Shown here: positions 1 through 25,972 of the stretch, in pieces
How the letters are laid out: each line of letters opens with the position of its first letter
How positions within the stretch are numbered: the stretch's first letter is position 1
Virus record (IMG/VR): IMGVR_UViG_3300030330_002475
Coordinates: 1 to 25,972 of that record
Length of the DNA stretch: 25,972 nucleotides
Source: a virus
Taxonomy: Duplodnaviria; Caudoviricetes
Strand: one strand, 5' to 3'
Program-made: the position numbers and the translations under genes
Notes under the pieces: generated by a model
Databases searched by the model: none
The model's input: only the letters and a program-made list of their open reading frames with translations
What the model was told of the DNA's origin: nothing

Positions 1-1
1 T

Positions 2-400
2 TGGCAGAATCCTTACGGAAGCGATGGCCAACTCCAGCAAGCTCCTGCCGTGACTCAACAACCAATGATGCCAAACCCATATATGCAGCAGCAGATGCCT
101 ATGCAGGGTGGGGCTAGTATGTTTAAGCCGTGGACATGGTTCGGCGTAGGCGCAGCTACCACCCAACCACAAGCTTGGCAGTTACCACCTCCAGCGTTAG
201 ACACACTAGCTAACGGAGAACAGTTCTATACAGCAAATGGCGGAGGACCTCCACCATTGGCACAACAGCAAGGATACCTTACGTTACCAGTCGGAGCAAT
301 CGGCTGGAACATGGCAGGACAACCTATCGACATGAACGGTATGGTTGTAGCAACTACAGGCGAGAAGTTGATGAATACAGCATTGAGTAGGATACTATAA
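2..400 (+). CDS. Gln/Pro/Met/Gly-rich low-complexity protein, 5'-truncated by window edge
   Basis: The frame is open from position 2 (TGG CAG AAT...), so the GTG at 50 is not necessarily the start. The stop overlaps the next ATG (TAATG). Confidence 0.7.
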   Translation, partial: WQNPYGSDGQLQQAPAVTQQPMMPNPYMQQQMPMQGGASMFKPWTWFGVGAATTQPQAWQLPPPALDTLANGEQFYTANGGGPPPLAQQQGYLTLPVGAIGWNMAGQPIDMNGMVVATTGEKLMNTALSRIL

Positions 401-1131
401 TGGTAGCTTACTGTACTGCAACACAAGTAGCGCAATTTCTTCAGGTAGATGCATTCAGCGGTTCTACTACACCAACTAATACGGTTGTTGACTCATTTAT
501 TGAGATGTCAGAGGCACGTGTAGATGAGCTTACGAATCATGCATGGGCTACAGCAAGAGCAGGTACAGTGACAAACGAAAGAGCAAGAATACAATTAGTA
601 AGGTCTAATGTAGTAAATTCTAGGGGTAGAATACAACTAGAACATTATCCTATTGTAGATATGGCAAGCGGTACAGATGCTTTGAATGTATGGGATGGTT
701 CAGCTTACACAGAATATCTTGCAAATAAAACAGGAACTAACACAGTTACAGATTCTGTAAACAAGGATTGGTGGGTAGACACAGAACGTGGTATTGTCTA
801 CATCAATAATTATGCAACTATGAATATGATGAACAGTAGTCCGCAAGGCGTAGATGCGTATGTTACGTACAGATACAGGACAGCTTCTACTCCTGATGAT
901 ATAAAATTAGCAACTATCTATTTTACAGCAGCAATGATTGCAATGAATGATGATTTGAATCTTATGCAAGAGGGCGATGATTCAATGGACAATGCAGCAC
1001 GTTCACAGCGATTTGAAGAGATGGCAATGAAGGTGTTGAAGGACGGCGGTAGATTAGATAGAGGTATGGCAATGGCAAGAGCTATTGGCGGATTTGGCGT
1101 AGGGAGGACCGCCTTAGATAACGTATATTGA
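400..1131 (+). CDS. Head-tail adaptor/connector (SPP1 gp15/HK97 gp6-like)
   Basis: N-terminal YCTATQVAQFL and C-terminal YRYRTASTPDDIKLATIYFTA are typical adaptor signatures. First gene of the neck/tail block. Confidence 0.7.
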   Translation: MVAYCTATQVAQFLQVDAFSGSTTPTNTVVDSFIEMSEARVDELTNHAWATARAGTVTNERARIQLVRSNVVNSRGRIQLEHYPIVDMASGTDALNVWDGSAYTEYLANKTGTNTVTDSVNKDWWVDTERGIVYINNYATMNMMNSSPQGVDAYVTYRYRTASTPDDIKLATIYFTAAMIAMNDDLNLMQEGDDSMDNAARSQRFEEMAMKVLKDGGRLDRGMAMARAIGGFGVGRTALDNVY

Positions 1132-1610
1132 TGGCAGCAACCTATGCAGCTTTGGCAGACCCTGTAACGGCAGTGGTAGATTTGTTAAGTAACAACTGGT
1201 CAGAGGTTGCAAGTGGTGTAGGTAACAATCTTACATCGGCAGGTGGCACATTAAAGATAGACGAATCTTGGGATATGGGTAAATATAATTTAAAAAATAA
1301 TGATGTTATAAGATGTTATGAAGTTTCTGGTGGACATGATATGTTAGGTATTGGTAAGGGAGTAGATAGACATACTGCATCTATCGCAATAGATATGTCC
1401 ACAGCAGTAAGCAGAGATAGGCTTAGACGCCTTTACACTGGGGTAGTACACCTCATTCACGCAGGACGCGCTAAAAGCGTTGGAACTGCACTTAATAGCG
1501 ATTATGCAAGCATTGTCTTGACTAGTCGCACAGACCTGTCGGATAGAAATCGCCGATGGTTTCGTTATGTTCTTAACTGTGATATCACAAGTTATGAGGT
1601 GGTAAATTAA
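1131..1610 (+). CDS. Putative tail terminator/tail completion protein
   Basis: About 160 aa, between adaptor and tail tube, with a C-terminal beta-strand pattern (RWFRYVLNCDI). TGATG coupling gives an ATG start at 1131. Confidence 0.5.
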   Translation: MAATYAALADPVTAVVDLLSNNWSEVASGVGNNLTSAGGTLKIDESWDMGKYNLKNNDVIRCYEVSGGHDMLGIGKGVDRHTASIAIDMSTAVSRDRLRRLYTGVVHLIHAGRAKSVGTALNSDYASIVLTSRTDLSDRNRRWFRYVLNCDITSYEVVN

Positions 1611-1611
1611 A

Positions 1612-2904
1612 ATGGTAAAAATTACACAAGACGTACAGGCAGCTTTCGAAGTAGAAACAGATTATGGGAATCCCCCAAACGGTACTTTGTCGCATTTAGG
1701 TCTATTGGACACATTTGACCCTAGGGCAGTAGAAATGAATATTGCACCTATACCTAGCATTGGTCAGTCAACGGATGCATTTCATGCACGTGGACCAATT
1801 AATGTTAGTTTACCGTTAAAGGTAGCGTGTCAAGGCACAGGTTGGAAAGCTCTTTTAGGTAGAGCAATAGGAGTTACTACTGAGTTTGGCTCTACAAAAA
1901 CACCATCAAAATTAACGTCAAGTGTAGATTCGCTTTCAATACTTGCAAAAGAAACAGGAGGTGCTTTTACTTTAGTAGGCGGAGTTGTTCCTAATGAAGT
2001 AACTTTAGAGGCAGATTACACTGCTGGCGGATTTATTACTTTAGATACGGTTTGCACTGCTCAATTTAGTGAAGATTCATCTAATGGTAACTTTACTGAG
2101 TTTTACGGTGATAATTATTCTACTACTCCATTTCCTGCAGCACCGACTGCAGACCCTTTATTGCCAACTGATTTGACTGTAAGTTTTTCTACAGCTACTA
2201 CTGATGGTATAAAAATTAACAGAACTGCAGGTCACTCTGTAGAAATAGGTGAAAAATTTATGAAGATATTAGACACTGGCGGTAGCGCAGACTCAGGTTA
2301 TGCGTCTGGAGACCACGCAGCGATTGTGGATGACGCTGTGATTGATTTAGACCACGCAGATACTGAGACAATCACAGAGCTTGAGGCAGTCCTTAATGCA
2401 GGAGTTACAAGCTCAGCAACAGCAGTCAATGGCGGTGCAGACCCTCAAAATCTTTTGAAAGGTATTTACAAAATGGTAGGTAGTGATGTTACAATACCTG
2501 TAATTAATGACGGTGACCCAACTATGACTGAGTTTTCAAATTTAAAAACTGTTGCTTTAAAAATAGCAAACAACAACACTTCTATTCCTGGTAAAACTGG
2601 AAGTACTTGGTTACAGAATAACAAAATTTCAAGAGGTAAAGCAGACGTTACACTAGATATTACAACGACTGCAGAGAATGAACAAATATATAACGCATAT
2701 GTTGACAAAACTACATTGCCACTTGTACGATTGGACTTTGGTACAGAAGGAAGTATTGCATTGACAAATGGAACTGTCACTGCTTTCTCAAGGCCGTTAA
2801 CTCCAGGAGGAGAAATCACAGAAACTTTTACTATTAAATTTAGAGGTAATGGGGATTTCTCAAATTACAGCGCATACGCAATAAGCGCAGACATGACATT
2901 ATAG
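1612..2904 (+). CDS. Major tail (tube) protein with internal insertion
   Basis: N-terminal FEVETDYG-x-PP motif and C-terminal RPLTPGGEITETFTIKFRG are tube-like. T/S/G/D-rich. SD GAGGTGG upstream. Confidence 0.65.
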   Translation: MVKITQDVQAAFEVETDYGNPPNGTLSHLGLLDTFDPRAVEMNIAPIPSIGQSTDAFHARGPINVSLPLKVACQGTGWKALLGRAIGVTTEFGSTKTPSKLTSSVDSLSILAKETGGAFTLVGGVVPNEVTLEADYTAGGFITLDTVCTAQFSEDSSNGNFTEFYGDNYSTTPFPAAPTADPLLPTDLTVSFSTATTDGIKINRTAGHSVEIGEKFMKILDTGGSADSGYASGDHAAIVDDAVIDLDHADTETITELEAVLNAGVTSSATAVNGGADPQNLLKGIYKMVGSDVTIPVINDGDPTMTEFSNLKTVALKIANNNTSIPGKTGSTWLQNNKISRGKADVTLDITTTAENEQIYNAYVDKTTLPLVRLDFGTEGSIALTNGTVTAFSRPLTPGGEITETFTIKFRGNGDFSNYSAYAISADMTL

Positions 2905-2910
2905 GTAGGT

Positions 2911-3474
2911 ATGGTAAACGTAACAGGTCAGTTAGACGCCCCCCTAGTAGACCTAGGAGCGATGAGGCAAGAGTATTGGGAACGACAAGAAGTAAAACTC
3001 CCATCACTGTCTAAGTTACACAAACCAAAAGGTTGGCGTAGTTGGTTCTACAAAGAGCAGACGCCTGTTGTTATTTTACAAAGATTAAAGACGGAGGATT
3101 GGGAGCGTATAAACAACGACCATTATTATCTCAAAAAAGAACTTGTAGATGAGATGCCAAGGATAAGAGAGATTTCTAAAAAAATTGAAAACCTTGAGCC
3201 TATTACAGACAAAGAAAGAATATACATGGCAGATTTAGATACACGTACACGTCCTATAGTTTTAGCAATGCTTGCTGAAATGATTATAGAACCTGTTATG
3301 AAATATGAAGATGTTGTTCTTATGTTTGAGTTTTTAGATGATTATGATTCTAAAACGTTGTTAAGTATTGTAAATACTATGACTGCAGAGAGAGCTAGCG
3401 TAGCAATCGCCACAGGCCGTGAACGTACAGCAGAGTTAGAGCAATTAAGAAAAGATGTGGGGCTGGCTAAATAA
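2911..3474 (+). CDS. Putative tail assembly chaperone
   Basis: Charged helical protein between tube and tape measure genes. Call rests on synteny only. Confidence 0.5.
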   Translation: MVNVTGQLDAPLVDLGAMRQEYWERQEVKLPSLSKLHKPKGWRSWFYKEQTPVVILQRLKTEDWERINNDHYYLKKELVDEMPRIREISKKIENLEPITDKERIYMADLDTRTRPIVLAMLAEMIIEPVMKYEDVVLMFEFLDDYDSKTLLSIVNTMTAERASVAIATGRERTAELEQLRKDVGLAK

Positions 3475-4295
3475 TGGGCGGGCCAGGTAGCGGTAGAAGA
3501 GGTCCAACAGCTCAAAGTCCAACCACAGGTAGATTTGTAATTGAAGGTGCAGTTACTATGACTGCGGTAGGTGCGATTGATACGTTTGATATGCTTGGTA
3601 AAGAGCAGATGGAATTGCAAGCCGCAATAGAGGATACTAGCCGAGAGATGGAAGAACAAGCTAGGGTAAGTAGAGATTTACAACAAGCAATAGATGATAG
3701 TTCAGATTCTAATAAAGAATTACTTGATGCACAGACTAAACAATTAATTTTGATACAATCTCTTACTTCTGGAGTAAACCAGTTAACTGGTGGTTTATAC
3801 AAAGCAATCGCAGGTGCAGAAGCACTTGGAGCTGTAAATGAAGAGCAAGCTAGAAAACTTCAAGAGGTAGTTAGAGTTGCAGAATTGTTTACTGGTACAT
3901 TAGAAACTCTTTTGGCAGTCGAGCTTTTGCTTTTTGCAACTACTGGCAAAGGATTGGTTGCAAGGTTGGGTTTACAAGCTTTAGGATTTAAGGGAGTAGC
4001 TGCGGCTGCAGGTAGTGCGGCAGCCTCAGTCGGTTTATTTGTATTAGCTACAGCAGGTATTATAATATTGGCGACAGCGATAGTGATATTGTTTGTCAAA
4101 TTAAATGAAAAGTTTGACATAGTTGGCAAGTCAATAGGAGTATTGAACGCAGGAGTATTTACTTTGGTAGAATTATTTACACAAGCAAAAGATGCAGGCG
4201 ACGGAGTTGTGTCAATGTTAACTGACATAGGTGATGCAGTTCTTGATAATCCTCTGACAAAAACAATAGCTAAAGCAGGAGGTGCAATACTGTAA
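3474..4295 (+). CDS. Short tape measure protein
   Basis: N-terminal coiled coil followed by Ala/Gly-rich hydrophobic, TM-like segments. Canonical position; only 273 aa. Confidence 0.6.
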   Translation: MGGPGSGRRGPTAQSPTTGRFVIEGAVTMTAVGAIDTFDMLGKEQMELQAAIEDTSREMEEQARVSRDLQQAIDDSSDSNKELLDAQTKQLILIQSLTSGVNQLTGGLYKAIAGAEALGAVNEEQARKLQEVVRVAELFTGTLETLLAVELLLFATTGKGLVARLGLQALGFKGVAAAAGSAAASVGLFVLATAGIIILATAIVILFVKLNEKFDIVGKSIGVLNAGVFTLVELFTQAKDAGDGVVSMLTDIGDAVLDNPLTKTIAKAGGAIL

Positions 4296-7171
4296 TGGTA
4301 GTTGTCGACCTTACGATGCATCCTGTAAATGATGCTTCTTTGACGCCGAATCCTAATCCATTTAGTTTAGCAGGAGGTACACACAGCACGGCTAGAACGG
4401 CGGTTGTGTCAACTTTTAGTGGTGATACTACCTTAGGTGATGCAGGATTAAAAGTTGGGTTTGATGGCGGAGAATACAAAGCTATAATTTATGGTAGACT
4501 TCCAGAAAAGAAAGATGCTCTTGGTGAAACTGGCGATGCTAATGCAAACATAGTTGGTATGAAATTAAATTTTACTATAAATAATAATGACACAACAGCT
4601 TTACATTATGCGATTTCTGAGTTTGATGTTAAATTAGATGCAGGTATTTCAGGAACTAACGGTTATCAATTTACAGACATGGCAAGAATCTGTGTGGATG
4701 GAATTGACCACGATGCAACACCAACCGCAGTCACGCAAGGATGGTTTAAAGAGGTCGTTGCAAATAAATCACCTTTAAATATTACAGACGGAAATTTTGG
4801 AAGTATTGAAGATAATAAAGGCCCTATAAAAAGTGTTACGGGGGACTTTGGTTTTGGAGCAAATGGTATAATTGCTTTTTTTAGACCAGATACAGCCGAC
4901 GTAGACTTTTCAATAGATATGAAAGAATTTGTAAAAAGTAACTCATTGAATTGGGGAGATTACTTTTCCTTTATTATTCAGCGTATGGATAACGATGATA
5001 CGTCTACAGCAGGTCATATTACATTTAAACAAGTAGATTCTGGGACTACATCAAGAAAAACAATAAACGGTAATTCTTCAGGTTCAGCAGACCACTCCAC
5101 TGGTTTTGATATTGTAATTCAGTATGAAGATAAAGAACCAACAAGGCCAATAATAGATTTAAAAGCAGACACTGATATGATTAATGCTGTTGTAGATTTG
5201 AAAACAAAACCTACTGATATTGATATTAAAGAATTGCGTACCGTATGGAAGAAAGGGACTCCAGACACTGTTGATGGTGTTGAGGGAGTTACATATACTA
5301 CAGGCGGAGCTACCTCTGTTGCTGTTACGAATCTTGGTAAGGACTCATTAAAAGAAGCTGACGGGGACATACAATCAGATTACTTAGCCGACATGGGCAG
5401 TAATAATACATATCAACTTGTTACTTACGCTACGGACCAAAACAGTAATACTATGAGTAATCTTGTAACTCATTTTAGATTGCGGGCTGCAGGTTCAGTG
5501 ACATCTAATAATCCAACTATTGGTGAAGAGGTTACCTTGACGGTAGTAGCTTATTCTCATTCAAGTAGTGCAACACCTGCTGAGTTTACTAAGTTTGGTG
5601 TTAACTGGGACGGTAATGCTACAGCTTCACAAGATTCATTAGATGATTATACTATTGTAGAGCTTGACGAGCCTACGACAAGCACAACTCTAAAACATAC
5701 TTTTCACAAGGCAAACGCTGACACATATGTTAATATTTTTGTTGTTGATTCAAAAGGATTTAGAAGTGACTTCCAACGTGCACAGGATGTAGATGTACAA
5801 GAATCTAATCCTGTAGCAGTATTGAGAACAAGTAGAGACACTGCATTACGTGCAAAGTATGGTGATGACTTTTCTGTAATCAATCTGTCTTTGTCACATA
5901 GTTATCCAATCGGTAGTGATAGAGAGATACTTACTTACAAGTTTAAACACAATGCTGCAAGGACATCTCCATTGACAACCTTCCCTATGTCTAATGACAA
6001 TTCAGGATTCAAGGATGGCTCTCAGCAAATTAGATTAACTTGTCAAAATGTAAGTAATACTGGACCAGGCACACCTACAACGCTCAAAGTATTTGGTAGA
6101 GTATCTGTAATGGATGATGGAACTGATGTTGCAGATGACCAAAATACCTTTGACCATTATGAATATAAAGTAGTAGAGTTAGTTCCTAACAATACAAAAA
6201 ATACTGCAGGTGTAAATTCAAGCGAGTTTTTCAAATCTGTAGATTTTTGTGTCTTTTCTGAAATATCTACAAATGATGATGCTAATGCTGCAAGGTACAT
6301 ATTAGATGATATGGATGGTAATGTTATTAATGACAAACTTTGTGGCGGTAAAAACAATTACGCATGGGGAGGATTTAGAAATCTAACTACAGGTATTTCT
6401 ACTTTGGATATTAGTAACGCTGAAACATTGGATGCTGGCGTAAGTGAAGCTAAATTTATTGATAACGGTGCACGAGTTGGAGATACTATTTTTATTAACA
6501 CACCAGAAAACGCAAACAATAATGGAATTTATACTTTATCAGAAGTTACAACTACAAGGTTAAAAGTTAACGAAGATATAGACACAACAAACGCAGACGA
6601 TACTACAGCAGATATAATTACTGTTGCTGGCCCTACTTTGCCTATTGCATCTTATGAATCAGGACTTACACCTACTATAACTTGTCAGGTAGTATCACGC
6701 AAGGTTGGTGATTATACTACTGACGAATTGGACAACTCTTCAGAAGTAACCCAGACAATAACAATAGTAAGTGAAGTAATACATACATTAGATTTAGATA
6801 CAATGGTAGATAATGGTGACTTAGCAATTTTAAGTGCAAACCTAAGTAGAAGTGGAGGGTTGGCTTCACGTATGCCTTTAGGTTCTAGGGCTTATCCTAT
6901 TTCACCTACAAGAACATCTTTAGGGTTACCAACGATGGCGGTATCAGTTCGCACGTTAACACAGACAGGTTATCGAAAGATTTGGAATCTAATTGAAGGG
7001 GACAGATATGAATGGTCTACGATTGATTCAAAGAAAGTAGATTCTCCGTCCACAGCTTACAAGCAGTTGCGATTACGTTTGAGTAATGGTAACTTGAACA
7101 AAGACCCTGCCATGGCTAATCAGTATGTGGCATCATTAAATTTTATAGTAATCGGTGAGTTGGTATCATAG
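4295..7171 (+). CDS. Large tail-tip/adhesin protein with PKD/Ig-like domain, possibly Dit-like C-terminus
   Basis: 958 aa, D/T/S/N-rich beta protein. PKD-like motif FGVNWDG...TLKHTF...VNIFVVDSKG. Follows the TMP; SD GGAGGTG. Confidence 0.55.
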   Translation: MVVVDLTMHPVNDASLTPNPNPFSLAGGTHSTARTAVVSTFSGDTTLGDAGLKVGFDGGEYKAIIYGRLPEKKDALGETGDANANIVGMKLNFTINNNDTTALHYAISEFDVKLDAGISGTNGYQFTDMARICVDGIDHDATPTAVTQGWFKEVVANKSPLNITDGNFGSIEDNKGPIKSVTGDFGFGANGIIAFFRPDTADVDFSIDMKEFVKSNSLNWGDYFSFIIQRMDNDDTSTAGHITFKQVDSGTTSRKTINGNSSGSADHSTGFDIVIQYEDKEPTRPIIDLKADTDMINAVVDLKTKPTDIDIKELRTVWKKGTPDTVDGVEGVTYTTGGATSVAVTNLGKDSLKEADGDIQSDYLADMGSNNTYQLVTYATDQNSNTMSNLVTHFRLRAAGSVTSNNPTIGEEVTLTVVAYSHSSSATPAEFTKFGVNWDGNATASQDSLDDYTIVELDEPTTSTTLKHTFHKANADTYVNIFVVDSKGFRSDFQRAQDVDVQESNPVAVLRTSRDTALRAKYGDDFSVINLSLSHSYPIGSDREILTYKFKHNAARTSPLTTFPMSNDNSGFKDGSQQIRLTCQNVSNTGPGTPTTLKVFGRVSVMDDGTDVADDQNTFDHYEYKVVELVPNNTKNTAGVNSSEFFKSVDFCVFSEISTNDDANAARYILDDMDGNVINDKLCGGKNNYAWGGFRNLTTGISTLDISNAETLDAGVSEAKFIDNGARVGDTIFINTPENANNNGIYTLSEVTTTRLKVNEDIDTTNADDTTADIITVAGPTLPIASYESGLTPTITCQVVSRKVGDYTTDELDNSSEVTQTITIVSEVIHTLDLDTMVDNGDLAILSANLSRSGGLASRMPLGSRAYPISPTRTSLGLPTMAVSVRTLTQTGYRKIWNLIEGDRYEWSTIDSKKVDSPSTAYKQLRLRLSNGNLNKDPAMANQYVASLNFIVIGELVS

Positions 7172-8278
7172 ATGTCTGCCACAGACAGAGATGTTTTTCC
7201 TGAAACATTATCTTTTAATTTAACAATAGATGGCATTGTCTTTCCTAATGCCGTCAATGCAAGAGTCACACACACTTTCAATTCTGCTAGAGTGCTCACT
7301 GTGAATTTTATAGGTCAGGAGTCTCTTGATGTATGTAGGCTTGGTGCGGAAGTAGAGTTGTCTTGGGGTAGAGGTAACCTAAGCAATCTGGTGGATGACA
7401 AAAAGTTTATCGGCATAATTAAAAATGTATCGCCCAAACCAGAAGTATCTACATTTACGGCATTGGACTTTACCACATTGCTTGCAGAATCTCAGTTTGT
7501 AAAATTTAAACCTCAAGACTATATTGGTGAGGATTTGTATTTTGCCGCAGCCAAGGCTTGCAATTACAAAGGCATAGATGTTTCACGATTAACACGTGGT
7601 TCAGGTTTGATGATAACAAAGGATATGGATTTATTTGGTTGGAAAACTAGGAAAGAGTTTATTGATGCATGCTTTGCTGAAATGAAAGTATTGGTCAATG
7701 ACCAGTTTCATAAACCTAATACTATCAAGCAATGGCGTTATGCAATCAGGTCAGGTAAAGTGATGGATTTCTTTTTATCAGATGAATCAAATACAGTTAC
7801 CTCATTTCCTTATGTAGAAGTGTCCATAGAGGACGCGAATATTATTAATGGTGGGGTAGTATCCAAAATAGATTCAACGCGCCTTATCAACGCAATAACA
7901 GTAGTTAGTAGTGATGATGAAGATATAGCAGTGCAGTTAGAAGATTCAGGCAGTCAAAAAAGATATGGAGTAGTTAGTAATTTTATATCATATAAATCAA
8001 AAGATAAGAATGAATTAGAAGATGTCGCTTATAAAGTATTGAATAGATTTAAAGAACCTACAGTTAGTTACACGTTAAGTTTGTCTAACCTTGATAATTT
8101 AGATATAGGTGATATTGTAGAAATCAATATGCCTTCTTTACCTAAAGCGACAAGGGAAGTAGTAATAGGATATGAGGTAACTTATGGAGATACATTACAA
8201 ACTAGTTATGTTGTTGGTCAACCAAGAGTAACTCCTAAAGAGTTCTTAGAATTATTAAAAGAACCAACAGATAGATAG
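7172..8278 (+). CDS. Baseplate hub/Tal-like tail protein (Mu gp44/T4 gp27 type fold)
   Basis: 368 aa with hub-like motifs (INAITV, DSGSQKRYGV, LDIGDIVEI). Last gene of the tail operon. Confidence 0.6.
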   Translation: MSATDRDVFPETLSFNLTIDGIVFPNAVNARVTHTFNSARVLTVNFIGQESLDVCRLGAEVELSWGRGNLSNLVDDKKFIGIIKNVSPKPEVSTFTALDFTTLLAESQFVKFKPQDYIGEDLYFAAAKACNYKGIDVSRLTRGSGLMITKDMDLFGWKTRKEFIDACFAEMKVLVNDQFHKPNTIKQWRYAIRSGKVMDFFLSDESNTVTSFPYVEVSIEDANIINGGVVSKIDSTRLINAITVVSSDDEDIAVQLEDSGSQKRYGVVSNFISYKSKDKNELEDVAYKVLNRFKEPTVSYTLSLSNLDNLDIGDIVEINMPSLPKATREVVIGYEVTYGDTLQTSYVVGQPRVTPKEFLELLKEPTDR

Positions 8279-8416
8279 ACACAGACACCTTCATTTCCAC
8301 TGGAGAATATAATATATATCTGGCAATATTTCTGAATATGATAATAAGCCGTCGAATCATCTGTGTTTGTTTTATAGATAAATAAAAAGTTCCAGTGGAA
8401 ACAAAGGTGTGTGTGT
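8279..8416. other. Archaeal oriC-like replication origin: inverted ORB pair flanking AT-rich DUE
   Basis: 26-bp inverted repeat at 8279-8304 and 8391-8416 (23/26 match). The boxes read CTCCAGTGGAAATGAAGG on the - strand and GTTCCAGTGGAAACAAAGG on the + strand, matching the Orc1/Cdc6 ORB consensus TTCCAGTGGAAAC-AAAGG. The 86-bp spacer is about 76% AT by hand count. Intergenic. Confidence 0.8.
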
Positions 8417-8561
8417 GTTAGAAAAGATATGGAGTGTTCAATGTAGCCCAACCGTTAGTTTCTCAAATTTTTGTTGAAAGTCCACGAGAAACTTAAGCTC
8501 GTCCGTAGTTCTCCTACGACTCTATTCTCCATAAGTGCCTATAAGTCCGTTCCTTAAAAGG

Positions 8562-8792
8562 TTAAGCTATACGTTTACCTAGGTGACTTACTTTGATTTC
8601 AATAGCCTTAGAATGGCCTACAACATATATCATACTATCAGTATGGGTGTATCCTTTCCTACCATATCCTTGTCTAGGCCTTTCCCATATGCCTAGTCTC
8701 TTGTGGTGATTAGGATGGTAGTCTTCTTTCATTTGGCTTAGCCATCTATTTGCTACAGCTAATGAATTGACCTGTACCATTCTAGTGGCCAT
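8562..8792 (-). CDS. Small basic hypothetical protein
   Basis: Third gene of a minus-strand operon. ATG at 8792 overlaps the end of the upstream gene. Confidence 0.6.
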   Translation of the reverse strand: MATRMVQVNSLAVANRWLSQMKEDYHPNHHKRLGIWERPRQGYGRKGYTHTDSMIYVVGHSKAIEIKVSHLGKRIA

Positions 8793-9009
8793 CTTTACCA
8801 TCCAGTTCATCTTTGACTGCTCTTAGTGCTTGAGTGAGGAATATCTTTGCACGCCTCATTTCTTTAGCATGCATGTCCATACTTTTCTCTAGGTCCATAG
8901 CTACTTCATCTGGTAAAGTATAGACAGTTTCTATATCAGCTCTAGCAGACTCGAAGTTCTTTGCGGTAGGAGTAGTTGCGCCAAGCTTGATTGTAACGGT
9001 TTTAATCAT
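8782..9009 (-). CDS. Hypothetical protein (beta-hairpin plus helix)
   Basis: ATGA overlap with the upstream stop (start 9009). K-x-G...NFESARADIE pattern resembles small phage proteins. Confidence 0.7.
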   Translation of the reverse strand: MIKTVTIKLGATTPTAKNFESARADIETVYTLPDEVAMDLEKSMDMHAKEMRRAKIFLTQALRAVKDELDGKDGH

Positions 9010-9248
9010 TTGCTTCTCCACTCTTTTTCTATTTCAATCTGTCTTTTTACTTCTAGTATTTGTGTGGTATACTTATTGTATGTTTGTATAGTTTTATACC
9101 TTTCATAGTAGTTAGATTGTTTCTTTATGTAATGAGTATAATGTTCTTCTAGTTCATCAAGACTCATGTTGTTTCGCTCTTCGATTGAGAGTATAGTAAA
9201 CTTGTTAGGTTTATCTTGCTTTTTTTGTGTCTTCTTGTTGTTTGACAT
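9006..9248 (-). CDS. Small coiled-coil hypothetical protein
   Basis: Leaderless ATG about 22-28 nt downstream of a TTATATA box. Confidence 0.7.
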   Translation of the reverse strand: MSNNKKTQKKQDKPNKFTILSIEERNNMSLDELEEHYTHYIKKQSNYYERYKTIQTYNKYTTQILEVKRQIEIEKEWRSK

Positions 9249-9269
9249 ACTTTAAGACATACAATATCA

Positions 9270-9277
9270 TATATAAG
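9270..9277 (-). promoter_or_regulatory. Archaeal TATA box (CTTATATA) for leaderless minus-strand operon
   Basis: TTATATA 22-28 nt upstream of ATG 9248. aagtATG start context is shared with other promoters in the window. Confidence 0.7.
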
Positions 9278-9311
9278 GCTATGGGAGGGTCGTTTTTGGC
9301 ACTTTTCCTAT

Positions 9312-9321
9312 GGGTTAAATA
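9312..9321 (+). promoter_or_regulatory. GGGTTAAATA TATA-like motif, copy 1
   Basis: Identical 10-mer at 11296-11305 and 11657-11666; all three copies are intergenic. Confidence 0.5.
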
Positions 9322-9405
9322 CATGGCCTGCGTACCCAAAAATGAGTACCTACTCACTTTTTCACGTCTACTCATGATTAAGTACATAAATATATCTATA
9401 GAAAA

Positions 9406-9415
9406 TTATATATAG
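9406..9415 (+). promoter_or_regulatory. TATA box (TTATATATAG) of early operon
   Basis: 22-31 nt upstream of ATG 9437, preceded by purine-rich GAAAA (BRE-like). Confidence 0.7.
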
Positions 9416-9436
9416 CATGCTCTCCAATGTAGGTGT

Positions 9437-9703
9437 ATGTCAGAAAGTCAAAAGACAGATATAAGCAAGAAACAAGCCCACGAATTGTTAGACGCATTCG
9501 TAGAGCAATTAAGAGAATATGTACTCTATGAGGATATACATATGTATTGCGACGAACCAATACTAGAAACTGATAGTTATGGCGATGAGCTAACAGTTAC
9601 TATATGTAAGGACGAATATAATATTGATTATATAGATTTAGATATGTACATTAGAGAAGCTTTACCTGAGTACTTTAAACAAGAATCAAGTGAGGAAGAA
9701 TAA
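9437..9703 (+). CDS. Small very acidic early protein
   Basis: 88 aa, D/E/Y-rich. First gene after a TATA box; TAATG coupling to the next gene. Confidence 0.8.
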   Translation: MSESQKTDISKKQAHELLDAFVEQLREYVLYEDIHMYCDEPILETDSYGDELTVTICKDEYNIDYIDLDMYIREALPEYFKQESSEEE

Positions 9704-9951
9704 TGTCTTATAATGGATGGTCAAATAGGGAAACTTGGTTAGTTAATTTGTGGCATAATCCTGAATCTATAGAAGATGTTGATTACATTAAAGATATGTT
9801 GGAATCTGAATATTATGATATAGATGGTTTTTGGGGTGACATGATTAATTTTCATATTATAGACTGGACTCAGTTAAGACAACACTTTCAGACTGAAGCT
9901 GAGATTGAAGCTGAATTTGAAAATATGTTAAGAGCAATAAAAGGTGAATAA
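9703..9951 (+). CDS. YNGW-x-N-x-ETW family small viral protein
   Basis: N-terminal MSYNGWSNRETWLVNLW motif, which I recognise as recurrent in phage early regions. Function unknown. Confidence 0.75.
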   Translation: MSYNGWSNRETWLVNLWHNPESIEDVDYIKDMLESEYYDIDGFWGDMINFHIIDWTQLRQHFQTEAEIEAEFENMLRAIKGE

Positions 9952-10137
9952 ATGAAATATCTAACGGGAAAAGATTATAGTGATTCATGTGTTAAATGTC
10001 AAAAAGCTATAGATGATGCTCATGAACTAATTGTTATGGGTTTTGTATCTGAAGAATATATAGAAGACCCCGAAGGTCCTTCAATGTTAGCTTATGATAA
10101 AAGGTGGACGTGTGTCGATGATTGTGAGGTCGATTAA
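9952..10137 (+). CDS. Small Cys-containing (possible Zn-binding) protein
   Basis: CxxC and CxxxC motifs; SD AGGTGA. Confidence 0.7.
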   Translation: MKYLTGKDYSDSCVKCQKAIDDAHELIVMGFVSEEYIEDPEGPSMLAYDKRWTCVDDCEVD

Positions 10138-10352
10138 TGAATATAAATTATTTTGATAAATTACACGAATTATCAGGCCGAGCAATTCAGAATGAAGAAT
10201 GTAGTCCTGATACATACCTATTAGCATATGCGCTTTACTCATTAGTAGACGCGACAAGTCAAATAGAACATGCAATAGATGACACTACAAATATTCTAAA
10301 AAAGATAGAAGGCCATTTACATCATATGAATTTGGAAAGGTGGAATAAATGA
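10137..10352 (+). CDS. Small helical hypothetical protein
   Basis: TAATG coupling; SD GAGGT. Confidence 0.7.
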   Translation: MNINYFDKLHELSGRAIQNEECSPDTYLLAYALYSLVDATSQIEHAIDDTTNILKKIEGHLHHMNLERWNK

Positions 10353-10498
10353 AACATTCTAACAAGTTAAAAGCTAATTTGAAAGAGCACCAAACAGATT
10401 TTATTAAAATGCAATTTAACATATTAAAAGATAAAATAAATTATTGTCATTCAAGACTAGAACATTTAGAAGAATATATTTTAGGGGATGACGAATGA
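10349..10498 (+). CDS. 49-aa coiled-coil protein (not in ORF track)
   Basis: MKHSNKLKANLKEHQTDFIKMQFNILKDKINYCHSRLEHLEEYILGDDE. ATGA overlaps at both ends. Confidence 0.7.
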   Translation: MKHSNKLKANLKEHQTDFIKMQFNILKDKINYCHSRLEHLEEYILGDDE

Positions 10499-10569
10499 AA
10501 ATTTGTAAAGACTGTAGTAAAAGATTTATTCACCATGTTTATTTTTATCTTCATAAATGTGAGGTTTAA
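10495..10569 (+). CDS. 24-aa zinc-finger microprotein (not in ORF track)
   Basis: MKICKDCSKRFIHHVYFYLHKCEV: CxxC-x3-F...HxC pattern. ATGA overlap. Confidence 0.6.
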   Translation: MKICKDCSKRFIHHVYFYLHKCEV

Positions 10570-10570
10570 A

Positions 10571-10810
10571 ATGGGTGGTTTAATGAGTTGGGAAAGTGCT
10601 AAACGGGAATTAAAAAAGCTCTACAAAAATCCCGAAAAAGAGTTATTAAGCATAAATGATGATAGTAATTCTTATATACTAGAGTATAGATGTACTGATA
10701 TGTCAAAACAACAGACAACTAAAGAAATAGGTTATTGTGGTTGCAGTTTTTGCGAGTACAATAAAGCCAACGGTAGAAAATACAACCTACACATGAAGGT
10801 GTTAAAATGA
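10571..10810 (+). CDS. Small Cys-containing protein
   Basis: Start reassigned to ATG 10571 (SD GAGGT; 10583 is an alternative). CxCxxC motif. Confidence 0.65.
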   Translation: MGGLMSWESAKRELKKLYKNPEKELLSINDDSNSYILEYRCTDMSKQQTTKEIGYCGCSFCEYNKANGRKYNLHMKVLK

Positions 10811-11076
10811 GTATATCAGAACATGACGAAACTGGTGAGAATGTAAAACGTCATCCCGACGCGGAGCCCCGTGTAGTAGTCCCTAAAGAAATGCTAAACG
10901 GAACTATCGCGACAAGAATAGAATTAATAAGACGTAGTATAATATTCTTAACTAATGATATAAAGACAAGAGAAGATAGTAGTGAAGCTTGGGAAGTATT
11001 ACAAAAAGCCTATAGTTATCTAAGTGCAAAAGATACCATGATAAAGTATTGTGAGGATAATAATCATGTGGTGTGA
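10807..11076 (+). CDS. Hypothetical protein
   Basis: ATGA overlap; SD AGGTG; 89 aa. Confidence 0.7.
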   Translation: MSISEHDETGENVKRHPDAEPRVVVPKEMLNGTIATRIELIRRSIIFLTNDIKTREDSSEAWEVLQKAYSYLSAKDTMIKYCEDNNHVV

Positions 11077-11149
11077 ATGGTGTCATGTAGAGACTAGTCA
11101 AAAGACAGTAGCATTCTGTGATAAATGCTGGGAGAATGCAAACTTTTAG
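11066..11149 (+). CDS. 27-aa C4 zinc-finger microprotein (not in ORF track)
   Basis: MWCEWCHVETSQKTVAFCDKCWENANF: CxxC...CxxC. SD GAGGA upstream. Confidence 0.65.
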   Translation: MWCEWCHVETSQKTVAFCDKCWENANF

Positions 11150-11221
11150 AATAAGAATAAATCGTTTCGGTATAGATAAGCCCTGTTAGACCTCGCACAC
11201 GCGCGTACCATAACGGGGCCC

Positions 11222-11235
11222 CTATATATACTTAT
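11222..11235 (-). promoter_or_regulatory. ATAAGTATATATAG promoter motif with no downstream ORF
   Basis: Exact 14-mer shared with the promoters at 11615-11633 (-) and 12998-13016 (+). Confidence 0.55.
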
Positions 11236-11306
11236 CTATGCTACCCATAATTGGGTGGGGCTACTCAAAAGCGAGTAGAATATAGAAAATGCTGAGGGTT
11301 AAATAA

Positions 11307-11378
11307 TCATCCTCTTATGGCCTTTCGGCCTTTTATCACCTCCTTAGGTAGTTCCCTTGTGATTCCTTCCCCGCGCAT
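11307..11378 (-). CDS. Possible 23-aa basic micropeptide
   Basis: MRGEGITRELPKEVIKGRKAIRG, TGATG-coupled to the 11378-11593 gene. Confidence 0.35.
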   Translation of the reverse strand: MRGEGITRELPKEVIKGRKAIRG

Positions 11379-11593
11379 CAGTCCATGTCCTCCGTAGGAA
11401 TTTTCCCGTATAGGTACTTTTTGTTTTCGATGCAGTCTTTTAGATGTTCGTAAACTCTTTCTACTGAGTAGTTGTAGTTCAACAGTACATCTATTTTCCA
11501 GCGCATTATAGTTCCACTATGTCCTTTCCTATCTAGGAACTGAATCATATCAACTAAGATATCTTCAATTCCATTTAGTCTGTTGTTTTCCAT
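11378..11593 (-). CDS. Hypothetical protein, leaderless
   Basis: 71 aa. ATG lies 21 nt after the CAGGCATAAGTATATATAG promoter motif. Confidence 0.75.
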   Translation of the reverse strand: MENNRLNGIEDILVDMIQFLDRKGHSGTIMRWKIDVLLNYNYSVERVYEHLKDCIENKKYLYGKIPTEDMD

Positions 11594-11614
11594 GCTATAC
11601 CCAGATATAGCACC

Positions 11615-11633
11615 CTATATATACTTATGCCTG
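11615..11633 (-). promoter_or_regulatory. Early promoter CAGGCATAAGTATATATAG
   Basis: Identical 19-mer at 12998-13016 on the + strand. Both copies sit 20-21 nt before an ATG. Confidence 0.8.
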
Positions 11634-11761
11634 GCACTAGAATAGCCAAACTGCAAGGGTTAAATAACGTGTCTTTAGTCGACAAATGAAGCCTTCCAAG
11701 CCTGTTAGCCCCATAGACTACCCTATATAATATATTACTCTCTATGCATTTACAAGCATAC

Positions 11762-11769
11762 TTTTATAA
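11762..11769 (+). promoter_or_regulatory. TATA box (TTTTATAA)
   Basis: 22-29 nt upstream of aagtATG 11791. Confidence 0.65.
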
Positions 11770-11790
11770 GCACAGCCCTATTGCTTAAGT

Positions 11791-12009
11791 ATGGACAACA
11801 ACCGAACCATACAAGAAATAGAAAGCCAGATTGTCGAATTACACAGGCAAGCATTAAACAGAATGAACGACAGATATGACGAGTTTGACTCTATAGACGA
11901 CGACTACCCAGACGGACCTATAGGTGACCCTGAGAGCCTGACAAACGAAGCTATGGTTAGAGCTTATAGTAATGCGTTAAACATCATAAGAAAGCTAAAG
12001 GTGGACTAA
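11791..12009 (+). CDS. Small acidic helical protein
   Basis: 72 aa, leaderless start. Confidence 0.75.
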   Translation: MDNNRTIQEIESQIVELHRQALNRMNDRYDEFDSIDDDYPDGPIGDPESLTNEAMVRAYSNALNIIRKLKVD

Positions 12010-12011
12010 AA

Positions 12012-12173
12012 ATGATGACAAGAAAACACTTTGTATATATTGCTAAGATACTTAGTAAACATAATGCTAGTAGAGAGTTAATACATGACTTCGAGATTAT
12101 GTGTGTAAGTGATAATCTAAACTTTGATTCTGAGAAGTTTAGAGAAGCAGCAGGGTGGGAAGATGCAAACTAA
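12012..12173 (+). CDS. MTRK-x-(F/Y)...DN-x-x-FD-x-x-(K/R)F family small viral protein (not in ORF track)
   Basis: MMTRKHFVYIAKILSKH...SDNLNFDSEKFREAAG, a motif I recognise as recurrent in phage early regions. SD GGTGG. Confidence 0.75.
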   Translation: MMTRKHFVYIAKILSKHNASRELIHDFEIMCVSDNLNFDSEKFREAAGWEDAN

Positions 12174-12234
12174 ATTTTTAACAGTAAAAGAGTATAATGC
12201 TTTTGTCATGTTAGGATATGAGGAGAATCTCTAA
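12163..12234 (+). CDS. 23-aa micropeptide
   Basis: MQTKFLTVKEYNAFVMLGYEENL. GGGTGG SD; TAATG coupling to the next gene. Confidence 0.45.
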   Translation: MQTKFLTVKEYNAFVMLGYEENL

Positions 12235-12878
12235 TGGCCCGTAAAAATTGGACAGATAAAGAGACTAAGATATTGAGAGAGTTATTTCACAATAATATAA
12301 AAATGGAGACAATCATGAAAATACTAGGTAGAAGTAAAGCCTCAATAAATGCGAGATGTAGAAAGTTAAAAATCAAAAGAAATAAAGTAGTAGATAGTAA
12401 ATTGCCTTTTACAGATAAAACAAATAGAAAGCATTTTGCTAATCAAAGCAATTTAGTAATAGGTGGAATAAGTGAATGGTCAGTATTCATTAGTTTAGAG
12501 CAAAGAGGCTGGGGCGTCTTTAAACCCATTATAGAAGGTAATAGAACCGATTGTATCATAAAACATTATGAGACAGGTAAAACCTATAAGATACAAATCA
12601 AAACAGGTACATACTCACAAAGATATGATTGCTTTCACACTCAACTAAAAACTAGCGATGCATGGAAAGCAGAAAAATATAATAAAGAAGATTTACACTT
12701 TTTTATTGTTAGGCTTGATAAAATGAATGTGCATTATATTATACCTTTTGAAGATTCGTTAAGAATGCCTACAAGGCCAACACTAACACCACATAGAAGA
12801 AAACAAGTTAAGAGGTCAAGATATAATCATTTAGATACGGAACAATACAAAGATAAATGGGAGTTGATTAAAGCTTAA
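12234..12878 (+). CDS. HTH (Myb/GcrA-like) plus PD-(D/E)XK endonuclease, homing-endonuclease-like
   Basis: N-terminal WTDKETKIL...LGRSKASINAR. Nuclease core GGISE...GWGVFKP...RTDCII...KIQIKT resembles I-Ssp6803I-type enzymes. Confidence 0.75.
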   Translation: MARKNWTDKETKILRELFHNNIKMETIMKILGRSKASINARCRKLKIKRNKVVDSKLPFTDKTNRKHFANQSNLVIGGISEWSVFISLEQRGWGVFKPIIEGNRTDCIIKHYETGKTYKIQIKTGTYSQRYDCFHTQLKTSDAWKAEKYNKEDLHFFIVRLDKMNVHYIIPFEDSLRMPTRPTLTPHRRKQVKRSRYNHLDTEQYKDKWELIKA

Positions 12879-12997
12879 ACGGTTGGTATCCATGAAGCTG
12901 GGCAACTTCTAAAACTGCCTAGTATGATATATATTTATATAATCATCCACTCATACAACAGCATATGCCTATATAAGCTTATGCATAGCACTACTAA

Positions 12998-13016
12998 CAG
13001 GCATAAGTATATATAG
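12998..13016 (+). promoter_or_regulatory. Early promoter CAGGCATAAGTATATATAG
   Basis: Identical to 11615-11633 (-). 20 nt before ATG 13037. Confidence 0.8.
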
Positions 13017-13036
13017 CAATACATATTTAGAGCTAT

Positions 13037-13180
13037 ATGGAACCATACGAAGTGGAATCATTTATCGCCGAGCTAGACGCAAAAGTGTCTGAATTATTGA
13101 CTGATAAGGAATTACTCCTTGAGGCAGTAACAGAAGGTATCGAGGTCATGAGAGACCTAAGAGACCAGCTCGAAGGATAA
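13037..13180 (+). CDS. 47-aa acidic helical protein (not in ORF track)
   Basis: MEPYEVESFIAELDAKVSELLTDKELLLEAVTEGIEVMRDLRDQLEG, with its own promoter and terminator. Confidence 0.75.
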   Translation: MEPYEVESFIAELDAKVSELLTDKELLLEAVTEGIEVMRDLRDQLEG

Positions 13181-13198
13181 ACAGCTCGGAAAACGTCC

Positions 13199-13227
13199 GC
13201 CAGAACGAAATCTGGCACTATTTTTTT
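13199..13227 (+). terminator. Hairpin plus T7 tract terminator
   Basis: GCCAGA-ACGAAA-TCTGGC followed by TTTTTTT (13221-13227). Confidence 0.6.
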
Positions 13228-13302
13228 ACCCCCCCCAAACCATGTAATAGGGTACCCCGTTTTCTACAGGGGGTAGGTAGTCTATAAATTTTTTATATTT
13301 TT
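13228..13302. other. Candidate packaging signal/genome end
   Basis: C8 run, GGGTACCC palindrome, TACCCC...GGGGTA inverted pair and T-tracts, upstream of the TerS operon and at a composition switch. Confidence 0.4.
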
Positions 13303-13310
13303 CTACCAAC

Positions 13311-13321
13311 AAGTATATAAG
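13311..13321 (+). promoter_or_regulatory. TATA box (AAGTATATAAG) of packaging operon
   Basis: TATATAA 23-29 nt upstream of ATG 13343. Confidence 0.65.
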
Positions 13322-13342
13322 GAGGTACATATTGTGTGATAT

Positions 13343-13753
13343 ATGACAAACAAGTCAAGTGAAGCTACCAGGTACATGATACAGGTAGGAACGAATAGAT
13401 TTAGGCGAGATACATGGGAAGCCATGAAGGACATATGTGCAATAGAGGGTACACGATTGGCAGATGAGATATGGGCAGCTTTGGACATGCATGTGAAGAC
13501 TTATGCAATAAGCCAGAAGAATGCTTTGGTAGGTGATGGCAGGGTAATGATGGATAGGCCGATGGAGACAGCTCCAGAGGGTCACGGCAATATTTTTGAC
13601 AATGTTGTGGACAAGGTAGTTAAAGAGGCGCACGATGATGTGATAGAGGAGGTAGTGAATGAAGAAGAAGACACAGGACGTACCGACCACGGAAGAGTGG
13701 CTAGCAGCAATATGTTTGGAAGTTACAAACCATCTAAAGACAGAAAATGGTAA
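13343..13753 (+). CDS. Possible ribbon-helix-helix DNA-binding protein with acidic tail
   Basis: Strand-helix-helix pattern RYMIQV...DTWEAMKDICAIEGTRLADEIWAALDMHV. Confidence 0.5.
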   Translation: MTNKSSEATRYMIQVGTNRFRRDTWEAMKDICAIEGTRLADEIWAALDMHVKTYAISQKNALVGDGRVMMDRPMETAPEGHGNIFDNVVDKVVKEAHDDVIEEVVNEEEDTGRTDHGRVASSNMFGSYKPSKDRKW

Positions 13754-14250
13754 AGGAAGGTAAGAGTTATACAACAGAGGACAAGCAGGAGGCGATGGGT
13801 TTGTACTTACGCGGGTATGGCAACACAGACATAGCTAGAAAGATGAACAAGCGTTACAAGTATAACTTAACAGCTAAGACGATAAGTCGTTGGGCTGCTA
13901 AGGGTGGTTGGGATGAGTATCGCAATCAGGTTGAGATAGATTTGATAGAGCATACGAAGAAGACGGTTGTTGGAGATATGGCAAAAAACATGCATGAGTT
14001 AGAGGAGGCTCGTCAGACGTTTATGAGTAATTTGCGTGATGGCAGGGCAGAGATACGCGGGCATGAGTTTGTTAAGATGACAGAGGTTTTGGGTAAGTTA
14101 CAGGATTTTGAGCGTGACAAGGAGGAGATGATAGGTCGGATAAATGGTTGCATACAGGGTGCATTGAAGGATGTGGACATGGACAAGCGGTTGAGTCAGA
14201 AGTTTTTGCGAGCTTACATTGCTAGGTTGCGAGGAGATAATGATGAGTAA
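13747..14250 (+). CDS. terS: Terminase small subunit
   Basis: N-terminal HTH YTTEDKQEAMGLYLRG...DIARK...TISRWAAKGGW followed by helical oligomerisation segments. Upstream of TerL in the same operon. Confidence 0.65.
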   Translation: MVKEGKSYTTEDKQEAMGLYLRGYGNTDIARKMNKRYKYNLTAKTISRWAAKGGWDEYRNQVEIDLIEHTKKTVVGDMAKNMHELEEARQTFMSNLRDGRAEIRGHEFVKMTEVLGKLQDFERDKEEMIGRINGCIQGALKDVDMDKRLSQKFLRAYIARLRGDNDE

Positions 14251-14497
14251 GAGAAATGGATTGAGTGATGGATTTGTAGCAGGTAAGCGTAATCACACGT
14301 TTACGCAGGCAGATATAGATAGAGAAATCAGATATATGGACATACGTGCATATTGTTTGAAGAAGATGAAGAACACGCAGGAGTTTAGAGACAAACACTG
14401 GCAGGTTAACGATGAGAACTTGAAGGTATATATGCAGGGTATTTTTGATGCTTGCGATGACTTTCTTGGTTGGATGGAGGGCCGCATAGACCAATGA
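14240..14497 (+). CDS. Hypothetical protein
   Basis: Start reassigned to ATG 14240 (SD GAGGAG). Confidence 0.7.
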   Translation: MMSKRNGLSDGFVAGKRNHTFTQADIDREIRYMDIRAYCLKKMKNTQEFRDKHWQVNDENLKVYMQGIFDACDDFLGWMEGRIDQ

Positions 14498-14688
14498 GTA
14501 ACTATGACGGTTGGACCGTTGTGTTGCATGAGATGATGATACACATACAGAAGTTTGTGGATGATAATCCTATGGAGTATGATGGTAAGGAGCTTAAGGC
14601 ATATACGACTGCGTTAGGTATGGTGAGTGTATTGGCAAAGCAGATGATAGAAGACATACAGAGGGAAAAAGCTGATGTGGAGGTGTAA
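14494..14688 (+). CDS. Small helical hypothetical protein
   Basis: ATGA overlap at 14494; SD GGAGGG. Confidence 0.7.
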   Translation: MSNYDGWTVVLHEMMIHIQKFVDDNPMEYDGKELKAYTTALGMVSVLAKQMIEDIQREKADVEV

Positions 14689-14764
14689 GGCTTGTGGGAT
14701 GATTATAACTCCAGTGGATGTAGAGGACTTTGGTAGCTTTTGCAAGGAGTGTCGCAATGAGTAG
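14675..14764 (+). CDS. 29-aa C4 zinc-finger microprotein (not in ORF track)
   Basis: MWRCKACGMIITPVDVEDFGSFCKECRNE. Confidence 0.65.
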   Translation: MWRCKACGMIITPVDVEDFGSFCKECRNE

Positions 14765-14858
14765 TGTGGTTGTTTTGTTATTGATGTTTGTATCGTTTGT
14801 GGCTGGCTTTTGGCTAGGCGTAGAATCTTACAGAGACATGTTAAGGAAGAAGTTATGA
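14757..14858 (+). CDS. 33-aa single-pass membrane peptide (not in ORF track)
   Basis: MSSVVVLLLMFVSFVAGFWLGVESYRDMLRKKL. SD AGGAG; ATGA overlap at the end. Confidence 0.65.
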   Translation: MSSVVVLLLMFVSFVAGFWLGVESYRDMLRKKL

Positions 14859-14995
14859 GAAAGCGTCATGTTGCTAGTGAGGTACATCATATGACGATGT
14901 GTGGTCATGAGACAACTTATCAGGAGTATGAGAAGATGAAGAAGCGAGATTTGAAGCATGTGAATTGCAAGAAGTGTTTGGAGCTGTTAAAATGA
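14855..14995 (+). CDS. H/C zinc-binding small protein (H..TxCG..VxCxxC)
   Basis: Start 14855 by ATGA overlap. Motif shared with 15496-15660. Confidence 0.7.
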   Translation: MRKRHVASEVHHMTMCGHETTYQEYEKMKKRDLKHVNCKKCLELLK

Positions 14996-15321
14996 AGGAG
15001 TGGTTTGACACGTTGGAGAGTACTAAGAAGATGGTTGTAAATTATCTTAGAGATTATCCACACACGCGTGACAGCGATAAAGAGCTGTTTTTCATGATAC
15101 TGAGGGATTACTATCGCGCAATACCTGTAGAGCAAAGAAGCCAGCGAGAAGAGAGTTTTTTGAGTGATTTGTATTTGCTTGTCAAGTATGCGCCAGATAA
15201 AGGTACAGTAAGTCGCATGCGTAGAAGGATACAGCATGATGACGGAGTTTTTTTGCCTACGCCTGAGGTAGCAGAGATACGCGACAGTATGGAGCAGAAG
15301 TTCAAGGAGTGGAGCAAATGA
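14992..15321 (+). CDS. Hypothetical protein (P-x-TRDSD...RxRRxIQ motif)
   Basis: ATGA overlap at 14992. YPHTRDSDKEL and TVSRMRRRIQ look like a winged-helix-like phage protein. Confidence 0.7.
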   Translation: MKEWFDTLESTKKMVVNYLRDYPHTRDSDKELFFMILRDYYRAIPVEQRSQREESFLSDLYLLVKYAPDKGTVSRMRRRIQHDDGVFLPTPEVAEIRDSMEQKFKEWSK

Positions 15322-15503
15322 GATGGAAGTTTAGCTGTTTTGTTTGCGGTGAGACATGGCAAGAGGAGCACAAGAGTTTACACAAAGAGGATTTTATATT
15401 TAGTGAAAAGAAAGAAGGACGTCCTATGTTAGACTGTTATAAGTGTAAGATGCACAAGATATATACACCGTTGATGGGGGAGTTAGTTGGTAATCGTGGG
15501 TGA
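15318..15503 (+). CDS. Zinc-ribbon protein
   Basis: CFVCG...CYKC; ATGA overlap at 15318. Confidence 0.7.
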   Translation: MRWKFSCFVCGETWQEEHKSLHKEDFIFSEKKEGRPMLDCYKCKMHKIYTPLMGELVGNRG

Positions 15504-15660
15504 TTATAGAGATAAGATAATTCACAAGTACAAGGGTCAATCGTTTTGGACTTTGTGCGGTCGTTTTGTTGATGCAAACGAGGGTTTGATGAAAGTAGAG
15601 GCAACTGACAAGGACCATGAGGTAAATTGTTTGGCTTGCAGGAGGTATATAGATGAATAA
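15496..15660 (+). CDS. H/C zinc-binding small protein (not in ORF track)
   Basis: GTG start. IIHKY...TLCGR...VNCLAC. Fills the gap between its neighbours. Confidence 0.65.
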   Translation: MGDYRDKIIHKYKGQSFWTLCGRFVDANEGLMKVEATDKDHEVNCLACRRYIDE

Positions 15661-15994
15661 ACAAGAGCAGAGAAACAAAATAAGTAGAATGCTGCGAACG
15701 AGTAACAGGAATCGCAACGTATTGCGTTGGGGTAAGGGTGAGACTAGAAATCATATATACACTAAGTTTGAGATATGTATGCAGTTGAAGGAATGGGGTC
15801 ATGAGTTTTACACTGAGGCTATTTTTGAGCCGTCGGGATTGCGTGCAGATGTCATAGATGCTGATACGGGAGTGGTGTATGAGGTGCATAATACAGAGCC
15901 GACTGACAGTTTGGTACGTAAGGCACAGAACTATCCGCTAGAGGTGCGTTTTGTGGACGCAAACATAGATTTTGAGGAGAAGATGTTGCTATGA
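15653..15994 (+). CDS. Minimal PD-(D/E)XK-fold protein (CoiA-like)
   Basis: ETRNH...K, YTEA, RADV, VYEV motifs; SD GGAGGT. Confidence 0.6.
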   Translation: MNKQEQRNKISRMLRTSNRNRNVLRWGKGETRNHIYTKFEICMQLKEWGHEFYTEAIFEPSGLRADVIDADTGVVYEVHNTEPTDSLVRKAQNYPLEVRFVDANIDFEEKMLL

Positions 15995-16500
15995 ACAACA
16001 ACTTTGAGAAGGATTTGGCAGATGGTCAATTAGGCGAAAAGGCGGTTAGACATTTTGTCGAGACGGAATGGCATAAGAAGTTTATCACATATGGTGATAC
16101 GTCGGCATTTGACATAATGTTTCAAAACAACCGTCAGAATCCTGTATTTTTTGAAGTTAAGACTGATTTGTTTGAGAAAGATTGGGATAAAGGTGGTACA
16201 GGTAACATGGCAATTGAGTACAAGTGCCGTGGTAAGCCAAGTGGCATTAGGACAACGATGGCAGATTGGTTTGCATACTATTTTCCTAACATAACAGAGA
16301 ATCATTTATGGATAATACGTATGGATAAGTTAAAAGATTTGATTAAAAACAATAAATTTAGAACGGTAAGTGCAGGTGAAACGTATTATGACAATGATGA
16401 GAAGGTAGCGAAGTGTTATTTGATACCTCGGTTTGATTTTCGCGGCTATTTTAGTATATTTACCTTTGACGGAAACAGGTGGTTACCATCATTAGATTGA
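15991..16500 (+). CDS. PD-(D/E)XK nuclease
   Basis: GQLGE...FDI...EVKTD...TGNMAIEY...PSGI..T.ADW motif set. Confidence 0.75.
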   Translation: MNNNFEKDLADGQLGEKAVRHFVETEWHKKFITYGDTSAFDIMFQNNRQNPVFFEVKTDLFEKDWDKGGTGNMAIEYKCRGKPSGIRTTMADWFAYYFPNITENHLWIIRMDKLKDLIKNNKFRTVSAGETYYDNDEKVAKCYLIPRFDFRGYFSIFTFDGNRWLPSLD

Positions 16501-16616
16501 TTAAGGATGGTAAGGTCATTGATGAGACAGAGGATTTACATTATATGCATGAGTTGCTTGTAATTAATGACAAAGATGTTAAAGAGATAGTTGTAACTGT
16601 GGCAAAACACAAGTGA
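16479..16616 (+). CDS. 45-aa hypothetical protein (not in ORF track)
   Basis: GTG start, MVTIIRLIKDGKVIDETEDLHY... TGATG coupling to TerL. Confidence 0.55.
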   Translation: MVTIIRLIKDGKVIDETEDLHYMHELLVINDKDVKEIVVTVAKHK

Positions 16617-18082
16617 TGGATAATAGCAAATACATTTCGCAGGCAATCGCAGGTGCGTTGGAGATAATGAATGACCAGCCATTGACATTGAATGAGTTTA
16701 TAGATGAGGTGATGCGAGATTATATGGAGCAGGAGCCTGGGACTTATGTTCCTTTAGGTGATATGCATGCTCAGTGGGAAGAAAATTTTAACAAAGGTGA
16801 GTTTGCGTCTATAATTTGTGCAAGGGGTCACTTGAAAACGACATGGGGTTTGTGTGTGTTGGCATATTATATGCATAAGCAGCCAAACTTCAGGGCTTTG
16901 TATATTTCTGCAACGTTAGAACAGGCATGGGACAAGCTTGAACAGTTTGAGGAACTTTGTAAACGGTCATGGCGTCTTAGCAACTATCTTGAAAAGGGTG
17001 ACGACAGGAAGGTTACGATACGAAAGGGCGCAAAGCGGTTTAACAATGGTAGTCGCGTACATGGTGCAAGTATAGGAAAGGCACTTGAGGGTCCTCACGT
17101 TCACATGATTATTCTGGACGACGTTTTGCAGGAGTTTCCAAATCTTACTGATGAGAAGGTTATTCATTATGTACAGAGAGTTGTGATGCCGATGCGTCTT
17201 CCAGAGTCTAAAATGTTATTGGTAGGTACTCAAAAACGGGTAGGTGACATAACGGACTGGGTATCTGAGAGTTCAGAGTGGAATGTGGTTAGACATCCTG
17301 CACTTTTGGAGGACGGAAGTCCTAGATGGCCTGAATATTGGAATCAAGAGCGGTTGGACAAAGAAAAGGAGACAATGGGAAGTCGGGCTTTTGAGTCTGA
17401 GTATATGTTAAATCCGTTGGACCCAGAGTCTGCGGTTATACCGTATGAGGTATTACAGCGTTGTTTGGATGAAAAGTTGGACATGGGTCTTCCAGAGTAC
17501 GATGAAGATATAAGCGTCGTTATGGGTGTTGACTTGGCTGTGGGTATGAACAGTCAAAATGATGAGACAAGCTACGTTCTTGTGGCTTATAATAAACGTA
17601 CGGAGCAACGTAGGCTTTTGTATAGTTGGACAGGCAAGGTAATGGCGCAGGGTTCGGGTTGGTTAGAGACTCAGGTGTTAAAGATAAGAGAACTTGCGAA
17701 ACGTTTTAATCCAGATACGATAATGATAGAATCGAATGGGTATCAGAGGTTGGTTGTCCACAGTGCGTCGGATTTGGCGGGCTTACCAGTCGAAGGGCAC
17801 AACACGGGCAGAGAAAAGCACAGCCATGACGTGGGCATACCTGGGTTGGCCTTGGAGTTTGAGAAGGAGAGATACCAGATTCCGTGGCAAAAAGAAATAA
17901 GGGAAGCAAGTAGGCCAGGTCCTAGAAAATTAACGGATGGTTTGAGTCGTTTGGTTTACGGTAAAAACGGTAGGTTAGAGGGTCACACTCCAGATGCGGT
18001 GATGGCTTTGTGGATGTGTGAGTTAGCAATCAAAGGTATGAACAAAAAGGGTCTTGCTTTTGTTGGTTGGGATTACATATAG
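16616..18082 (+). CDS. terL: Terminase large subunit
   Basis: Walker A ARGHLKTT, Walker B MIILDD, coupling motif VGT, RNase H nuclease GVDLA / IESNGYQ / HTPDAVMAL. Confidence 0.95.
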   Translation: MDNSKYISQAIAGALEIMNDQPLTLNEFIDEVMRDYMEQEPGTYVPLGDMHAQWEENFNKGEFASIICARGHLKTTWGLCVLAYYMHKQPNFRALYISATLEQAWDKLEQFEELCKRSWRLSNYLEKGDDRKVTIRKGAKRFNNGSRVHGASIGKALEGPHVHMIILDDVLQEFPNLTDEKVIHYVQRVVMPMRLPESKMLLVGTQKRVGDITDWVSESSEWNVVRHPALLEDGSPRWPEYWNQERLDKEKETMGSRAFESEYMLNPLDPESAVIPYEVLQRCLDEKLDMGLPEYDEDISVVMGVDLAVGMNSQNDETSYVLVAYNKRTEQRRLLYSWTGKVMAQGSGWLETQVLKIRELAKRFNPDTIMIESNGYQRLVVHSASDLAGLPVEGHNTGREKHSHDVGIPGLALEFEKERYQIPWQKEIREASRPGPRKLTDGLSRLVYGKNGRLEGHTPDAVMALWMCELAIKGMNKKGLAFVGWDYI

Positions 18083-18087
18083 AAACA

Positions 18088-18095
18088 TTTATATA
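18088..18095 (+). promoter_or_regulatory. TATA box (TTTATATA) upstream of RHH-portal block
   Basis: Sits in the short gap after the TerL stop. TTATATAC matches the late promoter core. Confidence 0.55.
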
Positions 18096-18126
18096 CATAA
18101 AGCATATGCATGAAATCCAACCATTT

Positions 18127-18276
18127 ATGAAAAAGCGAACACGGTTGGAAATTTACGGAATAAGTAACGATACTAAAGAAAGTTTGAAAGAGATTGCTAA
18201 GGCAGAGAATGTTCCGACGGGTGTTTTGGTAGAACCTGTGCTTAGAAAGTACGTCAAGGAGTACAATGGCAGATAA
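18127..18276 (+). CDS. Ribbon-helix-helix DNA-binding protein
   Basis: RLEIYGISNDTKESLKEIAKAENVPTGVLVEPVLRKYV. Start reassigned to ATG 18127. Confidence 0.7.
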   Translation: MKKRTRLEIYGISNDTKESLKEIAKAENVPTGVLVEPVLRKYVKEYNGR

Positions 18277-18658
18277 GAGAACTAGGTATAAGATTCCTAA
18301 AGGTGTTAAGAAAGAAGCGATGGATGGTCGTGATTTACGTCGTATGCATGGGTATGGCGGCGGTAAGGTGACAAAGATGGTAAATCGTAAGTTACGTATG
18401 CAGAAAGATATAGGTTATGATACAGCAGTAAAGATAGATACATATTACAGAAGACATGAGAAGGTAGACCCGCCCGCTAAGGGTTTTGGTGACAGACGTA
18501 ATCCGAGTAAGGGTTATGTGATGTGGAAGCAGATGGGTGGTGATGCAGGTCACAGGTGGAGTAAGTCATTGAAGAAGAGGTTAGACTTGCTTCAGAAAAC
18601 AGAAAGGCTTAATAACATAATGAAGACATTGGAGGATATACATGGCATGGTACGATAG
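18266..18658 (+). CDS. Basic head-associated protein (RHE...PSxG...W..GGDAG..W family)
   Basis: I recognise this motif set from phage head modules, where it is often fused to prohead protease or morphogenesis proteins. Function unknown. Confidence 0.65.
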   Translation: MADKRTRYKIPKGVKKEAMDGRDLRRMHGYGGGKVTKMVNRKLRMQKDIGYDTAVKIDTYYRRHEKVDPPAKGFGDRRNPSKGYVMWKQMGGDAGHRWSKSLKKRLDLLQKTERLNNIMKTLEDIHGMVR

Positions 18659-20042
18659 GATACTTGGACGCAAACCGATTAGAAAAATATCTGCGTTAGA
18701 GGAGATGATAGCAAATGATACAAATCAATTAGTAAAAGATGCAAGGACTCCAGTGTATTCTGCTATGGGAACAAATGCGCAATATCAAGAGTCGATATTA
18801 CCTCCGATAGACCAGAGGTACCTAGAACAGTTAGCAGACCGTTATTCGCATTTAAGGACGGTTATTTCGCGTATTGCTTCACAATCAGTAGCAAAGGGCT
18901 GGGAGTATCATGCAATAGGCGACACTGGCGATAAAGAAGAGAGAAAAATATTAGAGACATTACTTAGAGACCCGACAAGAGGAGATGCAGACATATCAGG
19001 TATGGAATTGTTTAAGGCAATGATAAGACAGTTAGAAATATTTGATGATGTGTGGGTTAGTATAGTTTATGACCGTGTAGAGGGTGGCGAGATGAAAGTA
19101 GTCAAACAGCTTTGGGTAGAAGATGCAAAGCACATGAGATTTCACGTAGATGAGTTTGGCAGGTTTAAGGATGACGTTTATTTTGATGTAATAACTAGAC
19201 AGTTTGTAGAGCAAGATGCAAAGACAGAAGGTGGTATTCCTGCTGCAAAGATGGCATATTTTTATGACCAAGGTGGAGATAGTGACAAAATACCTTTTGC
19301 AAGAGATGAGATTATACATTTTAACAAATACAGTGCGACAGCAAGGCTATATGGTCAGTCGCCGATTATAGGTCTTTCTAAAAAAATAGAAACTGCGCTC
19401 GCCATTGAGAACTTCCAAAATAAAATCTATAAACTAGAGAGACCACCTAAGGGTTTCCTTGATATTCCTGGTCATGATGAGGAATCATTAAATAGATTAG
19501 GAGAATACATTGCAGAAGAGACACGACGCAATCCTAACTTTGTACCAATTATAAGCAGTAGGGGTGAGGGTACAGGTAGCGGTCAGGCTAAGTTTGTGCC
19601 AGTTATGCCTAACATGGATGAGTTGATGGCACTGCCATATATGGAGCGTATTAACAACGACATAAACGCAGCGTATGGCGTTATGCCAATCATAACAGGA
19701 AGCACGGCAGGCGTAGGTGGATTGAATGCAGAAGGAGAACAGGTTAGTATATTTGACAGAACTATATTAGAAACGCAGAAATGTATTGAGATGGGTTTTT
19801 TTAAGCCGTTGTTGAAAATATTGGGCATAGAAACTTGGAAGATAAGATTTGCAGATATAAATGTAAAGAATGAGCAACAGCAACTTGCTAATATGTTACA
19901 GAAGGCAAATATAATCACAGTGCTTAACAAGGTAGGAATAGAGGCAACACTTGACAAAGACGGTAATCTTAAGTTACCAGACAATCCACAGATAAGTATG
20001 CCAGATGATGCTAAGCCAGAAGTAGGGGCGTTGAAACCATGA
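18642..20042 (+). CDS. Portal protein (HK97-like)
   Basis: 466 aa with FARDEIIHF...YGQSPI, PKGFL and INAAYGVMP motifs. Between TerL and protease. Confidence 0.92.
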   Translation: MAWYDRILGRKPIRKISALEEMIANDTNQLVKDARTPVYSAMGTNAQYQESILPPIDQRYLEQLADRYSHLRTVISRIASQSVAKGWEYHAIGDTGDKEERKILETLLRDPTRGDADISGMELFKAMIRQLEIFDDVWVSIVYDRVEGGEMKVVKQLWVEDAKHMRFHVDEFGRFKDDVYFDVITRQFVEQDAKTEGGIPAAKMAYFYDQGGDSDKIPFARDEIIHFNKYSATARLYGQSPIIGLSKKIETALAIENFQNKIYKLERPPKGFLDIPGHDEESLNRLGEYIAEETRRNPNFVPIISSRGEGTGSGQAKFVPVMPNMDELMALPYMERINNDINAAYGVMPIITGSTAGVGGLNAEGEQVSIFDRTILETQKCIEMGFFKPLLKILGIETWKIRFADINVKNEQQQLANMLQKANIITVLNKVGIEATLDKDGNLKLPDNPQISMPDDAKPEVGALKP

Positions 20043-20275
20043 GTGCATGTAAAAAGTGTAGAGCAGGTCCGATGTCAGTACATATATTGAGTAATGGTTT
20101 TTGTCAAGCATGTACAAGTGAGTTGTCTTGGAAGCAAGGAGAAAGAGTAGCACGACAACAGGCAGCAAGGGCGCAACGCATGAAGATGTTTAAGAAAGCA
20201 GAAAAGTACATAGACAAAAAATGGAAAGACAAGTATGGTGATGATTCTGTTGAGGCTGTACGTGAGTACAAGTAA
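20039..20275 (+). CDS. Zinc-finger plus basic helix protein
   Basis: CKKC...CQAC; coupled at both ends. Confidence 0.7.
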   Translation: MSACKKCRAGPMSVHILSNGFCQACTSELSWKQGERVARQQAARAQRMKMFKKAEKYIDKKWKDKYGDDSVEAVREYK

Positions 20276-20757
20276 TGGCTATTGAATGGGATACTGAAGG
20301 TTTTTATCGTACAATAAATTTTTTTAAAAAACGAGAAACTTGGCAAGAAATATTAGCTGTAGCTGCGAGTAACGTTGAAGATACTATTGCAAGCGATGCA
20401 AAGAATATATTGTATAGTCAAGTCAACAAAGTTACAGGTTCTGTAGGTAATAGTATTGAAACTACAGTAGATATATCTGATGATGATGTTACACTGTCAG
20501 TGGGTAGTAATCATCCTGCAGCAAATATGATAGAATATGGAGGTCTTGTTCCTGCTGAACCTTTTGACCCTAAATCTGCATTACCTAATATCGATGATTA
20601 TGCAGATGATGTTTTTGCATATTCTAATTATATAAAAAAGAAACAACCATTTAAACAAGAACGTCCATTTATTCGTCCAGCATTACTAAATGCTACTGGC
20701 AAAATAAACGGTGAAATAATTAGAGTAGCTAATAAGTTTAAAAAAGAATACGAGTAG
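20275..20757 (+). CDS. HK97 gp10-like neck/morphogenesis protein
   Basis: VTGSVGNSI...VGSNHPAANMIEYG...RPFIRPAL signature. Confidence 0.7.
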   Translation: MAIEWDTEGFYRTINFFKKRETWQEILAVAASNVEDTIASDAKNILYSQVNKVTGSVGNSIETTVDISDDDVTLSVGSNHPAANMIEYGGLVPAEPFDPKSALPNIDDYADDVFAYSNYIKKKQPFKQERPFIRPALLNATGKINGEIIRVANKFKKEYE

Positions 20758-20786
20758 TTTCCGGAAAGTTATACTTACTTATATAC
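20753..20786 (+). promoter_or_regulatory. Late promoter copy 1: TTTCCGGAAA palindrome, N7, TTACTTATATAC
   Basis: Same architecture at 22853-22886. TATA 21-27 nt before GTG 20806. Confidence 0.8.
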
Positions 20787-20805
20787 ACATATCGGATGTT
20801 AGGCT

Positions 20806-22857
20806 GTGGCAGACGCTAATAATACTAAGTGGAAAGTCTATCGACCAGACTGGTACAATGAAAGAGTTTTAGAAACGTTTATTAGCTCGCCTATCGTCGA
20901 TAAACAGAACGATAAAATTAAAACAGAGACAATTAAAGAAGCCATGGATTTCTATATGAAATATGGTGTATATTCATACAAGCATGAGGAGATGCCAGTA
21001 GGCTTACCTCTTGCATATAAGGTAAAAGACGGTAAAGTCAAAATACGTGTAGGCATACACAACAGGCTTCCTATGCATGATAGAGTATGGGAAGAAATGC
21101 AGATATACGGTGACAAGGGCGGTTCATCTATTAGGGGTGAAGCTGAGAAGCAAGAGAAGGTTTGCGAAGGAGACGTCTGCCACAACAACATCTCCGAGTT
21201 ATCTCTTTGGTCCGTGTCATGGGTTGGTAACAAGCCTGCTAATCCAGAGGCTACTGTAACCGCAGTAGCAGCAGCAAAAGCAGAAGAACCTGTAAAGGTG
21301 ACAAAGCAAGTAACACTAGATGAAATAGAAGGCATGGTAGAGAAGATAATAGAACGCAAGAATGGCGAGTATTGTCTATATGCTAAGAAAGATAGAAAGT
21401 TACTTGGATGTCATAAAACTAGAGCAGGCGCAGTAAATCAAGAACGCGCAATACAAGCTAGAAGATTCAGTAAAATGAATCAAGATTTAGATGAGATATT
21501 GGCTGTATTGAAAAAGAAACCATGTTGGGACGGTTATGAAATGGTAGGCTTCAAATATGAAGGCGGTAAAAAAAAGCCTAATTGCGTTCCACAAAAAAAA
21601 GCTGATGACCCAAGCACTCCAGCAAAACCAAGTGAGAGAAGGAGAGGCAGTACTAGAAATCCAAAAGGTACAGCTAGTGGAGAGCGTGGTGGAATCAAAT
21701 TAAGTGAGGCAAATATTAAAACATTAGAAGGTTATCGAGACGAACACAACAAGAAAGTTGGAAACGCTAAAGGGAAAAAGGCTAACCTGGGAGCATTGAA
21801 AGCAGTGTTTCGCAGGGGTGCTGGTGCATTTTCGACCAGTCATCGTCCTAGTGTACGTAGCCGAGACCAGTGGGCGTTAGGTCGTGTCAAGGCATTCTTA
21901 AAACTACTAAGCTCAGGTAGGCCTTCCAATCCTAAGTACACCACGGATTACGATTTATTGCCCGCAGGTCATCCCAAATCTACTAAAAAAGAAATGAAGA
22001 CAGTAAAAGTTAAGCCACCAAAAGGGCATCACTGGATGGCATACAAAGATGGTCCAGTACTTATGGTAGGTGACTATGCACCACACGAAGGCGCAGTAGA
22101 AGCATTTGAGTTTGAGGTTATTGAAGAACATGACGACTCTAGGCTTGCTAAAGCTGAGTATCAAGGTAAAAAAGTAGAATTGAACAAACCACGAAGACTG
22201 TCTGGAGAGAACAAGAAGTTTGGTGTATATGTAAAGAATGACAAAGGTAATATTGTACAGGTCAAGTTTGGCGACCCTAACTTAGATATAAAACGTGATG
22301 ACCCAGAAAGGCGTAGAAACTTTAGAGCCAGACACAACTGTGACAATCCAGGCCCAAAATATAAGGCAAGATATTGGTCTTGTAGAATGTGGAGTGCAAA
22401 GAATGTGTCAGATATATTAGCGAAAAGCAATGAACATTTAGATGATATAATAGATTTAATAAAAGCACCCAAAAAAAAACCTAAAAATAGGAAAAGAACA
22501 AGAGGCGGTAAAAATCCTTCTAAAACACAATGGAATAACTGTTTACAAAATGCAAGAAATTTAAAAACATATTATGGTGCACCAATGGCTGCAGACCCTA
22601 AAAGATTTTGCGGAGCACTGTGGTATGACTACGGTAAGTTTGGACATCAAGACGCAGGTGCAGACAAAGAGCCAGACCCTCCATACAAACACGCTCCAGG
22701 CATGGGTGGTAAAGACCCAGGCAAAATCCGAAATAGGAGTGGATTAAAGTTTAGACGCGCGATGTTTGAACGCTCAGGATATTGGCGTAGAGCAAGGGGT
22801 AGAATGTTAACTCCTAAAAACATTGCAAGGCTAATGAGTGGTAAAGGAAACAAGTAG
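20806..22857 (+). CDS. Prohead (maturation) protease with long multi-module C-terminal extension
   Basis: HK97-type protease in aa 20-155 (VDKQND, YKHEEMPVG, GSSIRG, SVSWVGNKPANPEA), then about 520 aa of basic modules. Confidence 0.88.
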   Translation: MADANNTKWKVYRPDWYNERVLETFISSPIVDKQNDKIKTETIKEAMDFYMKYGVYSYKHEEMPVGLPLAYKVKDGKVKIRVGIHNRLPMHDRVWEEMQIYGDKGGSSIRGEAEKQEKVCEGDVCHNNISELSLWSVSWVGNKPANPEATVTAVAAAKAEEPVKVTKQVTLDEIEGMVEKIIERKNGEYCLYAKKDRKLLGCHKTRAGAVNQERAIQARRFSKMNQDLDEILAVLKKKPCWDGYEMVGFKYEGGKKKPNCVPQKKADDPSTPAKPSERRRGSTRNPKGTASGERGGIKLSEANIKTLEGYRDEHNKKVGNAKGKKANLGALKAVFRRGAGAFSTSHRPSVRSRDQWALGRVKAFLKLLSSGRPSNPKYTTDYDLLPAGHPKSTKKEMKTVKVKPPKGHHWMAYKDGPVLMVGDYAPHEGAVEAFEFEVIEEHDDSRLAKAEYQGKKVELNKPRRLSGENKKFGVYVKNDKGNIVQVKFGDPNLDIKRDDPERRRNFRARHNCDNPGPKYKARYWSCRMWSAKNVSDILAKSNEHLDDIIDLIKAPKKKPKNRKRTRGGKNPSKTQWNNCLQNARNLKTYYGAPMAADPKRFCGALWYDYGKFGHQDAGADKEPDPPYKHAPGMGGKDPGKIRNRSGLKFRRAMFERSGYWRRARGRMLTPKNIARLMSGKGNK

Positions 22858-22886
22858 TTTCCGGAAATATTGAGTTACTTATATAC
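22853..22886 (+). promoter_or_regulatory. Late promoter copy 2 driving scaffold-MCP
   Basis: AGTAGTTTCCGGAAA N7 TTACTTATATAC, 20 nt before ATG 22907. Confidence 0.8.
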
Positions 22887-22906
22887 CCTTTTGTACATAA
22901 ACAAGT

Positions 22907-23416
22907 ATGACAGATTGCAGTTGTGGTGGTAATCATACTGAAGCTATCGACGAAGAAGTCGTTGAAACAGAAGACGTGGAAATTGCCGCTGGATTAGATG
23001 AGCCAGTAGAAGTCGGCAAAGAAGAAGCAGTCCTAAAAGACATGGAAGAGACTCTAATGAAGCTTAAAGAAGTAATAAACTACTTAAGTGAAAAAGAAGA
23101 AGAAAAAATGGACGAGGAAAAGATGGACGAAGAGAAAATGTACGGCGAAGAAAAAGACGAAGAAGACGAAGAAGAAAAGGAAGATGAAGAGGAAGAAGAA
23201 AAAATGATGGAAGAAAAGAAGCCTAAGAAAAAGGACGACATCGATGACCTCTACAAAGCCGTCACAACATTAAAGAAACACGGTATTGGTGTATACACGG
23301 GACAAAAAGCAACCCCAGCACCTACCACTGAAGCTACTATTGAAGAAAAAACCATTGACTGGAATAATTTATCTAAGTCATGGGATGAACTAGAAGATAT
23401 GGTAGGAGGAAACTAA
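22907..23416 (+). CDS. Capsid scaffolding protein
   Basis: Very acidic, helical, EEKMD tandem repeats. Between protease and MCP. Confidence 0.75.
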   Translation: MTDCSCGGNHTEAIDEEVVETEDVEIAAGLDEPVEVGKEEAVLKDMEETLMKLKEVINYLSEKEEEKMDEEKMDEEKMYGEEKDEEDEEEKEDEEEEEKMMEEKKPKKKDDIDDLYKAVTTLKKHGIGVYTGQKATPAPTTEATIEEKTIDWNNLSKSWDELEDMVGGN

Positions 23417-23418
23417 GT

Positions 23419-24591
23419 ATGGCAGGAATAAGTTTTGAAGAATATGTAAACGCATATTATGGTGGTACTCTAGGAATCTCTAAGAGATATGGTATCGCAA
23501 AAGACGACACAGTGACCAGCACAGACCCTGCTGGAGCATTCAACACTATGTTCGGAGCAAAAGTATTCAATCAGTTGAATACCAAGTCAGAAGTTTTTAA
23601 ACTTTTGAAGAAAGAAGCATGGACACAATCAGGATTCAGAATCATGACTGGAAGGCACAGCACAACTGCTGGTGTATCCGAAGGTGGAGATTTCCCAGCT
23701 ACTGAAAAACCAGACATTGAAGAATTGACTCTTACACTAAAAGAAATAGTTACACCATGGGAAATGACTTCTAAAGCAGAAATGTTGTCAGAAGCAGACG
23801 ATGGATTGGGCAACTTACTAGCATTTATGCGCAGAGAACAAGGAGAAGCACACTCTTTTGCTATTGACCAGATGTTGTTAAAAACATATGAAGCAGATGG
23901 TGACGGCTCAGCAAGTCCTTCTGGTGCAGGAACTGCTGGAGTTAACATGGAATCTTTAGACCGTGTTACAGCATCTCATACATACTGTGGTAACTCAAAC
24001 TCCGCTGGTGGAGACAATGCAGCATACGGTAAATTATACGACAAAAACGCAGGAGATTCTGGATTTGCAGAGTGGACTGCTGGAAAGACTGACTTTAACT
24101 CTACAGACGGAAACAACCGTGACTTAGAATTAAATATGTTAGATGATATGATTTCAGCGTTGTTAGAAAAAGGTGTTAACTACAACAGTTTAATTATGTT
24201 GATGGGATATGATACATATCAACAACTAAAAGGTAAAATGCAACAAACAAATGCAGCTTACAGCTTTGGCCTAAATGCAGGTGGAGCAGGCAGTCAGAAC
24301 GGAGTTACTGGAGAAGCTGGTTTGAACTTTGATTCACGAGTTGGAGCATACGATGGAATACCAATTTTCCTATCACAACACGTACCAAAAGACAGTGGAG
24401 GCGCAGGAAGAATTTACTTCTTGGATATGGACCACTTGGCAGTTCGTGTAGCAGCACCAACAACCTATGTTGACAACACTAACTTGGCTATTAGACAAAA
24501 ACTAAGCAGAGAATATGCATTCATAACTGCTGGTGAATTAGTCTGTTACAGAAGAAACACTCAAGGCAGTATCAGAGACTTGAACCTTTAG
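23419..24591 (+). CDS. Major capsid protein, HK97 fold, Magrovirus/halovirus-like
   Basis: YYG...K-D...G.KV..QLN...F..L.K..W..SG.R..T N-terminal signature; VSEGG; GAYDGIPIF; QGSIRDL end; SD GGAGG. Confidence 0.92.
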   Translation: MAGISFEEYVNAYYGGTLGISKRYGIAKDDTVTSTDPAGAFNTMFGAKVFNQLNTKSEVFKLLKKEAWTQSGFRIMTGRHSTTAGVSEGGDFPATEKPDIEELTLTLKEIVTPWEMTSKAEMLSEADDGLGNLLAFMRREQGEAHSFAIDQMLLKTYEADGDGSASPSGAGTAGVNMESLDRVTASHTYCGNSNSAGGDNAAYGKLYDKNAGDSGFAEWTAGKTDFNSTDGNNRDLELNMLDDMISALLEKGVNYNSLIMLMGYDTYQQLKGKMQQTNAAYSFGLNAGGAGSQNGVTGEAGLNFDSRVGAYDGIPIFLSQHVPKDSGGAGRIYFLDMDHLAVRVAAPTTYVDNTNLAIRQKLSREYAFITAGELVCYRRNTQGSIRDLNL

Positions 24592-24612
24592 AGTGGTTGG
24601 AGGACTAATTAA

Positions 24613-24906
24613 ATGGTCAAAGTTACCAACACTACTAACAAGTTCGTTTATCGCAGGTTACCTCGTGGGGGCTACGTCGATTGGCCGCCCAAAGGGACAG
24701 TTGATGTCACAAGCAAAAGGTTACTACAAGAACTTAAAGGTCGCGGATTTGTCATTCACAAAGATGTTGGTCCCAAAGTTGGAGGTGGGGTTAAGACGCA
24801 CGTCAAAACTCCTAAACCTAGGGGCCGACCTTCTAAAACAAAAGCCAAAAAAGAAGTAGCTAAGTCTAAGAAAGGTCTTAAGAAGACAAAGGGTAAGGCT
24901 GACTAA
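24613..24906 (+). CDS. Small basic protein with AT-hook-like motif
   Basis: SD GGAGG. KPRGRPSK followed by a Lys-rich tail. Confidence 0.7.
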   Translation: MVKVTNTTNKFVYRRLPRGGYVDWPPKGTVDVTSKRLLQELKGRGFVIHKDVGPKVGGGVKTHVKTPKPRGRPSKTKAKKEVAKSKKGLKKTKGKAD

Positions 24907-25334
24907 TGCCAAACACTGTAACGACAAAGAAACTTACGAGTGCGGTACAAGTCAGAGAAGTAACAAACGCAGCAAACGTATCTGTATTAGCAAGTAGTGG
25001 CAATTTTGCTACACTTATAGATGCAGTAGATGTAAGGGTGTTTGATAAAGTCACTATACAGGTAAGGAACGCACACGATACTAGTACTCCTAAGGTAAGA
25101 GTGTTTGGTACTTTGTTTCCTAATCCTGGTTCTACACCTACGGCAACTAATCCAGCAGATTCTGCTTGGGTACAGATTGGAGATGACATAGATATTGGAG
25201 CTTCTACAGGAGCAATTAAGTCTATATCTACAACTGCATTGAAACAAATCTGTGTAGTAATAAGAGACCAAGGCTCAAACACACAAACATTCCCAGCAGG
25301 CGATTGTGTAGTGTTTTGTCAGGGGACCATTTAG
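24906..25334 (+). CDS. Putative capsid decoration/spike-base protein
   Basis: 142-aa beta-rich virion-type protein downstream of MCP; TAATG coupling. Confidence 0.5.
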   Translation: MPNTVTTKKLTSAVQVREVTNAANVSVLASSGNFATLIDAVDVRVFDKVTIQVRNAHDTSTPKVRVFGTLFPNPGSTPTATNPADSAWVQIGDDIDIGASTGAIKSISTTALKQICVVIRDQGSNTQTFPAGDCVVFCQGTI

Positions 25335-25337
25335 TGA

Positions 25338-25388
25338 ATGGCTACTCCTATATACTCTGAAATTGTCTTAGTAAGTGAGGTGGCCTAA
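25338..25388 (+). CDS. Possible 16-aa micropeptide
   Basis: MATPIYSEIVLVSEVA exactly fills the gap and is TAATG-coupled to the next gene. Confidence 0.35.
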   Translation: MATPIYSEIVLVSEVA

Positions 25389-25972
25389 TGGCTGTAGTTA
25401 CTTGGACAGGTTCGGTTTCTACAACATACTCTACAGATGGTAACTGGGACACAGGCTCAGTACCTGGTGATGGAGACGATGTAGTAATACCAGATACATC
25501 AAGTATAAATGCTTGTAATGTAGATAGTAATGACTCTTGTAATTCTCTTACGGTCTCAAGTAACGGAGAGATTGGTTCTGACAATGGAAGTAAGTTAGCA
25601 ATACTAGGTGAGGCAGACGGCACTGGAGCTACAACAAATGGATTTGCAGTTAATATTGATGGTGTAATTACAAACAATGGCGGAACAAGCTTAGATTTAG
25701 ACATAAGAACACCAGCAGCAACGACAGTAGATTTGTATGCACAAGGAGGTGGAAAGCTTCGTAACGTTATAATTAATCACGCAAGTTGCGTTGCTACACT
25801 TGGTGCTTTAATTGACATAACTGGAGACCTTACAATAACGGCAGGAGAGTTAAACACCAATTCAGGAAGTAATTATGCAGTTACAGTAGCAGGAAGAACA
25901 GACATAGGGCCAGGAAGTGGTGGTGCAGACCAAGCAACGTTAACTTGTAATGCTTCCACAGTAAGTTTAGGT
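25388..25972 (+). CDS. Beta-helix/G8-like adhesin or head fibre, 3'-truncated (not in ORF track)
   Basis: MAVVTWTGSVSTTYSTDGNWDTGSVPGDGDDVVIP..., SD GAGGTG, open to the window end. Confidence 0.75.
   Translation, partial: MAVVTWTGSVSTTYSTDGNWDTGSVPGDGDDVVIPDTSSINACNVDSNDSCNSLTVSSNGEIGSDNGSKLAILGEADGTGATTNGFAVNIDGVITNNGGTSLDLDIRTPAATTVDLYAQGGGKLRNVIINHASCVATLGALIDITGDLTITAGELNTNSGSNYAVTVAGRTDIGPGSGGADQATLTCNASTVSLG

Follow-up and report, generated by a model that had tools for sequence, protein, structure and literature searches.

The element at positions 8279–8416 of the window (the whole stretch of DNA analysed, a whole record of 25,972 bases from a tailed virus, in which terminase, portal, capsid and tail genes are recognised) is most probably a viral replication origin that is read by the host Orc1/Cdc6 and shared with a candidate chromosomal origin of archaea resembling Marine Group III (MGIII), which would be the hosts; we put the probability of this reading at about 0.75. 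A wider proposition, to which we give somewhat better than even odds, is that an abundant family of marine viruses without a replication protein of its own replicates by means of a copied host oriC that includes a lineage-specific ucm-like motif, that these are MGIII viruses, that the element locates the MGIII origin and predicts an MGIII protein analogous to UBP, and that hosts can be assigned by origin matching.

The element has two inverted arms of 26 bp, at 8279–8304 (minus strand) and 8391–8416 (plus strand), that are identical at 23 of 26 positions and flank a spacer of 86 bp (8305–8390) with an AT content of 75.6%, compared to 61% for the whole window; the tails of both arms point outwards, and in all of these respects the initial annotation was accurate. 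The left arm carries the core TCCAGTGGAAA at 8294–8304 followed outward by TGA-AGGTGTCTGTGT, and the right arm the same core at 8391–8401 followed outward by CAA-AGGTGTGTGTGT; these are the sole exact copies of the 11-base core in the window. None of the other inverted repeats listed for the window is as long as this pair (39 nt at 77% if extended), and the best 26-bp inverted repeats in 40 dinucleotide-shuffled windows, with gaps of 20–250 bp allowed, match at 18–20 of 26 positions. The spacer consists of an AT-rich segment between the left arm and a central motif (8305–8345, 80% AT over its first 40 bases), the central motif AATAAGCCGTCGAAT itself (8343–8357, plus strand), which lies about 41 bp from one arm and was overlooked in the initial annotation, and a portion of variable length (8358–8390). 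The AT-rich segment is the predicted site of unwinding and MCM loading. The spacer ranks in the top 1.2% of 86-mers in the window for AT content, and its weakest 40-mer (8307–8346) is in the top 0.24%, yet this is the tenth weakest separate trough in the window; the spacer is thus AT-rich, but the easiest-melting DNA of the window lies elsewhere. GC skew was considered as an origin marker and rejected, since it tracks the coding strand here and cannot mark an origin.

As described in the initial annotation, the element sits directly after the last tail gene (7172–8278, plus strand, 368 aa), with the left arm beginning one base past the stop codon; the product has weak matches to tail proteins (PHROG 400, E 3e-5). 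This gene adjoins the element only at the position we refer to as site A, and is not part of the module. To the right, two small converging ORFs encoding 82 and 79 aa occupy 8562–9021 on the minus strand. The window is found in marine metagenomes, with 8 of the 20 sequencing runs listed containing at least half of its words and no RNA dataset among the runs listed as containing it. Contigs from four public marine runs, one of which may be the source of the window itself, span the element, and one of these contigs is unbroken with 6 differences over 2 kb.

The initial annotation proposed that the arms are origin recognition boxes (ORBs), and comparison with known origins bears this out, as they are one base away from published ORBs and from Thermoproteota ORBs that lie mostly beside cdc6. 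Table 2 of PMC4153887, within the portion of that paper available, gives the archaeal ORB consensus and the ORBs of Ca. M. intestinalis, and a single difference in 20 bases, counted from the core through the GGxGT end, separates the left arm from Ca. M. intestinalis ORB3: a G in that ORB is T in the virus. Paired ORBs are a further likeness to the Methanomassiliicoccales and pan-archaeal sites of that paper, although those are, in the part available, chromosomal and mostly beside orc1/cdc6.1, and the GT-repeat extension of the viral arms falls outside the consensus. Matches to an arm with one mismatch are present in 19 of 301 Thermoproteota genomes, compared with none for a reversed control; cdc6 is within 3 kb at 15 of 20 such loci, and among the matches listed all 27 of 27 Thermoproteota sites read GGGGT. 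The canonical GGGG tail is absent from the viral element, both arms of which read GGTGT, and because GGTGT is also found at the cellular loci described below, we read the viral tail as a variant.

The arrangement of the element is that of an archaeal oriC, as had also been proposed, with the same geometry as the oriC1 of Sulfolobales, represented here by a Metallosphaera javensis locus (L038) that was recovered using a pattern requiring inverted polarity and is called oriC1 from its cdc6 neighbour and a ucm-like word. In L038, which is beside orc1/cdc6, the cores are 90 bp apart with tails outward and the ucm-like word is about 43 bp from one core; the corresponding values in the window are the 86-bp spacer and the motif about 41 bp from one arm. 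The core-to-tail spacing of the consensus, the inverted ORB polarity and the AT-rich segment are thus all oriC1-type features present in the element. There is no orc1/cdc6 gene beside it in the window or in the relatives examined, and for this reason it is not filed as a cellular ori-cdc6 module. An adjacent orc1/cdc6 gene is usual at archaeal origins, and not universal.

In Sulfolobus, oriC1 has the order ORB3-DUE with ucm-ORB2, firing depends on the two ORBs and on the central ucm, and a protein, UBP, binds the ucm (PMC12141716, in the portion available). The viral element resembles oriC1 of Sulfolobus/Saccharolobus, as far as that portion describes it, in having inverted ORBs with outward tails about 90 bp apart, an AT-rich spacer and a near-central motif; it differs in being carried by a virus, in having no orc1/cdc6 and a GGTGT rather than a GGGG tail, and in being a candidate origin recognized from sequence. 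The two motifs also differ, with the viral one having another sequence and a position fixed to one arm rather than at the midpoint as in that description of the ucm. A matrix of the viral motif gives −1.9 bits on the L038 spacer with its ucm-like word, so that no trace of the Sulfolobales/Desulfurococcales ucm sequence is seen, and the viral motif appears to be a ucm analogue by position only. By analogy with Sulfolobus oriC1 (PMC12141716), each arm would be occupied by a single monomer of host Orc1/Cdc6, which would load an inward-directed MCM hexamer. The central motif would be recognised by a DNA-binding protein of the host, in the role that UBP has at the ucm, and bidirectional copying of the viral genome would fall to the host replisome.

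An indication of the host comes from a chromosomal site that matches the viral element box for box. A scan of JGI metagenomes with a single-arm pattern, covering 32 of the 64 parts of the collection, identified 119 loci, of which 84 have genes of the virus family and 35 do not. Nine of these 35 (L160, L162, L191, L205, L213, L221, L255, L256 and L266) adjoin the same metallo-hydrolase gene, the products of which share 62–100% identity and are encoded at no viral locus. Each of the nine has a second inverted ORB 62–64 bp away, and a central motif 34–44 bp from that second ORB scoring 12.5–23.9 bits with a matrix built from viral motifs alone; the scan pattern asked for the right-arm match and included neither the motif nor its distance nor the second ORB. 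The background rate of scores of at least 12 bits is 0.0004, and the motif is present in none of 26 other archaeal origin loci (maximum 3.6 bits), a set in which two loci overlap and which is without Marine Group II (MGII) origins. The cellular sites have GGTGT on one arm and GGTCTC on the other, where the virus has GGTGT on both, and we speculate that this may make the viral origin a stronger competitor than the chromosomal site. No cdc6 gene is found within the 0.6–5 kb covered around the nine loci, and the cellular site is therefore itself only a candidate origin; we propose that it would be the MGIII chromosomal origin, lying away from cdc6. The remaining 26 loci without family genes are four short pieces of the viral element, gene-internal matches, two CRISPR spacers, and other elements.

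The assignment of these sites to MGIII comes from their neighbouring genes. A 726-aa neighbour (in L191 and L221, with a homologue in L160) falls into one 90% cluster with OIR17541.1 of the Marine Group III euryarchaeote CG-Epi1, and an EF-Tu-like neighbour is archaeal, with Thermoplasmatota the commonest label in two of its top three clusters. Metagenome-assembled genomes (MAGs) with the same neighbouring proteins carry different labels, one being Candidatus Poseidoniales (NCBI nr) and another only Candidatus Thermoplasmatota, and these labels would suit an arrangement in which the mechanism is the same but the cellular site is that of Marine Group II (Poseidoniales) or another Poseidoniia lineage, or is common to such a lineage and MGIII. 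We consider this unlikely, given the CG-Epi1 protein in the cluster of the 726-aa neighbour, the 32–37% GC of the cellular loci, and the failure to recognise any MGII-like cellular locus among the 119 JGI loci despite the abundance of MGII in such samples (PMC5434244, in the portion available). That the candidate-host ORBs should match those of the virus was a check set by the initial annotation, and the nine MGIII-like loci share the arms, tail, central motif and distance; because the correspondence extends over every box, the viruses likely infect those archaea, and MGIII would be the host of the family.

The initial annotation further suggested that the GTGTGT tail could serve as a signature of the host lineage, and this is correct in part. 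A cellular counterpart with the same tail does exist, but a GGTGT-type tail on its own is also present beside cdc6 in L039 (labelled Nanoarchaeota) and L243, both of which are without the central motif. Judged from these sequences, it is the tail, central motif and distance together that indicate one lineage, and not the tail alone. Other routes to a host are less informative. The GC content is similar, at 38–41% for the virus and 32–37% for the cellular loci. None of the 13 GTDB matches to the exact pair pattern is a Thermoplasmatota genome, which says nothing about these hosts because the pattern was set to a spacing of 70–100 bp and the cellular spacers are 62–64 bp. The viral proteins give no host label (there are no taxon names, and Atlas gives just 'Viruses'), and the best terminase matches in INPHARED are phiH and phiCh1, at about 25% identity. 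We also note that L178 and L252 are CRISPR arrays with spacers containing an ORB and a GGTGT tail, which suggests that ORB-bearing mobile elements are targeted by CRISPR in another archaeal group. On a 73-kb contig unrelated to the family (L170:2500-3620), an ORB with the viral-type tail precedes an HTH gene and is close to the gene for an ATPase that clusters with, among others, a protein from a Thermoplasmatota MAG; the contig is possibly a second element of the same hosts.

Within the virus family the element is strongly conserved, as a comparison with related contigs, also called for by the initial annotation, makes clear. A pair pattern blind to the tail recovered 37 loci in IMG/VR, all with the same arms and central motif; 36 of these match proteins of the window and the 37th is on a contig with matches in another locus. 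A single-arm pattern gave 62 loci, 59 of them in this virus family, and the GGGGT version of the pattern gave one. There is exactly one pair per genome in all 11 long genomes (the window and ten long relatives with CheckV completeness of 75–100%, the relatives having been chosen by motif); relatives rated 98–100% complete are 35.7–37.3 kb long, and the family genome is about 36 kb. In a check that is independent of the motif, 80 of 112 terminase-selected loci were retained, nine of them on contigs of at least 25 kb, and the pair is present in all nine; eight had also come up in the motif searches, and the pair of the ninth has one changed base. One of four half-complete contigs has an arm at its end. 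The other three have no arm match in the parts covered (15.1 of 18.4, 16.5 of 17.9 and 17.7 of 17.7 kb) and are uninformative, because those parts lack the end of the tail gene, where their clade carries the element. The tail protein alone yielded no related loci.

A looser scan for arm plus motif gave 91 loci, of which 88 were analysed; 52 have an ORB tail or partner, 48 of these being in the family, and the rest look like chance. Single or paired ORBs are also present on other virus- or plasmid-like contigs (L159, L177, L157, L192, L236, L371, L395, L447 and L092), and L371 and L395 have one ORB with the central motif about 45 bp away.

The family has no recognisable replication genes. No replication family of PHROGs or Pfam is found among the 43 window proteins, and Pfam searches of 132 cluster representatives from the ten relatives reveal no Orc1/Cdc6, MCM, primase, polymerase, helicase or integrase. 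Direct searches for Cdc6_C in five relatives and for MCM in the other five were negative, and cellular Cdc6 used as query has no match in any of the 11 genomes. Most of the small ORFs have no family, so that these results speak to the absence of recognisable replication genes only, and a small or divergent initiator encoded by the virus may have escaped them. Among the genes that can be identified is an MscS-type mechanosensitive channel in the late region of eight of the ten relatives (L137:3395-4228 and its homologues), which may have a role in lysis or be energy-related; this part is missing from the window. Two relatives have amidoligase and glutamine amidotransferase genes in their variable early region (L141:1720-5226), and other relatives encode a DNA methylase and a PAPS reductase domain.

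A site bound by host Orc1/Cdc6 need not be an origin, and it could instead be a decoy or a regulatory site, by which the initiator is drained from the chromosome or the cell cycle is sensed, with replication starting in some other way, e.g. by recombination. In haloarchaea a regulatory function has been proposed for clusters of ORBs that lie outside origins (PMC4010727, in the portion available), and the fuller tail on both viral arms would suit such a role. We nonetheless regard this as quite improbable, as there is one pair per genome in 11 of 11 genomes, the inverted polarity, AT-rich segment and fixed-distance motif are all kept where a decoy needs none of them, and no RadA-like or other recombination-replication family is found among the relatives' cluster representatives. 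The suggestion in the initial annotation that the virus might titrate the initiator away from the chromosome is likewise without support, because each genome has one pair and not an array.

There is a pattern of constraint across the elements, whose more than 100 viral variants amount to a natural mutagenesis in which the arm-to-motif distance is fixed and the other side is free. In a set of 107 distinct elements, which takes in L256 from the cellular loci and two cases paired through a third ORB, the left arm and the motif are separated by 41 bp in 57, by 42 bp in 30 and by 40–46 bp in 105, and the intervening segment averages 83% AT with a variable sequence. Beyond the motif the length varies widely, giving total spacers of 65–182 bp with no clear helical period, a spread wider than a rigid two-hexamer geometry would lead one to expect and a point against the reading as an origin. 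Of 110 elements, 83 have ATGAA as the variable 5-mer of the left arm and 51 have ACAAA as that of the right arm. The two 5-mers are the same in only 14 of the 110, with 3–4 mismatches being commonest, and such maintained inequality suits a pair of oriented protein sites but not an RNA stem.

Several smaller features of the spacers were seen. L005-L036, with spacers of 93–100 bp, have, on the opposite strand and some 7 bases inside the right arm, a partial RACACCTT-like tail; it looks as though a second tail, out of register by 4 bases, belonged to the near-palindromic core. The long spacers of L088, L105, L125, L166, L195, L209, L212, L078 and L356 contain 1–3 CTAAGGGTTAA-like words plus GTGCTTA words, restricted to the variable side, and L115, L118, L174 and L182 have a third ORB-like site close to the pair. 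The 65-bp spacer of L225, on a contig with two family ORF matches, is of cellular length and has viral-type tails on both arms, and it is a possible intermediate between the viral and cellular forms.

The position of the element within the genomes is not constant. Six of the 37 IMG/VR loci have it after the tail gene as in the window (site A), seven have it there flipped, 23 have it before a 683-aa head gene (site B), and one is unplaced; three further loci have a third placement. A terminase tree of 25 rows, from which G315 is omitted (no long terminase), in which G310 is unlabelled and two rows are under half filled, has four strongly supported clades, three of which hold site A in both orientations and one site B. 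No viral gene travels with the element across its three sites, and the element is a movable module, independent of position and orientation. Both the repeated flipping and the location at site A, right past a stop codon and between converging genes, could be accounted for by an RNA hairpin or terminator, or by an attachment, inversion or packaging site, and a 113-aa protein of the relatives has a weak match to PF07508 (E 5e-6). These explanations are barely credible given the arm mismatches that are kept (identical 5-mers in 14 of 110), the flanking genes of site B, which run in the same direction, and the absence of any integrase family or of any locus joining viral and host genes. Contigs in four sequencing runs break at the arms, and no inversion or strand-change joint is found in those runs.

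The lack of a travelling gene also bears on whether the reader of the arms is a protein of the virus (a small initiator or a transcription regulator) rather than the host Orc1/Cdc6. The viruses do have conserved small proteins without a family, some HTH- or ribbon-helix-helix-like in look, and a second, shorter palindrome precedes two late genes of the window, but we give this explanation very little weight, as no gene moves with the element and a cellular chromosome has the same layout in a place where no viral genes adjoin it. Among the universal small proteins the nearest is the 79-aa neighbour, which is encoded in 11 of 11 genomes and remains after the tail gene in the site-B genome; its model (pLDDT 86) is a predicted beta-hairpin and long helix, not a winged helix, and a fold search against the PDB gave no match at E 0.001 or better. 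A zinc-ribbon ORF is present in all ten relatives, often adjoining the element, and is missing at 8417–8561 of the window.

An origin shared between a virus and its host would be a known origin type in a new carrier and role, with the host match making it testable. The haloarchaeal ori-cdc6 modules and Sulfolobus oriC3-whiP, proposed to derive from extrachromosomal elements (PMC4010727, in the portion available), are similar as movable origin modules and in having lineage-specific ORB tails (the haloarchaeal G-string). As described there, those origins travel with an initiator gene, whereas the viral element is without one and has its match in a resident site of the chromosome. Magroviruses of Marine Group II (PMC5434244) are also marine tailed viruses of Thermoplasmatota, and the authors left an MG-III host possible for some of them; according to the available portion of that paper they are 65–100 kb and encode an almost complete replisome (DNAP, MCM, primase, clamp and clamp loader), unlike the viruses of about 36 kb described here, in which no such families are found. 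AFV1, AFV2 and PAV1 are without typical replication proteins and reliance on host replication proteins is assumed (PMC4889955), as it is for AGV1 (10.1101/2021.04.21.440749) and viruses of Thermococcales (PMC12934983), which are reported to lack ORBs, and the available parts of these sources give no origin-level mechanism. Host machinery is assumed for small Asgard viruses, with neither ORB nor Orc1 mentioned in the portions available, and the accessible part of PMC8651126 does not mention Orc1 or Cdc6. In the open-licence literature, supplements aside, we found neither an initiator-less virus reported to have an ORB pair nor a description of any MGIII virus.

The available part of PMC4889955 poses as an open question the way in which small archaeal viruses that have no replication genes begin to replicate, and a 138-bp host-type origin offers a specific and testable answer to it. 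With it come a proposed host for a widespread family of marine viruses and a candidate for the chromosomal origin of the MGIII lineage. PMC12141716, in the portion available, raises the question of ucm and UBP analogues in other archaeal lineages; the central motif is a concrete candidate for a ucm analogue, and could be used as bait for finding its protein.

We also note two other sets of sites. Thermococcales contigs L041, L042, L043, L045 and L048 have clusters of ORB cores in GC-rich spacers, unlike origins. The second palindrome of the window, TTTCCGGAAA, occurs at 20758–20790 and 22858–22890 with a TATA-like box following it, just before late genes encoding 683 and 169 aa, and is present twice in each of G309, G310, G311 and G315 and not in the six other relatives. 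It is likely the site of a late-promoter regulator, and it resembles the ORB core minus its three central bases.

Follow-up and report, generated by a model that had tools for sequence, protein, structure and literature searches.

Here we report a predicted replication origin in a marine tailed archaeal virus with a genome of ~35 kb, of which the window (the whole stretch of DNA analysed, 25,972 nucleotides) is a 26-kb piece. The origin consists of a pair of origin recognition boxes (ORBs), inverted relative to each other, with an AT-rich spacer between them. It shares three lineage-specific traits with the chromosomal origin (oriC) predicted for Marine Group III (MGIII) archaea: the GGTGT tail of its boxes, a 13-nt spacer motif and a box-to-motif distance of 39 nt. 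Since this copy of a host origin occurs in a virus with no recognisable replication gene, the host initiator likely copies the virus as it would the chromosome, and we consider it probable that Orc1/Cdc6 and MCM of an MGIII host start viral replication at a cassette copied from the MGIII oriC. Judged from sequence, the ORB type points to MGIII rather than MGII, making MGIII the likely host.

Table 1. Features of the window
Feature	Position	Strand	Remarks
C-terminal half of a 256-aa highly conserved protein, cut by contig start	2..400	+	74-98% identical in relatives
Putative neck and tail operon	400..8278	+	Weak tail matches on 7172-8278; gene order kept in relatives
Left ORB	8281..8306, core 8285-8304	-	MGIII-type GGTGT tail; 40.8 bits
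AT-rich spacer, 86 nt, candidate unwinding element	8305..8390	.	AT 0.76 vs 0.61 window-wide
13-nt spacer motif ATAAGCCGTCGAA	8344..8356	+	Common to MGIII origins; 39 nt from left ORB
Right ORB	8389..8414, core 8391-8410	+	Inverted relative to left box; 40.8 bits
Three small leftward ORFs	8562..9248	-	Includes family-wide core gene 8782-9021
Variable early region, ~ten ORFs of 49-91 aa	9437..12173	mostly +	No replication family
HTH and PD-(D/E)XK endonuclease, homing-endonuclease-like	12234..12878	+	PDDEXK_5, Pfam E 2e-10; PDB 2ost, E 0.009
Putative regulator (13343-13753), small terminase subunit-like, zinc-finger and two nuclease-like ORFs	13343..16616	+	All <=170 aa
Packaging and head genes	16613..24591	+	PHROGs, Pfam
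Large terminase	16613-18082	+	26% identical to phiH
Portal	18642-20042	+	PHROGs, Pfam
Putative protease	20806-22857	+	Assigned by eye
Major capsid protein	23419-24591	+	~30% identical to HCTV-5/HVTV-1, best named matches
Virion-protein-like ORF, cut by contig end	25388..25972	+	437-1024 aa in relatives

The window encodes the large terminase, portal and HK97-type capsid protein that characterise Caudoviricetes (Table 1), and these matches support the tailed archaeal virus proposed in the first-pass annotation. The ribbon-helix-helix-like regulator and the nuclease-like ORFs of 13343..16616 were called by eye, the truncated protein at the left end has no match in Pfam, NCBIfam or PDB, and no homologue of the endonuclease was found in the gene maps of relatives. 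At the right end, the 100% identical locus L260 has an uninterrupted reading frame of 354 aa or more. The tail operon ends 3 nt before the left ORB, and the ORB pair (8281-8414) sits just left of the region, 8417..13340, that the first-pass annotation described.

Within that region every ORF is at most 91 aa long with the sole exception of the endonuclease (214 aa), in keeping with the earlier description of short ORFs (<100 aa) and one nuclease between the tail and packaging operons. Polymerase, primase, helicase, clamp, Orc1, Rep and integrase families were absent from all 46 window ORFs (Pfam E<=0.1; PHROGs E<=0.01) and from the 28 window ORFs searched in NCBIfam, which confirms that the non-structural region has no recognisable replication gene. 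Pfam matches to DNApol_Exo (E 0.055, on 20039-20275) and CDC45 (E 0.075, on the acidic ORF 22907-23416) fall well short of the curated cut-offs, and the one Walker-A-like string in the window is inside the capsid protein. No replication family was detected among 129 further ORFs of relatives G001-G005 (60 of them also searched against PHROGs) or among 53 ORFs of relatives G312-G316, in a scan that took in relatives' ORFs from 55-60 aa upwards; for G006 and G008, new ORFs were placed by BLAST only. Searches of PDB sequences with four unassigned proteins were empty, and an atlas search with 14965-15321 returned unnamed viral clusters only; small ORFs with such blank fold and sequence searches may still have a role in replication. 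Taken alone, the missing replication genes are ordinary.

Both contig ends lie within ORFs and terminal repeats are absent, so the window is incomplete and ~8-10 kb of this exact genome falls outside it. A replication gene could in principle be located there, or the contig could be a chimera or the flank of a provirus, and we regard either as extremely improbable. Full-circle relatives have genomes of 34.6-37.3 kb; two of them, G003 and G004, are terminally redundant and therefore count as full gene circles, and a third relative, G007, is a single contig that bridges the part absent from the window and has early genes 68-98% identical to those of the window. None of the three was found to carry a replication gene, bearing out in close relatives the expectation that the unseen part has none. 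The accompanying suggestion that the unseen part is structural is only partly right: the relatives have a LamG virion protein there, but also five small conserved genes, of which one encodes an MscS-like membrane protein, one a recombinase-type DNA-binding domain standing alone (113 aa) and three have no assignment. Independent contigs over 1090-11360 and 9307-14003 differ from the window at 17 and 4 positions, respectively, and thus span the tail, origin and early regions; the window is no chimera across the stretch that they cover (1090-14003), and the window ends are free of cellular genes. GC skew was rejected as an origin marker, as it tracks gene direction.

With a scoring matrix trained on host sites only, the two ORBs score 40.8 bits each, compared with 8.5 for the next-best site in the window and 7.2 for the best among 30 shuffles. 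The spacer between them belongs to the least stable 0.8% of 86-nt windows, yet is not the least stable, and the motif has a single window site at one mismatch or fewer, in a region that shares a 15-nt exact identity with the host locus L229. Opposed ORBs around an AT-rich element are the arrangement expected of an archaeal oriC, and the box consensus is that of an initiator site in that, of 37 cellular loci with the same 20-mer, 6 have an Orc1/Cdc6 gene next to it. An orc1/cdc6 gene beside an archaeal oriC is common, not universal; the virus has none there, and in MGIII genomes no ORB was found beside orc1, the predicted oriC locus itself being away from that gene.

Of 83 viral loci, 72 have the inverted pair; 71 of these adjoin genes of this family, where the pair occupies three genome positions (24, 37 and 10 loci). 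There is a single pair per genome in the five viral records checked. The 73 viral cassettes contain 61 distinct spacers, and in 71 of them a box lies 39-44 nt away from the motif. What is conserved is the three motifs and one distance; the intervening DNA diverges. On sequence comparison, such divergence around kept motifs points to selection on the motifs themselves. These observations bear on whether the inverted repeat might instead be a transcription terminator, an RNA hairpin or a neutral relic of captured host DNA, as its place between convergent gene runs in the window would allow. We find this very improbable: in relatives the cassette also stands between co-directional genes, at three positions in all, and nothing but the three motifs and one distance has been retained. 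No Rfam family matched the window or locus L337 at gathering scores.

The case for an MGIII host rests on the cellular counterparts of the boxes. Among the 37 cellular matches to the ORB 20-mer, 12 represent the same syntenic locus, all within one order, and four of these are titled MGIII; 30 of 45 genomes of the order containing MGIII match the ORB with two mismatches or fewer. No exact match was found in 256 other genomes of the class, where 67 of 75 one-mismatch sites end in GGGGT by hand count, and the spacer motif was absent from all 20 one-mismatch sites fetched from outside the order. The predicted MGIII oriC architecture, with tail GGTGT or GGTCT, is present in 26 of 27 loci examined; in 22 of these 26 the motif is 37-43 nt away from one ORB, the distance being exactly 39 nt in 14. 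All five MGIII genomes checked have Orc1/Cdc6 as a single gene, and we infer that the syntenic locus would be a working oriC. The viral cassette thus resembles the predicted MGIII oriC in box tail, spacer motif, 39-nt distance and the want of an adjacent orc1, and the host-type ORB origin proposed earlier is real, conserved and lineage-matched as a predicted cassette, by matrix scan and alignment of viral and host loci. It differs in having boxes nearer the consensus (62 of 72 viral pairs have two exact boxes, as opposed to none of the 26 host pairs), a box-to-box spacing of 85-182 nt as opposed to 61-68 nt in 26 host loci, and a motif-to-second-box distance of 32-128 nt as opposed to 10-14 nt. 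Helical phasing was rejected as a rule for the longer viral spacers; it fits the window (+22 nt) and fails for the commonest class (+34/35 nt). The family capsid gene was not found in MGIII genomes (one of 401 class genomes has a partial match, outside the order), no provirus or co-binned viral copy was found in the host genomes searched, and the viral MscS-like protein used as query found no host homologue in 45 genomes.

If the cassette is an origin, host Orc1/Cdc6 would bind the two inverted viral boxes and host MCM helicase would then be loaded on the cassette, while the spacer motif would bind a host factor, as ucm does in Sulfolobus. The genome would circularise and later give concatemers for the terminase. 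With its near-perfect boxes the virus might win Orc1 in competition with the chromosome, and its longer spacer might relax host control; both ideas are speculative.

The sister records G317-G321 have the same structural genes as the window's family (G318 is complete with terminal repeats; G319 and G320 are 97-100% complete by CheckV), and in these records replication families, the ORB pair and the spacer motif are all absent, the nearest approach being one degenerate 23-bit ORB-like site inside a tail gene of G320. The family can therefore replicate without ORBs, and the earlier proposal that ORB pairs explain the missing replication genes is weakened: the pairs stand, but genomes without them miss those genes too. 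This observation favours a reading in which the cassette is a decoy that binds host Orc1 and the motif factor, stalling chromosome replication or signalling to the host. Viral DNA would then be copied by an ORB-independent route common to the sister group, such as recombination-dependent replication. The excess of exact viral boxes is also what a competitor would show, and viral box spacing departs from the tight host value. A sponge, however, needs copies rather than geometry, whereas each genome has a single pair, always inverted, with a third motif at the host distance, and we judge a decoy unlikely. In the ORB-less group a 191-aa protein occupies the position that the ORB pair has in G314; it was rejected as an alternative initiator (a helix pair and coiled coil with no PDB match) and, judging by its modelled fold, probably acts as a regulator. 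Upstream of its gene lies a conserved AT-rich palindrome, which may be a promoter or an origin.

It is also conceivable, though we think it quite unlikely, that the cassette is an origin that needs a small viral helper as well, such that replication is host-initiated and virus-licensed. The candidates are the core gene 8782-9021, the putative regulator 13343-13753 and the 113-aa recombinase-type domain. The last occurs in those ORB-bearing records whose sequence covers its site (G001-G007, G312, G313 and G315) and is absent from G317-G320, although this correlation comes from few independent lineages; the core gene is conserved family-wide and adjoins the cassette in the window. Its AlphaFold model, a beta-hairpin and helix (pLDDT 86), retrieved nothing from BFVD at E<=0.001 and a best Z of 5.5 PDB-wide, and none of the candidates has a fold or family link to replication. 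Since the host shares the spacer motif, the protein that reads it should come from the host, which argues against a viral helper. Many small viral ORFs have no assigned function and could include one.

According to the first-pass annotation, some magrovirus-related genomes have no replication module. This is wrong: in the magrovirus description (PMC5434244), each of the 26 genomes has genes for a DNA polymerase, a clamp, a primase and MCM, and sizes are 65-100 kb. Like the window's family, Magrovirales are marine viruses of the head-tail type whose capsid protein resembles that of haloviruses; they have MGII hosts and, unlike the ~35-37 kb genomes of the window's family, a near-complete replisome (PMC5434244); magrovirus membership was rejected on the absence of family B DNA polymerase from the window and the full-circle relatives, and on genome size. 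The group described without polymerase is Adrikavirales, whose Satyavativiridae are marine Thermoplasmatota viruses 'possibly using host replisome'; as described there, these differ from the window's family in being 87 kb and Poseidoniales-linked, and the accounts given mention no origin mechanism (PMC13108676; PMC11706807). The Satyavativiridae type genome did not figure among the matches listed for the capsid protein and the terminase. Haloarchaeal DHTVs (10.1101/2025.02.15.638363) and Thermococcales viruses (PMC12934983) share the dependence on the host replisome and are reported to encode PCNA, Orc1, MCM or RPA, whereas in the window's family DNA alone is predicted to do the recruiting; classical ORBs are said to be lacking in the Thermococcales study. 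ORB-like sequences were predicted in the pleolipovirus HHPV4, by software in one genome, with neither host-matched architecture nor a conservation test in the description given (PMC5867852). An architectural parallel among archaeal chromosomal origins is Sulfolobus oriC1 (ORB3-DUE with ucm-ORB2), which also has opposed ORBs, an AT-rich spacer and a third motif inside, as presented in PMC12141716, PMC6742236 and PMC5333045; the present cassette differs in being viral, in a genome without orc1/cdc6, a predicted origin only, and in a G+C-rich rather than AT-rich motif.

A literature search found no described virus family of the uncultured MGIII archaea. We see an even chance that these genomes represent a widespread, undescribed family of small MGIII viruses that replicate as natural minichromosomes, lacking their own initiator, helicase and polymerase and carrying only a movable, sharpened copy of the host oriC with its host-specific accessory motif. 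In the accounts available to us, described small archaeal viruses use one or more virus-encoded proteins to recruit the replisome of the host, and recruitment by DNA only, via a host origin, would if true be a distinct strategy. It makes the firing of Orc1 and MCM on a viral template testable, with the ORB-less sister group as a natural comparison, and the reader of the 13-nt motif bears on the question, raised in PMC12141716, of UBP analogues in other archaea. If the viruses do replicate as minichromosomes, the motif would betray an origin-binding factor in MGIII, a counterpart of UBP in Sulfolobus, and a viral origin sequence would identify the host, here MGIII.

The origin cassette of the window, in which two inverted origin recognition boxes (ORBs) flank an AT-rich spacer, is mapped in the table. 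The 13-nt ORB core alone is within chance in the window, two matches being reached by 12 of 100 shuffles; the full boxes are beyond chance: on a matrix derived from 51 host sites each scores 40.8 bits, the next site 8.5 and the top scorer among 30 shuffles 7.2. The spacer is 76% AT and ranks in the bottom 0.8% of 86-nt windows by stability, yet is not the very least stable. An exact scan of viral contigs with the 20-mer of the box returned 83 loci. An inverted partner is present at 72 of them, and genes of the window's family of small tailed viruses adjoin 71 of those. By manual count the cassette lies after the last tail gene in 24 cases, before the putative protease gene in 37 and near the small terminase gene in 10, in a set that is partly redundant (61 distinct spacers among 73, window included). 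Each of the five records searched whole carries exactly one ORB pair.

Elements of the origin cassette in the window
Feature	Position	Strand	Remark
Inverted repeat	8279-8416		Contains two ORB-type boxes
Left ORB core	8285-8304	minus	
Right ORB core	8391-8410	plus	

The same 20-mer occurs at 37 loci among GTDB species genomes. Six of these, in Woesearchaeota, Nanoarchaeota, Nitrososphaerales and Thorarchaeota, have an Orc1/Cdc6 gene as neighbour and thereby support reading the sequence as an ORB. Twelve others represent one syntenic intergenic locus adjoining a metallo-beta-lactamase-fold gene, all 12 belonging to a single taxonomic order, with Marine Group III archaea (MGIII) named in four titles and Thalassarchaeaceae in one; the remaining 19 are for the most part lone hits in unrelated genomes. 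With up to two mismatches, the 20-mer is present in 30 of the 45 genomes of the MGIII order, the reversed control giving 2 matches, and no exact copy was found in the 256 other genomes of the class, which we infer to be Poseidoniales. Among one-mismatch sites in those 256 genomes, 67 of 75 end in GGGGT (manual count), and 20 sites of this type that were fetched had an inverted partner in 3 cases, at 142-146 nt, and the spacer motif in none. Of 27 examples of the MGIII locus, 26 have two opposed boxes with 61-68 nt between them. Orc1/Cdc6 is encoded away from this locus in all five MGIII genomes checked, and no ORB was found adjoining the gene in the MGIII genomes checked. Loci L218-L244, from MGIII genomes, hold a predicted oriC at a distance from orc1; it has a spacer fixed at 64 nt and a 13-nt motif. 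An independent host link for the virus family was sought in host genomes and not found.

With up to three mismatches allowed, spacers carry the 13-nt motif ATAAGCCGYCGWA at 22 of 26 host loci and in 71 of 73 viral cassettes. Measured to one box, the distance of the motif is 37-43 nt in hosts (39 nt at 14 of the 22 loci) and 39-44 nt in viruses, with 39 nt for the window, whereas the opposite box is 10-14 nt away in hosts and 32-128 nt away in viruses. An exact sequence at both boxes is seen for 62 of 72 viral pairs and for 0 of 26 host pairs, although only the second arm compares fairly with hosts, one exact arm having been the selection criterion for viral loci. In the available portions of the sources, activity of Sulfolobus oriC1 is reported to need both flanking ORBs and a spacer motif, ucm, whose binding protein interacts with MCM (PMC12141716), and opposed ORBs are thought to orient Orc1 such that MCM is loaded between them (PMC6742236). 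On the strength of the cassette architecture and established archaeal origin biology, we consider it probable that host Orc1/Cdc6, MCM and replisome copy the circularised viral genome from the cassette: the injected genome would circularise, host Orc1/Cdc6 would bind both boxes, MCM would be loaded between them and the host replisome would copy the virus. That the cassette is instead a decoy appears unlikely. We regard it as somewhat less likely still that a small viral helper is also required.

The window is the entire record, 25,972 bases in length; it has no terminal repeats, and both ends are cut within ORFs. Pfam and PHROGs searches identify genes for a large terminase, a portal and a capsid protein, and the best named relatives are haloviruses, at 25-30% identity. 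The first-pass annotation had noted that the region 8417-13340 lacks any recognisable replication gene, and ORF searches agree: no replication family was found among 46 window ORFs with Pfam and PHROGs or among 28 with NCBIfam, and ORFs in this region are all of at most 91 aa except for one 214-aa HTH and PD-(D/E)XK nuclease. The stretch is present in marine metagenomes: at least half of its words occur in 8 runs, drawn from 2 studies, among the 20 listed. Independent contigs reproduce 1090-11360 and 9307-14003 with almost no letter changed, which excludes a chimera across the tail operon, origin and early region. TATA-like 26-nt repeats in both orientations (11221-11246, 11614-11640 and 12968-13016) are probably early promoters. 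The putative protease gene (20806-22857), which has variable extra domains (332-764 aa across relatives), is broken into several short ORFs in the related record G314. Comparison of the capsid gene (23419-24591) with relatives shows strong mosaicism, capsid proteins being 44% to 97% identical in relatives whose terminases are 94% identical.

The result that the first-pass annotation named as refuting it, a replication gene in the unseen part of the genome, was sought in relatives and did not turn up. A terminase query against viral contigs gave 112 related stretches, of which 80 were kept, and five long records of 31-37 kb (G001-G005) were mapped; in two of them, G003 and G004, the record's own two ends overlap within one gene, so that each spans the full circle. 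A further relative, G007, has early genes with 68-98% identity to those of the window and, on a single contig, bridges the window's gap in the order remainder of the 25388 ORF, a 1327-aa LamG protein, ORFs of 113, 162, 274, 127 and 120 aa, and the gene cut at position 2, from which we estimate a full genome of ~34-36 kb. No replication family was found in the 129 ORFs of G001-G005 that lack window homologues (Pfam), in 60 of those (PHROGs), or in 53 ORFs of G312-G316, where only methylase, PAPS-reductase-like, peptidase and tail-component matches appeared. In G001-G005 the matches were to LamG, to an MscS-type channel domain, to paired amidoligase and amidotransferase, and to a Recombinase DNA-binding domain standing alone. 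That domain lies in a 113-aa ORF (L082:15184-15522) without a catalytic domain, found in ORB-bearing records and absent from the ORB-less G317-G320. Genes for amidoligase and glutamine amidotransferase lie in the variable region (L087:1720-5226 in G004; L089:14169-17626 in G005). The very conserved module of the unseen part, at L082:13088-15522 and its equivalents (an MscS-like ORF of 274 aa with ORFs of 162, 127, 120 and 256 aa), often reaches 85-100% identity between genomes whose capsid proteins share 45-60%, and is possibly a lysis or membrane module.

A capsid-alignment search added five records, G317-G321 (G318 complete, with terminal repeats), which have structural genes in common with the window and terminases 56-58% identical to its own. 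Neither the ORB pair nor the spacer motif was found in them. The expectation that ORB pairs would accompany missing replication genes is weakened by this comparison, as no replication family was found in 64 ORFs of these ORB-less records, and loss of replication genes is thus independent of the cassette in the family. Their matches were to methylases, ParB-like domains, a QueC/D/E set and, below cut-off, one zinc finger. In G320, QueC, radical-SAM and QueD-like genes accompany a ParB-like gene (L340:11832-15359), which we take to suggest 7-deazaguanine DNA modification; the same genome, otherwise ORB-less, has a lone degenerate MGIII-type ORB (23.3 bits) within a tail gene (L341:6476-6501). 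ORB presence requires two changes on the portal tree, where the ORB-bearing G314 falls among ORB-less records, and one, weakly supported, on the terminase tree. Where G314 has the cassette, the ORB-less group has an AT-rich palindrome and a 191-aa protein that appears to be a regulator containing a coiled coil. In G318 (L337:10850-11130) and G319 (L338:2900-3250) the terminase gene is followed by a conserved element of ~300 nt that contains no gene and is missing from G317 and G321. This element, which combines a GNRA-capped hairpin with a TATA-like box, has no Rfam match and is a candidate structured RNA.

The available text of PMC5434244 describes polymerase, clamp, primase and MCM in all 26 magroviruses, in contrast to the window, which has no replication family; polymerase-encoding clades are also described in the accessible part of PMC5332604. 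Adrikavirales are without a polymerase and are described as 'possibly' relying on the host replisome (PMC11706807, as far as available; PMC13108676). Small haloarchaeal viruses encode one recruiting protein, according to the available part of 10.1101/2025.02.15.638363. From the portions available, Thermococcales viruses (PMC12934983) and AGV1 (10.1101/2021.04.21.440749) are without classical ORBs, and ORBs were predicted by software in HHPV4 (PMC5867852). Neither the window's virus family nor a viral oriC copy is described in the accessible parts of PMC5628999, PMC10160649, PMC9789665, PMC8651126 and PMC5333045. In a largely open-access body of literature that did not include Zhou et al. 2023, we found no report of a virus that relies on a host-type oriC and has no initiator of its own, and no description of an MGIII virus family. 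The earlier interpretation is partly supported: the predicted ORB origin stands and is now matched to the MGIII lineage, and the suggested link to Magrovirus-related genomes without a replication module falls away. The absence of replication genes is in itself ordinary; the finding is a movable copy of an origin matched to that lineage.

Follow-up and report, generated by a model that had tools for sequence, protein, structure and literature searches.

A prohead protease gene with a modular, Lys-jointed tail in a virus with halovirus-like head genes: a candidate polyprotein of internal head proteins

Prohead proteases of caudoviruses are encoded between the portal and the major capsid protein genes. 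In the virus record analysed here (25,972 bases in all, with a completeness estimate of 71%, hereafter the window), the gene at this place encodes 683 amino acids, 525 of which form a tail of six modules of 28-130 residues, and the question is what such a tail does behind a protease. The initial annotation had listed six modules, and all of them are found at the residues given for them, within a single ORF. The start proposed there, 21280, corresponds to residue 159, just after AAAK158; the ORF itself starts at 20806. Copies of 683 aa are independently present on other contigs (P0002-P0008, L001), and the ORF is therefore not an assembly chimera. Two small ORFs lie between the portal gene and the 683-aa ORF. 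The features of the region are as follows.

16613-18082: terminase, head operon
18266..18658, +: 130-aa gene encoding module G on its own; after Lys111 comes a C-terminal helix like those of the linkers; in a sister clade G is part of the protease ORF
18642..20042, +: portal protein, the leader closing with hydrophobic-x-Lys32, where a cut is predicted
20755..20786, +: promoter-like element by sequence, preceding the protease gene and containing a TATA-like box of archaeal type (putative promoter function)
20806..22857, +: ORF of the putative protease-cargo polyprotein, 683 aa, GTG start
20806..21279, +: prohead protease domain, aa 1-158, S78/XkdF-like; ends at Lys158, kept in 94/94 relatives
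21280..21345, +: acidic linker 1, aa 159-180, amphipathic helix ending at Lys180
21346..21474, +: module A, aa 181-223, basic, with a Cys pair; three strands and a helix predicted (pLDDT 60-67)
21475..21516, +: acidic linker 2, aa 224-237
21517..21600, +: module B, aa 238-265, Cys-closed hairpin, optional
21601..21990, +: module C, aa 266-395, basic, three-helix core, DUF5824-like (below the Pfam cut-off), optional
21991..22152, +: module D, aa 396-449, acidic, optional
22153..22425, +: module E, aa 450-540, basic, His/Cys/Cys motif, DUF5754/Tlr6F-like (below the cut-off)
22426..22464, +: acidic linker 3, aa 541-553, ending at Lys553 (90/92)
22465..22857, +: module F, aa 554-683, very basic, Cys-paired helical core; swapped for other subtypes in relatives
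22855..22886, +: second promoter-like element, a near copy of that at 20755..20786, before the scaffold gene
22907..23416, +: acidic scaffold-like protein, 169 aa; contains Glu-Glu-Lys repeats, and a Lys site precedes its C-terminal amphipathic helix
23419..24591, +: major capsid protein of the HK97 fold; the leader has 28 residues and closes with Gly-Ile-x-Lys28 (predicted cut)

The head genes resemble those of haloviruses. Among cultured phages, all eight records matched by the capsid protein are Druskaviridae haloviruses (HVTV/HCTV, 29-30%), and 8 of the 10 matched by the portal protein are HVTV/HCTV records. Druskaviridae-like head genes are the pattern described for magroviruses in the available part of PMC5434244, and the window virus shares with the Magrovirales a head module closest to these haloviruses. 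Magroviruses, however, have genomes of 65-100 kb and a family B DNA polymerase, and a PolB match was found here in one of five relatives: the 55-kb relative has it, and the four relatives of 36-37 kb, rated 98-100% complete, have none, all these sequences being linear and possibly fragments. On account of the latter four, the window virus is perhaps not a classical magrovirus. The host is plausibly an archaeon, perhaps one of the Poseidoniales, given the halovirus-like capsid and portal proteins, the magrovirus pattern, and the 32-base element with a TATA-like box which precedes both the protease and the scaffold genes. None of 18 candidates in prokaryote genomes proved a match to the protease.

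The protease domain (aa 1-158) by itself passes no curated cut-off (XkdF E 0.19, phrog_80 E 0.012-0.028, no NCBIfam match), and its assignment relies on transitive profile alignments. Alignment with CRP-6 gp55, a clear XkdF protein (65 bits), gave a probability of 85.8; alignment with L309, a distant protein recognised by Pfam S78 at 32.7 bits (cut-off 21), gave 95.7 over 188 columns, module A included. His60 and Ser108 are invariant in 12/12, and align with the family His and Ser in both proteins. HVTV-1 gp119 matches the domain at E 2.2e-5 (among 8 proteins), and in S78 (HK97 gp4), S78_2 (XkdF) and HVTV-1 gp119 the His/Ser positions, the domain length and the gene position align with those of the window protease. 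By comparison, the N-terminal 158 residues are hence classified as an S78/XkdF-like serine protease with His60 and Ser108. T4 gp21 as the nearest protease was discarded by sequence (profile probability 0.3%). An AlphaFold2 model of the whole protein, obtained from a 25-row, low-diversity alignment, has low confidence (mean pLDDT 43, pTM 0.24), exceeding pLDDT 60 only in module A and in the cores of C and F, and its fold search found nothing significant in the PDB. In the fold comparisons, viral prohead proteases appeared at E 2e-3 and 4e-2, and T4 gp21 (5jbl) at rank 4 with E 0.083.

The tail had been described as a set of basic modules. This holds for A, B, C, E and F (net charges +8, +4, +18, +12 and +25, respectively), but D is acidic (-4), as are the three short helical linkers. 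Lys accounts for 13.8% of tail residues, and each of A, B, E and F contains two of the eight Cys, as a pair. Boundaries had been placed at Lys, mostly in a small/hydrophobic-x-Lys context; the five contexts quoted are all found (K158, K180, K223, K449 and K540), but the junctions of B, C and D are Lys-Lys. Module E modelled alone reaches pLDDT 88 and pTM 0.76.

That the tail may be one invariant domain had been set out beforehand as the outcome contrary to the annotation, and is refuted by the variety of architectures found among relatives. Eighty loci (73-99% identity) were kept out of 154; 69 ORFs are complete and 11 truncated. The complete ones range from 349 to 764 aa, and fall into nine architectures (P denoting the protease): PAF (22), PABCDEF (13), PABEF (11), PAEF (8), PABDEF (6), PAGBCDEF (4), PAGCDEF (2), PAGBEF (2) and PABCDE (1), counted over loci which were not de-duplicated and with the subtypes of A and F merged. 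Three pairs of relatives have identical protease domains and different tails, as expected of the mobile modules postulated initially; the protease tree, a quick version with 37 of 75 inner branches open, was used for these pairs only, and not for the order of events. Module A is present in all 69 complete relatives, and four of the six modules are dispensable. A seventh module, G, is either part of the tail or a gene of its own. Of 50 loci that reach from the end of the terminase gene through portal to protease, 12 have G in fusion with the protease and lack a separate copy, and 37 of the other 38 carry the separate gene. Module order varies as well (D-C-G, E-C, C-E). In the L200 clade protease, C, D and scaffold are joined in one ORF, C and D lying between protease and scaffold; other relatives carry short, unrelated tails behind the protease. 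The architectures compared thus reveal that modules B, C, D, E and G have been gained and lost at the joints.

Modules were also thought to occur independently of the protease. This was confirmed for B, C, D and E, but A and F have no convincing occurrence outside protease fusions. Among cultured phages, the only match of F is a chance one (E 9), and those of A have E of at least 0.6 among the 25 matches listed of 148. In a further set of 24 loci, 21 resemble the window clade and two are apparent chance matches. Module E is found in phages of Pelagibacter, Roseobacter, Flavobacterium and Methylophilales, and in spindle-shaped archaeal viruses; E alone accounts for 4186 clusters at 50% identity. 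Module C is found in CRP-823 and DSL-LC01; B in DSL-LC01, Melnitz and BLv36, in T4-like phage proteins, and in front of a halovirus protease; G in S-CBS1, PaBG and others. A D-like unannotated ORF stands alone upstream of the E gene in roseophage CRP-901. Overall, modules are spread over viruses of archaea, alphaproteobacteria, cyanobacteria, Bacteroidota and actinobacteria, and the E-like family extends to eukaryotic viruses.

Whether the joints are cut can be approached by asking which residue precedes a given module in different viruses. Within the clade, all 34 unique contexts (from 54 sequences) have Lys directly before E, and 33 of them also have Ile, Leu or Val two positions ahead of this Lys. 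The neighbour upstream of E in these contexts is the A linker, B or D; a fourth neighbour, C, occurs in L186 and L188. The chance of finding Lys at three independent joints is about 0.003 at 13.8% Lys, but Lys could travel with the module. Outside the clade the residue is a different one. Seventy-two loci with E were classed by their neighbouring genes, the T4-like label resting at times on a single neighbour match. Lys directly precedes E in 9/9 loci of the window clade, and Val-x-Ala in 5/5 contexts of the L095 group (L095 itself being the reference). With T4-like neighbours, Glu is found at -1 in 20 of 30 scored contexts and at -2 in 10 (followed by Ala in 7, Asp in 2, Lys in 1), and 16 contexts are unscored; seven loci are unclassed (1 Gly, 6 unscored). 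A wider set of 149 cluster representatives gave Glu at -1 in 44, Glu at -2 in 36, Ala in 25, other residues in 6 and 37 unscored, some Glu-then-Ala contexts being readable either way. Unscored cases, 22 in the 72-locus set and 37 in the larger one, are those in which the start of E is not recognisable. Lys at -1 occurs in two of the 149 representatives; one is a protease of the window clade, and the other has also Glu at -2. As had been stated initially for T4-like phages, E mostly follows Glu beside T4-like genes, and in the comparison of Lys and Glu lineages called for at the outset the residue before E follows the virus lineage. Module B agrees: by the same rule a Glu site precedes it in 12 of 16 Glu-class contexts, vs Lys in 12 of 14 in the window clade. 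In CRP-823 and S-CBS1, Arg is found at the module joints, as judged by eye.

Stand-alone E genes mark the same boundary. Five of them (CRP-901, Aegir, HTVC111P, HTVC026P and the spindle-shaped virus NBC1) start Met-Ala-x-Tyr-x-Gly, with Met replacing K449, hence exactly at K449|A450; two more start differently, and one has 13 additional residues. Since the residue before E is elsewhere mostly Glu, Ala or the initiator Met, the Lys, as far as aligned junctions tell, is a property of the virus lineage, and not of the module.

The same type of site ends the leaders of the head proteins. Capsid protein starts contain Gly-Ile-x-Lys in 60/60 unique sequences, with seven residue types at x, and variable sequence and indels directly follow; in an alignment, the T5 capsid chain of 299 aa starts at most two residues away from Lys28 (a weak match, E 0.021). 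Among the 40 of 68 portal sequences listed, those which include the true start have leaders ending in hydrophobic-x-Lys, and in the scaffold and stand-alone G the motif lies before a terminal amphipathic helix. In HVTV-1, which is Lys-poor, both the homologous protease domain and the capsid leader finish at the same Lys. The leader, of 102 residues, holds four copies of the motif (shuffle P 0.011), with no enrichment in the mature part (P 0.34). From the covariation of junctions, the window protease probably cleaves after Lys (P1 Lys). HK97 gp4 cuts its capsid protein after Lys103, and the T4 prohead protease has the site rule Leu/Ile-x-Glu. For SPN3US the rule is Ala-x-Glu, according to the available part of PMC10052503.

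Conservation of Lys as a proof of cutting was dropped, many Lys within modules being as conserved as junction Lys. Internal K332 and K298 are both kept in 47/47, and internal hydrophobic-x-Lys sites, as K332 and K414, are present and conserved too. As conservation alone proves nothing, weight lies on the junction swap. Enrichment of the motif in linkers is weak and was defined post hoc (7/24 vs 5/57, p 0.035), and motif usage over whole proteins does not separate the lineages, the Glu class having 4.46 Glu-type vs 3.94 Lys-type sites per 1000 residues.

Taken together, a probability of about 0.6 is assigned to the view that the polyprotein is packaged and cut into small internal head proteins which bind the packed DNA. 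The more limited statement that it is packaged into the prohead and cut after Lys appears, from the sequences compared, more probable still. The polyprotein would co-assemble into the prohead via the protease and the acidic amphipathic linker helices, a route suggested by the likeness of the linkers to the C-terminal helix of the scaffold. Cutting after Lys, the protease would shorten the capsid (K28) and portal (K32) proteins by their leaders, and would also act on the scaffold, on itself (K158) and between the modules. Charge and distribution suggest that the acidic linkers would then leave the head, and that the basic modules would stay with the genome, neutralising or organising DNA; they may also follow the genome into the cell. 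Each virus lineage puts its own residue type before E, and modules B, C, D, E and G come and go at these joints. Basic charge, and spread over unrelated hosts, favour DNA over a host-specific target as the plausible ligand.

A different fate of the freed modules is conceivable, with loading and cleavage after Lys unchanged. They may be ejected effectors acting in the first minutes in the host, in anti-restriction or takeover, as T4 IPI and Alt. We regard this as unlikely, though it is kept alive by the fast turnover of modules, since conflict genes typically come and go as fast as these modules do between nearly identical proteases. Many T4-like loci have E behind T4-like leaders (consensus Met-Lys-Thr/Ser-Phe), and the pieces are presumably small enough for the tail tube. 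T4 IPI is injected and inhibits GmrSD (PMC9958956, available part). Yet the same modules are found in viruses of archaea and of several bacterial phyla, and the E-like family in eukaryotic viruses, which disfavours a host-specific target. Furthermore, in the tail no enzyme or known effector fold has been found, and the role in host takeover put forward initially is unsupported on both accounts; no fold match points to DNA binding either.

Another hypothesis takes the tail for a piece of the assembly machinery, acting as an accessory inner core or as a portal/protease tether, and then degraded at Lys sites and leaving the head, as T4 gp22, gp67 and gp68, or the 64-residue C-terminal propeptide shed by SPN3US gp245 (PMC10052503, available part). 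The separate scaffold next to the protease, fused to it in relatives, the resemblance of the linkers to its end, and the density of Lys, which would permit full digestion, fit this hypothesis. The modules, however, are compact, conserved, Cys-paired and able to fold alone, as modelled for E; they exist as separate genes without a preceding leader in other viruses; four of six are dispensable, and they are basic, whereas scaffolds are acidic here. Such a role is accordingly held to be quite improbable. Least probable is that the fusion remains unprocessed, working or idling as one piece, and that the Lys joints are recombination seams in A-rich DNA: joint codons are indeed A-rich, and Lys is abundant, but the residue before E shifts with lineage (Lys, Glu, Ala, Met), matching the ends of the capsid and portal leaders of the same virus, and the motif is enriched in the HVTV-1 leader.

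The preferred reading, packaging followed by release of DNA-binding head proteins, has its closest parallel in T4. IPI-III and Alt are small and dispensable; they are incorporated in the prohead core, and the prohead protease trims them (PMC9958956, in the part available). The boundaries of T4 internal proteins lie at the site of the prohead protease, and likewise here, as sequence covariation suggests. T4 cargo, in contrast, comes from separate genes with an N-terminal targeting sequence, whereas here a C-terminal chain with Lys joints is attached to the protease gene among halovirus-like head genes. The window system works like the T4 internal proteins, and is not a member of that system; T4-like marine phages have module E itself, behind Glu sites. 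HVTV-1 gp119, in turn, has an acidic scaffold-like tail and none of the window modules. Fusions of protease and scaffold are known in herpesvirus UL26 and lambda C/Nu3. Protease-scaffold and protease-capsid fusions (NCBIfam NF045541) are self-processing head polyproteins, and a protease-scaffold fusion is seen in the L200 clade too; they release shell or scaffold, whereas the window protein is predicted to release optional mobile modules. Polyvalent proteins (Iyer et al. 2017, PMC5512222) are described, in the part of that paper available, as multi-domain, mosaic and predicted to be packaged in virions, some with an assemblin-like peptidase predicted to process them. The mosaic multi-domain design in a packaging context is common to the window protein, but the same text places the peptidase always at the C-terminus, and most of the domains are enzymes; in the window protein the protease comes first, followed by orphan modules with no enzyme match.

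The general principle of head cargo trimmed by a protease is thus already known, from T4 and giant phages. A full-text search of a limited literature collection retrieved no description of a protease followed by a modular tail; such a tail is not mentioned in PMC13108676, nor in the available parts of PMC11706807, PMC10713586, PMC12085832, PMC12810830 and bioRxiv 10.64898/2026.06.19.733378. The arrangement would be a way, found in nature, to load several proteins into a capsid from a single gene, and the comparison of junctions a way to infer the specificity of prohead proteases from genomes. Being found at protease-type joints, module E is predicted to be an internal head protein with a defined mature N-terminus. 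Cultured carriers in which the prediction can be followed are CRP-6, HTVC008M, S-CBS1 (module G) and BLv36 (module B).

Two modules approach known families. Module C scores 23.3 bits (E 7.7e-5) with DUF5824, the Pfam gathering score being 25; its Atlas value is 0.94, and 68-86% of members in the top three clusters are DUF5824. Module E of the window scores 13.7-14.1 bits with DUF5754 (gathering score 27.4), and 11 of 36 E homologues match at E<=0.1 (best 4.4e-5); its Atlas value is 0.93, for a cluster with DUF5754 in 46% of members. The model of E has no PDB match at E<=0.001, Cren7 and AP2 being too weak to count as evidence for its fold, and sequence searches of solved structures gave nothing significant. 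DUF5754 is equated with Tlr6f (PMC12220804, available part). Tlr6F is conserved across many DNA viruses, and its structure and function are unknown, according to what is available of PMC4642659; in purified PgVV particles Tlr6f is represented by sub-threshold peptides only (bioRxiv 10.1101/2022.07.28.501842, available part). The protein appears in the literature, as far as these sources go, as a small stand-alone protein, whereas module E of the window is fused behind a protease and lies below the Pfam cut-off.

It is tempting, if doubtful, to view modules A-G as a shared, unrecognised kit of viral DNA-core proteins, common to tailed phages, archaeal tailed and spindle-shaped viruses and, via Tlr6F/DUF5754 and DUF5824, eukaryotic DNA viruses. 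The protease gene would be a plug-in socket, its joints recoded to the specificity of each lineage (Lys, Glu, Ala, Arg). If so, both cargo and specificity could be read from sequence, and Tlr6F would gain a role inside the capsid. S-CBS1 gp04 carries module G ahead of a protease-capsid fusion, with Arg joints, and the S78 protease L309 carries A and F after Lys joints, its module F being interrupted by an intein-like insert (intein E 0.004, below the cut-off).

Modules A and F, two of the small units predicted to be capsid cargo in the tail of the window's prohead protease, are carried also by a distant S78 prohead protease (L309:1-2055). Module F is interrupted there by an intein-like insert bearing homing-endonuclease-like motifs. 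An intein is odd in so small a cargo module, and suggests that F is conserved and needed. In Roseobacter phage CRP-6, module E is N-terminal to an XkdF protease, with Lys joints (gp55, annotated as hypothetical; L273:1935-2624). The phage has been cultured, and is a test system ready to hand.

Small basic genes are clustered in another Roseobacter phage, CRP-901 (L272:614-2886), and include:

an A-like ORF of 41 aa
a D-like ORF, unannotated
further unannotated basic ORFs
a stand-alone E

Head-region proteins of Actinomycetia phage DSL-LC01 (L084, L287) contain modules B, C and G, and repeated Thr-Ala-Ala/Ser/Gly joints, the sequence of which suggests a putative Ala-type site. A separate group of viruses (L196 from position 3140, L199, L205, L208, L212-L215) encodes a polyprotein of the order D-C-(unknown)-G, its parts joined at Lys; a protease domain was not detected within this ORF. 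T4-like proteins (L083:2094-3884, L101, L104, L105, L278) start with a nucleotidyltransferase-like region, after which C-like, B and E modules are found behind Glu sites.

In P0162, a fragment from a relative, module A is shortened, and the sequence after it has a precomputed match to the SET domain (PF00856). This arrangement may represent either a chimera or new cargo.

A promoter-like element occurs in two copies in the window:

20755-20786, before the protease gene
22855-22886, before the scaffold gene

In relatives of the L200 clade a single ORF holds both protease and scaffold. Given this organization, and the duplication of the element, the scaffold gene may have split off from the protease ORF, taking along a promoter copy.

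HVTV-1 gp113-116 (L285:4230-13018) are large head-region proteins, one of which is annotated as zeta toxin. Hydrophobic-x-Lys sites are scattered within them, and they share a short repeated motif with the protease tails of relatives P0140 and P0143.

Two further genes lie upstream of the head operon:

12234-12878, PD-(D/E)XK endonuclease
13747-14250, terminase-small-subunit-like HTH protein

Relatives G002-G005 are 36-37 kb long, rated near-complete, without a PolB hit, and possibly form a small-genome group among halovirus-like marine archaeal viruses.
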